A DNA stretch of 54,405 nucleotides, filler included, from Streblomastix strix (taxonomy: Eukaryota), in the NCBI GenBank assembly GCA_008636045.1. It is 3 parts of 3 records of this genome, joined end to end, with 100 filler letters (N's around TTAATTAATTAA, not from the genome) between each part and the next. Parts side by side here need not be neighbours in the genome. Positions count along the whole stretch, not along the records: positions 36,351 to 54,405 come from SNRW01000645.1; 2 more parts are not named here. One strand, written 5' to 3'. Below, piece by piece: positions 1 through 54,405 of this stretch. Both the position numbers and the translations under genes were made by a program. Within the stretch, counting starts at the first letter, position 1. Each line of letters starts with the position of its first letter. The notes beneath the pieces were generated by a model. That model did no database searches and had not been told where the DNA came from. It saw only the letters and a program-made list of their open reading frames with translations.

Positions 1-1307
1 TGAGAATTTTCTAATGATGGTTTATAATATTGATAGCTAAAGTCGTTTCTGATTCCTTTTTTGGAATAAGTTGATTAAGTTGTTTACCAGATATTTCCAA
101 AGTCTGCAGCTATCTTATATATTTTATTTTTATGTAATTCATGTACTTAAGCTAGTTTATCATCGAATTATTAAAGATGGGTAAATTTATTAAAGTAATA
201 TGTATGATAAGGTTCTTTATTTTAATTATTATTAGCCCAAGCAGATTTCTCAGATAATCCATTAAGATCAACATCATTCTATTCACGATATCGCTTTCTT
301 GTTTCAATTAGTGTTTCATTAAATTTCTTCTAATCATCAGATTAAAAGTACATAAATGCCTAGAGCTAATCTTCAACATTGGTGATAAATTCGTTAGTGA
401 ATTTGAGACCAGGTTCTTGTAATTATTTATTTTTATAAAATCCGAGTAATCATTCAGTTAATTTTGCTTATCTTATTGTGTATTCATCTTCAGTTAGTTT
501 ATTTTTATTTAAATCTGATAATCTATCTTCTCTAACTCGTTTCACTTACTTAAATGTATTGCTTAGATCTTTAACGAAGTGACTTATTATTTTTCTTTCT
601 TTATGTCGTTAATATTATCGTTAAATCTTCTTAGCTGCATGATCTAGTTATATCTAGTCTAAGTTATGTACAAGCATTGCTCTTGTATTGATTAATTGTT
701 TCTAACTAATCGGCTTCAAATCATTGTTTCTTTATTATTTTATTTCATTAATTTATTACACTTATTTATCCTTTAACTCTTATAGTTATCTCTTAACTTC
801 ATTGATTTGTTGACGATTTTTCATTGACTTCCTGACTAGATCGAAAGCCTTAATCTCATTCAGTTAGTCACTATCATTAGCTAATTGATTAGTCTATTCT
901 TATAACTTCGCCACTTACTATCTTAGTTCAATTTACATATTAATTCCATTTAATTTCTCTGCGGCTAGTTTCAATTCTTATTTAGCTTTTATTCTTTATT
1001 GCTATAATTAAATTAACTCTTATTCATCATCTTATTCATCAACCTATTCATTATTTTTTTCATTATTTGTGTCATTATTTCCGTCGTTATTTTCTGTAAC
1101 ATTAATTGCTGGCTTTGCTTGAACTTTGTTGTGAACAAACTCTCTTATCTTAGTAACAATACTCTTTGGTCCATTATATCCTTATGCTTTGATTGTTTAC
1201 ATCAATAATTATTCAAATACTGGTTTGGTTGATTTAGGATCATATTGAGCTTCAAGTTGATTGAGCATATCACGGACTTCGGAAATTAGAAAATATTTTC
1301 TAGCCAT
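1..1307 (-). pseudogene. Hypothetical coiled-coil protein of endogenous viral element (MARKYFLISEVRDMLNQLE...), degraded and truncated at window edge
   Basis: Long intronless frame when TAR=Gln; at least one in-frame TGA (~450); adjacent to the PolB cluster. Confidence 0.5.
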
Positions 1308-1389
1308 TTTTGTATCTGAAAAAAAGTTGAGAAAGACGATTAAAAGTTGATTATGATGATTAAAATTAGAATTTTTACAGCTTCGAAAT

Positions 1390-2301
1390 ATGTCACAAGC
1401 AAATCAATACTTATTAATAATATTATAGAATTTATCAAAATTAACATCACCTGAAGAAATTAGACTGTTCATGTTAGACAATCCTGCACTAGATTAAATT
1501 AAATCATTCATCATTAATAAATATATACATATTCCAACTCATCGTATTGATCGTCGACGTGATAGATTATATTTAGACGCATTACCCAAGAATAGACAAA
1601 AATATACTTAAAATATAAAAGAAACATTAATAGATCCAGCAAATTCATTAACTGATCAAGTAAATCAATTAGTGAAGTCCTCAATTTCAAGATAGATTTA
1701 ACCGATAATTCAGAATGTTAATGGTTTGGTTTAGCTAGATGAATAAACAAGTGAATAATCAAGTGAATAAAGTGATAAAAATACTATTAAATTATCTGTG
1801 AATAAATTCTTGATTAATCATTATTCGTAATAAGATAATAAAAATAATCAATCTACATAGGGTGTATAAACTGGTAATATTATTCAGGGATTATTTGAAA
1901 GTGAAATAGGTTAAAAATTAGAAGCTATATGTGATGCACTATGTGAATACAATGAAATTGAGTCAGGTATTGATCTCAATAAATGCTAGGAACATGGTGA
2001 AGATTATTAAATGAATGTACTAATGGATGAATAGAAATAGATAAATAATGTTATTAAATTAATTGATTCAAGTTTACTTGGAAATTATATTCGGAATATC
2101 TATAGTTCGGTTAATGCGATGATATAAAATTAAACAATTCAAAATAGTAAACCTAAGATGTCAGATCATGAAAAATTTTTGAAATAACTTAGAAAATAAA
2201 ATGAAAAACCTTAAAAATCACCAGATGAAATTATGTAGCACTTATTTGGAGTTAATTATCGAAAAGTTAATCAATAATCACATTTTCAACGATCTGATTG
2301 A
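1390..2301 (+). CDS. Hypothetical ~303 aa protein of endogenous viral element (MSQANQYLLII...HFQRSD*)
   Basis: ATG and TGA in the same frame with TAR=Gln; intronless; followed by TTATTTTT; directly upstream of PolB. Confidence 0.55.
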
Positions 2302-2362
2302 TTTAATTATTTTTAGAATTGAAGCGCTTTTGGCATTTATTTCTTAGTAATTTATTAGTATC

Positions 2363-5300
2363 ATGCGTGTAAATAATGATAAAAATTTATTAGAATCGTT
2401 GATATTAAGCGTTAATTTTCGACAATTTTCCATTTTCCAATAATTATATAGATTCCCAGTATTCTGAACAAATTGTATAAATTATTCAAAATATTGATTA
2501 GAATCGTTAGTATTAGGCGATATTTATCCAGAATGACCATTTTGGCTAGAATCGTGGAGAATTGGGTCCAAAACATCGTGAAGAAGCTAAGATACTGGAA
2601 AGCAGTTATCGTATAGTAGTTACGTTCTATATTAATACCATCAGTCCAACAAATACGTATTACAAAAATGATTTGAAAACGATAGGAGATGTTGATACTT
2701 ATTTAAATGAAATATATTTGTGTGAATTAAAATTTGCATTCAAAATTGCATTTGACTTAGGAATGTTTATTGAACGAGTTGATAGTTAAGAAAATGATTA
2801 ATAAGTAATGTATAAAATCAATCGTCCTCTTGGAGCTAGAACAGAGATGAAAGAACCGACAACCATACGCACAAATTTAGACTTAGCGGATTATAAAAGA
2901 TTCATTAGATACCATATAATTTAAATGTAAGAGAGAATAATAATGGATACCAAAGAAAAAATAGTAGGTATATTTTCAATAATGATTCAAATATTTAGAT
3001 TACCTCACGCTGGAGCTCGTAATCGAACAATGCCTTCATTAAAGAAGCATATTATGAAGCATGAAATAAGATATATTGACCATGAGAAAAATAAGTAAAA
3101 TTGATTTTTTTTGCTTATTCATTTATTTCGATGCCAAATATTGAGGCAAACGGTTCAGTGGTTGCAAAGTGTTATCAGTAACATTCACATATTGCAGCAG
3201 CAAAACGATTATTTTAAAGAATCTATGGAAATAAAATTGATGATAATTATTAGGGATTTAATTTTTCAACAGAAACAGACTAGTTTATTTAGTATGAAAA
3301 TTTAAATATAAATGTGTTCGCTTATGAAAAGACAATGGCAACCTCAACAGCAACACCAGCTAATTAAGGTAGTTCTTCGGGTAGTTATTATCTATGGAAA
3401 TAATATGGAAGAAATTATATAATGAAAAAACTAAAGAATTTAATATTCTTATAATAACAGACTCAATCACCGAATAATAAACGGCTCAAATTTTTTATAT
3501 TTATGATGCTGAGATATTAACTGGTTTAAAATATTGTCATATTTGTGATGTGCAGGCTTATAAGATTAGAGATTCAAATTTATAATCTATTTTAAAAAAG
3601 CAAAAATAATAATGTTAAAATAATGTGAGAAAAATAGTAAAAAAAGTATTTTTTGAAAGATTTCCAAGGCAATATGTTCCTCACATATTGAATAATGTTA
3701 GCTATATGAATCAACCGACATATGGTCAAGAGGATGAATTTAAACCTACAAAATATTATATATCATATGATATTGAAACCATTGAAAGAATCGTAAATGA
3801 AAAATTCGGTGATAGTTCAAAATAAATTTCAATACTTGAATTTATTTAGATGGCAAGTTCAATAAAAATAAAAAATAATTAAAATGATGGCTCTAATAAC
3901 GGATCAGCTGATTATATTTATTCCATTTATTTTAACATAAGTACCCCAAATTTTATTAATACGTGGATTAAATAGTTGTTTATGGAAACCAGAAAAGTTA
4001 TTGATTTAAATAAATATGAGGATGAGACGATACCATAGCATTACGAGGAACCAGTTATTGGCTTCAACTCTTCAAAATTTGAAGTTACTTTGATTCATAA
4101 AAAAATTTATAAAACGATGAATGGTAAATAATTAAATATCTTGGAACTGATTCAAACGCTAAATAAATCATTATTAAACATAATATTTCTGGAATCAAGT
4201 TGCGGTTCATCGATGCGATGATTTATTGTACAAAAATGAAATTATGAAAATTCATAAAAGATTTCACGCAAAAAGCTGATGAATTGAACTAAGATGCGAC
4301 AACTTCAGCCAAATTAAAGTTTCCATATGAATTAATCAACTACGACAACTATAATGAAATAATAAATAATCTTTAGCCATTTCCGATTAATGTGTTTAGA
4401 AATTTAATTAAAAATAAAAATATGTATGAAAGGAAATATTAAAATTATTTAACAATGTATAATTCATTGTAGAACATTAATGGTATCACTAGATGCCATT
4501 ACCTTCGATACTAAAACATTGAAGATACTCGCTTAACGATTCAGCCTTTGGATTACTTAATTGATATGTTCTTTTTTTAAAAAAATTGATATTTTGCTGT
4601 TTATGTCAATATTTGCATGCTCTAATGCTATCAAATATGCTGTTGTTTATATTGACTTCAAATTGGATAAAGATTTTATTCCAACAGACAATTATGCATC
4701 ATTCATACTTACATATAATTATTGGAAAATTAAAGTTTAATATTATATGGAATAAAATAAAAAAAAGAAATAAAGACACAAACAACAATATCAAAGAATC
4801 TGATTGTGTGTTCTAAAGAAAATTATTTCCATCGACAGGATGCCATATATGTAAAGCTCGAATAACAAGTAAAATTCTGCCAACATTAATTAGAATCAAC
4901 AACGACAAGGGTCAATCTGCAGATAATGTCAAACTGTGCAGCTAATTCCGTAAAAAATTAAAGTTGAATAAAAATGGAAATTTAACAAGATTAATAATTC
5001 TAATAATGAACTTTTGTCTGTTGAAGTCGCTTCCAAAGACAACAACTGATGAAGAAATTTATCAAATTTTACGTTTTGGAATCACAGATGGATTATCGTA
5101 AGTCATGCATCGTTACAATGTTGCAGGTGAAGCAAAAATAAATTATTTAAGATATATCAACAGAAAGGTCATCAGCTAAGACAAAGACTACAAAATGACT
5201 CATTTTTCATCACTTGATTTCAATTGTTAATATCCCAGCGTTATGAGCTCAGAGCCGCATAAGTTCATTAAATATTCAGGCGGCCGTATGTTCATGGCGG

Positions 5301-6290
5301 GGCAAATATTGGATAAAATTACTGATAAATAAACAGCAAGAAATTTAATTTATAATTCCCTTCTATTTAACGATGTTAAAGGAACGCCGTTATTTATCGT
5401 TGTTGTTAAAAGATATATAGATGAATAACATATTAATGATTTCATTAATTTTCTTCCTTTATTAAGAAACATAAATATTAAGACTGATTAAAAAATGTTA
5501 GGGTCTTACATGTATAATCTGCTGCTGAAAAATAACATGTAGCACGATAAAATTGAACGAAAATTAACAAATTTATCATCGACGCATGGATAGTTCATGT
5601 CGTTCAATAATTATTATTTATGGCTTCTCATTGATGATTTTCATTTCATTATTGACGATATTTAGTGTGTTATAACATTCTCGAAGCATGACATATTCAA
5701 TTCGTTTGTTAAGGAATTCATGAGTTAAAGAATTAAAGCAATAAATGAAAGGAATAATGGAAAATAACAATTCTATAAATTAGCTATGAACTCATGCTAT
5801 GGAAATGATGAGATGAATTATGAAAAATATTCGCAAACAAAATTACTGAGCTCTGATAGAACATGGTTGTCTCATCTCTAAGGACCATTCGTTAATGATT
5901 AACAATTTATAGAAGAATTATTTGCTGAATAATTTAATGCTGAGAGCTGCAACTGCAGCTCATGCTTCCATTCTGAACATTTCGTGTTAGATAATAGCAA
6001 ATATTGGCATATAAATATTATCTGTAATTTTATGGCTAGAATTTTCGATATGAACTTAATGCATTATATTTGTGGTGATACCGATTCAACGACATGGGCA
6101 ATCAGCGGGAGCCCAAAAGAGGATTACAGACAGAAGTTTAAATAAATCATAAAAGATTAGAAAATTTTCGATGAAAATTATCCCTTTTCTTCGGATAATA
6201 TAAACAATTATTAAGAGTCAGTTATGAGGCTGATGGAATAGCTTGCATTGCTCTAGCCCCAAAAATTCATTACATTTATAAACATATATT
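2363..6290 (+). pseudogene. Protein-primed family B DNA polymerase (Polinton/PLV type), frameshifted and C-terminally truncated
   Basis: ExoI SYDIET (~3765), ExoII GFNSSKF (~4060), motif A LDFNCQYPSVMSS (~5215), motif B KLAMNSCYG (~5780), motif C ICGDTDS (~6070), IALAPKIHY (~6250); several frameshifts and stops. Confidence 0.9.
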
Positions 6291-6299
6291 ATATTAATC

Positions 6300-6764
6300 T
6301 CTATGAAGATTGACTTTATCGATATATAGAGTAAGTATATTAACATTATTTATTTTAATATCTCTTAATGTTCTAGTGCCATCTTGCATAAATTTGCCTC
6401 AACATCCTTCATCTTCTGTATTAAGTAAAATTTTGTTTTCCACTATTTCAAATGTATGTGCAATAACTCTAATTAATTAATGTTCAGACAATATGAAATG
6501 GGCTGATTCTTTAATCATATGTTCATCTTCACTAATTATATCAGGTAGCCATCGACATACTGATGGATCAGGTATTATTATTTCTTCAAATATTGATGAT
6601 ATTCTTCTTGAACGAATAGATTAAACAGACACTTTATCTTATTCCTTTTCGAATGGTGAATCAAATTCAACTATTGCTGGAATTGTCGTTACGGACTAAC
6701 GAGGAGACATTTATTCTCTTTAACTTATTTTTTCAGATGGTGATACTGATCTTTTCTATGACAT
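6300..6764 (-). pseudogene. Hypothetical viral protein (MSQKRSVSPSEKIS...) with internal TGA
   Basis: Open frame under TAR=Gln, converging on the truncated PolB end. Confidence 0.45.
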
Positions 6765-6796
6765 TTATTCTTTCTAAAAATAACTAATTGATAATC

Positions 6797-7749
6797 ATGA
6801 ATAAAATGATAAGTTTATTGGAGTCTTTTCCTCTTCCTTAGTTAGCGTATTATATGCACTTACAGCAATAAGAAACAATCCAATGTTTGCAATAGTGATG
6901 AACACTAATGAAGTTCCAACAATTATATTGAATAGCATTTCATTTATTATTAAAAATATGCCAAAATAAACTATAAAAATTAACGAATTACCAATAACGT
7001 TCAATGAAGATGGATATGATTAAATAGGTAAGGTAATGGCTTTGATTGATGCAGATAGATTAATGTATAAGAATATTATGGATTCTAATTGTATTGTACA
7101 GGATATATTACCAAAAATTAATACTAATGATGCAATTGAATACCTTAAGAATAAAAAGGTGCCATAGATCGATGAACTATACTAAGCACTATTCAAAAGA
7201 GAGACATTTAGACGTTGTAGTGTATATGTTAGTGATAAGAATAATACAAAAATAATCTCTGCAGCTAACATTAGAATCCAACATGAAAATATCGTTCCAA
7301 ATGTGCTTTAATAGTTAGTGAACTTCGCTTATGAATGTGATTAATCAAATAAGATTATGGTTATGTTTACATGCTATCTGATATACGAACGCAATCATCC
7401 CCATGAAGATAGAAATGGAAGAATGGGACCATTATTGTTTCAAGAAAATATATATAAATTCGCTGAATCATTTGTTCCTCTATCGACTGCATTAAGATAT
7501 AATAAGAAAATATAACATTTAATGAATGAAATATTCAAGAGCATCAGTTTTGGAGAAATAATGAAGAAACAATAGATCAAGAGTGGTGATGCAGCTATCT
7601 ACAGAATAGAGATACGGGAGATAGATTTGAATAAATTTTATGAGATTATTAATGACAATTAACGAACAAAGCAAAAATATTACACATTAGATTTAGAAGA
7701 TAATATCTATAAACTAATTATAAGATTATTGAATATGATTAGGGTGTGA
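6797..7749 (+). CDS. Fic/Doc-domain protein, degenerate motif; start likely frameshifted (first in-frame ATG 6883)
   Basis: YERNHPHEDRNGRMGPLLF at ~7385-7440 resembles Fic consensus HPFxDGNGRxxR; homologous to 44926-45660. Confidence 0.8.
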
Positions 7750-8255
7750 TTTATTTGTGAGCATGTGAAGCCGAACGCATTGCCGCAGAGTAACGATCCC
7801 ATGCACAATAAAAATATAGAACTCAGCGATAGGAATTCCGTGCATCTGTTAACGATTTGTAACTCCTCTTGATTCGACGTCTTCAGAAAACTATCATAAC
7901 TAACGTACAGGATTTACTTTAAATTAATGATAAAATTGATCGTTATAACTAGCCAAATAATCAATGAGTTTGATTTATTTTTATTGTTTAATAAATGTAA
8001 CTCGACGGAAAGACTTTGATTAAAAAATAAAGAGAGAAAGGATATAAAACTAGTGCATTCATATAAACTGTAATGGATTAATGTGACGGTAAGATGTAAT
8101 AGCAATAGGCAAAAAAAATAAAGATATTACATTAATGAATCAAGATAATTGGACAAATAAGGTAAATTAAAATGGATTAGTTCAATAGATCAATGAAATT
8201 ATTTTTGTCCATTAACTTTTCCCATTAATGAGTAGTAATAATAATTATAAAAGTT

Positions 8256-8414
8256 TATGGCAGGGGTCCTATTTGAAATTGATCCATTTGTTCCACATAC
8301 TAGTGTGTATGTGCTAGAATCATAGATAATATTATATAAATCTCTAGATGGAATGTGGAACGGAACGGAACAGAAATTTTTGAGTTTGTGAAAAAGTGCT
8401 GCTATATGCCATAA
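8256..8414 (-). repeat. Inverted, diverged copy of ~165 bp iteron repeat A
   Basis: Reverse complement contains TTATGGCATATAGCAG, AAAATTTCTGTTCCGTTCC, CTAGCACATACA, GTGGAACAAAT, CTGCCATA as in the copies at 8638 and 11681. Confidence 0.8.
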
Positions 8415-8637
8415 TTTGATAATCTTTCATTTTGAATCCTAATTTGAATAGCTAGTGAACTTTAAACCTAAATTATACTGCCATAATAATTCATTTATGG
8501 CAGCCATCTAAATGTTCAGCTTTCAAAATTGTTCCACCTTCATTTTTACAAATATATTGAAGGATTTTTAATTATCATAGAATCATTCATTTCCAAAAAT
8601 AATGGTCACGTCTCCAATACATCACATAAATAATTTC

Positions 8638-8805
8638 ATTTATGGCATATGGCAGATGGCAGACAAAAATTGCTGGCGTCTCTAGGATTTGTTCCGTTCC
8701 GTTCCTTGTTCCACCTAGACAAATCACTTCATTTACCCACTCCACTAAGACACACACACTAATGGTGGAACAAATCCGTGTTCCATTTTCAAAATGCCTG
8801 CCATA
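8638..8805 (+). repeat. ~165 bp iteron repeat A (ATGGCAN x3, GTTCC x4)
   Basis: Direct repeat of 11681-11846; shares CCTTGTTCCACCTAGACAAATCACTTCATT and CTAATGGTGGAACAAATCCGTGTT. Confidence 0.9.
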
Positions 8806-11629
8806 AAAGTTTGGACAAAAATAAATTCATTTCATTCTTCTTTACCTCCTATACTACCTTTTCAATGAATTCATTATCTTCAATTATTTTCATATATTTT
8901 TAGTAATTCACATTAGATGTTTCGATATCCTCTTCACTCATCATTTTATCATAATATCTCAATTAATCTTTATTTAATTTATATATTCTAGTTCTTAATC
9001 CATTAATTCTTGGTGTTTATTCTGTAAATTTATGAATCATCGCATTCTTAAAAGTTTTCAATTATCAATTCTACGGTTTGTATTAATTTACAAGAGATAT
9101 CGGAATACCTTATTTGAACCGTTCGTAATGTTCCATAATAACATCATCTATTGGAGATCGACTAACATTTATCAGTCATTTCTTTGCTTCAGTCATTGGA
9201 ATTAATGTTGGATTGAACTATGAAATATCTCTTTCAAGTAGGAATGTCACTAAATTTTCATAAATCTCTTAAATATAGCTCTAGCTTAATTCATTAAAAT
9301 ATTCAACATCTTCCTTATATTTTTCACTCACTTAATGAACAATCTTGCAAGCGCATACTAAATGACGTCTTTCATCAATGCCCAATTATACAAACATATC
9401 AGCGTTTGTTACATAGATTATATTCAATACATTCTCAGCTGTTCTTCTTAGCTAATTCTTTTCATTAATTCTTATAGTTAGATCAGAAATAATTGATTTC
9501 ATTACTGTTGCAACACCTTTCTTTGAATCATTATAATTCATTATTTCATTCTATACTGCAAACTTTTTATTTTCAAGTACTGAATTGAATTTTCCTGTGA
9601 ATTCATCTATGTTTGTTATATTAGAGCAACTATATCGACTTGTTAGTTCAGCAATCACATCAGTGAATCTATTTTTACCTATTCCTTATCTACCTTGTAA
9701 TACGATTGTTGTTCTAGACTTTTTTCCAGGATTTTGTATCAACCACGCCATCCAATTAAGAATATATTCATAAACTCGTTCATCACCCGCAGCAATAGTT
9801 TCTTTATTCAAATCAAGGTACATTTACAAGCATTCATAATCAATTGTATCTAATTTCTTATATTTATACCATTGGAATACTGTGAGAATCTTTGGATCTT
9901 CACTTATGAATTTACATCCTTTCTTAACAAACTTTTGAAGCATATATTTTAAAGATTTGTTTTACAGTTATTGGTTTTGAGTTATCTTTTTCATCAGTTT
10001 TCTTATTCTTGAAATTTTTATTAATTTTCTCTAATTATTTATAGACAGTTCCTTCTAATTTATGATATAAAACTTATGTATCGCAAATAGCATCATATCT
10101 TTTAATTGCATATATATCTTCAGTTTCACCTTCATAGTATACTAATAATCTTGTTAAATCCATAACAATTTATTCTTCATTTTCATATTCTCCATTAGCT
10201 GCTTTCTCTTACATGTCAAGTAAAGTGAAATCATCAGTTAATTCAATTTTATTTGGAATCAATGTCAAGTTAATTAATACTTATTTTTCCTTCTTTTTTG
10301 CTTCATAATTCTTTTTCAATAATGGTTTAATTGTCTATTCGTAGTAATCTTTATTATGGTATCTTAAGATTTTTGTAAGGATCCATGGATTTGGTTTGCG
10401 TTCATAATTAGATTAAGCTTATCCATAGTTCTTATCAGCGTTTACAGTTAATTTATTGAATTTACGTATGTTATCTAATCCTTTAGCTCTAATAGATTCA
10501 TTACTTATTTCATATTACCCACAGAATATGCTTAGAAGAGATACTTCCATATTGATTGGTTGTGGATAGTTATATATATCAAGATTCTTCAATCCATCAA
10601 CACACGTTTATGCAAGTTTATCATTCATTTATTCAATTGCACCGTCTTCATTGATTTATACTCCATATATTCTATCGTGTTACTATTATGCGTAATCCTT
10701 ATATGACATCTCAATATCTATATTCCATTTGTAAAATATCTCTCGCAAGCTCGCTAAACGTGATGCATTTCCCCAATCATTAACTGCTTCATATTTGAGT
10801 GTAACTCGTTAGTTATTTTTAGTTTCTCGAATAGCTGTGTTTGAAGCAACTACTCGATTCTGTAGTATCTCATTTGTCTCATATCCATTTTCAATTTTAT
10901 ATTAAATCATTTATGCAAATACATCAATATCAAAACTATCTGTTGTAGCTATTTTTACATTACGATTGGAAGGTAATCTATAATTGTTTCTATTTTAATA
11001 GATATTTAATCCTCTATGAGTAGTCTTAACTAAATCTACATTTAATGGAAGTGAATCAATTAGATTTTATCTTATTTTATCGATTTCTTCAATTGATTTA
11101 TCCTTATGAATATCTATATCAACAACACATAGATTATCTTCATCAACTAATGATAAATCAATTAATTTGCCTGTTATTTATTATTTTTTACTTTCCTATT
11201 AGCTTATTTTTGTATAGTTTACTGTATTAATCATAACATCTTTAACGCGTTCAATTATTGTTTTTGAATCTTATTCTTACATATATGATTTTGCTATCGG
11301 TTGTATCATTTCAAGAAATATATTATCATTTAATTTTTTTTCTAATCTATATGTTAATTTCTAATTTGAAATTCTTGTTTCAAGATCACTTCAGAATTAA
11401 TTAGATCATGAATGAATTCGTCATATTTTTCTTCAATAATATGCTTATTCGTAGGTTCATTTGTCTGTTCATTTGTCTGTTCATTAATCATTTGATCAAT
11501 CATCTCTTTTGCTTTCTCTTCTGCTTTCGATTTGCGAATATATTTACGTTTTGGTCCTTTCTCAAGTGTCTCACATTTCACATTTGTTTGTTGGTTTGAT
11601 TTGCCTTTTGAAAATTCTTCTGTTGCCAT
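8789..11629 (-). pseudogene. Prim-Pol (bifunctional primase-polymerase) + PriCT-like + D5/SF3-like helicase, ~945 codons, with internal TGA stops
   Basis: N-terminal VVDIDIH and VKTTHRGLNIY primase motifs (~11000-11130); Walker A IVLQGRQGIGKNRF (~9665-9710); FAVQNE Walker-B-like; TGA at ~9066 and ~9178. Confidence 0.85.
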
Positions 11630-11680
11630 TTTACTTTCGGATAAAAAGTTCATATAGTTTCTTAAAACAGTTTTTATTTA

Positions 11681-11846
11681 ATTTATGGTATATGGCAGAT
11701 GGCAGACAAATTCGTCGGCAGTTAAAATTTCTGTTCCGTTCCTTACCTTGTTCCACCTAGACAAATCACTTCATTAGCCCACTCCGCTAGCACATACATA
11801 CTAATGGTGGAACAAATCCGTGTTTCATTTATAAAGAGGCTGCCAT
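11681..11846 (+). repeat. ~165 bp iteron repeat A, upstream of the primase-helicase
   Basis: Direct repeat of 8638-8805; inverted relative to 8256-8414. Confidence 0.9.
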
Positions 11847-12442
11847 ATTTCATTTGCAGGGACAATTCACTTCATTTATCCTCACCATTAAATTTTTTCA
11901 TTGTTCCGCTTAATTCGACCGAATCATCAGTCTCATTGCTAACTTTTAACATCATATTTGTGATCAGCATATGAACATTAACTAAGAAATCAATTTTCAA
12001 ATCAATCAGAAAACATTAATTTTTCATTATATATTTTGATTTTTTATTACCTATATATTATTTTTAAAATAATTAAATAGGACATAGAAATCTCTAAAAT
12101 TTTCTCAATTTTTTATATCTCATTCATACTCTTCACTAAGGTCATATCGTATACGGAGAATTCAAAAATGATATTTATTTGTAATTCTGGACCAATTTGT
12201 CACCTTCAATTTCTTCAATTAACCTTAATTTTTATATACATTTTCCATATAAAATATTTCTTATGATTCGTCCATACGATTAATCATTTTTCATTCCCCA
12301 TGTGTAATTGAAAAACCTTGGAGATCCCCCATATTTTCTTACACTGTTTTACTACAAATAAGCAATAAATTTTTAATCTTTAAAAAATTCTCAAAAACAA
12401 AATAACTGTATAAGATTAAATTCATAAATTAATTCCCAAGTA

Positions 12443-12764
12443 TAGTAGGCAAAAGAATCTCACTGCACAATGTAATTTAACTCAAAAAATTAACTTATTG
12501 CATTAGTGATCACCATAAATTATTACCATAAATCCTTCTCATTTTTCATTTTTACCTATTTCACACCCATAAATTATTTTCATAAATCCTATATATAAAT
12601 TATATCAATAATTCATATTCAAAAAATATTTTTATTATTTATTTTTCACTGCTTCTACTGATAAACTATTTTTATTTTTCATTACAATTAATTGTATCCA
12701 CTATTGTTTTTCCGTTATTTTTAAGTTTTAATTCCATAGGGCAGTGAGATTCTTTTGCCTACTA
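12443..12764. mobile_element. MITE-like element with 24 bp perfect terminal inverted repeat
   Basis: TAGTAGGCAAAAGAATCTCACTGC (12443-12466) and its exact reverse complement (12741-12764); AT-rich non-coding interior. Confidence 0.7.
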
Positions 12765-14157
12765 CTATGGTAAATTTCAAAGAGATGAATATGAGTTTGA
12801 AGTATAATAAGATATCAATGATTAAACGTATAAAGTTCATTATAAAATGAGTCTATCAGAGTTCATAAAAAATATCTTTAAAATTGCAAAATAAAAATAT
12901 ATCGATGCTATGACAAAGAAAGTTGATGAAATAGTTATTGAAAAACGAACTGTGGCAGATTTGTATTATTATTATATTTCAGTTTAATCATAATATGAAC
13001 CTTCAAAATAAAAAATAAATAAAAAAATAAAAAAATTGAAAAAGACGCATAATAAGCGGTTTATATATCCAGCCAGTAATCTGCTTAAGGTGGCGATAAT
13101 GAAAATATGCCCTATTTTCCTTTCAAAACAAAATGAAAATTGGTTAAGAAAATAAATTAACATAAATATACAAACAATAAATATGTATCGGAAAATGATT
13201 ATAAATTAAAACCATTATAAAGGCTAAAACGACTTTATTTCTCTGTAAAGTTAAAAAGTTGGGAAATAGATATAGTTTTTTCAATCGATTTAATCTTGTA
13301 AAAAAACAATGATAAAGGTGATGATGCTATCTTTGAATAAAATAAAGTATAAAATATATGAGAAAAAAGAAGAAAAACAATTATATATTTATTTTTTATA
13401 AACATTAACACATAATATTTAGTGATATTTCAATTGATAGATAAATCAGCAGCATAAGTAGTTGGATAACTATAAAAATTAATTATAATTTTTATGTGAA
13501 TAAAATTAGTGGTGATAGTGAGAAAGGATTTAATAGCTCGTGTTTTGCATTTTTTGTCCATAGAATAAAACTAATGGATATTTCACTGAATCAAAATTCA
13601 CTAATCATAATCGAGTTGTCGAATCAAATATTCGTACAATATGGAATATGTTTAGTTAAAAATTTAATTATTTTTCAATAATTCAATAAATGTAAATAGT
13701 AGTTGATACATACAATAATACACAACATCTTGCGTTTCAAAATAAGTATAGTCCGTATTAAGTTTAATTATTAAGAGATTTAGAAGGATAGTATATACGT
13801 TCATAAATGAAGAAATTAGAGCGATAATTAGCAAGACAACGAAAACACTGCATATTGTCATTTAAAGTAGGAAGCATAATATTAATACATCTTGATTTCT
13901 AACATAATAAAATTTTATGAAATAAAGGCAAAATTCCAATAAGTTAGCGGAGGTTACTCGATACGTAAATGGAAATGTTTTATACAGATCATTGAATCAT
14001 TCATATAAAATAAATATAACAAAAATACCTTCATTTTATTGTAAATATGTAAGTAAGAATATATAATCTCTTCCAGAATATTTTGCTTCAGAGTTTTTAT
14101 TTAGATGAAATAATAAAAATTTATTTATTTATTTTTTAACTTTTTTTCCCATAATAA

Positions 14158-14514
14158 ATGGCAGCTATTGAGACAATCAACGATACAACCAATTAATCAT
14201 TACAAACTAAATCAGCCGCAAGCGAAATCTACGACAAAGTGTTTTCAACAAAACAAGGACGTCAAAAGAAATATATCGATAAAGAATAAGCATTTATTGC
14301 TGCTAGAGAACAACGCAAAAATGTAGGAATTAGAAACGAATAAGATTAAATAAATTATGTTTCTAAAGTTAATTATATGCAACTACTCATAATAAAAAAA
14401 CTTAAAAAATTAATCGAAATTTTAAACAATTTGATTATAATTAATGAGTTGATTAAAAAGAATGAAAATAAATTAGGCATTAATGAAGATATTAATGATT
14501 TAATCAACATATGA
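14158..14514 (+). CDS. Small basic 118 aa protein with AT-hook-like KQGRQKKY motif, possible DNA-binding protein
   Basis: ATG..TGA in frame with TAR=Gln; sits on the other side of the iteron inverted repeat from the second primase-helicase. Confidence 0.55.
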
Positions 14515-14669
14515 AACGCTAATCGATTTGTTTTTTCATGTGTGTAAGTGTGCAGAGTTGAGACCCCTAAAATGGTCAAAATATAAAAAATTGGTCGGTA
14601 CGTCGGTCGAATTTATTTTTGTGTTAGTATATGTGTTAATCATGGTAATTGAATCTAAATGTCCACTTT

Positions 14670-15150
14670 CATTATTTCTGTCTTATTTATCTTGTACTTT
14701 TATATGTGATGTTCATTAGCTATGGAGAATTAGATCTAAATTCAATACAAGACAGAAAGACAAGACAAGAATGAAAAGTAAAAGATACCAAAAGTTGCGG
14801 GACATACAGACAGTTAAACAGATTGAGATTCCATCCTTAATTCGACATAAAACATATTGGAATGAATATTATAGCTTAGAACCAACATAATCGGTACAGA
14901 TATATGTAAACATATTGATTCTAATACATCAACTATATATCATACATTATTTTTTACAATCTGTCCAACTGTCCATCTGTCCATCAACTTTAAACGATAA
15001 AATTTTTTCTGTCTTATCTTGTCTTTTCTGTTACAACTAGGATTTCACATTAATCTTCCATGGCTAGTGAACATCACTGATATTATTAAGACAGAATAAG
15101 ACAGAATCTGTCATAACAAATATTTCACATTAATTCTCTATAGCTCATGA
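14670..15150. repeat. Imperfect inverted repeat B (~14670-14830 vs ~14960-15100) with GTCTT/AAGAC pentamers and CTGTCCA heptamers
   Basis: GTGATGTTCATTAGCTATGGAGAATTA (~14706) pairs with TAATCTTCCATGGCTAGTGAACATCAC (~15051); AAGACAGAAAGACAAGACAAG pairs with CTGTCTTATCTTGTCTTTTCTG. Confidence 0.75.
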
Positions 15151-15159
15151 ACAAAAATA

Positions 15160-16740
15160 ATATTCATTCATTTTGTAAAATATTCAGTTGAAATTTCTAT
15201 TTTCTCTTATTCCTCACGTAATTCATCTTTATCTAAATCATTCATCATATCATCATAAATTGAATAATTTTCTTCTAGTAATTTATATACCCTAGCTTAT
15301 TTTTTATCAATATATATTCTTTGCTCAGTACATTTTTGCAAGATCGAATGCTTGAAGCTTCGTTCATTGCAGTTATTTGGTTTCATTAAGCTTACCTCTG
15401 ATATTGGAATGCTATCTTCAAATTTCTAATAGTTTTGATAATAATATCATCAACTGGTGTTCGACTAACATTTAACAAATATTTTTTTGCATCAATCATA
15501 GGAATATTGGTTGGATCAAATTTTGAAATATCTCTGTTTAGGAAGAATGTTAATAAATTATCATAAAAATCTTTATCCATTCTTTTGCTCAGCTTATTGA
15601 AATATTCATGATCTCCTCTATGAACTGCTTTGCATTTTATCACTAAATAGCGTCCATCACTATTATCCAATAGGATTGAATAGTCATTGTTAGTTAATAT
15701 AATTGAATTGATTACATTCTCAGCTCTTCATTCTGGTTAATTATTCTCATTAATTCTTATAGTTCTATCTGTAATTATTGTCTTCATTGCTTGTGCAGTA
15801 CCTTTCTTGGACTCGTTATAATTCATCATTTCATTTAGAACTGCAAACATTATATTCTCAACAACTGAATTGAATGTTTCTGTGAATTTTTCGATTGTAG
15901 AAATGTTTGGTTGACAATATAGTGAGAACATTTCTGAAATAGCATCTATGAATCTATTTTTACCAATTCTCTGAAGTCCTTGAAGAATGATAGCTGTTCT
16001 AGGATTTTATCCAGCAATTTAAGCAATGAATGCAATCCAATTAAAAAAATATTCAAAAACCTCTTTGTTTCCACCTGCTATTGTTCCATATGTCAGATAA
16101 TTAATGAACATATCAATCTTTGATTCATCAACTTATTCTAATTTTTCATACTTAAATCCTTGAAAGACATTGAATACATTCGGATTATCTGAATTGAATC
16201 TAACTCCTTCAACAACATATTATCCACTATATTTTTCGAAAATATCTTATACTGTTATATGTTTTTTACCATCATCCCATAATCTAATTATGTGCATTTA
16301 TTCATATGCGTTAGTCTTTGTTTTTTAGCGTATTACATTAGTCTCTTATTAAGCATCATATTCTTTGATTATAAACACTAATCCAGATTCACCAGCATAG
16401 TATCTAATTACGTTAGTTAAATCAGTTGCAATATCTACTTCTTATTTATACTCTCCTCTTGTTACTTTCTCACTTATGTTTCCAAATATGAATGAATCAT
16501 TGATGTCAATTCCTTATTTTTCAATCATTTCCAGATTTATTTCATGTTTTGATTTATTTTTTTTTGTAATCTCTTTTTGAACAATGGTTTAAGAGTTGTT
16601 TCGTAGTATTCTTTGTTATGAAGTTTAATAATTTTCGTTAGTATCCATGCATTAGCTCTGCTGGAATATCTTCCTTTTCTATCGCTCCAATGTTCATTTG
16701 CCTTAGGTGTGAGTATATTATTTCTATAAATATTCAAAGA
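15160..16740 (-). pseudogene. Second D5/SF3-like primase-helicase, 5'-truncated (primase domain absent), frameshifted
   Basis: WILTKIIKLHNKEYYETTLKPL, Walker A ILQGLQRIGKNRF (~15950-15990), FAVLNEMMNYNESKK, DGRYLVIKCK; clear paralogue of 8789-11629. Confidence 0.85.
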
Positions 16741-18075
16741 AATTTATGCCAAATCAAATAGAAAATGCCATATAAATGCCAGTGATCATGGCATAGCGTT
16801 AAATGTTATAAATTTAACAATCAAATAGTTTAATTCGCATATATTTTTATTTTTACATATTAAAAAACAGTAATTAATATTGTACAATAATTAATATTAT
16901 AAATATTTTATGCATTATTGAAAAAAAAATATTTTTTCATTTCGATGATTTTAAACTAAATAGAAAGAAAACAAAATATTTAATATTAAAAAAATAAACA
17001 TTACTTCATGCTTCAACAAAACATTCAGGTAAAAATATATTTTCTGAATATAACATTCTATGATATATATACGTTCAGATTTTAGCAACTCTCTTTACCA
17101 TCTTCTTCGTTTAATACGATTATAAATTCATGTTGGCATATCATAAATTCTATTGTACATAAAGCAGAAAAATATTATTTAATTATAATTTAAATTTAAA
17201 AATTAGGTATTAGTATAAACATATTTTAATATAATTAAGTTAAAAAGAAGTTCTAAAAATTATTGTATATTATATAAAAAATAAATCTAAATATAACAAA
17301 ATAATACCTGAATAAACAACTGAATATAAAATTTAGCATTATTTTTATCTACATCAAAAGTTACTGCGGTTTTAAAAGATGCAAACATAAGAGCTGAAAA
17401 TGAATGAAATACAAAATAAAAATATGCAAAATGTTAATAATATAAATAAAATTGTAATACATTTCAATACTGGACAATTTTAAACAGTGAATAATTACAT
17501 ATCGATTCATAATCTCGAATTTAATGAAAGTAGCTGAATTTAGGATGAATTCTAAATAATTCGAATTATTTGCATAAGCGGAGAATAAAAAAAATTAATT
17601 CTGTAAAATTAAATTAAATAAAGAAATTTATCTATCATAATAAAGACGTTATGTTAATATTTATTTCGGTTAGGTTAACTGAAGCCAATGTGCAAGTATT
17701 TATTTTCCTATATAAAATTAATATTATGAATATTTGGATAAAACATTAAAAATGACAACTGCTAAACTAGATTTTTGTAATTAAACAATAATTTAATATT
17801 AATGCTCATACTTATAATAAATTTCTTAATTGGAGATGAATAACAATAGATATCGTCGAATAAAATAATATTTTTTTATTATCCATTTAAAGCTTTATAT
17901 GCATATATAAATTAAATTTTAAATTATTTTTTATAAATATAATAATTGATTAAAAACATTTGGATATATTGGCAGATTGGAATGACGAACTGCTTACAAA
18001 ACAAGATTACAATCAAGTTACACCACATCCACTAGACCCAAATCTATATCGAATAAGATGTGAATTTTTCAATAA

Positions 18076-18175
18076 NNNNNNNNNNNNNNNNNNNNNNNNN
18101 NNNNNNNNNNNNNNNNNNNTTAATTAATTAANNNNNNNNNNNNNNNNNNNNNNNNNNNNNNNNNNNNNNNNNNNN
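18076..18175. other. Artificial contig spacer
   Basis: 44 N + TTAATTAATTAA + 44 N. Confidence 0.99.
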
Positions 18176-20337
18176 CGAAGAAACGTACGGACGCTGGAAT
18201 ATCTTGCACAAACACTGGTTGTTATTCTCCATTAACAAAAAAGTGAAGTGTGTGTTTTTACTAGTTTACTTCCATCATCAAAACATCTCCATCTCCAAAA
18301 GTAATATTTCCTTTTGTCAAGTTGTCATTATGAAAAACATACCCTCTATAAAATAATAATAAATTAAAAAATTAATTTTTTTGAGAATATGACAAAATTA
18401 TAATATGCAAACCATTCAAAATAATGAGCATTGTCCTTTGTTACTGGATGAGAAGTGAAAAATATGAAGAAAAATTATCATTTAAAAAATCGTTATATTC
18501 AAACTGCCTTTTTTTTGAGGATGATATTTTGCTGTAATAACAGCAGAAGAACTAATTATACCAACAGCTTTATAATATTATTATTAATAAAAGAATGAAA
18601 TTAAGAAGAAAATTAATAAAAAAAAAGAATAGTAAACCACGTTAATTTGTACAGTTGATGAATTTAATCTCACAGCGCATGATTGATGGAGGTTTAATTT
18701 CTTCTTCAATGGCAACAGTTCGATTTCCATTCTCTTCAACAATAACTCGCACACCTTCACCAGTAATCTCAGCACTTGTACTAACTGCTTTCTTGTCTGG
18801 AATAATTAGTTTGATGCTCCCAACTATAAATAAAATAAAATATATCTTTTAAGGAATAATTCTGTAAACCAGTGCGAGGCTATGTAGAATATTTTGCAAT
18901 CTATCTCATTAAATCTCCATTTGTTTATATGAGTATTTATTTCTCTTCTTCAGTTCTCCTAACGCGCTCTTCTGCTCTAATTCGATCTGATTCAACTCTT
19001 TGTAATTGATATTCAAGTTATCTTTTCTCTCTCTCCAAATCTTCTACTTTCTTCTACAATTGAGGATTTTATAATCCTTTTCCAGAAACTTACTTTCCAG
19101 ATGAACCAATTTTCCCTGCTTCACCTTCAAGAATATATGTCAGCATCTTAATCTTCATTGATGTTTCTGATTCACCTTTTAATGATACTTTTGTTGTTGA
19201 TGCTCCTTTTGACGGAGTTTCTTTCTCATTCATGCGCTCTCTTAATATTGGGAGAAGTTCATAAACAACTGGTTCTGAATTTGCTGCACATTCAACAAGT
19301 TTCAATATCACTGAAAGTGGCGAGATTTTAATGTGTTTTGGTAAAATTTCTCCTCCTTCTCATTATTTTTGAAGGGCATGATTAATAATATTCAAAAAAC
19401 CATTTTCTATTAAACTATCTATAACTTCAACGGATGAAGAAATCAATTCGCATAGATCCTATGAAGCAGCCTTGGAAACAACGACTGAAGCAGACTGTAA
19501 AAAAAAATAAATTAGAATAAGGATAGCATCAAGCATACATGAACCAGGACAACGAATGGAATGGTTACAATTTATTTCTTCACAACGCTGCCACATATCT
19601 CTCCTCGTGCAGCAATAACTTGAGCAAGAGCAAGGGCACCGAGTTGAGAATCTTGGGGATTTTCATCTCCGCCTCTCTCTCGCAGGATCTAAAGTAGACC
19701 AGCATTTGTAATAACTTCATTGGAGCTTGATTATAAAGAATCATTAGAATCTGATTACAGAATATAAATTTACGCAAAAAAATCGAGAATTTAACGCAAA
19801 ATAAACAAAAATTTTTAAAAAAGATAATACTGGCCGTCAAAAGAGCTACAAGCTATAAAAATACAGCATGAAGTTATGCAGGATCTTTACACGTCTTTAT
19901 AAAAAAAATATATGTTTACTGATATCTTCACCCTGTTGTGAAATGTTATGTATGATAAAAAACGTTGAATTAACCACGCGGAGCACACTTATACACTCTC
20001 AAATAAGTCTACTCCTGTTGTACTGCAGCAGAGAGTATCTTTCTCCTCGTCGCTCATGACCGCTATTTACGTCGAAGACCTGCTACAGACACACCTGCAA
20101 GCTCCGCAAGTAAAGCCAACTGATCCATATCCTCTTTTGGAGAGCTCCTGTTAGTTAAGAAATCTGCAATAGATGGAGAAACAGCTGCAATAACATCCTA
20201 CGGATGTAGATATATCTCCAGCTCTTAGAAAAAAACGAATAGTATTTTCATTATTATTTTTTTTATATAAACTAAATTAACAAAATAGAATGATTACAAT
20301 GTTTTAATCTTGTAAATTTCACAGTTCCAAAGTTCAT
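18176..20337 (-). CDS. Multi-exon host gene, ARM-like/coiled-coil region plus C-terminal SPRY-like domain (3' truncated; exon structure partly unresolved)
   Basis: Exons separated by short GT-AG AT-rich introns; C-terminal GDGDVFMMEVNQQKHTLHFFVNGEQQPVFVQDIPASVRF is SPRY-like. Confidence 0.55.
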
Positions 20338-20387
20338 TATAAATCATAAGGTTATAATATATTGATACAACTTATTATGCATTATAA

Positions 20388-23300
20388 TCACATTTAAGTA
20401 CCACTCACTTCACGCACCCAGTGTAAGGTGTCACTATCAAGAAGAGAAGAAACTCGCGCAAATCGTTTCTTTCCAAGTTATCTAAGGAGTGATTATGTAA
20501 GTTGGATGCATTCTGTAATCTCATCTTCATCATCATCCGCTTTTTGGACAATTGGATTAGCTGCTCCAAGCAATGCAATAGTCGCAACAATAAATAGTAG
20601 ATGTGCAGCGTTACGAATCACACCTTGTGGCATTAAATCAATAGCTCCCTCATCATCTTCATCTTCTGTTTTAGCTTATCTGTCATTTCCAGCTACTTAA
20701 GCATCATTTTATTATCCAAGTGGACCAATTGAACCAAAAATAGTCTCATCACCATGCCTAGCCATTGCAAATAGAAGTCTGTGTTGAATATTAATCTCCT
20801 CAGAAATGGCTCCAATGAATCGTTAGCTACTCGATCGAATATCTTCAGTGAGTTGAGAGTTTGTATTAGAAATAGATGTTGTACTAGTGAGTATTAAACC
20901 CTCCATTGGTAATGCATCAAACCAAACTTGCTTTGCAAGGGCAAGAGCTGTTATATCGAGATGTTCTTAGTGAAATACCAGCACTCGACCAAGAGCACTT
21001 GTTAGAGCATCTCGAGATTCTATTTCCTCTTCATCTTCCTCATCGTTATCCACACATTCTTCTGCATTTGCAAGAGATTTGGCAACTACATCACTGTCAC
21101 TTGATGAATCACTGTCACCTTCTTATTCAGCTTCTTTATTATTATTTAAAATTAATTCTGTTGGTTTTTTCTCAGACATTTTTTATTTATTTTTGCTACT
21201 GGCAAAATTATCATCATCTTCTGAATCACTGCTATCATCTCTATAATGTTTGTTACGAGCCTTTGATTTTCTACCATTAAATTCATCTTTCTCAAATTCT
21301 TTTTTATTATTCTCCCTCCCCAATTTATCACCACATAAAGCCTGAGCTATATGTCCTACTGCAACATCAGCAAAAGGAGCAAAGTTTTCTCCTCCATATT
21401 GTGCAAATACAGATAATGTATAAGCAGCATGTGTGCGTGTTGAAGCAGGAATAGCAATTATCTGATTGGTTTCCTTAGAGACAATCTCACTATGAATAAA
21501 AGCCAATACTGTTGGTACAAGAGCTCTTACAAGAGGACCAGCCATTGCACCTCCATATTTGACTACTGTTGCAAATACCATCAATGCAGATGTTGTGTCT
21601 CCAGGAGATGATTGAGGAGTGAGGAGAGTTGAAAACGGTAAAGAAAGACGTTGAAACGCTGTTAGAAATAGTTCACCGTGAAATGCAGTAATAATTGTGA
21701 CTATCTTTGAGATTAATTAAATGTTCGCTTATTCTACAATAATCTATGACACAGAAGTCACTGAAAGAGGAAGTGGAGCAACTTACTATAATGAATTGAA
21801 TGACTATATGAAGAATGGCGCAGTTGATCCTGAACCTGTGAATGTTGTATTTCTGGGTAATATATTTGGAGGAAGATCAAATCCTAACCTGAGTCTGTCT
21901 CTTTATTGGGATTAAATACCTTTATAATTGTCTTATATTCGGATTAGTGTGATTCCAGAGGTTGAATCATTATTAGTTGTCTTACTTGTTATGCTTCTTC
22001 GTCTCTCTGCTATACTTGCAAGTGCATTTGAGAGTATTGCTGCATGTCTTCCAAGAATATTATCTTTGAAAGGGAACATTGGAACAGCAAAATTATCTTC
22101 TTGTGTATCTAAAGCATTGCAATCACAACTAATTAGAATTGTATATATAGTGAATAGGAGAGTGTACATCATATCTCCATCTTCTTCATTAGTCAGAGGT
22201 AAAATAACTGCATTATAAATTGCTCTTATTAAATTATGCAGTCTTTCTAATTCTTAATCAATTGGAGATTATTAATTCCCAGCAGTTCCATTCTCTTGAT
22301 TAGAATCTTTAGGAATATCAATTGATTGATTTTAATTAATTTTCAGATCTTAACCTTCATTATTGTCCTTGTCCTTATCCTTATCCTTATCCTTATCTCT
22401 TTCTGACTTAAGGAACTTCGCATGAGGCATAATTGTGTATTACACCAGATTAGACAGACCAAGTGCAGCTGACATTCTAATATCCGTTGCTTGGCTCTTA
22501 TGGAGAGCTCGACAAAGGATTTCTTGTGTTTATTCTACAATTGATTATATATTGGATGTCTTAGAACTATTTGACACATTTTAAGAAGATTAGTTGTCTT
22601 AGCCCTTTGGAAGATTTTAAGCAAATAAACTCGTTCCAAGATTAGCTATGTAACTATATAGGATTTTGATTGAATCAAGTTTACTACATAATGCTATTCC
22701 TTCAACTTCAATAGTCTTTCCTTCAATTCTCAATAGTTGAAGTGGACTATAAACATCATTCAATGCTTGTGAAGAATACTAATTATTCTCCTGACCATCT
22801 TAGTTCTTTAAAGAGGGTCCTTTTGATTGAAGGCTCTTTAATAGATCTTCATCTTGTTTAGATTTCAATTTATCTTTCTTTCTTGGTTGCTTTCTGAGAC
22901 TAATAGCAGTTCTCACAGCTGGATTAGATGATACAGCTTCAAGGAGTGGAGGAATTGTTATATCAATGAATATAGAGAATTGAGATTTTAATACTCTACA
23001 TAACTTCACAAATGCTAATTTAGTTATTGGAACTCTGGGATCGTCACTTTGTAAATAAGCTGTCTTTATATTCTTCAGTATTGTTAATGGTGAAGGAATC
23101 TATGATGTACTATTCCCTGATACTGATTCAACTCCATCTAACAAATCTGATGAAGATGAATTATTGCTGACTTTTGGAGTGAAGTGGATTAAAAGAGATA
23201 AATAAGCCCAGATTGAAGAAATCTATGGAAACTTTGAATTAAGAATCTCTTCTCCTTTCTTCATTTATTCTGAAGTTAGTTTTATTTATCTGTTGTCATC

Positions 23301-25748
23301 TGTGCTGTTTGAGAGGAAATATTGAACAGCTGATGTCGCTATGGGATTTTCAGGAGTTTTATTGTTTGATTGTTAATTTAGTGCATCTTAATTTTCATCA
23401 GGTAAGTCCCAGGACAGAAGTGAAGTAGAAATACAATCAATCATTGATGCTTCTAATTCTCTTCTTTCTTCTTCATCATCGATTGAATTCAGAATCTTAC
23501 CTTTAGTTTTATATTATGGATCATTTGTTTCTTCATATAATATAGCTTAAACTAATTCTAAGATTATATCATTCAAGAATTCAGTAGCTAATACTTTTGA
23601 AAATGGAGCTCTTGCCAAAATAAGAGTGGCTAATGTATCCAAAGATTCACGTTTGATGAGAAGAAGAATGCTTTGAGTGTATGTATCCTCATCATATAAT
23701 ATTTATGTGATACCTTTGAAATAAACCTCAAAGTGGTTTGCAAGAGTTGATGAAGGGAGTTCATCAAACACAGTAGTTGCACATCTAAGAGCAGCCAAAG
23801 TAACTGAAGGATGTATTTTATTTCTTTCTCCTTATTTATCATCTCCAGTTTTGAATCCTAAATATCCAATAAGAGAAGGATGGTATAGATCATATCTTCT
23901 GGTTGTGTGTTATGAACCAAATGTCTAAGCAACACTTTTGATCGCTTCAAATGCAGCAACTTATACTCTTGGATTTTCATTTGGATCTGAAGCAGCATTA
24001 CAAACATGCCTCAAAGTTGTGAAATTGAATTGAGCCACAATTTGAGGTGATATCATTGATGGATTTAATGAAGATACAAATGTTGGCATTGCTGGAGTAT
24101 CTTCTGTTTCTGTTGCTATTAGATTCTACCCATCTCCACCAATTGATATTTAGTCATCACTATCATAGGACATCAATGTTGCAAGTGCACTTCCTCTGAA
24201 TGCATCAACTAAGGCTGCAAATATGCTGTGTCCAATCATTCTATGAAGCCATCTCTAACTCAACTGATTAGTTCTGATGACTGGCATGAAACATTGGACA
24301 AGAGATACACCAGCTGGAAGGATTGTAATTTGAATATAATATATGTAAAAATAATAATAAAACAATAACAATAATATAAACATATAATTTAAAAAATAGA
24401 TGAAAGAAAAAAATAGTACAAATACAATTATTGCTTATCATCATTCTAGCAATCATGGTTATTAATCGCATTGCATCTTTACAAATTATATCTTCCTCCA
24501 ATTTCTAAATAAATACAATAAATCAATAAAAAGATTTCAATTAAATAGATCTAAATCATACCAGATTAACATCACTCAAAACATGAAGCAACTGTGTCTA
24601 ATCCTGTTTCTTATCTTTTTCTTTTCCCTTATCAGAATCATCTCCAATAATCTTTGAGTCTGCACTTCCAGCCATCAATTGAACACAGGCACCAACAAGG
24701 GTCATCTCATAACTGGCAACACGACGCACTTCATTTGGAGCAACTTCAATTAATCTCACTAACATCTCTAAACAACTCTTTCTTGTTTCTGAGATTAGTT
24801 ATATAATAGTATTTAATTCATTAATATATACAATTTGTGATATATACCATAATTAAGTTCTTTCATTGTACCTGCCTGAAGCATAAGTTGAACAAAATTT
24901 GGTGTTTCAACCCCAAAAAATGGTGGATCAGCTAAAAGGATCAATTATATAAATAGAAGTTTATTAATTATAAATTATAAATTATTATTAATATTCAAAC
25001 CCTCTAATAATAGATATATTGTTTCAACCGCCTTTCTTATACTCTTTCCTTCTCTGAATCCAACAATATCAGCAAAAAGATCAACAACTGGAGTCTTCAA
25101 ACTTCTGAGAATCTAAACAGCTTATTCATTCTCACTGAATGCATTCATCATAGGATGTATACATTTCATAGCAGATAATCTCACTTTGGTGTTATCCTTC
25201 TATTTCACACATCGAGTGAGCATCTATCCAATATCAGCAATATGCTTTGAAAGAGATGCAGCTTATAATGCAGAGAGATGATAGAATACATCCAGTGCTC
25301 CTTCTTATAATTTATCTCCTTATTTGGCTTTTTCAAAAAGATATGGTATTAAATCTTCCCATAATAATCCTTCCTCAGCTAATAGAAATGATCCTAATGT
25401 TGCAACTAACTCATTGACTGATGCAAAAATAAATTTATTCGTCTTATTGCCCTCAAAGAAATAAATTGATTTTGCTTTAAGTTATTCAATTGATTCAGGA
25501 GACAATCTTGATTTTAAAGATTTTTATGAAACGAGACGAATAAGCATCAACCGCAAATAAACACATGCTGCATTTTGTACTCGAACATCTGATGAAGATT
25601 CAATAATATTTACTAGTGAAGCGCTGAGCTCATTTGGTTCATTCTGAATTAGTGCAATGATTTTGTTTTCTGCGCTCTCACGCTGAAGTTTGAGTGCTGA
25701 TTAAACATCATATAAAAGTGACTCAAGAACATTCAACGAACCCAACAT
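20388..25748 (-). CDS. Importin-beta family karyopherin (importin-5/4-like HEAT-repeat protein), several introns
   Basis: N-terminus RESAENKI...DVRVQNAACVYLRLML (IBN_N-like); HEAT motifs SDPNENPRVQVAAFEA and SDDPRVPITK; introns ~24320-24410, 24500-24560, 24800-24850, 24945-25000. Confidence 0.75.
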
Positions 25749-25869
25749 TGCAAAAGAAGAGAGTATGAGACTAATGAATATTCCCAAATATTATAAATCA
25801 TAAATAAAAATAATATAATAATATTTCTGTTTTGAACATATTTCTGGCGTGAAACGAAATTTATTGAAG

Positions 25870-26240
25870 AAAAATTATTGGATGTGCAAAATTCAATAAA
25901 TTCAATGATAAATAATATTATTAAATTAAATATATTAATTAATAATTAATTATATGTTTAAAAATATTATAAATACTTGTATATAGTTATAGGAATTGTA
26001 CAAAATCTGGATTATTTATATTTAAACTGAGAATTCGCGCGCATAGATTGTAAAAATTATGAAATTATTTAATAAATATAAAAATAAAATTTTGCATTGA
26101 TTCATAAATTAAAAAATTCGAAACTATTGATATTTATAGATTTATTCGACAATAAATTTATTTTTTTAATTCTTGTTTAATTTTTAATATTTTTTAGTTC
26201 TAACAAATTTAAGTATATTATACAAGTGAATTCCATATAA
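25870..26240. repeat. Diverged non-coding element shared with 34755-35125 (upstream of importin and of FAM32A)
   Basis: Collinear blocks ATAGGAAT.GT.CA.AAT, TCGCG, GATTGTAAAA.TTATGA.ATTATTT, TGATTCATAAAT, TTTTAATTCTTGTTTA.TTTTTAATA. Confidence 0.65.
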
Positions 26241-26377
26241 TTTTTTGAATAATTATTCATTTATAAAAACTTTTTTTATGAAATTTTAATTTTAGTATTA
26301 AAAGGATAATTTTCTTTTAAATTTTATACTAAATAGGATGAGTGTAAATGAACTCATTGTTTATACTTAAAATAATA

Positions 26378-26745
26378 ATCATTATAAACTTTAATAAACT
26401 CTTGAAGAATTAATTAACAATTTGGTAAAAAGTCAAAAAACAAAGCCACTTATATTTTCTAGATAAATTTTTCTAATTTTAATTTTCAAAATATTGTTTA
26501 TTTATTCAAATCTCTACAAAGACAAACAAAATATTGATCCAAAATCTCGAACGGAATTCTCGAACTTGCACAGATTTTCCCTCCACATTCATAGATCTAA
26601 ATTATGTATTCTACATATTTAATTATCAAAATTTTATAATACTTAAATTAAACACCCTTTTTAACTATATTAATAGTTTCATAAACCTTGTATTTGACTT
26701 TGAACAAATATTTTTAACATTTAACTTTCTACAATAAATATTTTG
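26378..26745 (+). repeat. ~370 bp element, near-identical inverted copy at 33652-34021
   Basis: Long near-identical stretch including GATCCAAAATCTCGAACGGAATTCTCGAACTTGCACAGATTTTCC; both copies give the same spurious 67-aa ORF. Confidence 0.95.
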
Positions 26746-26774
26746 TTATTTATTTATAATATTTTTTATTAAAG

Positions 26775-29700
26775 ATGAGTTTATTTCGAAAATTTTCTAA
26801 CTCTGGAAACGGAATCAACAAAAATAAAGAGAAGAAAACACGATCTCGTAAATTAGGGATGATATCTGGAGTGACAGGTAAATAAATTTCTATTTATTTT
26901 CCCATTAATTTTCTTCTTATGTTTATTTATTAGTTCTCTGTCTTGAGAAGATGATAAGTTAGAAAATATTCTCTTTTGAATATTCAAACATATATTTTAC
27001 ATATATTTTACATATATTTTGTTTTATATTGTCCAGATGTTATGTATTATGAGAGAATAGGGTATAAGATTGATATATTTTATATTATCTAAATACTTTT
27101 CAATACTTTTTCCCAAGAATGATGATTGGAGAATCTGGATATTTGACTCTTCTTGGTATATTCGCTATAGGTATATCATTAGCAGTCTTGACAATCCTAT
27201 CAGTAGGAATGATATTAGGAACTGGCAATGTGTGTAAATACATTATAAATGGTATTAATATAACTCTATATACATAATTATATTCCAGGTGAAAGGAGGA
27301 GGAGCATATTTCATTATATCCAGGACACTTGGAGTTGAATTTGGAGGTGGATTTGGAGTAGTGATGTTTGTATCTCTGGTTTGTGGGTCATCGATGAATA
27401 TTATAGGAATAACAGACTTGATATAATCAGTCATTCCTGCACTCAGACCAGATTAAGAGAATAATAACTTCATTGAATAAGACAATACTTAAAATATGAA
27501 ATATCATAATTTAACAATAATGGGTATTTAACTTGGTATTGTTATTATATGCGCCACAATTGTTATTCTTGGAGCTAAAATTTTTGCAAAAGCAACAAAT
27601 TTAATTTTTATTGTAATTGTTGTATCAGTTGGTGTAATGCTAGGTTTGATAATTAGATTTATTATATATTAATCATTTTCTATTATTTTCTTTAATTATT
27701 AATAAGTTTATCTGACAGTATGTAAAGAAAAGGATGTTAAAGGTTATGATGAAGGAGGTAAAGAAGTCGATCTTCATGTGTGTCCGTGGTCATTCAAATT
27801 GTTTATTAAAAGTAACCTTCTTCCTAAATTCTGGAAAAAGGAATTTAATGACAATAATAATAAATGGAAAGATGATTAAGATTATTGTTACAAAACAAAA
27901 GATGATAATTGGAATGAAATCAAAGATGCAGAAATTCTGATGAAAAATAATCTATCATAGAAAAAAGAATCTCTCACCATTCAATTAAAGAAATTAATGA
28001 AAAGATAATCGAATAACAGTATGTCACTTCTTCAGATATTTGGTGTAGCTATGCCATTGTTTACTAACATCTTTCAGGGTATATTTATTAATAACAATTT
28101 ATTTTAGTAAAAAAAGTATTATATAATATGATCTTGCAGAATCTGAATTTATTTATATAAATATTTTTTTATTTTATATATGAACTGAAATATAAGGTGT
28201 AAATATGAGTGGAGACTTAAAGAATCCTTAAAGAGATGCTCCTTATGGTTTTGATAAATAAGATTTTATTTCTTCAATTTAATATTAATTAATTAATTTT
28301 GTTATTTATTTTTCTAATATCTAATTATTCTTTTTTTATTTTTATAGGAACACTCATTGCAATTTCTTCATCTGCATCCATATTCGTTCTGACAATAACA
28401 ATATTAGCATTTAGAATTCCATCTGAATCTCTGGTTGCTGATCACTTCATTCTTGCTCGAACAACAATACCATATATTGTATATGTAGGCATTGCTGTAT
28501 CTTCACTTGGAGGTGCATTGGGTAACATGATCACAGCAAGTAGGATAATGCAAGCAATGGCTGAGGACGAAGTATGAATTTAATTGTAAATTAATATTGA
28601 ATTATTTTAATATATTATTTTTATTATTCAGATATTTCCTGGATTAGGATTCTTGGTTGGGAAAGTTCATAAGAAGAAGAAGAAAGAGATTGAGAAAATA
28701 GTAGATAAAGAATAATAAGAGAAAGAAAAAGAGAGAAATAAACAAATTTCTGAAAGATTATTGATTGAAAATAGATAAACATTCAGAAACAATGAAGAAG
28801 AAGGATAAATATAATTACTGAATGAATAAATTAGTCCAAAATAAATAAATGAAAAATAGAATCTTCTTAATTAATAATAGAAGAAGTCCTCTTCTGGATC
28901 AAATAATAGTAAAATTAAAATATAAGAAGATAAGAATAAAGTAGAAACAGTAAATTCAACTCCTTCAATTCTTGTTGCGACTGTTTTCATTACTTTTATT
29001 GTTATTACATCAAAATACTATGGAGGAAATAACAAAGTTGCAGCAATGACTGGTTTATTTTTATTTTCATTTTATATCATCAACTTAAATATTTATTTTT
29101 AGGTATCTTTAATTTAGGAGCTTATTTATTAACAAATGCAAGTTGCTTTATTCATACTGTGATTGGTGCTCCAAACTTCAGATCTTCATTTAAGTATGAA
29201 TTTGAAATATATTTTATTTATAAATTATTTTTATTTAATCTTCTAATTCGTAGATTCGGCAACAGATACACAAGTCTTGCTGGAGCAATTATCTGCTTAC
29301 TTACAGCTATTTTGATTAACCCATTAATTACAGCAATAGGAATTGTAATAATAATAACAATAATGATATCATTATCTTTTATTGAAAGTTTGAGAACTGG
29401 ATCTTTTAATGGATAAAACAAGAAAAAGAAAAAGAAATTGATGAATGTAGAAAACAAAACATTTATTAAGAAAGATAAAATTGAAATAGATAATAAATCA
29501 TAGATAGAAAATGAATTATTAATACAACCTTTAAAATATTAAGGAATTGGATAATAATAAATAAATGATTAATACCAAAAGATATAAAAGAATGAAGTAG
29601 AAAGAAATTACTAAGATATTATTATGAATAGTGAAGATGATGAAGATGAAGATGATGATGAACAATAAGGAAGAAAAGTGAGAGATTGGGGAAAAGTGAG

Positions 29701-32700
29701 TCAATCTTTCATATTTCACAGTGCAAGGAGAAATCTTCTTGCTCTTTCTCTTGCTCACTAACATATTAAATATTGGAGACCTTCCCTTCTCTTCTTCTGT
29801 TCATTTCATCCAGATGAAGACATAAATAATGAATATGACACAAATAATATATTTGATGATGAAGATATGATATAATAAGAAGGTGGTGGAATTGATTATC
29901 ATTTGGATAATACTGATGATAGATCAGAATCTGCTTCAGATTCTTCTAATTCAGATAAAAGTATAGGAAATAATAAAAAAGAAAAGAAAATGAAAATAAA
30001 TGATAGTAAAGCATTGAATAAAGAAAAAGATGAAAAGGATTAATTGACTGTATTTGCTGAATAAATAAAAAAGAAAGAAAGAAAGAAATTAGAAATGAAT
30101 AAATTAGTCAATAGAGAGAGTTAAGCATAATTTGAATTAGTATCGCATTCATAAACGATGAAGAGAAATGATTTATTTAAATAAACATTAACACGAAACT
30201 AAAGTTCCTTCTTTCTCACATCAAACTTTACAACATAAATCAGGCCACCAATAGCTCCTGCAGATGTAACATCATTCTTTGATCCAAGTTAAGTTGGAAG
30301 AACTACTCTGCATATTTGCAATGATCTGAAAAAAGGCGGTCTTCTTGTTCTTGCAAATATAATAGTCACCTAATAAATTGGATCAGATGAGAATGGAATG
30401 AATTAAATTAAGAAAAAGAAAAGAGGCGGATTAGATATGAGACTAATGAAGATTGTGAACAGACTGACTGATTAGATGCAAAGAGCAATTGATGGAGAAG
30501 GAGATACTAGAATTTATGATTAAAGCTCAGATATATATTATATTGAAGCTTCCAGGAGGGATAGAAACAGAAGAAGACAACCTATCAAAGCATTTCCCTC
30601 AGTTATTGCAGCAACTTCTTTTAGAAGCGGAATTTAATCTTATTTGCTGTCATAAGGAATTGGAGGGATGAGGACTAATACGTGTGTGTTCAGATTCTAT
30701 GAAGGTCTCGCAGATATGTCAGAAGATAAATAACAGAATTTGAGTAAAATTGATACAAATGAATTGCATGAATATGTTGGAATTCTTAGAGATGTAGTTA
30801 TTGCTGGATAACATTTTTTGCTTTTTCGCAATTTTGATCAAGGATTTATTTGGCCTGATGATGAGATAGACGAAGCAGAAAAGAAAAAGAAATATAAATT
30901 AGCTTAGAAATAATGGGAAATAGAATTAAAAAGGAAGAAAATAACAAGAAAAGAGTTATAATAACTTAGTGAAAATGGTGTAGAAAAGTCAATCAAACTT
31001 TAAAGTTGGTGGAATAAAAAGAAGATAAATAATCCATCTCATTTATCATTTTCTTTTCCATCTTCATTTTCTTCTTCTCCATCTTCAATGTCTCCACTCA
31101 AAGATCCATCCATTCCACAAACACAACCACTCATTTCTTAATAAAATAATAACATGCCTAATCACAATAATAATATTGCTGAATATAATTCTTTTTCATA
31201 ATCCAATTAAATTCCATATACATCAGATAAAATGGCTTAATAACAGACATATTAAGCCTAAAATATTGAATTTTCTAATTATCTAAATTCTCTTGCATAA
31301 GATAAAAGATAATAACAAAACCAGGCGCAAAATAATTTTACAAGCAAAATAGATGAATCAAGATTGCATGAAAAATAAATCAGCTAATTTACAGAAAGTT
31401 TTTCATCAATTTAATCAAAAGAATATATTGATGTTTGGATATCATGCAATTAATTATTTCCTAATGACCGAGGTTACATTGATTATGAAAATGAGAATAT
31501 CGATGGAAAGAACAATTAATTTTTCAATACAGAATAAGAGGAAGGAAATAATAAATTAGATAATTGGGACTAATCTTCATCAATGGCACTTTTATTTGGC
31601 CATATATTAATGCGATAAAAGCGGTGGCGAAAATACATTCTTCGTGCAAGACTTTTACTTGAACGAGAGTAAACATTATCAGGTATTAATAATAATGCAA
31701 ATTTTGCTATATAAATTACAGAAATATATATTTTTATTTTTATTTTAATTATTTTTCCATATTTTTTTTCTTAATTAGAAAGCAATAATTAATCAAACTT
31801 TATGCCATCACTTGAAGAGCTTAAAATGAATGAATTTCAAAAGAAGCACGATAAGATTCGACGTTAATATTACAAATAAAAGTTATAACGTGTTCTTGAT
31901 GATCTTCGTATTGAAGCGCAATGTGATATCGTTGAATATGACAATCCAACTTTAAATTCAAATACAAATAATAACACATAAGCTTTAAATTGTATTGCAC
32001 CTGATCTTCTTACTCGACAATATATATCTTCAATTAATAAAGCTATTCACAATAACTCTGATAGGATTATTATTTAGGATAATGAAGAAAATAAATTTTA
32101 GAAATTTTGTTGTTCTAAGAATATGAAAGATAAAAATGAATGGAATTAATTAAATTAAAATAAACATGTGTGTATTGAGCGGACAAAGCTCTGTTTAATT
32201 CCGTTGGATTCTCACTTCTAAGATGGGGAATAAGAAACATATTTGATTAATGAAAAAATATAAAAATCTGAATCTTTTAAAAATGGGAAAGAATTATTTA
32301 CACCCATTGAAATAGAAAACAGCAAAGAATCTTCTCTAAATTTAATGAAAAATAATGTTGATAAATCAAATTAAAATCATTATTAAAGTGTTGTATTCGA
32401 AGAAGATTTGAATAGTGAAGTTAATGTAGATCGAAAAATTAACTCTTCAAATCTAATTGATGATATTCCTACCAATAACAATAATATACCAATCTCATTG
32501 AATGTTTATTAAAATAATGGAATTCAAAAGGAATGCAAAATTCCACTTTCTACCTTCACAGCATTCTTCAGGACATTCAATTTTCCTGACTAATTAATCA
32601 TTAATCGTGAACATGCTTTGGAAGAACAGAAAAGAAACAAACAAAAATAGTAAAGCCCACTCAAGATTATAAATGAAAATTCAACTGGGGAAAATTTAGT

Positions 32701-32845
32701 ATTTGGCTATTCTCTTTCAAATTCAGAATAACTCCAATTTGCTCAGGAAATGGAATATCTGATGTAATTGACCCTACTCACACATAATTTGCCTCCAACT
32801 ATCCTTGTATATGCCTCACATCCAGTTGTTACTAGCGATATTTGA
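26775..32845 (+). CDS. SLC12 cation-chloride cotransporter family protein (SLC12A9-like), multi-exon
   Basis: RKLGMISGV, KGGGAYFIISRTLGVEFGG, NMSGDLKNPQRDAPYG, APNFRSSF, KYWRPSLL, CNDLKKGGLLVLA, GIGGMRTN, C-terminal LPPTILVYASHPVVTSDI*. Confidence 0.9.
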
Positions 32846-32939
32846 TATGGAACATATATTGTTTGACAATCAGCTCATTTTTTATATTCAATTTTAATAA
32901 CTCGTGTAAATAAATGTCATTAAATAAAATGTGAAGTGA

Positions 32940-33620
32940 TCAACTAAATTATTGCTGATTTTCATCTTTTTAACTAGTTTCATTTACTTCTATTTTTTGT
33001 TGTAATTTCTTTTTGTTTAACTTTGGTTTATTATCAGATATTTAACTTTAATCCACTTTTGTGTCAATTTCCTTCTCTTTATTCTAACTAGTATTCTAAT
33101 TATGCTTTTCAATATTTGCATTATTTATCTTCCTTTTAATTTTCTTGTGGTGTGATCGAGGTTGAGGAGTAGTATTTGAAAATTCAACAAGGATTGGTCG
33201 ATCATCAACAAGCTTTTGTTTCATTACTGCAACAGCATGGGTTGCATCTTGCACCGATGGGAAATCAAGAAATGCATATCCTAATGAATGCTTTTTCTCT
33301 GCATCCATCACAATCCTGCATCCGGTGACTGGGCATCCATGGTCACGGAATGCACGGCGTAAATTATGTTCAGATGTTTTGAATGAAAGATTTCCTACAA
33401 ATATCTATGCATTAATGTCAAATACCACTTATTCATGTTTATCTTTGAGTTTCTATTCATTTTCTATTAGACCTTCATCATTATATCTCATCCGTTTTCG
33501 TGATACATTTGGTATTTCCTCTTCATTTTTACTTTCTTCCTAAACTAGATTTTCTTAAGGAATGTCATATTATCGCTTCCTCTTTACTTTGTGCATCTCG
33601 TTTTTAAAGTCTTAATGCAT
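32940..33620 (-). CDS. Single-RRM RNA-binding protein (226 aa)
   Basis: RNP2 IFVGNL and RNP1 LGYAFLDF; ATG..TGA in frame with TAR=Gln. Confidence 0.9.
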
Positions 33621-33651
33621 TTATTCTATCAATATTTAAATAAAATTTAAT

Positions 33652-34021
33652 AAAATATTTATTGTAGAGAACTAGATATTAAAAATATTTGTTCAAAGTC
33701 AAATACAAGGTTTATGAAACTATTAATATAGTTAAAAAGGGTGTTTAATTTAAGTATTATAAAATTTTGATAATTAAATATGTAGAATACATAATTTGGA
33801 TCTATGAATGTGGACGGAAAATCTGTGCAAGTTCGAGAATTCCGTTCGAGATTTTGGATCAATATTTTGTTTGTCTTTGTAGAGATTTGAGTAAGATAAT
33901 ATTGTTTTGAAAATTTTACTTTTATTGATTTATTTAGAAAATACTAATTACTTTATTTTTTTGACTTTTCACCAAATTGTTAATTAATTCTTCAAGAGTT
34001 TATTAAAGTTTATAATGATTA
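33652..34021 (-). repeat. Inverted copy of the ~370 bp element, upstream of the RRM gene
   Basis: Reverse complement of 26378-26745. Confidence 0.95.
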
Positions 34022-34177
34022 CAGAACCAGGTGTATACGTTTTATTCTTAAATATAACACAAGAATATGATTAGAATGAAATGCATTAAAACTATATTAT
34101 TAAGGATATATTGAGTAAAACATTTTCTGATTCACACAATAATTCCTCATAAATTTTATTTAATTCTGTTCATAAAC

Positions 34178-34678
34178 TCATCCTGGACCTACCTTAGGAA
34201 TATCAAAATGCTATGGTAGCTTCTCAAGTTGGTCATTAAATCGCCCAATATTTTAACGATATGTTTGCTTTGCTCGCTACTTAATAATTTCCAACTCCTA
34301 AAAAAGAATGGTTTAGAATATATAATTGAATATAAAAAATACCCTTTTTGCAAAATCTTCCTCAAATTTTAGCTCTGCGGGTGTTTTCAAGCTACGAGCA
34401 ATTTCATCTGCGTGTTTCTCTCTGCTCTCAGCAGTGCTTTCATTACCAATATCTGTTTCCTTTAATGTGGATTAGTCTATCCCGTCTTTTGGTGATAATT
34501 TTTGTACTAATTCATGATCTGGCTCGGGTGACTTTATCCTTCGTCGTTTTTTTGTTTTTTTCTTCCTTTCTGGTAACTCTTCGCCCTTCAAAACAAACCT
34601 TGCAACAGGCACTTCATAATCATCAGACGCAATACGCTTAACGGGTTTATCTTTCGATTATTTTGATGTCATTGCCAT
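34178..34678 (-). CDS. FAM32A: FAM32A/DUF1754-like protein, one intron (~34298-34342)
   Basis: KTPAELKFEE...KR and C-terminal FNDQLEKLPQHFDIPKVGPG* typical of the family. Confidence 0.85.
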
Positions 34679-35154
34679 ACACTGATAAATTACAAGTGAA
34701 AACAATGTAAATTTATAGTTTTATTGAACATATTCCAGTGACAAACGCAATATATTGTTGGAATGTGCAGATTAGTGATTGTATTGAGAAATAATATTTA
34801 TTAATTGCGTATATTAGTTGGTAAATAATTATATGTTAAAAATTTAATAAAAAAATATATTTAGTAATAGGAATAGTGCAGAATTTATGTTTATTTATTC
34901 ATTCTATTAATTAACTCGCGAGTTTGGATTGTAAAATTTATGATATTATTTTAAAAGTTGAGGAATTAATATTTTGTAATGATTCATAAATCATAAAAAT
35001 TGTAACAAATTATATTAACAGAACTATTTGATTAAAAGCTTAATCTTTTAATTCTTGTTTATTTTTTAATAATATTTGATTTTTTTCAAATTCTAATTTA
35101 AAATACATGTGCATTTTATATAAATTTTTGGCAAAGATCTACTACATAAGTATC

Positions 35155-36250
35155 AGAAAACATTATATGAGTATTATCCACATTGATAGAGTATATGCCC
35201 ACATTGAGTGAGTATGTGAATACGTTATTTGAGGATATGTAAACAATATCTGAGTATGTATAAACAACAATTTAGTATGAAAAAACATTATACGAGTAAA
35301 AAAAATTTCTAATCATTTTAATAGATAAACATTCCACGTGTATTCAAAAACTATATATGAGTACTTGTACACAATAAATGAGGATCATCAAACATTATTG
35401 GAGGATTACAGAACATTATATGAAGATATTATATCTTCAAATATTTGATTAATTTTTAATGTTTAGGTTAGGCGTACGATCCGCACATTGTCTGCTCATG
35501 CGTTAATATATAGAGAGTTAATAGGATATGTCAATTTTACAAAACAAAATTGTTATTATTTCATGTAGCGCCAGAATTTTATCTTTTTTGTTAAAAAGGC
35601 AAATGTTTATGCAGGTCAATTGAGAGTCGCACGCCTAACCCTATCATTAGAATATATTAACGCATGAGCAAGCAACGTGTGGACCGCACGTCTAACCAAA
35701 CCATTAAAAATAATCAAATATTTGAAGATATAATATCTTCATATAATGTTCTATAATTCTCCAATAATGTTTGATGATCCTCATTAGTAGTTATGAGAAT
35801 ATGGAGAGTGCCCCACATGAAGGAAATTAAATAAATAAAGTAAATAAATTATGTTAAATAAAATAATGAATAAAATTAAAATTAAAATAAAATTTGTTTG
35901 TTTATTAATGCGAAAGAAAATATGCACTTGAATAAAATTAATGTTTGACGTATATAGAATGATTTGTGAAATGGATTAGTGAAATACATAAATGATATTC
36001 GTTATTGAGTTGTTTCTTTGTACGTATGGCACTCTCCATATTTACATAACTACATACGCAGTTGAATTAGGAACGTTAATAAATTTGGTTGATGAATTTG
36101 GATAATGGAAGTCTAAAATTTATTGAAGTTGCAACGCTGAAATCGTTGAATGAATTCATTGTATTTTGAATACACGTGGAATGTTTATCTATTAAAATGA
36201 TTAGAAATTTTTTTTACTCGTATAATGTTTTTTCATACTAAATTGTTGTT
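35155..36250. repeat. Foldback-like structure: degenerate ~21 bp tandem units plus nested inverted repeats
   Basis: ACATTATATGAGTAT-like units 35155-35425; IR 35263-35350/36164-36250; IR 35377-35511/35652-35785. Confidence 0.85.
35787..36052. mobile_element. MITE-like insertion within the foldback arm
   Basis: GTAGTTATGAGAATATGGAGAGTGCC ... GGCACTCTCCATATTTACATAACTAC terminal inverted repeats. Confidence 0.7.
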
Positions 36251-36350
36251 NNNNNNNNNNNNNNNNNNNNNNNNNNNNNNNNNNNNNNNNNNNNTTAATT
36301 AATTAANNNNNNNNNNNNNNNNNNNNNNNNNNNNNNNNNNNNNNNNNNNN
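36251..36350. other. Artificial contig spacer
   Basis: 44 N + TTAATTAATTAA + 44 N. Confidence 0.99.
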
Positions 36351-36481
36351 CATAGATTTAGGGGTATATTGTTCATGCTATTGATTTAAAATTACCTATA
36401 TCCACTAGGGGCTTGAGCTATCCATTCAACGTAATCCTTTTCACTATCATTGTTGATTATTTACAGACCTATTTAAGTCAT
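36351..36481 (-). CDS. 5' fragment of a viral hypothetical protein (MTQIGLQIINNDSEKDYVEW...)
   Basis: ATG following AAAA, open to the contig edge. Confidence 0.4.
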
Positions 36482-36513
36482 TTTATTTAATGTAAAAATA
36501 AACATCGTTATAT

Positions 36514-37335
36514 TCAGTGGATTGATCTCTCGGAAATGGTCTATCTAATTTGATTCATTATCTCATCTACATCTTAATCATTAGGTATAGTGAAACCAAG
36601 ATTCATCATTATAATACCTCTTTTATTTAACATATCCTTAATGACATGGTCAATTGATACCGCTATTGGTAAATTATTTATATAAATAGTTGATCTTTAC
36701 TCTATTAAAGGATATTTATTGATACTATTTTTATGTAATCTATGGACCTTATAATACCTCCCATCAATGTCTTCGTTAATGAGTTCAACTGAGTATATAT
36801 AATCATATTACTTATCTTAAGGTACTAATCTAGGTTCCATTTGTTGTATTGTATTACTATAGTCAATGTTCTCACGTTAAAGCTGTTCAATTAATCTACT
36901 TGTATTAACCTCAAAGGTAATGTGTGTTTGTTAGCTATTTTCGTTAATTGAGTCCATTATATCTGTAACAATATCAAGATATTTAATATTTGTTTTCATA
37001 CAGATGATATTAACTAATCTTGGATTAATATATGTTCCTCTAACTTCATTTATATATTCATTGATTAATTGATACTCACTAAGTGTGGAGAGCTAGCTGG
37101 TTTTCAAGCCAGCCCACTTATCGTTAATAAATTGCTTATATTATTTGTATAATTGAGTTGTAGATATATTCTTTAATTACTTATTTGGTTATTCGAGGTC
37201 ATTAATCTTTTATACTAGTTTCGCTGCATTAATGTATCCATCTTAATCTCTTATCATTATCTCAAATCCATTATATGTTCCGATAGTGAAGGTTTCGTTA
37301 TTGGATGTAATTTTAGTTGCTGTTGGGTTAGTCAT
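36514..37335 (-). CDS. KilA-N domain protein (273 aa)
   Basis: GTYNGFEIMIRDQDGYINAAKLV ... VRGTYINPRL, hallmark KilA-N motifs; intact frame. Confidence 0.88.
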
Positions 37336-37364
37336 TTAGCTTATCGATAAAGTAATGGAAAAAT

Positions 37365-37719
37365 AAATGAAGTGTAAAAATAGAATAATCGTAGATTCTT
37401 AACTCGATGAGTTAATTCAAAGTACATTAATATCGTTAATGATCTGGTTAATTGTATCATTTAAAATCCTTTCATTGGTTTATATATTATACATTCGACA
37501 TAATGGGATCATTTGCTCTAGTTTATTAATGATTCGTTATTTAAGTATAGTTTTATTCTATTTAACTGTATCCCATAATTCCGTTTGCTAATCCATCAAT
37601 TACTTTATCATTAATATTTGTTCGTTATGTTTAATAAGCTATTACTTGCATTTAGGATTCTAGCATTCTCCTTAATCTATATTTCCGTTGAGTTATGAAG
37701 GCTATAAGTCATAATCCAT
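37365..37719 (-). pseudogene. Small viral hypothetical protein, probably frameshifted
   Basis: MDYDLQPSQLNGNIDQGECQNPKCK... open frame under TAR=Gln. Confidence 0.4.
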
Positions 37720-37769
37720 TTACATACAGGTAAAAAAACGAAAAATAGAAAACTTTAATTAAATATTCA

Positions 37770-38327
37770 ATATCACATTATCATATCCTTATTTAACTCT
37801 CCAATTATATCCTATTCTAATACTATTATTTATGGATTTAATTAACATTTATTTTCCTTTTCATATTATTTTCTCCTCATCTATTGAATCTCACTATATG
37901 TATACCTAGATTATGGTTCTCCTTCAATGTCGGAATAATTAGTATCATTAACGTTTTTAATACTATCTTATTATAATTTCTTATCATACGCAGCTTTGAT
38001 TTTCTATTCGATGTTATCTTACTATAATTACCTATCATTATCTGCTTTGATTTTCTATTCGATGTTACGATTCGGTTCCGAAAATTATAGCTAACCAGTC
38101 AGCGATGATGGCTTTGCTAAGCAAGTAGATTAATGAGGTGATAATCGAAGATTCTCAGACAACTAGTTGGCTGATTAGTCCGTAGTCTATTATTCAAGCA
38201 ATTTATCGAGTTTCTCATTTATATCATTTAATGACAATGCTATCTCGAATTGCTATTATGTTTCCTCTATCATCTTAAGTATTTTACGCATGTATTCATT
38301 TATGTCATATATATCATTCTTATCCAT
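37770..38327 (-). CDS. Viral hypothetical coiled-coil protein with internal NIEQKIKA duplication
   Basis: MDKNDIYDINEYMRKILKMIEE...; 51 bp-period direct repeat at ~37994/38045; 3' end uncertain. Confidence 0.45.
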
Positions 38328-38359
38328 TTTGCCATTGAATAAAAAATAATCAAAAAATA

Positions 38360-38569
38360 TCACTTAGGTCCATTAATGTATCGATCAACTCCACCAGCTA
38401 TCCGTTACCCTACTCCCATAGCTGCTCCTACTCCTGGATGAATCATACAAACTGGACCTGCTAATGTACCCAATACCTTATTCAATGTTGGGGCAACCCA
38501 ACCTGCAGCTTTAGTTATACCTCCTAATATTTTGCTACCGAAATTTTTCAATCCAGACCAAAAATCCAT
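38360..38569 (-). CDS. 69 aa Gly-rich amphipathic protein resembling the adenovirus protein VI membrane-lytic helix
   Basis: MDFWSGLKNFGSKILGGITKAAGWVAPTLNKVLGTLAGPVCMIHPGVGAAMGVGQRIAGGVDRYINGPK*; intact; divergent from the putative MCP. Confidence 0.75.
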
Positions 38570-38629
38570 TTAATATAATAAAAAACTAATCGATTAATAT
38601 GTCTAAGCTGTTTATTTTTTGTAATCTAA

Positions 38630-40595
38630 ATGTCATTTGCATCAAGCGATTATCTGAAACGATTAGCTCAAGCACAACATTCGGATTACATTAACTCATA
38701 CTCATAATTCTAGGAAGTAATGCAGACATAAACTATAGTAGCATAATCATTTAATTTCTCTAAGCAATAATTCTATGATTAACTAGTGACTTAACTCACG
38801 AATGATGGAGCACATTATACTAGAGCTCCACTCGGGGCAAGAGGTCTCTCTACCTGTTCATGTGTTTAAACTTGTTAGATCAGTTGGTAAATTTAGATAC
38901 CAGCGAATACATTAGCGATATAGGTTAATGGGATAAAGAGTAATGGTGCAGCAGGTTTAGCTGCTAATAGATAAATATCAAATTATAATGTTTTTGATAC
39001 TAATAATTGGATAACACCTTAATCAGTAACAATGGAATCAGGTGTTGAAAATAATTAATAGAGATATAATATTGATGAGGAACACATTAAATTTTGGTTA
39101 GGTTTCTCAACAGCTTGTGAGCCATTTAATTAGATTGCTATATGCAAAGATTTGTAGAAACTATGGGATACATCAATATATGCTAGAATGTAAGCAATAT
39201 TTGCATCAAACTCATTGACTAACGAATGTACCGCTAATTTTGTGACTGTTTCACCACCTGAAAGTATAGTATAAGGCAAACGTCATTGTGGGGTATTTAT
39301 TGATATACCTACTGCTAAGATTAGTGTTGCAGGAGCTTTTAAATTACCTAATACCCTATGATATAGTATTTAGTAGAGTAATGGATCTGAATTAGCTAAA
39401 CCCTATCTTCAACAGCTTTCCCGTATTGACTAGAATTTATGCTTAATTGCATATATAACTCTGGATGAAAGATTTCTTATAAGACCTGAAGGTAGTTTGG
39501 TTGAATAAATACAATCCAGTTGATAATTCATATCTAGCCTATACAATGATTACACCAGAGAAACCTGATATAATTTACTTAAAAAATAGAGCTTACAATG
39601 AATATGCTTCATATGCTATTCGACTAGTTAATATGGAAGGTAAACCTAATACAACTACTATACCTACAGCCACTATAAGTTAGATTAAATATGCTAAATT
39701 TAATAAGCTATATATAAATAACCTATGCTTTAATATAGAGAATGAAGCAGTAATTGTTGATATGATTCGTTAAACAAGATTAGTTAATTTTCCTACATAA
39801 ATTTTATGTACTTAATCATCAAATTACCCTGCTAGTAACATTGCTGATGGTGGTGGATTTATTTAATCAATAATGTCATTTGCTAACATCAAGTCGATTT
39901 TCTTCACATTTGCTATGCCATAATATCCTACATGGGTCTTCCCTGTTCTATTTAAAAATATTGATTTGATTATAGATTAATGACATGTTATTTCAAGTGC
40001 TTATCCTGCATTAACTTAAGATGTCTGTAGATAAATGTTCGATTGTTTCGTTGATTAAGATATAGTTAGTGCTTCATCTGATTTATATCATTCATTGGTG
40101 TTTGAAAACGAGTCTATTGATGATCATAGCTATCCATATGGAATTGAAGTTGCTGAAACAGTGGGTTAACTTAGGCCAGTATCTAATGTATTTTATGCAA
40201 CGACACTATATTAGGGATCTAAAGCAATTAAGACATACTATCCTAATAAGTTTATGCTTGCATGGAAATTGGCCAGTGATGATTCATTTATGAGAGGGTA
40301 TAACTCATCTAAGATAGGTGCAAGAACTAACGTACAAGTATAACTCGGTATGACGCATGTAAATGCTATATGCACGGATGAGCCAATTATACCCGCTGAT
40401 CTAGACTAAAACAACTTTAGTTACTTTACCTCAACTAGATGTTACCCCAATATTAAGAACGTTAAATTGACTCCATTAACCCACTAACTATGCGATGGAA
40501 TTGTTCGTATAATGTTTGATGATAACCCCGATCCACAAGTGCTATCATTAGAGGTCATTGGCGTGATAAGTAGAAGTGCAATTAGATCTGGATGA
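38630..40595 (+). pseudogene. Putative major capsid protein (double jelly-roll), frameshifted
   Basis: ~650 codons, beta-strand-like alternating hydrophobic segments (IKSIFLTFAMPQYP, IDLIID); largest non-fibre gene of the packaging module; no diagnostic motif, so the call is contextual. Confidence 0.55.
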
Positions 40596-40718
40596 AAACA
40601 AGTAGTTATTTTTACTTAAATTAAACGGAACATAAATCGAAGATATTCAAATAATTAACGACAAGGATAATGAAGGACAATTTTTAAGACAAATAGCTCA
40701 TTGAGTAACTTGATGGTA

Positions 40719-41125
40719 TGTTGAAGGAGTTAATTAATACAGGCTAATCAAAAGGATAGATTCATCCACTTTACTATGAGTTATCTAATCTTAGTAGCAA
40801 CTTTGATATAATGAATGAACGACTTTACTAGTTTAAGCGTTAAAGTGATATAGAGTAATATAACAATAAGCTATACAATGAAAATCACTACGACTATATA
40901 AAAACATATAATAAGTGCAAAGAGGAGATAAACATTAATCCAAAAATAATCAAGATAAAATAGTACCTATTAATGGATGCTACTAACGAAGAAAAATAGA
41001 CATATAATTAGTTTGTATCTGAATAAAAACATAAGTTGTTTTGTGACTACTATTAATTAAATCCAATCATTTTAAAGGATCGAATTGAGCCAATATAGTC
41101 AGATAGTCAAGGTACTTGATTAGCT
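40719..41125 (+). pseudogene. Viral hypothetical protein, frameshifted
   Basis: Protein-like frames (MLKELINTGQSK..., IVPIMDATNEEKQTYNQFV). Confidence 0.35.
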
Positions 41126-41328
41126 CTTTGCACTTGTCTGAAAGTATTACTTCATCACTATCATAGTACTTATTTTTGATCAATTAATACTCATGCTAAT
41201 TGATGTCGTTAATGTGATCCGTTAATGCTTTATAGATATGCTATATTTCATTATCTGAAGCGTTAATCTTATGACCTAGTTATTAAGCTATCGTAAAGAA
41301 CTAATCCATTTCATAGATACAAAAATAA

Positions 41329-43566
41329 TCAAGGAGGGACTGATCCCATCGTTAATGGATGAGCTCTCCAGAACACATTATTTTCATTGCTATAGAATTT
41401 ATTATTAGTGTCAACGCTATTCATACCCCATAAGATAGGATTGCCTGCTGAGTAATTAACTGAACTATTACTTGATCCACTTTATGCTCCTGTGCCAGCG
41501 ATAACAGATCCATTGAAAGATAGAGTATTTCCATCAGCTGAGATCATTAATCATCTATTAGCTGTAATTTATTCACCTGCTTTTACAATAACGAAACCCA
41601 ATGGATTTAGAAAGTCATTACCTGATGTTCCAATTAGCCATTAATTAGCAATAAATCCACTGGTTGAATTTGAATCACAACCAAATTATATATTACTCCA
41701 TTAGTTATTAATTGATCTGCTAATTCTTAATCCTTCAGTATAATCTCTATTATTTGTAGGATTAATCTATAGCTCATTATTGAATTATTTTATACCTGTA
41801 ATTGATTAATCAGTTCCAATATCAACTAATAAATTACCATTGAATTTAATTATTGAACTATCGCTGTTAATTGAAAGCCTAACACTATGGTCAGCTTATC
41901 GTAGAGATGATTGGTTAATTATCAAGGCATTATCATTCGTTTTACTTATATCCCATTAACCTGTTTATGTAGTATTTATAGCAGTAGTTGCACATCCTAA
42001 ACATAATGATGAGTATTCAGAGTTATAATCTTTAATTCTAATACCATTATTATATGTACCATAAGTTCGACCTGTTGGATTAACTTATAGCATTCTATTA
42101 ATTATTCCACCATTAGCTAAATCATAAGTAATTGGTATTTATGTAGCACTTGATACTGATGTAACTACATTCTATGTTAATATCTCTGTTATTCTATTAG
42201 TATAATAAGTGCTTTAATCCGATACCACTATCGTAATGTTATTAGTTGTTTCTATTCTAACATATGATGAATAAATAGCAGATGTACCTGATCCAGTATG
42301 AGTATGAAATAGTTAATATACACCACTTTCTATAACATAGTTAGCACTAATTTGAGTTGGAGCTGCAAATATACCATATATAGTATTGATTCAATTAACG
42401 GTATAATAAGGCACCAATCTAATGGTTTGAACAGCATTATACATTGAATATTTTTTAAATTCTATGAATGGACTACCAACACTAGCACCTGCAGGAAATA
42501 CACATAATCTAATCCATCCACCTGCACTACTGTTGTATGATCTTGATAACTTTGAATCTATTGTTGTTGTATCTCCATTAGCGCATAGCACTTCTGAAGC
42601 AAGTCCACCTGTTTTAATAAATTTAGTAGCAGTTACATTTCCATCATAAGTCAATTGCTATGAATGAACATGATCGTGTCGAGCATAAAAAGTAGATGAT
42701 CCATTAATCCCTACTCCATCAAATATAGGTATATTCGAAGCATTAGTCTCAACGTTAATGACATGTTAATGGTCAGATATAGTGTATGAATTTGCTGTAC
42801 AAATTGATCCATCTCCATCTTAAATCGGTACCTCTGATGATATATTGATAGCATGAGAATGATCTGATCTAGTATAATTAACTGAAGCACCGACTGAACC
42901 ATCAGCTGTTTCACTAATCGGTACACTAGTCGATATGTTTAATGGATGGATATGTTCTCCACGTGAATATTCAGCACTAGTTCCTGCATTTACTGTACCA
43001 TCGGATAATGGATTAGCATCACTTGCAGGAGTCATTTAGTCAGGGACAAGCTTATCAGTTTCAATCCATTAACTCCCATCATAATCCCATTCTAATAAAT
43101 CCTCTGCACTATACGCATAATCACCTATTGCAGGATTAGACAGTTATAGTATCTCATCGTTAGTTGTAAAGTAACCTCTGAAGTGAGTCTATCGTGCTAA
43201 TTCAGTGTTAATAACTTATACATCAGCCTATAGCTATCCTATGTCTTAACTGTATCCATTAATCTGTTACTATATATTTTATATCTATTACTCTAGTATG
43301 ATTGTTTTTTAGAGGAAATCGTTGTTTATTAATTGTATGTTGTTAACGATCAATAAGCCATCTTGCGTTCATTTCATCGCATAATCTGTGGGGTTATTCT
43401 TAGGACAATACAGTAGGTTATTTTAGTCGTCAATTGTTAATTAATAGTTATCATTATCCATCACTCCATTCGAACTGCTCTTCTTTGTATACTACATATA
43501 ATAACTAATATCTGAGTGTATTAATCGTTTGATTACTGACAATTGTTATTATGAAAGAGAAGTCAT
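41329..43566 (-). pseudogene. Fibre/tail-fibre-like protein (~745 codons) with His-containing repeats; at least two internal TGA
   Basis: Coiled coil, then repeats YSRGEHIHP / YTRSDHSHA / YTISDHQHV / YARHDHVHS, KFIKTGG..EVLCANGD and beta-rich GIRI repeats. Confidence 0.75.
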
Positions 43567-43580
43567 TTTAGTTAATTTAA

Positions 43581-43970
43581 ATGAGTATTATTTCATTAAT
43601 CATGTCAATATTCAATTATGTATTCTATGGAGCTAATTTTTTGTTATCTGTTATTAGTGTATCAATACCTGATCAAGCGTAAGAGCTAATCAATGTATTT
43701 AAAAAGCTATGGAGTTATCTTGATGTGATAGTGATACCGATTAATATTGTAATCTATATTGTTAAATTCTTCTATCATCGTAAAATGCAAATTAACAAGG
43801 ATCACCATTGGAGTTAATATACTATTGATGAGCTGTATTAGTTGATATAATTAGCTATAGACGCTAAGGATCTTAAATTAGCCTAGCATTATCGATACCT
43901 GATTACTTTAAAATTGATTAATTAAACCAATTAAAATGAGTCTATCAGAGATAAAGCAAATATAGTTTGA
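43581..43970 (+). CDS. Small predicted membrane protein
   Basis: MSIISLIMSIFNYVFYGANFLLSVISVSI...VIVIPINIVIYIVKFFY, two hydrophobic segments; 3' end overlaps the ATPase start. Confidence 0.5.
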
Positions 43971-44972
43971 TACTTATAATATGCTAGATGAATATAAAAC
44001 TCGTCCATTAACGTCTAAATCAATCTTCCTTATTAATGCAAACCATTATATAGTAGGAGCTGTTAGAAGTGGTAAAACAACATTAATGAGTAAATTAATC
44101 GTGTTGTATAAACATATAATTAACCCCTACATACTATACTTCTCAAATATGGGACCAGATGAAAGTATGTCGTTTAATATGAACGATAAAATATAGCAAT
44201 TAATAATATAACTTATGATACTGCGATGATGTTTCTGCCTTAGTTCGATGAGATTAAATACAAGGTTAAAGAGATATATACCTATTGGAAATTAAAGCAA
44301 ATTAATTTCAAATACAATAGTGATTACATTAAATAACTCAAGTAGAATATGATTAATGCAAATGAGTTAAAGAAGGATGAATCGTATCAATAGTTTACAT
44401 CTCGAATGAAGGAGTAATTTAAGACCTATTGTATTGAAACAATTAACGAATATAATTAACCCACGAAGCTAATGTAATGTACTATCCCACCGTTAATATA
44501 GAATGTAAGTTATGAGAAAACATTAAAAATAATAGACACAGAAGAGATTGTTGAAGATGGTGTATCGATAATCAAAACACTAAAATTACCTATACTATAG
44601 AATGCACGATTGTTATCTTCATTAATGATCTTTGATGATATTGGTTCAAATACAGATATATAAAGATATACTTCATAGCTATCTCGTACAATAATTCATC
44701 TCGTTAGTGATAATCATCATTCTAAAAATACCTTATTCTTTGTAGCTTAACGTCCTAGCTATATGTTCAAGACAGCTCGCATCTTATGTCATGTAATAGT
44801 TATAGGAACAGGGATATCCGATAATGATATCAAGTAAATATACAATGAGAATCATATTAACACCTTGTCTGAAGAAGAACTAATAATTCTATATAATATG
44901 TTTCATTAATAAGAGTTCATTATCATCAACAAGTATGAGAATAGGTTTGAGTTAATTAGATAAGACCATTGA
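43936..44972 (+). pseudogene. A32/FtsK-HerA-like genome packaging ATPase, one frameshift (~44210)
   Basis: Walker A IVGAVRSGKTT, Walker B LMIFDD, NHHSKNTLFFVAQ and downstream KTARIL motifs. Confidence 0.88.
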
Positions 44973-45660
44973 TTTTAGAAGTAATTTCATCATTCAAATC
45001 GAGATTATAATATTGATCACGAGTTCGTTGATTATTGTTAATTAGCTTAAGAAATTTAACTTTATCTTCTATCTATATCTCATAGCGACATATAACATCA
45101 TCATCTGTTTTTATCTGATGTTTTTTCATTATTACATCGTACATTAATTTATCGTCATCAGTATCATTACCCTTAATGTAATTGAATATATCGTTCATTA
45201 ATTTCTTCGCTTTAACGTTATACCTTAATGTAGTGGATAATGGTATGTTATATATCTCCAAGAATAATAGTCTCCCTATTCGACCATTACTATCTTCGTG
45301 TGGATGTACGCGTTAGTAGATTAGAAAGTACTTGAATTTAGTGACAGGATCATTGGTCTAATGAGCCTTGTTCACTAGCTCCTGTAGATAAAGTGGATCG
45401 ATTAATTCATGTCTAATTCCTACGTTATCTGCTGATATTATTTTTGAATTATTCTTACCACTAACGTAAACACTACATTAGCGATGTACGTGTTACATCT
45501 TAGGAAATATCAGTCTATATACTTCATCAATATTAGGGTATGTTTTATCAAATATGTATTAAATTGCTTCATTAACTGTTTCATTAGGTATGAAACCCTA
45601 TTCGATGAAATTTGAGTTCATTATACATTGTTTTAAGTAAGCTGCATCTATATTATTCAT
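44926..45660 (-). CDS. Fic/Doc-domain protein (244 aa), intact frame
   Basis: IYQRVHPHEDSNGRIGRLLFLE at ~45255-45320. Confidence 0.87.
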
Positions 45661-45804
45661 TTTAAATCAAATATAAATATGATCTGAGAGATAATTACTA
45701 GTGTATCATTAATGATAATAGCTTGCACAAAAATAATAAAATGGGGGTTAATCATATATTAAATACATGTAGATAATGAAGAGATTAGTGATGAGGTAAG
45801 GAAC

Positions 45805-46851
45805 TCAATTTATGGTTGAAAAATTATGTAAGGCATATGAATCATACACCTAAACACAGAATAGATCGGGAAAATTTATCTAACACAGTGTATTGATTCT
45901 AACATGTCCATCCACATCAATGTAACAGTCTATCGGTATAGCACCATTCCAGCATATAGGATATCCCAATACCTTCTACGCAAACATAACAGCATTAAGA
46001 GGTATAGTAAATGGTGTACTAGTAAATTAAGGTTTAGCTTCATCCTTAAACACAGAGAACAATGTATAGGTTGATTATGTCTAAGTATTAGGATTGTTGT
46101 GTGTTATTTACAATGATATATAAGCCCTTCCATTATATGTAGTAAATGAACCCCAAGCTAATGATTCATACATACCATAAGCGATTGTTGATTTGATAGC
46201 GTTTTCAATTGGAGGAGTTGGTAGGGGTGATACTAACTAATTATTGAACTTGAGTTAAGTGCAATCGAAATCGATAACCAATCCCTTGTAATCATAAGCA
46301 TAATCCTGTTATTTTTGTACCATGAATTATGATAAAGTCGATCCCATCTTCCATACTCCATCGCTATCAGTTGGATCGTTATTACAACCCGTTAATACGA
46401 AGCTATCCCAGTTCGCTTTATTTTTCATTATCCTAAGCCCTTAATTACGAATATCATTATCAGGTTCAATTATCATCTACTCCATAGCATGAGGATAGTG
46501 TTTAGGTAAGAAATCACCCACATCAGTTATATCTCCATTAGCTAATAGTAATTAGTTATCAGTACCATTAGTCTTGATGAATTAATCGGCTTAGACTGAC
46601 TGTGTGAATTATTTATATCCTGTTACCATTTGATCAGTATCTAGTGTCATTAACTTAGATAAATTGACATTTGTTTTCATGTATTAGCTAAAGTAAGTAA
46701 TCAGTTTAATAATCTCGGAGTCAATGAAACTGGTTAACGATTTTTATAGCTTCTCTAATTACTTTACTTCCTCTTATTTTTACTATATCTCTTACAGCTA
46801 TTGTTATATATTTATTAACTCCTCATCAGTTGGTTCGATTAATAAATTCAT
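45805..46851 (-). CDS. Second, shorter fibre-like protein (348 aa)
   Basis: Coiled-coil N-terminus; TLDTDQMVTGYKQF and QFIKTNGTDNQLLLANGD share repeats with the long fibre; beta-rich C-terminal head. Confidence 0.7.
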
Positions 46852-46869
46852 TTTAACAAAAATAAACTG

Positions 46870-47516
46870 GTCAGAATTCATTTATATCAATCTCTGATGC
46901 AGGTTTATCTGATAGTCTAACGAAGTCCTTATTGACTCTATATAACTTCTCAACTGAGTTTCAAAGCACATTATCAATCACACTAATGCTTACGTTTTTA
47001 ATTAATACATCTATTACTCTAACAAGGTCTTTCTTCTTATATTTCTTAGTCATACATGAATGCGATTACATCAATGGTTCCTCTAATATGATTTTTATAT
47101 CATCCTCGTTTTCTTATATGATTAATGACCAGAATTTAATGAAGTTATCGCTATTCAATATGAAGTCATCCCCTCGCTTTCTTGATGTAGTTACTCTCCA
47201 TATGCAATCGATAACGAATTTAAGGACCTCTAGATTTGGATGTGCTAAGAATGTATTTTTAACCACTTACTCTGGTTCAACTTAAGCATTTTCTCGTTCT
47301 ACTTCTTAGTATTTATTTTTATTATAATGTCTCTTAGGTTTATCTTCTTTGATTAATTCAGCTTTAATTTCCTATGGAGCTGATAAGTTTCTCAAGGCTT
47401 AATCAATTGATTATAATCTAAGTTTATCTTCTTCTGTTAATTCTTTCTTCATGTCTTCGATTTGTTTCTTTGATTTACTCATACGGAGTTAATTCCTCTC
47501 GATACTTGAAATCATT
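46870..47516 (-). pseudogene. Viral hypothetical protein with internal TGA
   Basis: MISSIERNQLRMSKSKKQIEDM... open under TAR=Gln. Confidence 0.45.
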
Positions 47517-47546
47517 TAAATCGATTAAAAATTTAATCATTGATAA

Positions 47547-48083
47547 ATGGATAAATCACAAGCCTTAAGAAAATTAAAAGAAAACGGTACTACATTCGAA
47601 AGCTTCACTGGAGGCTATTTAATGTAAATAGGTAAGTAGATTAAAGTATTTGATGATGGTTAGAAGGCACCTAAAGTATTAACATAAGCATAATAAAATA
47701 AGTTGCTATAGATGCCTACAATTATAAAATAATAAGAAGAACGATTAATGTATTAAAATAATAAAGATGATGAAAGTGAAGAAGAAACTAAAGTATAATA
47801 AGCAGTAGTTAAAAAGAAGATTAAAGCAATATGGAAATAACCCTCTATTAAATATACTACTCCATAGATTGATCTTGAAGAGCTAATTAAATTGCGAACA
47901 GAAAATCGATTCATTAAGTAATAACATATCGAATCATAGAAACAAATTAGTAAATATAAGAATGAGCTTAAATCAATGAAATTGGTAAAAGAATAAGTAA
48001 TTAAAGAATAGCCTATTGAATAATAATGGCCAATTTAAGAGTAAGTTATCGAAAGATATATTAATGAGTTTGAGTTATATTGA
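47547..48083 (+). CDS. Viral hypothetical protein (MDKSQALRKLKENGTTFESF...)
   Basis: ATG..TGA frame followed by TTTATTTTT. Confidence 0.55.
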
Positions 48084-48114
48084 TGATTTATTTTTGCATC
48101 ATCTATTTCATTGC

Positions 48115-50545
48115 TTTCACATCATTGTAACAAGGAGGGGGAGTCCTTTGTAATCAAAATGTTTAATTATATCAAATAATCGATATGGTCAACGAGTAGG
48201 AGGTCCTTGAGGGAAGTCAATTACATGCGTTAAAAGGGTACCATTTAAAAATGATGATATATCTTTGTATATGGTATGAATTGATGCTTATTGTTATCTG
48301 CCTAGGATAAAACGGTGATTAGTCCTATGGTTCGTGAAGACCGTTTATTTTTAAAAATTATAGTTAATTTGGTTATTTATTCCGTAGATTTTGTGGATTC
48401 GTGGGAGCGGGTAGATTTGGGCTATTATCCATACGATTTTGAAAATGGTGCTAATTTCGCCAATAATATCTTCTAACCGAACCTATATGTAGACTTCAAT
48501 TACTTAATTCCACAACATAAGACACCTCACAAATCTTTTTCACTACACCCTTAACAACAATACTCACCAGTACCCATACTGAAAGAAATATTGCTATATT
48601 TAGACCAATTTCCCCTGAAGACCCACGAGGAAGCAAGGAAAAAGAACCTAAACGATAACAACCGAAACCACAACAATATGCAAGACTAATAGATGTAGTT
48701 GAAAGGTTCAAAGAAATAATGAAGCTAATAATTGAAGAGAAAAAGAAGAAACCCAAGGTTATGTTGCCCGGTTTATACAAAGAATATCAAAACAAAGACG
48801 ATCCTGTTATTTTCTACCCACCTAAGAAGTATCATCCATCCCCAATACACAGATCAAAAGACGTAGATCTCTCAGAAGATCAATGAAATTTATTTGATGA
48901 GGGACGTACGCGAGGGCGTAATCTCCATTTTATCTTTGACTAATCGACAACCTCGAAGCTTGAGCGAATCTACCAAAGGGATCATACATACAAGGGTTAC
49001 TAAACATCAGTGATGTAGTGGCTGGATTCTTTAACATACACCCTCAAATATACCAATCAAAACTTGAAGCAATAAGAGGCTTAATCATATTCGCCGCAAA
49101 ACAAATTGTGCAATCAGAGACATAAAGTAAAAACCAAAAACAGTTATCGAATAAACAAGAGATAATCGTAGCTGTTGGAACAAACGACAATGAAGACAAT
49201 GACTAATCTGAGCACGCAATCAAACCCAAGAACTTCACAAACGGAAACGATGGTCTCAGAAAGAATGATAGCGGGACGCAGTTACAGGCCACTGTCAACG
49301 GAGAAGCGAAACCCAAGATCAGTATCACATAAATATCTACCAACACTCCACCTCACAATGTATTCGGATCAGACAGACTCGTAGGAAACGGTTGAGGGAC
49401 GCAGGTACAGGCATAAACCAACAAAAATGGAGACTTAAATCATCAGGCAATAGATAAACAAGCAAATAAAACAATAGCGAGCAAGCTATTGTTAATAGAA
49501 CCAGAGAAAAATAAAATAACTAAATATCACGCAATGAAAGCCAAAATGAACAAGAAATTAAACTTCTAGACAATGGAAATACTTTACTAAAAGTGACTGG
49601 ATCACTTCGCACTACCCTTTCCGAACAAGAACTAGGAAATCAAAACATTTCATATTCTAGAAGCTAACCACCCTTAATCGCCATCCCTCCAGAATTAGAC
49701 TAAGTTAAAGGGAAAATTGTAGTACCTAAACAAAGGATGCAACCAAATAACGACCTTGATACTAGAAGCAATACAGGCTAACCAAAAACCGTAGCTGATA
49801 AATCCTTAGGGAATCCCGAGCCTAGAGCCAACATCGACATTTCTAAATATTTTATATTCTAGTAGGAGCAGAGAAAAAGGCAGATATAGCACCAGTTAGT
49901 GAAGACAAGTCTGCAAAACATTCCAAAGGCAACAATACCAGTGTAGGATCCAAGAAATAGAAACAAGGATTCAACTCCGAAAACCAGATAGAAATAGAGC
50001 CTGAATTCGAAACTGACTAGTCGGATTAGTTGGACTGAGTAAGAAGGAAAGGAGGAAAGAAGGATGGGCAGAGATCTTGTGAACCGTGAAATGAACAAAG
50101 AGAATAAAGGAATATTAGACACGATTACGGGAACAGATAGTTAGATACTTGGAATAATGGGATACAATTAAATTGATTGATTTCATCTAATAAGGATATA
50201 TTCTCGAATGATAAGATAACTAATGTATTAATAAGTTACAATGTTAGTTAAAATTAATGAAATTTAGGGGAACAAAAGAAGAAGCGAAAGAGTATAAGAT
50301 AAAGTTTGAAGAATAATTGAAAGAGAGTATTGTAGTACCGATCAGAAAGTAATGAATCAAATGGTATAACCCAATATTCATGTTAAAGAAAGCAAACGGG
50401 AAATGGAGAAAGATACTGGACGCGAAAGCATTGAATAAATAGATTGCAGACTTCCACTTCAAAATGCACGATTCGAACGAGGTGAAACAAATAATTAGAC
50501 TTGGAGATTCGGGCACTTCACTGGACCTCTCCTCCACATTTCCCT
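48115..50545 (+). mobile_element. 5' part of a DIRS/Ngaro-like retrotransposon (gag-like region and RT N-terminus), truncated
   Basis: Shift to higher GC and A-skew; RT segment follows. Confidence 0.75.
50125..50545 (+). pseudogene. Reverse transcriptase N-terminal fragment (DIRS-like)
   Basis: WYNPIFMLKKANGKWRKILDAKALNKQIADFHFKMHD...TSLDLSSTF; breaks before YxDD. Confidence 0.88.
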
Positions 50546-50549
50546 TCTA

Positions 50550-53500
50550 AAATCAACTTCATCACTAAAAGAACTTATTGAGCTTATGTTTTTATATCAT
50601 TTTTATTTGCGTTGCTCAAACCTAGACCATACTTATTTTTTGGTTCATTCAGATAACTGTAATATGATAATAGTTTAACTTTGTCTTTCAATGCATATAT
50701 CATTATTTGATTATTCCTTTCAGAACCAACTAATAGCAGTGTTAGAAGTAAATGCAACGATGGAACTAGATTATCTTCTTAGCTCAAGATCTTCAATTCA
50801 TAATCATTATCAAGAATCATATCGTGATTATCTATAAATAAATATGATTAATATAAATCAAAGATATAAATCATAATCAATTATAGATATATAATGTATG
50901 TTTATTAATAATATTATATATAAATATGATAACCATTAATATACCTGGGCAATCAGCCAACAGCTCAATATACTACTAACTGTTATTATAAATACTCTTA
51001 AGCTGATTAATTATCTCAGGTCCTGAATTTTAAGGAAGAGGATATGCTTTGTACAAAGAAGCGATAATTTAAGCAATTGCTTCTCTTATCTGTTATTTAG
51101 TATCACCTTTTCCTACTTCTATAAAATATTTGATAAGTTCATCAATAGTTCCATCATAAGCCAGAGGTTACCTCAATGGATGCTATTCTCCACCTTGAAG
51201 ATATTTCATTCCAATATTAAACAGTCCATCAAGTATTCTACGAGCAATGAAAACAACATCTTCATCAGCAGACGTGAGCATCTTCAGCACTATTGGCACT
51301 ATTCCTTTTTGAATTAATTTTCTCTTCTGATCAAATGAAAGTTGTTAGATCAAATATAAGATTAGAGATAGATTGTATGATTTGATGATAGGAAGAGGGT
51401 TATTATTGTGTAGTTTGAGAATGTTAAGAATGAATTCAGTTTCAAACACAATCATATTATTTCTTGACTGATTGTTATATATCAGTGATTTGATTATTTC
51501 TATTACGATGAGCATCAATCTTTCTTCCCCAAATACTTCAATTTCAGCCATTTCAATGTCATTTTCATAATTATCTTATTATTATCCAAATACATCTTCC
51601 TTATCTTCATTATCATTATCAATATCATTTACTCCACAATCTCTTTCTATATCAATTTCTCTATTTTAATCACTCTCATACTCTTATTCATCTGCATTGG
51701 TTCTCCCGAAGTATAAAATACGCATTAATTCTTTCAAGTTCTTTCTAACCTTAACACTCTCTTTATCAGATTCGCCTTCTTCATTCAATCTTTTTAATTG
51801 ATACATCTCATCTTCATATGAAATTATTGAATAAACTTCTGCTTTATCAATATTCTCATTGCTGGATCTTATAATTTCTTCCTAGCCAACTTCATACGTA
51901 ACATGCATTTATTCTTATTCATTTTCTTTAATTTATTCTATTACTTGATCTTTCAAATTATTATATTTACCCACATTTTTCTTCATCAATTAATCAAACA
52001 CTTTAAATAATTCATCAATCAATCTTGCTCTTATTAATTAATTTATATATTTGTTAACCTTATTAATAACTGATCTTCTTATTCTCATCAGTTTATCCAC
52101 TGTTTCTGGATAAATCAAAAAAGACTCGAGAATTTGTGTTTCATTCTTATAATCATTCCGAACCACTAACTTCTTCAGTGTTTTTGTCCTAATTTCTTAT
52201 TTCATGAGATATTGAGAGTATTCACTGCTAATGATGTAGATGTTACTGAGAAATTTGATCAATGAGTTGATCACGATTGACTCTACTTCATTTTTTGTCG
52301 TTTTCTCTATATCAATATAATATGTGGAAATAATATTAATAAATCACTAACAAAAATAAATTTAATTTATTATATATATCAATTAATTAAAAAAAAAGTA
52401 AACAAAAATAGTATACCTGAGAATATCAATAGCATTATCAAGGTATCCTTCTTCAATAATTGCATCATAATTTTCTGAATGGAATATTAATGTTATTAAT
52501 ATCAATGTAAAAAATAATATAATTAATATTATAAAAAATATCATTTTTCATTCTTTTATTAAGTATTAATATTTATTATTCATCCCTTTGTTTATAGAAA
52601 TAAATGAAAGAGCTCCAAATGATCCTTCTTACTGCATTTCATCTTATGAATTTAGCGTATTGAATCCATTGATTACTTAATCATGAAGTTATGAAGGGAG
52701 TTGAGATCCTTCAATATAGAGTGTATCAAGGAATTTGCATGTCAGTCTTTTATTCTAACTGTCTATATTTTAATTTGTAAACATTTCAGTGATTATTGTT
52801 TAAATTATCTCACGTTTATGAAGATCTGTAAAATAAGGATGTTATTGTTTGAGAATTTCTTATAAATTAGATTATTACTCAGATTATTCTAATTATTTTC
52901 ATCCATTTTTACGATGTATATGAAAGTTAGGAGAATGAACAATTGAATGTTCTTATTATTGTTGTGGAGCTTTGGGGTAAGTACCTGAAGTATACCTGAT
53001 TCGTATATCCTTTGTATTTATTCAAATGTTTCTTTCTGACATATTTAGAATAAATGCAATATTCTCGCTGTTGATAATTGAAATGTAGGAGTTCACTATA
53101 TTTGGCCAATAAGTTCATCTAGTAGTCCTGATTATATAACATTATCTATATCCTTCTCCCCATGTATTAACCCTTCAGGTTTTTGATCAATTTTGCTAAT
53201 AATTTTCTTTGCGAAGTTCTCCTATTCATCAGAAATTTTTGATTAAGCGCCACTCACTATTGTTCTAGTTGACATCAAGAATTTTCATAATTTATTCATG
53301 ATTTATATTGATGATTATTATGTATCTTTAAAGAAGAAATTTCATCATTAATTTATGTAAATTAGTTAAAAATGTCTCGTTGATTATATTACTTCTATTC
53401 AGAATAAATTTCTCTGACTAAAATTGCGAGTACTTCTTAATTCTGCATAGTGTATATTCCTAACTTCATAATATAAAAAATAAAGCAATTAATATAAATA

Positions 53501-54405
53501 AAATAATACGAATGAAATATTTATTATTTATAAATAATTAATATCAGAAGAGAACCAGTTGATTTTGTTTAGATTATTTCTTTATCGTAAATAAGTTCTG
53601 TGTATAATAAATTTATAGTTAATTTCTTTAATTGTAAATTTTAAGATAAATTTACTATATTTTTATTAGAATATTTTAAATTTTAGTAGGAAAAGCAATT
53701 TTTTATATAAATTTAGGCTTATCTACTACTGTTCTATAATTTGAATAATTATGAGAAGAATTTGTTAGGAATAATTATAAATATTGCAAATAGATTTTTC
53801 TGGAGGAATAATAGTACAAACCAAATTCGAAAATTATTAGATATCATTTTCTAATAAAAATCCAATAAATTCAGTTTTTTGATTTATATTTTGGTAAATT
53901 TAAAAAAACATATGATATTAAATTGAAATAAATGATATGATCATTACAGCATATGTTAATTATTTGAATGATTCATTCAGTATTTCTGAATCGTCTTTTC
54001 ATCTTTTTTGAGTAAAATTAACAGTATTTATGTTCTATTGATATAATTTCATTCAGTTTCTATTCTTTATTCTGCAATATTCTGTCATTAAATAAATCTA
54101 TTCAACTTGTTCATGCATTTCTTTCTTTAATCTTTCTACAAATTAATCTCTTTAAGATTTGAATTTTTATTTTCTATTTCTATTTAAATTAATTAAATTA
54201 ATAATAATTCGATTTATGATGATTAATTTTCTTAAGTTTTTTCTCTTCTTCATTGTAATTCAAAATGTTTTCAATTAGTTTAGATTTCCATAAAAATTGT
54301 AAATAGATTTATTTTATGCTGAATATGAAGAGTTTAAATGTTCATTGTTCATTTTCCAGCTAGTTGTTGCAGAAATTTTGATATTTGCATACATTATTTA
54401 TGTTA
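50550..54405 (-). CDS. Multi-exon host ARM-repeat protein (partial, boundaries uncertain)
   Basis: KLIQKGIVPIVLKMLTSADEDVV, HPLRQPLAYDGTIDELIKY, AQIIASLYKAYPLP, DAIIEEGYLDN; GT-AG introns. Confidence 0.65.

Follow-up and report, generated by a model that had tools for sequence, protein, structure and literature searches.

Structure and Organization of the Locus

The window (the whole stretch of 54,405 nucleotides from Streblomastix strix that was analyzed) consists of three separate contigs joined end to end, with N-spacers at 18076-18175 and 36251-36350. The following features were identified on the first contig:

4565-6310, plus strand: broken family-B (protein-primed type) DNA polymerase, C-terminal part (PHROG 1907)
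6493-7749, plus strand: Fic/Fido-domain gene, multicopy (weak Pfam Fic match, E 0.033)
7761-7967, plus strand: small ORF (orfS), 3' of the Fic gene and convergent with the helicase gene; part of a constant left flank according to gene models of other loci
8256-8414, minus strand: repeat A, inverted copy, family 1 (alignment, shuffles)
8478-8540, no strand assigned: back-to-back pair of terminal motifs plus a partial arm, between A and B (motif scan, alignment)
8641-8805, plus strand: repeat B of family 1, separated by about 32 bp from the natural end of the gene (alignment)
8837-11629, minus strand: Prim-Pol + SF3 (NrS-1-like) primase-helicase pseudogene, code 6 (motifs, Pfam, NrS-1 match)
11684-11847, plus strand: repeat C of family 1, preceding the helicase ATG by 55 bp (alignment)
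11861-11907, plus strand: partial extra copy of the repeat centre (alignment)
12748-13990, plus strand: integrase-like (rve-type) remnant, broken (motifs by eye alone)
14158-14514, plus strand: small ORF (orfS2), convergent with the second helicase gene
14670-14825, minus strand: repeat A2, inverted copy, family 2 (alignment)
14957-15110, plus strand: repeat B2, family 2, about 80 bp past the end of the second helicase gene (alignment)
15190-16860, minus strand: second, divergent primase-helicase, broken and without the 5' (Prim-Pol) part (Pfam DUF5906, E 1.3e-7)

In the first-pass annotation, the helicase unit was placed beside Polinton-like virus genes. Since the N-spacers join separate contigs, the virus-like cluster at 36-48 kb, which lies on a different contig, is not its physical neighbor; the genes that do share the contig of the helicase are the pPolB-like, Fic and integrase-like ones. 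The polymerase match (4970-6310 to PHROG 1907, E 3.7e-7) is located about 2.5 kb from the end of the helicase gene, upstream fragments probably reach back to about 3086, and no match to the region 4565-6310 was retrieved in Pfam or PDB sequence searches. All the 40 homologues of the Fic gene belong to S. strix, most of them being named after the Fido domain. Pfam and PHROG gave no match for the integrase-like remnant, and neither capsid nor A32 ATPase genes were identified with them on the 18-kb contig.

The Primase-Helicase Gene and Its Relatives

The initial proposal of a gene joining a Prim-Pol domain to a D5/SF3-like helicase was borne out by the structure model of an intact relative, P0006, which matches the pRN1/NrS-1 Prim-Pol and the NrS-1 helicase. 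This model (pLDDT 90.8) was built on a deeper alignment and replaced a first, poor one (pLDDT 48). Its residues 16-212 were superposed on 3m1m (Z 9.2, rmsd 3.6, 155 aligned), 1ro2 (Z 8.9, rmsd 3.8, 158 aligned) and 6a9w (Z 8.2, rmsd 4.0, 142 aligned), and its helicase part on NrS-1 (Z 26.4, rmsd 4.6, 365 aligned). At the sequence level, the helicase matches DUF5906 (E 1e-15) and NrS-1 (E 6e-23), and the SF3 Walker A/B and arginine finger motifs were located in it. Among 37 intact relatives, the catalytic residues D82, D84 and H120 are invariant and D147 is conserved in at least 90%; since Pfam calls Prim-Pol in only one of the 37, the Prim-Pol call rests on fold and motifs. With a Prim-Pol fold predicted at the N terminus and an SF3 helicase behind it, the protein falls, according to the model, within the AEP Prim-Pol + SF3 enzymes. 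NrS-1 polymerase, pRN1 ORF904, SaPI PriRep, ASFV PrimPol and poxvirus D5 likewise combine a Prim-Pol domain and a ring-type SF3 helicase in one chain, although the identity to the modelled relative in structural alignments is 9-19%, and hosts and elements differ. The comparison with polyomavirus large T initially put forward holds only loosely, the N-terminal part being a Prim-Pol domain.

As first annotated, a single gene is embedded between the repeats, but it is not intact. It is spread over three frames, the reading being interrupted near 11390-11348 and near 9952-9909, and contains TGA stops at 9178 and 9067; moreover, the motif-II His of the primase, kept in 76/82 pattern-matched code-6 relatives, is replaced by Asn. 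Judging from two frameshifts, two stops and the loss of a catalytic His, the window copy is dead.

All 120 helicase homologues among the matches listed (of 132) belong to S. strix (35-90% identity). A wider profile search retrieved clusters with 198 and 350 members from Trichomonas vaginalis, part of which bear the name 'Prim-pol domain family', a Histomonas 'Poxvirus D5 protein' and Monocercomonoides sequences. On these matches, the family is expanded in S. strix and T. vaginalis. A T. vaginalis Prim-Pol/helicase member shares 27% (N-terminal part) and 42% (helicase) identity with the window gene. At L001, a relative 57% identical to a T. vaginalis protein adjoins a DUF4108 gene (E 5.7e-6, narrowly below the cut-off) as well as a Pox_A32-like ATPase gene (E 0.002); at L002, the helicase adjoins a DNA_pol_B_2 gene (E 5e-32). 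Bacterial plasmid matches (15 records) were set aside, all being below 60% identity and limited to the helicase part (22-30% in the 12 listed). No match was retrieved in viral contigs for P0006, A6, P0367, P0364 or the 23-nt repeat pattern, nor in metagenome contigs for the queries A2 and P0345.

The Repeats of Family 1

The direct repeats of about 165 bp described around the gene were recovered, B and C being 82% identical (135/165) and in the same orientation, and so was the third, inverted copy A, which is 63-64% identical to B and C. Local alignment scores among A, B and C range from 87 to 215, the maximum in 300 dinucleotide shuffles being 33. The sequence TATGGCAG occurs seven times in the window (0.93 expected), always within 8256-8805 or 11691-11847. 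The clustering of GTTCC pentamers could also be reproduced: 16 of the 56 GTTCC sites of the window (36.5 expected) are located in or beside the repeats. The heptamers with a period of about 7 bp correspond to ATGG(C/T)A units, three each in B and C and two in A. Hence, short motifs in tandem, i.e., 7-bp triplets and GTTCC arrays, adjoin the putative initiator gene. A profile search disclosed no further full family-1 copy in the 54-kb window, the other virus-like gene cluster included.

It had been proposed that the outer copies form terminal inverted repeats (TIRs) bounding a self-contained 3.6-kb replicon (8256-11847) inserted beside virus genes. The outermost eight bases are indeed perfect inverted repeats, a single gene lies inside, and the gene family is highly multicopy. 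However, the inverted match drops from 8/8 to 8/12, 11/20 and 23/40; each repeat copy carries the same two ends by itself, so that they are not specific to the ends of the unit; and no target-site duplication surrounds 8256-11847, the flanks being different, with only the TA belonging to the motif itself in common. Moreover, partial copies and inverted similarity run past both ends of the supposed element (as an example, the A/B similarity continues between 8192-8220 and 8805-8831, E 1.5e-4). Considering also that other loci, with different helicase subtypes, share the left flank (see below) and that the window copy is dead, a replicon of this kind appears extremely improbable.

The inverted ends of the single units raise the idea that each 165-bp repeat is a MITE (TA-flanked, with short TIRs) inserted independently near the gene, the outermost TA being readable as a target duplication. 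Such an origin is very unlikely, since on either side of the gene the repeats occupy fixed positions at several further loci, no copy is present in the host-like parts of the window, and a second, unrelated family shows the same layout.

A Second Helicase with Its Own Repeats

The second helicase (nearest row 55% identical) forms a separate branch in a quick tree. Its repeats A2 and B2 are 65% identical (score 112, shuffle maximum 45), B2 containing an 8-bp-period triplet and TGTCT-type pentamers. Homology between families 1 and 2 was rejected, since 27-291 of 300 shuffles score as high, the layout alone being common; thus, the same inverted-pair layout is found at both helicases with unrelated sequences. 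In the literature searched, no account was found of a second helicase with its own unrelated, similarly arranged pair of inverted repeats.

The small ORFs convergent with the two helicase genes might be homologous, but the comparison is equivocal: orfS and orfS2 give a BLASTP E of 18 and a local score of 65, the shuffle maximum being 52 (0/1000 as high). A small ORF at L002 is not significantly similar to orfS (165/1000) and marginally so to orfS2 (58, maximum 56).

The position of the repeats might also suggest that, within an internal Maverick region, they act as transcription signals, either hairpins at 3' ends or elements of a promoter: convergent genes are followed by A and B, which have the same orientation with respect to each transcript, and A2 and B2 are arranged likewise; C precedes the ATG by 55 bp; and all five units can be folded into a long imperfect stem. 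RNA folding, however, is weak (z -0.5 to -1.7), no Rfam match was found for the repeats, and a general signal would be expected after many genes and without a change of sequence according to helicase subtype, whereas the profile search disclosed no further full copy of family 1 in the window. For these reasons, a transcriptional role seems improbable. At the DNA level, folding z is -2.5 for B, -0.4 for C and -2.3 for A, and each of the inner inverted arms is weak by itself (3-15 of 200 shuffles as high).

Organization of the Module at Other Loci

The linkage at sister S. strix loci was read from predicted gene models, in which false introns are possible. On this basis, the tie between repeats and primase-helicase gene that had been anticipated was recovered, relatives carrying the repeats at the same positions: the models P0233 and P0241 read into repeat B and on to 8596, whereas P0008, P0111, P0119 and P0500 read into repeat C, P0057 reaches its edge, and P0025 reaches it by its N-terminal peptide. 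At L001, whose 3' side is cut off, and at L002, flanking repeats of this kind are absent, so that the repeats are not required throughout the family.

The left side of the unit is also found elsewhere. In P0025, P0108 and P0125 the 3' end of the helicase is joined to the sequence 7747-7951, antisense to orfS; 15 of 60 Fic gene models continue into 7740-7960, P0283 extends the Fic block to 8193, and P0473, a Fic model of another locus, reads into repeat A (E 1.8e-13). The Fic models P0273 and P0296, from other loci, read into repeat A2; Fic genes thus adjoin either repeat family. Contig sharing between helicase and Fic genes, judged from locus tags and matching contig sizes, was observed for 2 of the 24 Fic contigs of at least 3 kb (0.20 expected, P ~ 0.02), the other 22 carrying no helicase among the matches listed; the 14%-coverage match P0298 was omitted from this table, and a Fic/helicase pair on 1579-bp contigs was discounted, these being too short for both genes. 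Taken together, the models indirectly indicate that the sequence to the left of the supposed end (Fic, orfS) accompanies the gene or repeat A elsewhere. The first-pass annotation had suggested looking for recurrence with variable flanks, and had named constant flanks inside a larger virus as evidence against a separate element. On the left side it is the latter that is observed, in the form of the Fic-orfS block, indirectly and from gene models, and there the TIR-bounded replicon is largely refuted.

The helicase model P0060, from another locus, reads into the integrase-like sequence 13213-13335. Two helicase fragments are fused to capsid-like sequences, in P0107 to one resembling a published S. 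strix capsid protein (by eye) and in P0113 to a gene matching 38761-39147. Other truncated helicase copies are fused to unrelated sequence (P0069, P0078, P0104 and P0110 as examples).

A Probable Internal Replication Module of a Maverick-Type Virus

According to the available part of PMC12289875, an internal primase gene is present in 91.8% of the class-3 (TvMav3) elements of T. vaginalis (n=1705), together with pPolB (74.3%), integrase (82.5%), A32 ATPase (90.8%) and DUF4108 (58.8%). We infer that the T. vaginalis proteins matched here are the Maverick primase of that work. The claim of an undescribed replicon cannot stand, since the window gene is a single decayed copy belonging to a type of Maverick gene already known. 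The explanation we favor, with a probability of roughly 0.56, is that gene and repeats are the internal replication module of a decayed Maverick/Polinton-type virus integrated in the genome of an oxymonad, a protist of the gut, the repeats probably serving as origin or loading sites of the enzyme. Taken by itself, an origin-like role of the repeats is plausible.

In intact copies, the spacer that separates the inverted pentamer arrays would be the loading site of the helicase ring, and priming by the Prim-Pol domain would take place at the tandem triplets; with A and B inverted, each strand would receive one start site. This primase route might be an alternative or a supplement to pPolB. The spread through the genome would be due to the integrase of the virus and not to the 3.6-kb unit, and each enzyme subtype would have drifted together with its own repeat sequence. 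It is known that the priming site of the NrS-1 Prim-Pol is a specific short motif (PMC8718748), and inverted repeats beside the primase-helicases of Polinton-like viruses (PLVs) have been proposed as origins (PMC11296320, available part).

A different reading is that gene and repeats form a mobile enzyme-and-origin cassette, moved or swapped between Mavericks and either parasitic on the virus or carried along by it; through the direct repeats B and C, a 3.04-kb circle with the gene and one repeat could be looped out. The two repeat families and their Fic neighbors hint at swappable cassettes of this kind: elsewhere Fic adjoins repeats of family 1 (P0473) or family 2 (P0273, P0296), whereas in the window family 2 adjoins the integrase-like remnant. 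Since pPolB lies on the same contig, the enzyme could be dispensable; in T. vaginalis class 1/2 Mavericks, the primase is reported in 13%, at variable positions (PMC12289875, available part), and repeat-flanked 'mobile helicases' have been described (PMC11296320, available part). Among 80 intact environmental relatives, the contig exceeds the gene by no more than 700 bp in 48. However, the excess ranges from 59 bp to 18.8 kb without a peak and 8/80 contigs reach at least 10 kb, as fits a fragmented assembly, so that the short contigs were rejected as evidence of small circles. Moreover, neither circle junctions nor empty slots nor target duplications were seen, and the usual homologous recombination among Maverick copies accounts for the exchange of modules with no mobility of the module itself. 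A mobile cassette is therefore doubtful, although it retains some plausibility. The fuller scenario, in which oxymonad Mavericks carry interchangeable cassettes with subtype-paired palindromic repeats, excising as a self-replicating circle of about 3 kb that parasitizes viruses or moves between them, is rather unlikely.

Comparison with Known Systems

The internal replication module favored here resembles the TvMav3 primase, which is likewise multicopy and lies inside a metamonad Maverick with pPolB, integrase and A32 ATPase; it differs in the use of code 6, in the Fic neighbor and in the flanking repeat pairs, unmentioned for TvMav3 in the available parts of PMC12289875 and PMC7845603. Mavericks account for about 40% of the T. 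vaginalis genome. The endogenous viral elements of S. strix (Metamonada capsid group, 820 capsid matches) share the likely host and the code; the available part of PMC10120064 names the primase-helicase as a common replication gene of such elements and catalogues capsid genes, and contains no description of a primase-helicase module or of repeats. The 'mobile helicases' or PLV end modules likewise combine a D5-like primase-helicase with adjacent repeats, inverted or direct, and have been interpreted both as an origin and as a module that can be replaced. According to the available part of PMC11296320, they are located in or at TIRs, with tyrosine recombinases or GIY-YIG nucleases, whereas the window module seems to be internal, and neither type of enzyme was identified next to it. 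Transpovirons (PMC3671162) are also small capsid-less replicons tied to larger viruses; they are, however, linear plasmids with 6-8 genes and an SF1 helicase, while the window unit is known from contig sequence alone.

In Polinton-like viruses, pPolB is often swapped for primase-helicases (10.64898/2026.06.19.733378, available part), whose origin has so far only been hypothesized (PMC11296320, available part). The repeats offer a concrete candidate origin for the primase-helicases of Maverick/Polinton-type elements. If the cassettes were mobile, they would show the turnover of replication modules in Maverick elements, and a circle-forming cassette would amount to a minimal nuclear replicon in a eukaryote and would illustrate, in nature, the 'mobile helicase' route proposed for replicon turnover. 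Since a single contig carries two enzyme subtypes, each with a repeat family of its own, unrelated in sequence but arranged alike, a reciprocal specificity test is possible.

The Primase-Helicase Gene

Under translation table 6 the window contains 167 ORFs of at least 100 aa, vs 3 under table 11, pointing to code 6. N44-TTAATTAATTAA-N44 spacers occupy positions 18076-18175 and 36251-36350, so that the window looks like three ~18-kb contigs joined end to end, and the true neighbourhood of the gene is therefore 1-18075. The features discussed below are the following:

Primase-helicase features and family-1 repeats
11629 (start) to ~8837 (natural end), minus strand: primase-helicase pseudogene, code 6
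8256-8414: repeat A, inverted, 63-64% identical to B and C
8641-8805: repeat B, direct relative to C, 82% identical to C
11684-11847: repeat C, direct relative to B, 82% identical to B
8478-8540 and 11861-11907: partial repeat copies, between or outside the proposed element ends
15190-16860: second, divergent primase-helicase copy, on a separate branch in a quick tree

The window copy of the gene is dead; it carries two frameshifts, two TGA stops and a motif-II His to Asn replacement, the His being kept in 76 of the 82 code-6 relatives matched. The first-pass annotation had recognized a Prim-Pol domain joined to an SF3-like helicase, and this call is borne out: the helicase part of the family matches NrS-1 (E 6e-23), the DxD and His residues are invariant among 37 intact relatives, and the predicted structure of one of them, P0006 (pLDDT 90.8), resembles the NrS-1 helicase (Z 26.4) and, over residues 16-212, the Prim-Pol domains of pRN1 and NrS-1 (Z 8.2-9.2). 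In the aligned S. strix pairs P0002/P0011 and P0006/P0026, equal Prim-Pol halves are found on different helicase subtypes, which suggests that recombination has occurred between the two domains.

Two Families of Flanking Repeats

The ~165-bp repeats reported in the first-pass annotation are real, the alignments among A, B, and C being far above those of shuffled sequences. Each copy shows the same order: it opens with 7-bp units in tandem, which are followed by a pentamer array, then, after a ~50-nt spacer, by a pentamer arm in inverted orientation and lastly by the inverted terminal motif. The terminal octamer occurs seven times in the window (0.93 expected), always within the repeat region. 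The same annotation had regarded 8256-11846 as a 3.6-kb stand-alone replicon bounded by TIRs, and this part did not hold: the proposed TIR is identical at 8/8 positions and then at 23/40, no duplicated flank was found at the proposed ends, and the A/B symmetry continues to 8192-8220, beyond the left one. Since every repeat copy has the same ends, the proposed TIR is simply the repeat's own end.

The second helicase is followed by an inverted pair, A2/B2 (65% identical to each other), with 8-bp triplets and pentamers unlike those of family 1; its arrangement matches that of A/B, with a small convergent ORF beyond. No significant sequence similarity was found between the two families. Because A/B and A2/B2 both lie downstream of convergent genes, the possibility that the repeats are transcription signals has to be counted among the main rivals, together with a mobile cassette; we regard it as quite improbable, the RNA folding of the repeats being weak and none of the window's remaining genes having a family-1 copy beside it.

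Gene-adjacent tails with three-residue triplets, both up- and downstream, are present in the models P0097, P0108, P0117, P0122, and P0451; they give a hint of additional repeat families whose period would be 9 bp and suggest that a third helicase subtype might be paired with 9-bp triplets, as read from peptide tails alone. Two repeat families with two helicases, a pattern seen at two loci of the window and in gene-model tails, would look like joint evolution of an enzyme and its own site, and also like slot-wise module exchange. In a literature search with limited reach into subscription papers, neither a description of the flanking repeats nor one of a second helicase with its own inverted pair was found.

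Flanks at Other Loci

Predicted gene models of other loci that run past the gene were compared with the window sequence. Upstream, P0008, P0111, P0119, and P0500 extend into repeat C, P0057 reaches its edge, and P0025 enters it via its first peptide. Downstream, 8 of 167 screened models get near the natural 3' end and continue past it: P0025, P0108, P0125, and P0233 into repeat B or left-flank sequence, P0117, P0122, and P0451 into other repeat-like peptides, and P0069 into unrelated sequence. Among 60 screened models of the Fic gene, which lies left of repeat A, 15 continue into a small ORF (7740-7960), another extends to 8193, and P0473 enters repeat A; P0273 and P0296 enter A2, so that Fic genes at other loci adjoin either repeat family. 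Judging from these models, in which left-flank sequence is continuous with the gene or the repeats, the proposed left end is internal.

Fic and helicase records also occur on same-size contigs (6418 bp and 3625 bp) with adjacent tags, i.e., on 2 of 24 Fic contigs of at least 3 kb vs 0.20 expected; on the other 22, no helicase was present among the matches listed. Truncated helicase copies are joined to integrase-like (P0060) or capsid-like (P0113) sequence, in P0107 to sequence resembling, by eye, a capsid protein in the PMC10120064 supplement, and in other cases to host-like or transposon sequence. PMC11296320 presents inverted repeats as putative origins and also describes mobile helicases flanked by repeats. 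That gene and repeats form a mobile cassette appears unlikely, and an excisable enzyme-plus-origin cassette would be less likely still.

Relatives and Metagenome Loci

For the gene's N-terminal frame, 120 of 132 homologues are listed, and every one of these carries the name Streblomastix strix; this oxymonad or one of its close relatives is thus most probably the host. When 50% representatives were searched with a profile, 21,014 matches were obtained at E <=0.001 and 529 at E <=1e-30; a second profile collected 93 proteins, the named ones from T. vaginalis (in clusters of 198 and 350), Histomonas, Monocercomonoides, and S. strix. DNA context was obtained for 2 of 407 pattern matches. In L001 an intact relative adjoins DUF4108, with an A32-like ATPase gene and an 837-aa gene that is polymerase-like by motif only, without a Pfam match; at L002 the relative consists of the helicase only and is accompanied by a small convergent ORF and by a protein-primed family-B polymerase (pPolB) confirmed by Pfam. 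Flanking repeats of this kind were found neither at L001, where the sequence ends before the gene does, nor at L002. Both Maverick-like contigs (L001, 1-9384; L002, 1-10323) are filed under bacterial metagenome-assembled genomes and are likely wrongly binned protist-virus DNA.

According to PMC12289875, 91.8% of 1705 class-3 T. vaginalis Mavericks have an internal primase gene, accompanied by DUF4108, ATPase, pPolB, and integrase; among the elements of classes 1 and 2, 13% have a primase, in variable position. Three further sources report 2,716 Maverick primase genes (PMC7845603), code-6 elements as well as 820 capsid hits in S. strix (PMC10120064), and common switches between pPolB and AEP-SF3 modules (10.64898/2026.06.19.733378).

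Proposed Role

The gene and its repeats are likely a primase-helicase module internal to a Maverick, the repeats being candidates for its cognate origins. Where the virus is intact, the helicase would load between the inverted repeat arms, the inverted repeat pair might serve both strands, and copy number would be gained via Maverick integration. Plasmid RSF1010 offers an analogy for such a pair, having paired priming sites in opposite orientation. The Prim-Pol domain may prime at the tandem triplets, for which the sequence-specific priming of the NrS-1 Prim-Pol, as described in PMC8718748, is a precedent.

Other Elements in the Window

The third contig contains a separate virus-like cluster (36517-48080). 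It includes KilA-N (Pfam E 8e-12) and another Fic gene (E 0.017), and further ORFs in it resemble ATPase, capsid, and fibre genes by motif only; family-1 repeats were not found in it. Long repeats in inverted orientation (331 nt, 89%; 87 nt, 100%; 88 nt, 93%) lie at 26376-34021 and 35263-36250 on the second contig, either an element with long TIRs or amplification/assembly artefacts. Finally, an inverted repeat at 12443-12764 (91-nt arms, 70%), directly before an integrase-like remnant, is possibly a mini-element or a Maverick terminus; its AGTAG-type outer ends are reminiscent of Polinton termini.

Follow-up and report, generated by a model that had tools for sequence, protein, structure and literature searches.

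Each of two degraded primase-helicase genes of the protist Streblomastix strix is followed by a pair of inverted arms composed of short repeated words, and we interpret these paired arms, with a probability of about 0.65, as an iteron-type replication origin of the adjacent primase-helicase, whose predicted winged-helix tip would read the words, with word and tip changing together. By analogy, they are best read as an iteron origin of the SaPI/PICI pri-rep-ori type that would have diversified into several specificity groups within a Polinton-like family. The window, i.e., the whole stretch of 54,405 nucleotides that was analysed (GCA_008636045.1), consists of three contigs, at 1-18075, 18176-36250, and 36351-54405, with N linkers between them.

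Genomic context of the primase-helicase genes

Translation with table 11 gave 3 ORFs of at least 100 aa, and genetic code 6 (TAA/TAG = Q) opens the reading frames. The oxymonad S. strix harbours endogenous elements of Maverick/Polinton-like type that use code 6, according to the available text of PMC10120064. A search with gene 2 returned S. strix proteins in 9 of 10 matches, the top one at 86%. The first contig carries a polymerase, a Fic-like ORF, gene 1, and gene 2 (Table 1). The polymerase had no match in the Pfam search; by its motifs it is presumably of family B, and the motif of the neighbouring ORF is presumably Fic-like. A replicase of the kind found in Polinton-like viruses or Maverick EVEs (pPolB or primase-helicase) is present according to Pfam and PHROG, and neither a double jelly-roll capsid nor a packaging ATPase was identified on the 18-kb first contig. 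Between the two primase-helicase genes lies an inverted pair of 70% identity (12443-12533/12674-12764).

Several further features were observed on the other contigs. The region 36514-46971 of the third contig resembles another Maverick/Polinton-like element and includes a KilA-N domain (Pfam E 7e-12); its ORFs 38630-40595 and 44226-44972, which had no Pfam or PHROG match, are by resemblance presumably capsid-like and ATPase-like, respectively. The end of the second contig (35263-36250) holds nested near-perfect inverted repeats (87 nt at 100%, 88 nt at 93%, and 60 nt at 85%), which may represent either a small element with TIRs or the product of fold-back joining. An inverted repeat pair of ~390 bp (26376-26765/33631-34021, 89-98%) flanks 6.9 kb of host-looking genes, the enclosed ORFs being presumably transporter-like and RNA-binding-like, and a divergent direct repeat (25793-26195/34685-35077, 72-79%), with copies 8.9 kb apart, is located where two host-looking genes have their 5' ends.

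The primase-helicase genes and their protein family

Both genes encode DUF5906, and read in code 6 both are pseudogenes; the prim-pol domain is missing from gene 2, which starts inside the helix bundle and contains two frameshifts and an in-frame TGA. In the clade B proteins inspected (gene 2, P0001, P0264, and P0269), the Walker A motif reads GLQRIGKN rather than GxQGIGKN, and since its Arg is common to the clade B relatives, it is not a lesion of the gene 2 copy. The TGGCA words at the point where gene 2 is cut off on its 5' side are perhaps the start or remnant of another arm, fused by deletion or by a chimeric join.

The profile search collected 123 proteins, and all 120 among the matches listed belong to S. 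strix. Standard-looking relatives at 30-57% were found in environmental collections, and relatives also occur in Monocercomonoides and Histomonas. Four proteins named 'Poxvirus D5 protein' (P0361, P0369, P0373, and P0398) come from Monocercomonoides exilis (contigs of at least 0.5 Mb) and Histomonas meleagridis. The 2.4- to 4.5-kb contigs of the environmental relatives were considered as small circles, an idea that we rejected because the choice of full-length proteins selects for that size. In a metagenome scan that was guided by a low-complexity 17-mer, 0 of the 120 loci examined encode the protein; scans of viral and prokaryotic genome contigs returned one weak 43-residue match (L121, E 5e-4) and nothing else, and in phage records the helicase matched at only ~27%.

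Sequence searches matched the NrS-1 polymerase at E 1e-36 and, weakly, the prim-pol domain of pRN1 ORF904 (E 0.02-0.1). The AlphaFold model of the intact paralogue P0011 (pLDDT 89.9) matched the NrS-1 C-terminal region in Foldseek (E 9e-19), as well as ASFV PrimPol and the SaPI proteins PriRep1/PriRep5 (7pds/7ola; E 3e-10 and 7e-10). The models show the intact paralogues as a predicted succession of prim-pol domain, helix bundle, SF3 helicase, and winged helix that is nearest to the NrS-1 polymerase and SaPI PriRep. The modelled C-terminal domain (CTD) of P0298 (pLDDT 84.1) consists of helices followed by a terminal beta-hairpin, CSQIQRTN-NG-QRKRFYKM. The top rows of a structure search with this domain were mostly MarR/PadR-type winged helices, with scores such as Z 7.5, the highest (rmsd 8.1 over 98), and Z 7.2 (rmsd 3.2 over 80), and Foldseek returned no match for it at E<=0.001. 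A winged helix is thus the predicted fold of the CTD, at Z values of only 7-7.5 that are nevertheless consistent across rows.

Four helicase clades, A-D, were set by 75% identity to a reference. In a 29-row tree, clades A, B, and D are well supported and clade C less so, with clades A and B separated at 99/98 and 97/95 support; the N-half of clade B is distinct too (33-46%). The N- and C-terminal halves form mosaics, as in P0013: its N-half shares 83% identity with gene 1, and its helicase 47% with the gene-1-type P0003.

Architecture of the paired arms

Past the stop of each gene, two inverted arms of ~150-170 bp, which begin within ~30-60 nt of the stop codon, surround a spacer of 131-212 bp to form a paired block of 430-560 bp, and both blocks are located between convergent ORFs. 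From the centre outwards, an arm is composed of three heptamers, a spacer, a pentamer cluster, CTAG, a core of 23-26 nt, and inverted words, with a second CTAG-like word usually sitting between the core and the inverted words. Every arm is an imperfect palindrome in itself, by virtue of the inverted words past CTAG.

An earlier note on this DNA had described paired inverted repeats of this order 3' of both genes, and both pairs are well beyond chance: 0/500 shuffles reach the score of the inverted pair A and C, and 0/500 reach that of D and E, which are 70.5% identical over 156 nt. The 3' block indeed occurs at both genes, but the description has to be amended for arm B, which lies 5' of gene 1, and for arm E, which is degenerate (heptamers CTGTTTA/CTGTCTG/ATGTCCC) and contains no exact CTAG. 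The words given there, ATGGCAG and GTTCC for copy 1 and CTGTCCA and GTCTT/CTGTC for copy 2, are those seen in arms A and D. In arm D, CTGTCCA at 14961/14969/14977 is followed by a 25-nt spacer, CTGTCTT/ATCTT/GTCTT at 15009-15025, CTAG at 15037 and 15064 (CTAG-N23-CTAG), and inverted AAGACAG words ending at 15094 and 15104. Heptamer and pentamer of copy 2 share the core CTGTC and so may be one word. A presumed resemblance of TGTTCCACC to the P4 iteron carries no weight in our reading.

Table 1. Features of the window discussed in the text, in order of position.
Feature	Position	Strand	Remarks
Family-B-type DNA polymerase, broken	3131..6313	+	4625-6313 matches PHROG 1907 (DNA polymerase), E 6e-7
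ORF with Fic-like motif	6493..7749	+	47% identical to 44926-45660 of the third contig
Arm C	8252..8420	-	Copy 1 distal inverted arm; GTTCC x3
Copy 1 central spacer	8421..8632	.	212 bp, 73.1% AT
Arm A	8633..8805	+	ATGGCAT/ATGGCAG/ATGGCAG, spacer, GTTCC x4, CTAG, inverted GGAAC + CTGCCAT
Gene 1	8832..11629	-	Prim-pol / helix bundle / SF3 helicase / winged helix; full-length but broken; clade A
Predicted wing hairpin, gene 1	8984..9025	-	TEQTPRINGLRTRI
Arm B	11676..11847	+	Repeats A directly (83% over 176 nt); located 5' of gene 1
Arm E	14676..14825	-	Copy 2 distal inverted arm; GTCTT cluster
Copy 2 central spacer	14826..14956	.	131 bp, 75.6% AT
Arm D	14957..15106	+	Copy 2, gene-proximal
Partial extra arm-D core	15107..15164	+	74% identical to 15027-15084
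Gene 2 remnant	15168..16734	-	Helix-bundle end, SF3/DUF5906 helicase, winged-helix CTD; clade B
Predicted wing hairpin, gene 2	15288..15329	-	TEQRIYIDKKQARV
TGGCA words	16745..16795	-	x3 (plus one on +), without pentamer cluster; at gene 2 5' truncation

The symmetry of A and C runs on to about 8192/8831, and the copy 1 spacer encloses a small palindrome, CTGCCAT-N12-ATGGCAG, at 8478-8503. The first heptamer of arm B is 56 nt from the gene 1 ATG. Beyond arm B lies a partial repeat of the arm core (11861-11891); the same piece opens the gene model P0115, where it precedes a copy-2-type arm, which suggests a fixed upstream boundary at which cassettes would be exchanged.

The distances in arms A/B/D are 14/14/16 nt from first to third heptamer, 33/32/32 nt from third heptamer to cluster, 26/26/28 nt from cluster to CTAG, and 56/56/57 nt from CTAG to the end of the inverted word, i.e., the spacing agrees between copies to within 2 nt. 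In contrast, the similarity of arm D to arm A is at chance level (111/500 shuffles; 18/500 for whole block versus whole block), in line with the claim that the layout is kept while the words differ. The 26-nt cores between the CTAG words of arms B and C are likewise equal in length and unrelated in letters.

Two-strand 5-mer enrichment was reached in 0/300 shuffles for each block, and both blocks rank within the top 4 non-overlapping places among 525 windows of 600 bp, although two unrelated windows match or exceed their enrichment score. An exact 7-mer triple occurs once in contig 1 and 0 times in each of 20 shuffles. The AT content of the spacers (73-76%) is higher than that of the arms (58-69%) and about equal to the contig background of 73.5%. 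Rfam gave 0 matches in 7700-17000. A fold-back artefact of assembly or amplification was rejected by inference, given that the arms are 70-83% alike rather than identical and recur in other gene models.

Variability of the predicted wing

We measured variability as the share of non-consensus residues in the 14 wing columns compared with 135 other windows of the C-terminal half. The wing scored 0.30 versus 0.11 for the rest in clade A (27 rows, one of which, the mis-spliced P0125, raises the value slightly), 0.16 versus 0.04 in clade B (6 rows), and 0.31 versus 0.11 in clade C (28 rows), with 0/135 windows as high in each case; in clade D (7 rows), it scored 0.14 versus 0.06, with 2/135 windows as high. 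The predicted wing is the most variable C-terminal stretch in three of the four clades, and it falls into discrete recurring types: 50 different signature strings were counted among the 87 complete wings, and 10 of these recur. It speaks against a special role of this variability that the wing of a winged helix is commonly a surface hairpin of variable sequence.

Peptide traces of arms at other loci

Arms at other loci were followed through peptides back-read from error-prone gene models that run into flanking DNA. The window flanks were matched by 12 of the 450 collected proteins at E<=1e-4. The wing is reached by 234 proteins, 17 of which have tails of at least 40 residues; 10 of these are from S. 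strix, of which 9 carry a trace that is either arm-like or periodic and the remaining one enters the neighbouring region. Several word types occur across loci (GGAAC, GGGAC, AAGAC, and 9-nt repeats), and the words of one arm change together.

Arm A is reproduced with GGAAC words by P0253 and P0261, and arms D and E by P0354, with a gene-2-type helicase adjoining; P0419 has the outer words of arm D next to a gene-2-type wing. Upstream arms were seen in P0115, P0320, P0069, and P0059: P0115, whose N-half is of gene 2 type, has a copy-2-type arm positioned as arm B, and P0320 and P0069 (and likewise P0402) keep the arm B core with GGGAC in register. Two cluster words of P0320 both changed from GGAAC to GGGAC, the register with arm B being reached in 0/40 shuffles. 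For P0375, AAGAC words in a copy-1-type arm are the best explanation of the peptide in a codon-aware test (0/60 shuffles against arm B, 8/60 against A, and 6/60 against D, three arms being tried), with a non-significant result at the protein level (43-104/300 shuffles).

Periodic traces include (CPE)3 in P0283 and P0038, accompanied in P0283 by (TQD)3; one 9-mer and its reverse complement explain both repeats of P0283, for which 28 of 2680 cyclic tripeptides are compatible, and ATGGCA-compatible peptides lie between them. P0048, of the same clade as P0283 and P0038 and with a different wing, shows (SMH)3. P0299 has a TGTCCA-compatible 9-nt repeat, and its tail had no significant match to the window arms in shuffle tests (best 10/40). 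In P0283 (4/300 shuffles) and P0402, the block is oriented opposite to the gene.

Possible correspondence between words and wings

Wing and word could both be read at 11 loci, namely the two window genes and nine traces. Word type agreed with wing class in 55/55 pairs and with helicase clade in 47/55 (p=5e-6 when shuffled freely and p=0.067 when shuffled within clades). Because the wing classes were drawn post hoc, kin share labels, and the two features are linked, this match is suggestive only; less than 400 bp separates the wing from the downstream words, and the two would be carried along as one in any case. The peptide traces lead us to infer that word type follows wing type. The proposal of the earlier note that pentamer identity tracks clades of the CTD thereby shifts: an origin-like layout and words that appear to co-vary with the CTD are retained from its idea of initiator-origin co-evolution, but it is the wing that varies as a unit, rather than the clade of the protein.

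The word AAGAC is found both in clade A (P0375) and in clade B (gene 2 and P0419), and these wings share R-x-Y...Q; P0375 is the only cross-clade case, and its match to arm B is weak. Four further traces, in which no wing is visible, are equivocal or speak against the match. For three of them, the nearest wing-bearing relatives predict other words by about 1-3 points: P0354 (AAGAC) is nearest to P0264, whose wing predicts another word (91.1% versus 90.1%, a near tie), P0320 (GGGAC) to TPR-wing proteins (94.3% versus 93.6%), and P0115, with GGAC-like words, to a DKKQ-wing protein. The fourth, P0059, carries the copy-1 word TTGTTCC upstream of a clade D C-terminus.

The differing wing residues are at -4, -2, +2, and +4 from the turn and, by strand alternation, would form one face of the hairpin. 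Arg with G and Gln with A are common base contacts, and the tendency of wing Arg to go with G in the word and of Gln to go with A fits them. A more specific scheme, which we regard as conceivable but rather doubtful, is that the family carries a replicon cassette able to load and prime itself, whose origin specificity is set by these four residues, with the code reshuffled between helicase clades, giving at least 10 orthogonal initiator-origin pairs per nucleus, with ATGGCA/CTGTCCA read by the primase half. Its tentative code for -4/-2/+2/+4 would be T-R-R-R = GGAAC, R-Y-R-R = GGGAC, R-Y-Q-R = AAGAC, R-T-R-W = GGACAC, Q-Q-R-F = ATGCA, and Q-T-R-R = TGGACA. The heptamer ATGGCA is constant over several wing types and differs only in clade B, and therefore another reader is needed. 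A primase site is read by the helix bundle in NrS-1 and ORF904, as the accessible part of PMC8718748 describes. From this single contrast, the heptamer may be a site of that kind or, alternatively, a host-factor site.

Discussion

The closest functional parallel to the proposed origin is the pri-rep-ori module of SaPI and PICI (SaPI5 PriRep5, SaPI1 Rep1, and SaPIbov1), rather than iteron plasmids, to whose incompatibility groups the earlier note likened the system; the copies here are integrated and mostly broken. As far as the available text of PMC9371898, PMC6092414, and bioRxiv 10.64898/2026.10.17.759575 goes, the two have in common a primase-SF3-winged-helix initiator with an origin directly 3' and penta- to heptanucleotide iterons in two opposed sets, each with an inverted copy, whose letters vary between elements. 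In the portions seen of PMC9371898 and bioRxiv 10.64898/2026.10.17.759575, the SaPI origin lies directly downstream of rep, its penta/hexanucleotide iterons have opposite orientation, and the wing reads them through the major groove; wing strands contact bases in SaPI, and reading by the wing is predicted for the S. strix proteins.

There are also differences. The present element is endogenous to a eukaryote and uses code 6, its block measures 430-560 bp versus ~300 in SaPI, each arm has two word classes and CTAG pairs, and there is an extra 5' arm. The spacer AT is close to background here, at least 10 wing types recur in one genome, phage-satellite genes are absent, and the sequence is nearer to NrS-1 than to SaPI Rep. 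The inverted iteron of SaPI5 lies at 15-17 bp in the account available, versus 56-57 nt beyond CTAG here. The frames follow code 6, the relatives are those of S. strix, and the prokaryotic genome contigs contained no related locus; the origin would work like that of a PICI, and the element itself is not a PICI, a class of bacterial islands with an integrase, a repressor, and packaging by a helper phage.

By analogy to SaPI5 PriRep, one hexamer would load per arm, with the inverted word setting its orientation; the DNA would melt between or within the arms, and the enzyme would prime itself, extension falling either to the PolB encoded nearby or to the prim-pol domain of the enzyme. Arm B is absent from the SaPI plan. 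More speculatively, its overlap with the promoter would allow autoregulation, or as a direct repeat it would let the cassette be exchanged, either of which would explain its presence. With many elements residing together in one nucleus, diverging words and wings would be favoured, such that defective copies could neither use nor titrate the initiator of a relative.

Other systems share single aspects. The NrS-1 primase-polymerase-helicase (DUF5906) is the best match in sequence and structure and has the same domain order; a role of its CTD in origin recognition is reported as not addressed in the accessible text of PMC9371898. In Polinton-like viruses and other Polisuviricotina with AEP-SF3 modules, inverted repeats beside the primase-helicase have already been proposed as origins, in the part of PMC11296320 at hand, and domain-level mosaicism and repeats bracketing a second replicase beside PolB, taken as a sign of mobility, recur in the portions available of PMC11296320, bioRxiv 10.64898/2026.10.13.758929, and PMC10120064. 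In contrast to the present arms, these published accounts, so far as their text was available, present no word-level layout or wing-word match; the term 'iteron' is absent from PMC11296320, as is 'winged' from bioRxiv 10.64898/2026.10.13.758929.

Among other explanations, we consider it improbable that the arms are simply the ends of a mobile replicase cassette, with C and B as terminal inverted repeats, C-spacer-A as a nonautonomous derivative, and the words and CTAG as recombination or transposase sites. Arms on both sides of gene 1, the upstream arms of P0115, P0320, P0069, and P0059, and the reversed blocks of P0283 and P0402 speak for it, as do the repeats around Polisuviricotina AEP replicases, which the accessible passages of bioRxiv 10.64898/2026.10.13.758929 and PMC11296320 take as signs of mobility. 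However, the cassette contains no recombinase or transposase, visual inspection of the outer ends of arms C and B showed no target-site duplication, and the tracking of the wing by the word is left unexplained; moreover, the models P0048, P0059, P0136, and P0376 run into one common neighbouring region, so the cassette neighbourhood is fixed. Cassette ends are compatible with an origin in the same arms.

It is quite unlikely that the arms are functionless tandem and inverted duplications, the words differing because the flank of each lineage drifts, is homogenised by gene conversion, and hitchhikes with the end of the gene beside it. Every copy here is a pseudogene, the mosaicism of N- and C-terminal halves reflects frequent recombination, and the within-clade test was non-significant, as such a history would have it, but it accounts poorly for a spacing held within 2 nt despite lost similarity, for the preserved core length in B and C, and for separate word copies that change alike. 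We give equally little credence to the words being operators or promoter/terminator elements for the winged helix or a host factor, serving transcription control rather than replication. The position of arm B 56 nt before the ATG, with similar spacing in P0115 and P0320, the resemblance of the CTD to MarR/PadR regulators, and the location of the blocks between convergent ORFs would suit this role; set against it are the symmetrical paired block 3' of the gene, where the SaPI and pRN1 origins sit, and the winged helix fused to the SF3 ring, which in SaPI Rep is the origin-binding domain according to the published text available. That each arm is a single-stranded stem-loop origin of the pRN1 type is very unlikely: ORF904 shares the order of prim-pol, helix bundle, and SF3 domains, has a 100-nt stem-loop origin downstream of its gene in the available part of PMC4234260, and the arms are imperfect palindromes, but the structure matters in pRN1, whereas single-strand DNA folding of the five arms on both strands gave z of +0.6 to -2.3, and copy 2 arms (-0.2 to -0.9) fold no better than shuffles.

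We retain the iteron-type origin as the preferred reading. The literature searched, which covered few subscription papers, contained no word-level origin or wing-word match for Polinton-like elements. The principle is known, its design having so far been worked out in bacterial phage satellites; the domain of life is new, and the diversification is unusual. So far, the origins of Polinton-like virus primase-helicases were a guess based on where inverted repeats lie; here, a likely one is resolved to the level of words and tied to a candidate recognition surface. For the design of orthogonal replication systems, it would be of interest to have primase, polymerase, and helicase in a single protein together with several orthogonal origins. 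If the wing-word match is true, one protist genome would represent a natural library of matched initiator-origin pairs, on which origin-specificity diversification among competing elements, the swapping of replicase modules, and wing-based DNA reading could be tested.

Follow-up and report, generated by a model that had tools for sequence, protein, structure and literature searches.

A broken, probably integrated copy of a Polinton-like virus in Streblomastix strix, with virion genes in the TAA/TAG=Gln code and a small amphipathic gene beside the capsid gene

Contig SNRW01000645.1 of Streblomastix strix, a termite-gut protist, likely carries a broken copy, probably integrated, of a small DNA virus. 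It is one of the three unlinked contigs that make up the window, i.e., the whole 54,405-nt stretch of DNA that was analyzed. Positions 36351-48090 are a gene-dense, decayed virion module when TAA and TAG (TAR) are read as glutamine, and most of what the first-pass annotation had observed there holds. We give a probability of roughly three in four to the fuller reading that 36514..48083 holds, in a broken copy, the virion genes of an oxymonad Polinton-like virus family that is multi-copy and likely integrated, uses TAR=Gln and encodes a double jelly-roll (DJR) capsid, an A32-type ATPase, predicted fibres and a probable escape peptide. With Polinton-like viruses (Preplasmiviricota) the module has in common the DJR capsid, A32-type ATPase, fibre-like genes and compact intronless layout; in contrast to them, no penton or replication gene was found in the contig, which has a gene for a 69-aa amphipathic protein beside the capsid gene. 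The use of translation table 6 (TAR=Gln) by S. strix endogenous viruses is already published (Bellas 2023, PMC10120064). Two points look new: a capsid family of ~650 aa, and the conserved 69-aa gene adjoining the capsid gene. The features are as follows.

36514..37335, minus strand: KilA-N domain protein, 273 aa (Pfam PF04383, E 6.8e-12)
37417..37725, minus strand: ORF2, ~100 aa, doubtful, open in table 6 only
37773..38327, minus strand: ORF3, 184 aa, contains a 51-bp tandem duplication
38360..38569, minus strand: gene for a 69-aa basic amphipathic protein, predicted to be membrane-lytic and pVI-like; Gly2 of the family is Asp in this copy
38630..40595, plus strand: predicted DJR major capsid protein gene, ~655 codons, 76% and 83% identity to P0003 (residues 1-656)
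40592..41119, plus strand: ORF6, 175 aa, overlaps the capsid stop codon
41067..41312, minus strand: ORF7, ~80 aa, no family above cut-off
41329..43596, minus strand: putative fibre-like protein 1, 755 codons in a single frame, in-frame TGA at codons 76, 402 and 682
43551..43970, plus strand: ORF9, hydrophobic, 139 aa, doubtful, open in table 6
43936..44972, plus strand: A32/FtsK-type packaging ATPase, 88% identity to P0121
44926..45660, minus strand: Fic-domain protein, probably an optional gene (Pfam Fic E 0.016; PHROG 5978 E 2.9e-5)
45805..46971, minus strand: putative fibre-like protein 2, with coiled-coil start, shared repeat and beta-rich head
46961..47515, minus strand: ORF13, 184 aa, in a region of high summed depth
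47547..48083, plus strand: ORF14, 178 aa, frame stops at codon 96 in other copies
48236..48474, no strand assigned: second multi-copy patch, an unproven candidate for the right end of the element; five contigs of run X1 join the ORF14 end region to it

The claim that at least 14 tightly packed ORFs are readable only in table 6 was borne out: 14 units follow one another across 36514-48083 (coding density 96%), with intergenic gaps of -53 to +144 nt and TGA as the terminator of each, while the longest stretch within them that is free of standard-code stops is 88 codons. Chance ORFs are expected in table 6, which has a single stop codon; the real region holds 33 ORFs of at least 140 aa, compared to a mean of 16.6 (maximum 25) in 100 mononucleotide shuffles. 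TAR makes up 241 of 294 Gln codons (82%) in the viral ORFs; in five stretches of host ORF the figure is 142 of 202 (70%). Nonsense mutation as the source of these codons was ruled out because they face Gln in relatives: in the capsid gene, 36 of 39 are aligned with Q of P0003, and in the ATPase gene 15 of 18 with Q of P0121. In a Gln-masked test with 13 distant relatives, consensus-Q columns held 9 of 34 TAR codons vs 22 of 555 other codons (p 2e-5), and TAA, TAG and CAG were interchanged at the same codon positions among other copies. The conserved ATPase motif FFVAQ (motif start 44736) was also correctly read as using TAA; the corresponding residue of the standard-code relative is likewise Q. 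Because TAR accounts for 82% of Gln codons while the copy is only ~10-25% diverged from its nearest relatives, these codons did not arise from decay after insertion, which agrees with the proposed long adaptation to a TAR=Gln host. The lineage was further said to be invisible to standard-code annotation; this is true for that code only, as in table 6 public protein sets already contain P0151 (69 aa) and the capsid gene model P0072, the latter spuriously spliced.

The fold of the capsid protein, together with the linkage of a capsid gene to the ATPase, had been set beforehand as the test that could refute the viral reading. A double jelly-roll was predicted, for the full-length relative P0003 rather than for the broken copy at 38630..40595. 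The P0003 model (pLDDT 75.7, pTM 0.83) matched DJR capsids in Foldseek (E 2.5e-12), and the top 14 VIA-align rows were all DJR capsid or scaffold proteins, the best with Z 15.1 and rmsd 3.5 over 339 aligned residues. The Atlas also assigns a capsid relative to the DJR capsids. A first model, from 63 close sequences, had pLDDT 51.6 and a best Z of 4.9; the good model was obtained after distant relatives were added.

We found 164 relatives of the capsid gene. Close relatives were named S. strix in 120 of 120 cases among the matches listed, and 27 near-full-length S. strix capsids formed one long-stemmed group in a tree that was made by a quick method, drawn by midpoint, left out six partial rows and had long branches among the outside relatives, so that it bears on the S. 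strix grouping only. The other relatives, from outside S. strix, are 23-30% identical and mostly metagenomic; the two that were read at the DNA level, L001 and L002, both use the standard code, and three distant capsids (P0267, P0275 and P0282) are on contigs of ~20 kb. Neither capsid queries nor a peptide pattern matched anything in IMG/VR.

The module might instead belong to the Metamonada (Trichomonas-type) Maverick group of Bellas 2023, in which case the capsid family would not be new; we consider this rather unlikely. Host and code are the same, and the module has a KilA-N gene, as do trichomonad Mavericks, in which this gene is known. The Atlas places the Parabasalia cluster second by features (0.96), but keeps it and the ~650-aa family as separate clusters. 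Bellas 2023 (PMC10120064) reported 820 S. strix capsid hits, all of which, according to the accessible part of the paper, fall in one cluster, MMPC_40, defined by at least 25% identity over 30% of length to Trichomonas-type capsids, whose members shown there have ~550-560 aa and ~32% identity to T. vaginalis, as against ~650 aa here. The accessible portion of the supplement of that study contained none of the six locus tags and four peptide motifs taken from the ~650-aa family; conversely, four motifs of MMPC_40 representatives occurred in 0 of the 271 proteins of the present set, and the four tags found in that portion were not among the 120 matches listed here. Both sets are endogenous DJR-capsid viruses of S. 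strix with table 6 and many copies, but within these parts of the source they have no tested motif or locus tag in common. Thus, the ~650-aa family seems distinct from the Trichomonas-type cluster, a separation drawn from indirect comparisons. The Metamonada group of Maverick-Polintons/PLVs is itself still unplaced (10.64898/2026.06.19.733378).

The linkage of a capsid gene to the A32-type ATPase was confirmed here, at a distance of 3.3 kb on one contig, and in one other copy. The ATPase relative P0128 scored above the Pox_A32 cut-off (26.2 vs 22.8 bits), and 3 members out of the 19 in the alignment matched Pox_A32. The ATPase profile brought up nothing of use when searched against PDB sequences. 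Four capsid/69-aa-gene pairs and the one capsid/ATPase pair of other copies have adjacent or near locus tags on equally long contigs. Gene models of other copies extend this neighbourhood: P0149 and P0172 fuse KilA-N sequence with ATPase or 69-aa-gene sequence, the ORF3 start comes after the 69-aa gene in P0170, and the ORF6 start comes after capsid sequence in P0107. L001 and L002 have the order capsid gene, 69-aa gene, small ORF and ATPase.

Composition and repeats suggest that the two fibre-like proteins are fibres. The first is rich in S, N, T and I, has repeats in common with the second, and resembles at its N-terminus a 542-aa protein of L002 (E 2e-5 in a four-sequence comparison); the second matched no Pfam family. 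ORF2 and ORF9 had no homolog (ORF2 also no family) and no support from a codon score trained on the region's own ORFs. ORF14 may be shorter, or two genes.

The small gene beside the capsid gene is conserved in both the S. strix and the standard-code groups. Its family has 33 matches including the query, 24 of which start with MG, and in L001 and L002 the family profile matches the ORF that immediately follows the capsid gene (E 1.5e-8 and 4.8e-9). Judged from sequence, an amphipathic helix begins at residue 3, with a net charge of +2 to +4 and a hydrophobic moment of 0.49-0.61 in the family, compared to 0.35 at the 95th percentile of capsid 18-mers. Adenovirus protein VI has a stretch in common with it, W-S-G-L/I-K-N-F-G-S, in the N-terminal amphipathic helix. 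The genes for both adjoin that for the major capsid protein, which in adenovirus is hexon. The protein differs from adenovirus protein VI in its length (69 aa vs 217-266 aa for the PDB chains), in having no propeptide before the helix, in the Met-Gly start of most members, in that no protease was found in the contig, and in that the similarity is not significant.

We tentatively considered, as a possibility that is less than even but not negligible, that an uncatalogued Polinton-like lineage, whose hosts include a TAR=Gln oxymonad as well as users of the standard code, has a true pVI homolog in the form of a 69-residue, protease-independent, probably myristoylated lytic peptide. Homology is unproven and the match is weak. 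Somewhat favoured is the view that the gene product, a cationic amphipathic peptide that lyses membranes or binds DNA, evolved independently and that the nine-residue match is convergence. The family aligned to residues 39-58 of pre-protein VI in PDB with E-values of only 0.3-7 (best 0.34), designed helical proteins outscored protein VI, and equally weak matches were obtained to dicistrovirus VP4, nodavirus gamma peptide and phage T7 protein 7.3. The nearest Pfam family is cecropin; the pVI Pfam families matched none of 30 members, and an Atlas query with a relative returned neither a pVI name nor an assignment. Adintoviruses, moreover, have unrelated cupiennin-like peptides (PMC8502044). Against convergence, pre-protein VI was the sole match among 177,635 PDB sequences for the single query, the matched residues fall inside the lytic helix of protein VI (residues 34-54; 10.1101/857581), N-F-G-S is invariant in 14 of 14 aligned members from both groups, and the position beside the capsid gene parallels that of pVI.

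The report that no protease, integrase or recognisable penton is seen in the window agrees with our Pfam and PHROG scans, which found none of these (the penton being the single jelly-roll minor capsid protein) and no polymerase in the SNRW01000645.1 part; the element is partial, being cut by the contig start. Likewise, no retroviral-type integrase or Ulp1/adenain protease, both genes of Maverick-Polintons (Polintoviricetes), was found among the 13 ORFs of L002, also partial. A 701-aa ORF of L002 looked penton-like by eye, through a motif of pentons, but it was set aside, with no Pfam or PDB match and no counterpart in the window. PolB (PHROG 1907, E 6e-7), which Maverick-Polintons have in a protein-primed form, sits on contig 1 of the window, unlinked to this one, and a link of it or of a D5 primase to the module was rejected because an artificial linker lies between. 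The sole tie is the Fic gene, whose product is 47% identical to the Fic protein adjoining PolB. The proposed extent of a Polinton-like element, 36351..48110, holds for a virion module in the host code, but 36351 is the contig start after a linker rather than an element end, and the left end is missing; Polinton-like viruses have bounded genomes of 15-40 kb that carry terminal repeats. On the right, the match to contigs of several runs breaks off at 48474-48477, beyond which these contigs have unlike sequence, and summed depth there drops from ~14,000 to 24. This candidate end, which presumably resembles short-repeat Polinton termini, has no second copy within the window and no unusual fold (z 0.05). 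Beyond the module, the contig continues with the remnant of a retroelement and a host gene with ARM repeats.

Summed depth, which is not copy number, was mostly 5,000-45,000 over the module vs tens in the flank. In the capsid gene, the frame shifts near 39341 and is interrupted by a TGA at 39981; the ATPase gene shifts frame near 44187, and its Walker A motif is altered. We infer that this copy is dead. Among the 40 matches listed, it has 31 near-private changes (20 non-synonymous and 11 synonymous). One fibre stop was present at flank-level depth in run X1, possibly the source run of the assembly itself, and Bellas 2023 (PMC10120064) cautions that faulty assembly can produce stops in elements of this type. 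It seems highly improbable that the contig was wrongly assembled, or that it is the genome of a free virus in the single-cell sample. This is an amplified short-read assembly of a high-copy family, and no single contig of the runs compared spans the whole stretch; however, X1 contigs with 0-1 differences and flank-level depth cover 48069-48298 and flank stretches, private alleles occur at the same depth, and so many inactivating lesions are not expected in a free virus.

In the integrated-virus reading, intact family members would build a DJR capsid, the ATPase would fill it with DNA, and the predicted fibres would mediate attachment. The 69-residue peptide, packaged and possibly N-myristoylated, would likely be lytic and let the particle escape the uptake vacuole; with the helix already at the N-terminus, its exposure would not depend on a protease. 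Polymerase, integrase and penton may lie beyond the contig end or have been lost. Capsid-borne membrane disruption has likewise been proposed for Polinton-class viruses, for adintovirus PLA2X, GasderminX and cupiennin-like proteins (PMC8502044) and for the C-terminal helix of the mavirus capsid (PMC6048507), but with other sequences and hosts, and the accessible parts of these papers describe none as pVI-like in sequence.

TAR codons appear to have been in use already when the family replicated and diversified, and it is therefore likely confined to hosts with this code. Alternatively, it could have spread in the host genome by duplication or as a capsid-less transposon and acquired TAR by synonymous drift, without any virus particle ever having used such a code. 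Viral TAR use is above that of the host, as AT-biased drift would give, but the 23 listed S. strix capsid relatives of at least 620 aa stay near full length at 48-91% pairwise identity (false introns, as in P0072, may mask breaks in some of these gene models), and the genes for capsid, peptide, ATPase and fibre remain linked. These near-full-length capsids and linked genes point to selection on virion genes during the radiation, and make the drift account improbable.

The code match alone adds little, being already in print. If the capsid family was not counted before, S. strix has a second large endogenous virus load beyond the 820 capsid genes, and the lineage offers a natural comparison of standard-code and recoded relatives within one virus group. 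Candidates for the means by which Polinton-like viruses leave the uptake vacuole have been discussed (PMC12220804, PMC8502044), and the 69-residue gene, kept by the capsid gene across ~27% capsid identity, is a cheap, directly testable one. It is also a possible origin of adenovirus protein VI; if it is a true pVI homolog, the endosome-escape protein of adenovirus would be traced to protist viruses.

The three pieces examined (1-18075, 18176-36250 and 36351-54405) represent contigs of near-equal size joined by identical N-runs with an all-frame stop core (18076-18175 and 36251-36350). The third piece, at 18,055 bp, has the size of the contig recorded for P0151, the window's own 69-aa protein, so the pieces are separate contigs; adjacency across the linkers carries no meaning. 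Piece 3 carries the capsid module, and piece 2 holds the host genes importin-5, SLC12 and RRM. Although the Fic protein of piece 1 is 47% identical over 236 aa to that of the capsid module, linkage of the piece 1 genes to this module is not established. The main features are as follows.

2403-7749 (piece 1): decayed PolB (PHROG 1907), then a beta-rich ORF sharing its frame with a Fic domain; a possible replication module, either of the capsid module's family or of a sister one
9135-11390 and 15171-16785 (piece 1): two decayed genes for D5-type primase-helicases; where they match, their DNA is ~73% alike
8690-8805 and 11732-11847 (piece 1): repeated stretch noted with the D5-type genes
26376-26765 and 33631-34021 (piece 2): two inverted copies of a repeat (331 nt at 89% and 65 nt at 98%), with SLC12 and RRM between them
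35263-36250 (piece 2, next to the contig end): inverted repeats nested within one another (one perfect over 87 nt, the others 88 nt at 93% and 60 nt at 85%), suggesting a foldback element or an amplification chimera
36514-48083 (piece 3): capsid module of 14 ORF units
38630-40595 (piece 3): capsid gene
44926-45660 (piece 3): Fic gene of the module
47547-48083 (piece 3): ORF14
48475-50530 (piece 3): retroelement remnant; one part is gag-like and of low complexity, and a reverse-transcriptase-like stretch starts near 50380

The middle capsid piece had 164 relatives among 474 candidates. Streblomastix strix was the named source of all 120 relatives listed (120 of the 164), and UniRef names at least 12 of those listed "Major capsid protein". 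The alignment of the window gene with a full-length relative, P0003, spans all 656 residues and shows a single frameshift and a single TGA. The fold of P0003, rather than that of the window copy, was predicted from 48 sequences (pLDDT 75.7, pTM 0.83), and Foldseek returned 217 matches at E <=0.001, the best being the capsids of PBCV-1 (2.5e-12) and mavirus (8.2e-12). VIA-align gave Z scores of 15.1 for PBCV-1, 14.9 for faustovirus and 12.1 for mavirus, and comparison with the Atlas cluster resource was concordant. Among 30 ATPase relatives, Pox_A32 was matched by 3 of 19 aligned rows, with the relative P0128 above the family cut-off. The first-pass annotation had made its virus claim depend on a double jelly-roll product of 38630-40595 and on a capsid gene linked to the ATPase; given this capsid fold and the ATPase matches, both are found.

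Searching 1.84 billion representatives with a capsid profile yielded 212 matches at E 0.001. Ten long distant matches were unnamed proteins of Logan, JGI, ENA or NCBI sets, 23-30% identical to P0003. In a tree built by a quick method, 27 S. strix capsids formed one group (SH-aLRT 100%) on a long stem. A metagenome scan matched three loci, and the metagenomic loci L001 and L002 share the order capsid, 69-aa gene, small ORF, ATPase. The 542-aa protein of L002 resembles the window's fibre-like genes in its N-terminus and repeats. The ATPase of L002 is followed, at 5380-9443, by a tandem set of three paralogous ORFs (~200 aa each) and an ORF of 701 aa without a known family; one of these may be the missing penton.

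The 69-aa protein had 33 matches, itself included, of which 24 start with Met-Gly; in four cases its locus tag was adjacent to that of the capsid gene, on contigs of equal size. Its family profile found the L001 and L002 ORFs among 63 ORFs (E 1.5e-8 and 4.8e-9). At the sequence level, residues 1-18 form a basic amphipathic helix. A PDB search with the single sequence matched only adenovirus pre-protein VI (E 6.8), and two profiles matched four protein VI (pVI) sequences at E 2-5 and six at E 0.34-1, with dicistrovirus VP4, a nodavirus gamma peptide and designed helices in the same lists; of these, the designed helices scored above pVI. The matched pVI residues fall inside its lytic helix, residues 34-54 (10.1101/857581). 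Two defining features of protein VI are absent from the 69-aa protein, and we do not class it as such. Homology to protein VI appears unlikely, but the protein more likely than not works like a capsid-borne lytic peptide.

In the parts consulted, previous work proposed membrane-active accessory proteins for adintoviruses (PMC8502044), mavirus (PMC6048507) and cryptophyte PLVs, and a 2026 preprint left Metamonada elements unplaced (10.64898/2026.06.19.733378). Our literature search, which covered sources other than bioRxiv supplements, turned up no description of oxymonad Polintons and none of a gene resembling pVI from a Polinton or virophage. According to the examined portion of Bellas 2023 (PMC10120064), the endogenous viruses of S. 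strix are written in the code table of their host; the paper suggests a long association, and its Table S4 places 820 S. strix capsid hits in one cluster of Trichomonas type. The annotated virus on piece 3, an endogenous Polinton-like one read with TAR (TAA/TAG) as Gln, is real, though a decayed copy, and its headline was already known. The locus tags and motifs of the present family were not found in the examined portion of that supplement, the remainder of which could contain them. The capsid lineage is probably new (probability about 0.75), as probably is the amphipathic peptide that it conserves.

As its sequence stands, the window copy is dead: frameshifts break the capsid and ATPase genes, Walker A is changed, fibre-1 has three stops and the peptide has lost Gly2. 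Near-private changes, drawn from the best-supported 40 of ~970 rows, were non-synonymous in 20 of 31 cases, which is close to the neutral-decay expectation. In sequencing run X1, a number of window alleles (one fibre stop among them) were kept at low flank-level depth, with the other letter carried by thousands-fold greater depth. Because X1 may be the window's source run, this counts only modestly against an assembly error. Several public gene models pass from the ATPase directly into sequence opposite fibre-2, and depth is lower over the Fic gene, which suggests that only a subset of copies carries it.

At the right flank, summed depth drops near 48090 and rises again over a patch at 48236-48487, which five contigs connect with the ORF14 end region. 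Contigs of several runs depart from the patch into unlike sequences at 48474-48477; this point may be the right terminus, or the patch may be a separate repeat. Beyond it, the contig continues into the retroelement remnant, which had no Pfam match and is presumably DIRS-like, and an ARM-repeat gene.

Finally, we examined the genetic code. ATG ORFs of >=80 aa in the whole window numbered 4 under table 11 and 217 under table 6, and ORFs of >=140 aa in the module region numbered 33 versus 16.6 in shuffles; many table-6 ORFs of the window arise by chance. Re-annotation with table 6 bore out the proposed reading of the module: the 14 units cover 96% of it, every unit ends in TGA, and TAR makes up 241 of 294 Gln codons, compared with 142/202 in host stretches. 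TAR stood opposite Gln of P0003 at 36/39 positions and opposite Gln of P0121, an ATPase relative, at 15/18. Because these two proteins are probably themselves table-6 translations, Gln codons were masked and the sequences aligned to 13 distant relatives, for two of which (L001 and L002) the standard code was demonstrated; consensus Gln was met by 9/34 TAR codons versus 22/555 other codons (p 2e-5). TAA is the stop of all six ORFs checked in L001 and L002, and none of them contains TAR in frame. The copy is only 10-25% diverged from its nearest relatives, too little to have gained four fifths TAR after insertion, which suggests that the replicating ancestor already used TAR for Gln.

Follow-up and report, generated by a model that had tools for sequence, protein, structure and literature searches.

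A putative entry peptide encoded beside the likely capsid gene of Streblomastix polinton-like elements

Adenovirus protein VI (pVI) is a protein of about 230–280 amino acids (aa) with a C-terminal protease cofactor and a PPxY motif. It has a propeptide, with its lytic motif at about residue 41, and its gene lies just upstream of the hexon gene on the same strand. Residues 34–54 are described as membrane-lytic, inserting at the membrane surface and rupturing it by curvature (PMC8156859, PMC4113798). A second membrane-active segment has been proposed in the virophage mavirus, whose protease cuts the tail of the capsid protein after Gly-Gly and whose first tail fragment is proposed to hold an amphipathic helix that ruptures the endosome; the passages of Born 2018 concerned (PMC6048507) liken this processing to that of pVI with no sequence match given, report the tail fragments as undetected in mavirus virions and, in the supplement, give a divergent sequence for the first fragment.

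A third group comprises the membrane-active core (“Macc”) proteins of polintons and adintoviruses (PMC8502044, PMC11071296, 10.1101/341131), described as pVI/pX-like by Welch 2020 and Buck 2024 and including Cupiennin-like proteins, PLA2X, GasderminX and, in the Fig. 6 legend of Starrett 2021 (PMC8502044, where the cupiennin-like proteins also are described), a gene labelled “VI” in protist MELD viruses. By description only, this class has the same proposed role and the same virus supergroup as the peptide reported here; with such labels in print, entry-type peptides in this supergroup are not a new idea. The accounts, as far as their accessible text goes, leave Streblomastix unnamed and draw no tie to virophage capsid tails. 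For membrane crossing in other groups, SLATT pores or lipases are proposed in a 2025 paper (PMC12220804), and neither “pVI” nor “amphipathic” occurs in Krupovic 2024 (PMC11161782). In our incomplete coverage of the literature, we found no paper stating a sequence match between virophage tails and pVI, and neither a free, protease-independent form nor the match to virophage tails, either of which supplements might hold.

The polinton-like elements of Streblomastix strix themselves were placed in a Metamonada group by Bellas 2023 (PMC10120064), with the same host label, capsid family context and code (TAA/TAG = Gln) as our locus; the available text makes no mention of this peptide. In the part seen of a 2026 preprint (10.64898/2026.06.19.733378), the Metamonada elements are still unplaced, and a protease is a core gene in Gosseviruses only among the major polinton-like groups. 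Does a Streblomastix element, then, carry an entry peptide of its own, and is that peptide kin to the virophage tail, to pVI or to neither?

The peptide gene, its family and its element

Streblomastix strix is a protist of the termite gut. The window analysed here, 54,405 nucleotides (nt) from assembly GCA_008636045.1, consists of three contigs joined by N spacers (18076–18175 and 36251–36350), and the peptide gene stands on the third, among these features:

36514..37335, minus strand: KilA-N domain gene (Pfam PF04383, E=6.8e-12)
37773..38327, minus strand: gene with no Pfam match, downstream of the peptide gene, which it follows in other copies too (5 of 94 longer models)
38360..38569, minus strand: 69-aa peptide gene (NCBI table 6); predicted helix 2–42, Pro hinge, helix 44–66; net charge +5
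38510..38563, minus strand: cationic amphipathic helix, residues 3–20, with the motif common to virophage capsid tails and pVI; hydrophobic moment 0.60
38570..38629, no strand: AT-rich 60-nt spacer between the divergent start codons
38630..40595, plus strand: likely capsid gene, broken; 76–83% identical to the intact 656-aa homologue P0037
41329..43596, minus strand: fibre-like repeat gene in several pieces, named from its repeats; no informative Pfam match
43936..44972, plus strand: packaging-ATPase-like gene in two pieces, named from a Walker A motif and weak AAA/ATPase Pfam matches (E about 0.005)

The preliminary description of this DNA had claimed an intact 69-aa ORF, missed by the ORF track, head to head with a putative major capsid gene. 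The ORF is there at 38360–38569 with the N-terminus claimed, and it is open under NCBI table 6 only (TAA/TAG = Gln): under table 11 the TAA at codon 55 would end it, which rules out a standard-code reading and would explain why the ORF track overlooked it. Codon alignment indicates that table 6 is the right code for the locus, since 35 of the 39 TAA/TAG codons of the adjoining capsid gene match Gln in the intact homologue. The frame itself looks coding, with a GC content of 0.52/0.51/0.23 at codon positions 1/2/3 and a codon score above those of the other two minus frames and equal to that of its own antisense mirror.

Judged from its relatives, the gene is a member of a multi-copy family in S. 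strix polinton-like elements. The label Streblomastix strix is carried by 29 of its 32 non-self matches, and conservation among copies, which the preliminary description had set as a test, is seen in 179 distinct full-length copies of 64–72 aa. Positions 3, 4, 7, 10, 14, 15 and 18 hold Phe, Trp, Leu, Ile, Val, Met, Ala or Cys in 97–98% of these copies, and residues 3–20 prove strongly amphipathic, as had been supposed: their hydrophobic moment of 0.60 (0.60 also in virophage tails, 0.57 in pVI) is matched by 0.3% of shuffles, and their charge is +3. The polar face of this first helix is rich in Lys, Gly and Ser and almost free of acidic residues, the N-terminal aromatic pair is kept, and the AlphaFold model (pLDDT 64) has helices at 2–42 and 44–66. 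Position 2 is Gly in 149 of the 179 copies and Asp in the copy at 38360–38569, a substitution absent from the preliminary description. Gly2 being conserved in the family, N-myristoylation was considered; the usual pattern for that modification disfavours Phe at position 3.

Among 1.84 billion representative sequences, 84 matched the peptide; no virophage capsid was among them, and no pVI either, the best score being 18.9 bits where true pVI reaches at least 116. The peptide matched no family in Pfam or PHROGs, its model found no match among viral structures in a fold search, and its Atlas similarity was 0.89–0.98 to its own Preaxostyla clusters and 0.75, which is chance level, to the pVI cluster. 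No free-standing relatives emerged from IMG/VR, where six loci proved to be two from one phage tail gene and four short frames, and further candidate loci had the look of shadow frames (nine of nine). More distant free-standing relatives do occur beyond the S. strix assembly, as metagenome proteins on contigs of 0.5–5 kb (P0184, P0190, P0193, P0194, P0195 and relatives), for which hhalign gives 99% in a set chosen with the same profile; in P0184 the helix is preceded by a leader of 7 residues that closes with Gly-Gly, resembling a minimal precursor.

That the peptide comes from a polinton-like element, as had been claimed, is supported. At 36351 the element is cut off by the end of the contig, and with its capsid gene, fibre-like gene and ATPase-like gene all broken, this copy is unable to make particles by itself. 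A four-sequence profile found no protease in the window (best E 0.43), where the element is incomplete. The same element also holds a Fic-like gene (44926–45660, minus; weak Pfam match, E 0.016) and a second fibre-like gene (45805–46971, minus), and past its right end, at about 48200–50700, reverse-transcriptase-like fragments recognised by eye are apparently the remnant of a retroelement. The first contig bears another decayed element (about 2400–16700), with polymerase-B-like pieces at about 2400–6313 (plus), recognised by eye and unsupported by Pfam, a Fic-like gene at 6493–7749 and two primase-helicase-like copies with DUF5906 matches at 9176–11390 and 15728–16693 (minus). On the second, a pair of inverted repeats (26376–26765 and 33631–34021; 331 nt at 89% plus 65 nt at 98%, about 6.9 kb apart) possibly marks transposon ends.

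What stands on the other side of the spacer? The gene starting at 38630 is likely a DJR major capsid gene, a label that draws on database annotation, Bellas 2023 and a structural model: “Major capsid protein” is the UniRef label of 11 of its 81 longer homologues, and the model of the intact homologue P0037 (pLDDT 44) finds DJR capsids at all of its top Foldseek ranks, Sputnik best (E 7e-5), at TM about 0.2 and Z of at most 5.4. Since that model is poor, the capsid label is likely rather than proven. The gene is broken at two points, with a frameshift near 39340 and, at 39981, a TGA in frame, a state that the preliminary description had left out. In IMG/VR, no Streblomastix-type capsid appeared among 56 pattern matches.

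The start codons of the peptide (38569) and capsid (38630) genes face away from each other with 60 nt between them, the head-to-head layout that had been claimed, and the spacer may serve as a shared two-way promoter; a bacterial promoter scan, whose model is not applicable to this host, gave chance level. Synteny across copies, which had been proposed as a check, is borne out: among the clusters listed, a peptide tag lies at ±1 from at least 28 of the 162 capsid locus tags, against a null mean of 1.6 and a maximum of 7 in 10,000 shifts. Peptide and capsid identities co-vary (Mantel rho 0.69, 0 of 9,999 permutations; n=20 pairs, 8 of the 28 having been dropped as short or fused models), and among distant pairs they stand at 59% for the peptide and 57% for the capsid. 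The head-to-head layout is, by this count, common, since 16 of the 94 longer gene models that include the peptide have antisense capsid sequence in front of it; 23 continue directly into the fibre-like gene, 5 into the gene at 37773, and 40 match nothing else in the window. Complex prediction without alignments for an intact capsid and its neighbouring peptide scored 0.00, which favours neither reading.

Likeness to virophage capsid tails and to pVI

The closest counterpart that we found is the first fragment of the C-terminal tail in the major capsid proteins of Sputnik-type virophages, which corresponds to MCPC1. Motif-seeded scans yielded confirmed matches in 3 of 252 stretches from metagenomes and in 6 of 232 from viruses (two contigs being in both lists), all of them at the C-terminus of Sputnik-type capsid proteins, and the last residue of the mature Sputnik capsid protein aligns immediately ahead of the motif. 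As a control for circularity, 48 loci were chosen by jelly-roll motifs alone and 6 with cut ends were dropped; in the 39 distinct proteins obtained, the tail starts at the motif site. Their 38 distinct tail fragments have F at position 2 (36/38), S at 4 (33/38), K at 7 (29/38), F at 9 (31/38) and G at 10 (29/38), and 27 of them have at least 7 of 12 residues in common with peptide residues 2–13. A profile built from 32 tails, the six first found through the motif being left out, gives a median of 25.5 bits to the Streblomastix peptides, 15.8 to pVI and 10.6 to fungal repeats, and across the window it ranks the peptide ORF first (28.4 bits, 6.6 for the next). All 28 IMG/VR matches to the pattern of GG plus motif are Sputnik-type capsid tails. 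The copy at 38360–38569 matches three virophage tails exactly, at 12 of 12 residues with Asp2 included; Asp2 being rare in the peptide family, we leave this match out of the evidence.

Does the likeness reach past the motif? For virophage tails, hhalign against the Streblomastix peptides falls from 97% to 65% when the motif is removed, and they alone keep a signal, the other sets giving 1–5%. The tails so treated have a median of 2.9 bits; the best, L141, matches the peptide along its whole length at 15.6 bits (0 of 300 shuffles; one tail of 49), and the nearest controls are a phage gene at 10.6 and fungal repeats at up to 13.4 (reversed, 13.1). An [HN]P hinge occurs in 25 of the 38 tails and in 161 of the 179 peptides, and Pro in none of 31 pVI segments. 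Tail and peptide are alike in their starting motif, amphipathic helix, Pro hinge, second Gly/Ala-rich segment and place in a DJR capsid module (a likely one in Streblomastix), and they are of similar length, the tail having a mean of 49 aa to the next G-x-G. They differ in that the tail is fused to the capsid behind a GG/GxG site, freed by a protease and followed by basic fragments, whereas the peptide has a gene of its own, divergent from the capsid gene, and lacks both a cut site and a basic tail. None of 162 Streblomastix capsid proteins has a C-terminal tail, so the peptide likely fills that role as a separate, protease-free gene. Most full-length Streblomastix capsids end in Gly, like the mature Sputnik protein, which is at most suggestive; profile comparison of Streblomastix with virophage capsids found no similarity (0.6%).

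With pVI the likeness is shorter. The stretch LWSGIKNFGS, which had been named as pVI sequence, is present in PDB chain 6yba_U, the sole match at E<=10 when the PDB is searched with the single peptide sequence (E=6.8); in profile searches pVI appears at E 0.7–4, ranked below designed helical bundles. Peptide and pVI have in common about 9 of 10 lytic-helix residues with a WSG[IL]KNFGS core, an amphipathic helix of similar hydrophobic moment and charge, and a gene adjoining the major capsid gene. The likeness spans about 12 residues: hhalign drops from 95% to 1% when the motif is removed from a pVI set of 31 distinct segments that were chosen by the motif itself, and the 179-copy profile gives motif-removed pVI at most 1.4 bits. 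Pfam MCPVI (PF02993) matches neither the peptide nor 63 family members, and it gives a true pVI control (L012) 224 bits. Unlike pVI, the Streblomastix ORF begins at the helix and ends within 64–72 aa (69 here), has no PPxY, and is divergent from its capsid gene. In other words, homology to pVI, one of the two readings put forward, is unsupported beyond the motif; on these comparisons the peptide is not a member of the pVI family, and pVI is an analogy.

Three further observations belong beside these profiles. A frame at 37472–37708 (minus), which lies downstream of the peptide gene at a distance of about 650 nt, reaches 16.4 bits on the pVI profile (the peptide, 16.3) by matching the second conserved stretch of pVI; the 100-aa ORF that it overlaps (37417–37719) tiles better between its neighbours, composition is undecided between the two frames, and the match is probably chance, a split pVI-like gene being the alternative. 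A tailed-phage gene (L117:5001-5963, and L120), whose tail module also includes a tape-measure gene, is a candidate for a membrane-engaging tail-tip protein. Two fungal-type secreted precursors, P0178 and P0188 (the latter labelled Antrodiella citrinella), carry amphipathic repeats in tandem, every one preceded by an SGA motif, and are possible precursors of cytolytic peptides.

What the peptide may do and where it may come from

We think it probable, though well short of assured, that the peptide is a capsid-linked amphipathic entry peptide of Streblomastix polinton-like elements. Peptide and capsid would be co-expressed across the 60-nt spacer; Met1 would be lost, Met being removed ahead of Gly, and Gly-Phe-Trp/Phe thereby exposed; the peptide would be packed inside the particle and freed by uncoating in an uptake vesicle, where helix 1 would insert at the membrane surface and rupture it by curvature, as described for pVI residues 34–54, so that the genome could reach the cytoplasm through the broken membrane. 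The virophage and adenovirus helices are exposed by a cut after Gly-Gly; translation of the Streblomastix peptide starts at the helix, and hence no maturation protease would be needed. It also has no pVIn-like propeptide to account for its packaging, which counts against this reading. Of the preliminary reading as an entry peptide of a protist polinton-like virus, then, conservation, capsid linkage and amphipathicity speak for the role, and pVI homology beyond the motif is unsupported.

The same helix type is found in the secreted fungal repeat proteins P0188 and P0178, so a lytic role outside the virion would fit the helix equally well: the peptide could help the virus leave the host cell, or act as a toxin on competitors or on bacteria of the gut. 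It resembles an antimicrobial peptide, with cecropin as the named Atlas cluster nearest to it (0.78, chance level) and a weak Pfam match to a frog peptide in one of 63 family members, and it lacks a propeptide that would hold it inactive. We consider such a role unlikely, given the capsid linkage and co-divergence, the fibre-like gene often on the other side, an N-terminus that by eye is not signal-peptide-like, and best viral counterparts that are virion parts. Or the hydrophobic face might lie on capsomers rather than membranes, as an internal scaffold or cement; a scaffolding role has been proposed for the virophage tail in the account of Born 2018 (PMC6048507), and whole-length conservation equal to the capsid's fits a protein interface. 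A polar face so rich in Lys, Gly and Ser and so poor in acidic residues, together with a conserved N-terminal aromatic pair like that of the known lytic helix of pVI, makes this decidedly improbable.

Where does the motif come from? On a shared origin of the peptide and the virophage capsid tails we are evenly divided; similar helices in phage tail proteins and fungal repeat peptides tell against reading the sequence likeness as proof of common ancestry, whether with the tails or with pVI. The widest claim, that peptide, tail and pVI are one lytic module that changed places, being now the C-terminus of a capsid protein, now part of a gene upstream of hexon and now a gene on its own, we find doubtful. 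An IMG/VR census of the exact 8-residue pattern, in a collection dominated by phages, gave 51 loci, 40 of them pVI (36) or virophage tails (4), the remainder being 8 long phage ORFs and 3 apparent shadow frames; the motif falls a few residues after a Gly-Gly protease site in pVI and tails (G-S-G in one tail), the virophage and adenovirus proteases are described as having common cleavage motifs (PMC6048507), and all three genes adjoin or form part of a DJR capsid gene. Yet the 36 pVI matches are a single lineage, the pVI set was selected by its motif and, with the motif removed, gives 1% against Streblomastix and 0.3% against virophages, an unrelated-looking frame of the window equals the peptide on the pVI profile, and the first tail fragment of mavirus is divergent. 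The motif may instead be a convergent optimum for N-terminal membrane-attack helices, the peptide being unrelated to tails and pVI, a possibility to which we give slightly less than an even chance. The tailed-phage tail-region gene begins with nearly identical 11 residues and reaches 32 bits on the Streblomastix profile (the maximum among 38 virophage tails is 30.9); all six examined of the eight long phage ORFs are tail proteins; hhalign gives 93% for fungal repeats and 96% for phage segments, both sets chosen by likeness; Streblomastix and virophage capsids have no profile similarity; and a simple split of a capsid tail would leave the gene downstream, whereas it is divergent. Convergence accounts less readily for the virophage set alone keeping its hhalign signal without the motif, for the full-length match of L141 or for the hinge that tails and peptides have and pVI segments lack.

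The preliminary description had looked to this locus for a bearing on the origin of adenoviruses from polinton-like ancestors; with pVI homology unsupported past the motif and the virophage tail nearer, that bearing is indirect and unproven. If descent were shared with pVI, the source of one adenovirus-specific core gene would be explained; a single-module origin, if true, would trace that gene to the C-terminal end of the capsid protein in a polinton-like ancestor and reveal which peptide virophages use for entry. The peptide is a short, synthesisable candidate, and its sequence links it to a fragment of virophage capsids with a predicted lytic role, a link that makes both testable in a liposome assay. 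For Streblomastix itself, a conserved entry-type peptide supports the view that these elements have been real viruses.

Follow-up and report, generated by a model that had tools for sequence, protein, structure and literature searches.

A Fic gene of predicted class II type in a likely Polinton-like element of Streblomastix strix

The window analyzed here is a stretch of 54,405 nucleotides made up of three unrelated contigs of approximately 18 kb each, separated by N44-linker-N44 spacers at positions 18076-18175 and 36251-36350. Its reading frames are open solely if TAA and TAG are translated as glutamine (genetic code 6). A Fic-domain gene, designated P0001, lies on contig 3 (36351-54405) at 44926-45660 on the minus strand; it encodes 244 amino acids under code 6, with eight TAA/TAG codons read as Gln, and has a GC content of 0.29, similar to that of its viral neighbors. 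Translation of the locus with table 11 gave no ORF, and this reading was rejected. P0001 converges on an A32/FtsK-type packaging ATPase gene on the plus strand (43936-44972), and the tail-to-tail overlap reported in the first-pass annotation was confirmed at 47 nt (44926-44972). Compared with an unbroken relative (P0101, 345 aa), the window copy of the ATPase gene carries an indel near 44187 that shifts its frame and a changed Walker A motif. Two ATPase relatives, P0108 and P0115, passed the Pfam cut-off for Pox_A32.

The A32/FtsK packaging ATPase is a criterion for Maverick-Polinton and Polinton-like viruses, and the contig 3 element that encodes it is likely a decaying Polinton-like virus copy integrated in Streblomastix strix, a termite-gut oxymonad. 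All eight close relatives of P0001 and 29 of 30 relatives of the ATPase gene are labelled S. strix, and related DNA was present in four termite-gut sequencing runs from two studies; no RNA run was among those listed, which has no bearing on expression. Endogenous Maverick-Polinton-like viruses that use code 6 are described in S. strix, with 820 capsid genes detected, in the available text of PMC10120064. An open KilA-N gene (36514-37335, minus strand; E 6.8e-12) marks the left end of the element. It is followed by a putative major capsid gene (38633-40595, plus strand) that is labelled from size and position, is interrupted by a TGA stop (39981-39983) and, near 39360, by a change of frame, gave no Pfam match and was identified as a double jelly-roll protein by none of the tools used; Metamonada capsids were confirmed by modelling only, according to the accessible part of 10.64898/2026.06.19.733378. 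A gene that we label fiber-like (41329-43599, minus strand) contains three internal TGA stops, two of which fall at positions that its relatives P0009 and P0125 read through. Directly upstream of P0001 is an open ORF of 388 aa (45805-46971, minus strand); the same order is found in other copies, and the proteins P0131 and P0004 show similarity to the products of the two genes together. Two further ORFs of the element, 46961-47515 and 47547-48083, are also open. On contig 3 we found neither an integrase or polymerase gene nor a terminal repeat, and self-BLAST showed no repeat inside it; protein-primed PolB motifs were found on contig 1 only. The element probably extends beyond the left end of contig 3.

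Several other features of the window were recorded. A short ORF adjoining the capsid-like gene (38360-38632, minus strand) has an amphipathic, Trp/Phe/Lys-rich N-terminal stretch and no Pfam match; this start is reminiscent of adenovirus protein VI, whose N-terminus is membrane-lytic. To the right of the element (48300-52300) lie a reverse-transcriptase-like fragment (50380-50667), recognized by eye and lacking a Pfam match, and an armadillo-repeat-like, host-type gene (50877-52205) with a weak Pfam match. Contig 1 contains two primase/helicase-like genes with DUF5906 matches (9135-11309 and 15438-16661, minus strand) that share 66% DNA identity, and on contig 2 a pair of 392-bp inverted repeats (26376-26763 and 33631-34021, 91% identical) flanks SLC12-like and RRM genes. 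Contigs from two runs of one sample diverge left of 45770, so some copies carry other sequence in place of the Fic gene. Public S. strix gene models (P0104, P0111, P0116, P0122, P0004, P0131 and P0009) merge adjacent viral genes, in some cases across strands, and falsely predicted introns are the probable cause. In four of these models (P0104, P0111, P0116 and P0122) the ATPase is fused with sequence antisense to the upstream ORF; they were not accepted as evidence of Fic-less copies because the joins resemble predicted introns.

The assignment of P0001 to the Fic/Doc (Fido) family was examined with profiles and structure prediction. P0001 itself scored 16.4 bits against PF02661, under the 24-bit cut-off, but seven of its eight close relatives (46-83% identity) scored 27.0-32.3 bits; the eighth is a fusion that lacks the motif. 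A search of 1.84 billion representative sequences gave 53 matches, 35 of which were aligned with the query and three close S. strix relatives (39 rows, 21-80% identity), and 37 of the 39 aligned members matched PF02661 at E<=0.01. The profile built from this family matched 28 PDB sequences, Fic proteins without exception (best E 2.8e-9). The AlphaFold model of P0001 had a pLDDT of 89.3 and displayed the helical Fic fold with its flap hairpin. Fic, Doc or AvrB proteins filled the top 23 rows of a VIA-align search, ahead of a first unrelated row at Z 4.1; the best match was Coxiella Fic2 (8cil_B) at Z 12.1 (rmsd 3.2 Å over 171 residues), a value near 12 that helical folds can also reach according to the tool's own warning. 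Foldseek agreed, with weaker E-values (best match Fic 4rgl, E 5.7e-4). The model places a beta-hairpin at residues 65-80 (45421-45468, minus strand), with strands 65-70 and 74-80, and this would correspond to the flap, described as the target-docking element of Fic proteins in the consulted portion of PMC3667792; it is thus the predicted target dock. P0001 is almost certainly a Fic fold with class II layout, as far as a model can tell, and the first-pass proposal of a Fic-fold gene in a Polinton-like element is borne out by the AlphaFold prediction, VIA-align, Foldseek, the PDB profile matches and the Pox_A32 relatives.

The active-site loop, HPHEDSNGRIGR (H119-R130; 45271-45306, minus strand), is bordered by helices 105-118 and 125-133; a catalytic His within an HP...NGR motif placed in this way is expected of a Fic domain. 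H119, R127 and R60 are invariant in the alignment (39/39), D123 is present in 38/39 rows and R130 in 37/39; P0001 retains D123, the acidic Mg2+ ligand, together with R127 and R130, as canonical AMPylases do. Against the strict motif HxFx(D/E)GNGRxxR it departs twice, with His for Phe and SNG for GNG. The first-pass annotation had drawn attention to a variant motif, HPHEDxNGR, and had suggested that the Phe-to-His change might alter the chemistry. The variant loop is there, but its His is a trait of the family: position 121 is His in 28/39 rows and Phe in 4/39, with S, L, Q and A also occurring, and in a larger comparison His121 was found in 33/48 family rows versus 0/34 control Fics. The motif Phe belongs to the hydrophobic core in the account of Goepfert et al. 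(PMC3667792, available text), and the AMPylase-type consensus given for the main Fic clades by Khater and Mohanty (PMC4454073, available text), Hxxx[DE]GNGRxxR, does not require it. A change of chemistry from Phe to His is unlikely, because the Phe is structural, the consensus is tolerant and the position varies within the family.

The 'x' of that variant motif masked a more telling position. Residue 124 (codon 45289-45291, minus strand) is Gly in 37/39 family rows, in 34/34 control Fics and in P0134, the closest relative of P0001 (88% identical), which also retains Phe59; Ser124 is private to P0001. P0001 was not filed as a canonical AMPylase because SNG replaces the GNG anion nest. The substitution need not be lethal, since AnkX is active with Ala at the equivalent position (PMC3667792, in the portion available), and by this analogy Ser124 may lower activity without abolishing it.

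A further feature, overlooked in the first-pass annotation, is located in the N-terminal helix (residues 6-20). This helix contains the motif S16-N-F-I-E20 (45601-45615, minus strand), so that P0001 carries the (S/T)xxxE motif in a helix before the Fic core that characterizes class II Fics. The Ser and the Glu are each present in 38/39 rows, (S/T)xxxE was found in 44/47 covered family rows, and the family motif aligns with SxxIEG in 28/33 covered control Fics. Class II structures (CbFic2, SoFic, FICD and CdFic) align from model residues 1-7, whereas class I and III structures align from residue 21 only. The residue after Glu20 is Gln in P0001 and G or N, the usual class II residues, in 11/39 rows. 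The aligned ranges 7..244 (model) and 221..429 (FICD) would, if ungapped, put Glu20 on FICD residue 234, which we take to be the inhibitory glutamate. In class II Fics the second motif Arg is engaged by the Glu in preference to the ATP gamma-phosphate, which blocks AMP transfer (PMC3667792, text as available), and Veyron et al. (PMC6408439, text as available) put this Glu forward as the mark of Fics that both AMPylate and deAMPylate. The SxxxE helix is therefore predicted, from sequence and model together, to mark the auto-inhibited AMPylase/deAMPylase type. With an inhibitory Glu in place, weak wild-type auto-AMPylation is predicted even for a working copy.

We also examined whether P0001 has been maintained. 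It had been described as intact while its neighbors carry stops or frameshifts. The frame of 244 codons is indeed open, next to a frameshifted ATPase gene and capsid-like and fiber-like genes with TGA stops, but the element has four more ORFs without interruption, and P0001 departs at 7/83 columns that are otherwise invariant among S. strix relatives, in addition to carrying Ser124. The same count was 0-1 in each of P0002, P0003, P0005, P0007 and P0008, 6/82 in P0006, 5/81 in the second window copy and 13/70 in P0004, where it is due to mispredicted ends; several of the private changes of P0001 are conservative. The chance of a 732-nt frame staying open with TGA as the sole stop is 0.44-0.86 at 10-2% neutral change and about 0.53-0.66 at an assumed 6-9 lesions per ~10.5 kb, so an open frame in P0001 is expected by chance. 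P0001 differs from the dominant copy in the sequencing runs at 86 sites, 40 of which were listed and 37 used, three being left out as not shown by the X4 contig; the Ser124 site is not among the 40. Silent changes accounted for 13.5 of the 37 usable differences, compared with 6/18 in the frameshifted ATPase and 5.5/16 in the upstream ORF, and by this measure P0001 looks no more constrained than the broken ATPase. The pN/pS ratio over these 37 of 86 differences was 0.43-0.65 (p 0.009-0.10 depending on kappa); as it is below 1, part of the divergence of P0001 arose under selection. These data fit a period of selection followed by decay, although some recent constraint is conceivable. The notion of a specially preserved gene was not upheld; P0001 is probably decaying and not maintained, and is likely a weakened relic.

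Contig 1 carries a second Fic copy, of another subfamily, at 6958-7749 on the plus strand. This copy is 47% identical to P0001 (tblastn) and lies directly downstream of a broken protein-primed PolB-type gene (motifs at 5231, 5777 and 6077). Its frame is open, yet its motif, HPHEDRNGRMGP, is wrecked by changes at two motif residues, so that a frame can evidently stay open around a damaged motif. Comparison of the two window copies gave a dN of 0.41 and a dS of 1.72, a ratio of approximately 0.24 at a dS near saturation. This ratio, well away from 1, points to long-term purifying selection on the Fic family in S. strix and fits an enzyme useful to the virus; the dN/dS comparison proposed at the outset supports the family in this way, but not P0001, whose silent share is like that of the frameshifted ATPase gene. 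In several copies of one subfamily the Fic gene has the ATPase gene on one side and the ORF at 45805-46971 on the other, while the one placed copy of the other subfamily follows the PolB-type gene. Because placement differs between subfamilies, a position in the packaging module, to which the first-pass annotation had attached meaning, is no constant of the family.

To define the range of the family, 30 relatives were looked up: P0029 is from Hexamita inflata, P0011 is from S. strix, and the others are 'hypothetical' or metagenomic proteins. A family-type motif pattern identified eight loci on metagenome contigs, of which L034 holds a gene edge only and L035 and L037 repeat L031 and L033, as well as two overlapping loci on a single genome contig (L045). 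In IMG/VR neither the family motif pattern nor the ATPase gave a match; the family profile retrieved 30 IMG/VR loci with generic HPF/HPY Fics, which were used as controls only. The family Fic adjoins a DUF4108 gene on L031 and L035, DUF4108 being a domain that we take to be linked to Trichomonas Mavericks. On L036 it is beside an integrase-like ORF (L036:2354-3898) that was labelled by eye and has no domain or sequence match, and on L038 it lies among orphan genes. On L033 it is near KilA-N, BspA repeats and a capsid-like protein of 655 aa (L033:7090-9057, minus strand), also labelled by eye, which is 58% identical to its counterpart on L045. The L045 contig (G001:C37:1-19956, 19,956 bp) encodes two tandem family Fic genes, the 802-aa capsid-like protein and approximately eight DUF285/BspA-type repeat genes; it was binned with a bacterial genome, yet looks like a fragment of a eukaryotic DNA virus. 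The capsid-like protein of L033 and L045 had no match in Pfam, NCBIfam, PDB or IMG/VR and a predicted model with a pLDDT of 26, and the L033 protein possibly comes from an unclassified virus group. The metagenome contigs that carry the relatives are likely viral.

A quick tree placed 47 of 48 family rows in one long-stemmed group (SH-aLRT 92), with small phage Fics nearest and P0056 outside. The rows had been picked by likeness to the query, which makes the grouping partly circular, and L001 and P0133 were left out for lack of the motif pattern. The phylogeny thus sets the family apart from the control Fics, but the branches that link it to phage Fics are not strong (SH-aLRT 86-90). The family apparently represents a class II-type Fic subfamily, likely viral, that has not been described before.

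AMPylation is used by bacterial effectors, toxin-antitoxin pairs and animal FICD. We favor, with some confidence, a reading in which a decaying Polinton-like copy carries a Fic gene whose intact family members are self-inhibited enzymes that add AMP to, or remove it from, a host protein, P0001 being a weakened relic. By analogy with known Fics, the family probably handles AMP. Known Fic chemistry suggests that His119 would deprotonate a Ser, Thr or Tyr of a target docked on the flap, that Asp123 would hold Mg2+, and that the GNGR nest and Arg130 would bind the ATP phosphates. Glu20 would compete for Arg130 and keep AMP transfer off by default, and the same site could be able to remove AMP. The target is the least certain step: it may be a soluble host protein of the cytosol or nucleus, with chaperones, chromatin proteins and translation factors as candidates in line with other Fics that bear the glutamate, and its modification, equally conjectural, might be tuned to favor virus replication. 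Chaperones, translation factors and histones are reported targets of FIC-1 and CbFic2 (PMC4854385, PMC10628234). We lean slightly towards a host rather than a viral target.

An unlikely, though the best surviving, alternative is that reversible AMPylation by the family is directed at a protein of the virus itself, which could be the packaging ATPase, the polymerase or part of the capsid, or at a larger virus infecting the same cell. The Fic gene is head-on to the ATPase in one subfamily, a linkage repeated in another copy, and beside PolB in the other, relatives are located beside capsid-like genes on other virus-like contigs, and an auto-inhibited design suits a timing switch. Position varies, however, among subfamilies and contexts, a helper virus was not found for S. 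strix, and the family spans elements that differ in gene content (DUF4108; integrase-like; capsid-like plus LRR arrays), which makes one common viral substrate unlikely.

The first-pass annotation had instead regarded P0001 as a host-modifying or anti-competitor effector, possibly with chemistry altered by His for Phe; in the form weighed here, P0001 would be selectively kept, and His for Phe, or Ser for Gly, would give new chemistry. This is quite improbable. Its open frame, its retention of H119, D123, N125, R127, R130 and E20, its pN/pS below 1 and the enrichment of His121 in the family over the controls all speak for it, and chemistry can change when the motif deviates, as in AnkX and Doc (PMC3667792 and PMC4454073, in the available text of each). 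Against this, the Phe is structural and its position variable within the family, Ser124 was seen once, the open frame is expected by chance, and the silent share equals that of the broken ATPase.

Still less probable is a family of catalytically minor scaffolds that bind nucleotides or proteins. Low Pfam scores would agree with such a role, as would the degraded motifs of the family members P0011, P0019, P0037 and P0055, but at an overall identity of approximately 25% the family has conserved its catalytic loop as well as the inhibitory Glu. The idea that P0001 is a bacterial Fic newly acquired from protist symbionts, or a misassembly, with no viral role is largely refuted and hardly credible: Fic genes are mainly bacterial and frequently mobile (PMC4454073, available text) and Fics of phages and bacteria are the closest outgroups, but P0001 has eight in-frame TAA/TAG codons and a GC content like that of its viral neighbors, purifying selection acts on two subfamilies that are approximately 50% identical, other copies have the same gene order, and the long-stemmed clade is separate from the controls.

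The self-inhibited host-directed enzyme that we prefer can be extended, as a speculation that is less likely than not, to an undescribed clade of self-inhibited Fics derived from small tailed-phage Fics, common to Polinton-like and larger DNA viruses of anaerobic protists, and switching a conserved host protein by reversible AMPylation. If true, no conserved AMPylase/deAMPylase family would have been known before from viruses of eukaryotes, in which Fic has so far been a matter of scattered annotations. With its catalytic loop and inhibitory Glu, the family offers a small, soluble candidate for virus-encoded reversible AMPylation and can serve to trace the little-studied DNA viruses of anaerobic protists. 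P0001 itself is of little weight here, and the relatives that retain the Gly are more informative.

Among known systems, the Maverick-Polinton and Polinton-like virus elements of the Metamonada group in S. strix (PMC10120064, available text) share code 6, the A32 ATPase and many related copies with the contig 3 element; Fic or Fido is mentioned neither in the main text nor in the supplements of that paper, of which file 2 was covered in its first part. The literature searched, including PMC4642659, 10.64898/2026.06.19.733378, 10.64898/2026.10.13.758929 and PMC12606086 in their available parts, with thin coverage of subscription papers and some supplements, contained no Fic in Polintons or Polinton-like viruses. 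The statement that Fic is not a core Polinton gene stands for the papers searched. A Fic gene was noted in the mirusvirus element CE1 of Aurantiochytrium (10.1101/2023.06.15.545109, available text), which belongs to a different virus group from the Polinton-like element and was outside our tree. The 'FIC protein-like' of Oryctes rhinoceros nudivirus and WSSV wsv406 matched by fold (Foldseek probability 0.99 and 0.95, E 0.019 and 0.08, respectively); they come from other virus groups, are 16-18% identical, and were compared by fold, outside the tree.

The small Fics of tailed phages are closer. With P0002 as the query, they were the top clusters of the ESM-Atlas (score 0.95), with lengths of 160-174 aa and 76-91% viral members; they are nearest to the family in the tree and have a similar SNxIE motif; they differ in retaining HPF, in using table 11 and in sharing only ~25-35% identity with the family. 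The fold is common to the class II Fics SoFic (Shewanella), CdFic (Clostridioides), CbFic2 (Coxiella) and human FICD/HYPE (Z 10.5-12.1), which share with the family the N-terminal SxxxE helix, the HPxxDGNGRxxR loop and the flap hairpin. In contrast to these enzymes, to which identity is 10-18%, the family usually has His for the motif Phe, often has a residue other than Gly or Asn after the inhibitory Glu, and carries a tail, LF(L/I)E(N), after the loop, in which the E is present in 45/48 family rows versus 1/34 control Fics. P0001 differs further in having Ser for the first Gly of the loop, and the family as a whole is distinguished from class II Fics as a single small domain from a virus-like protist element.
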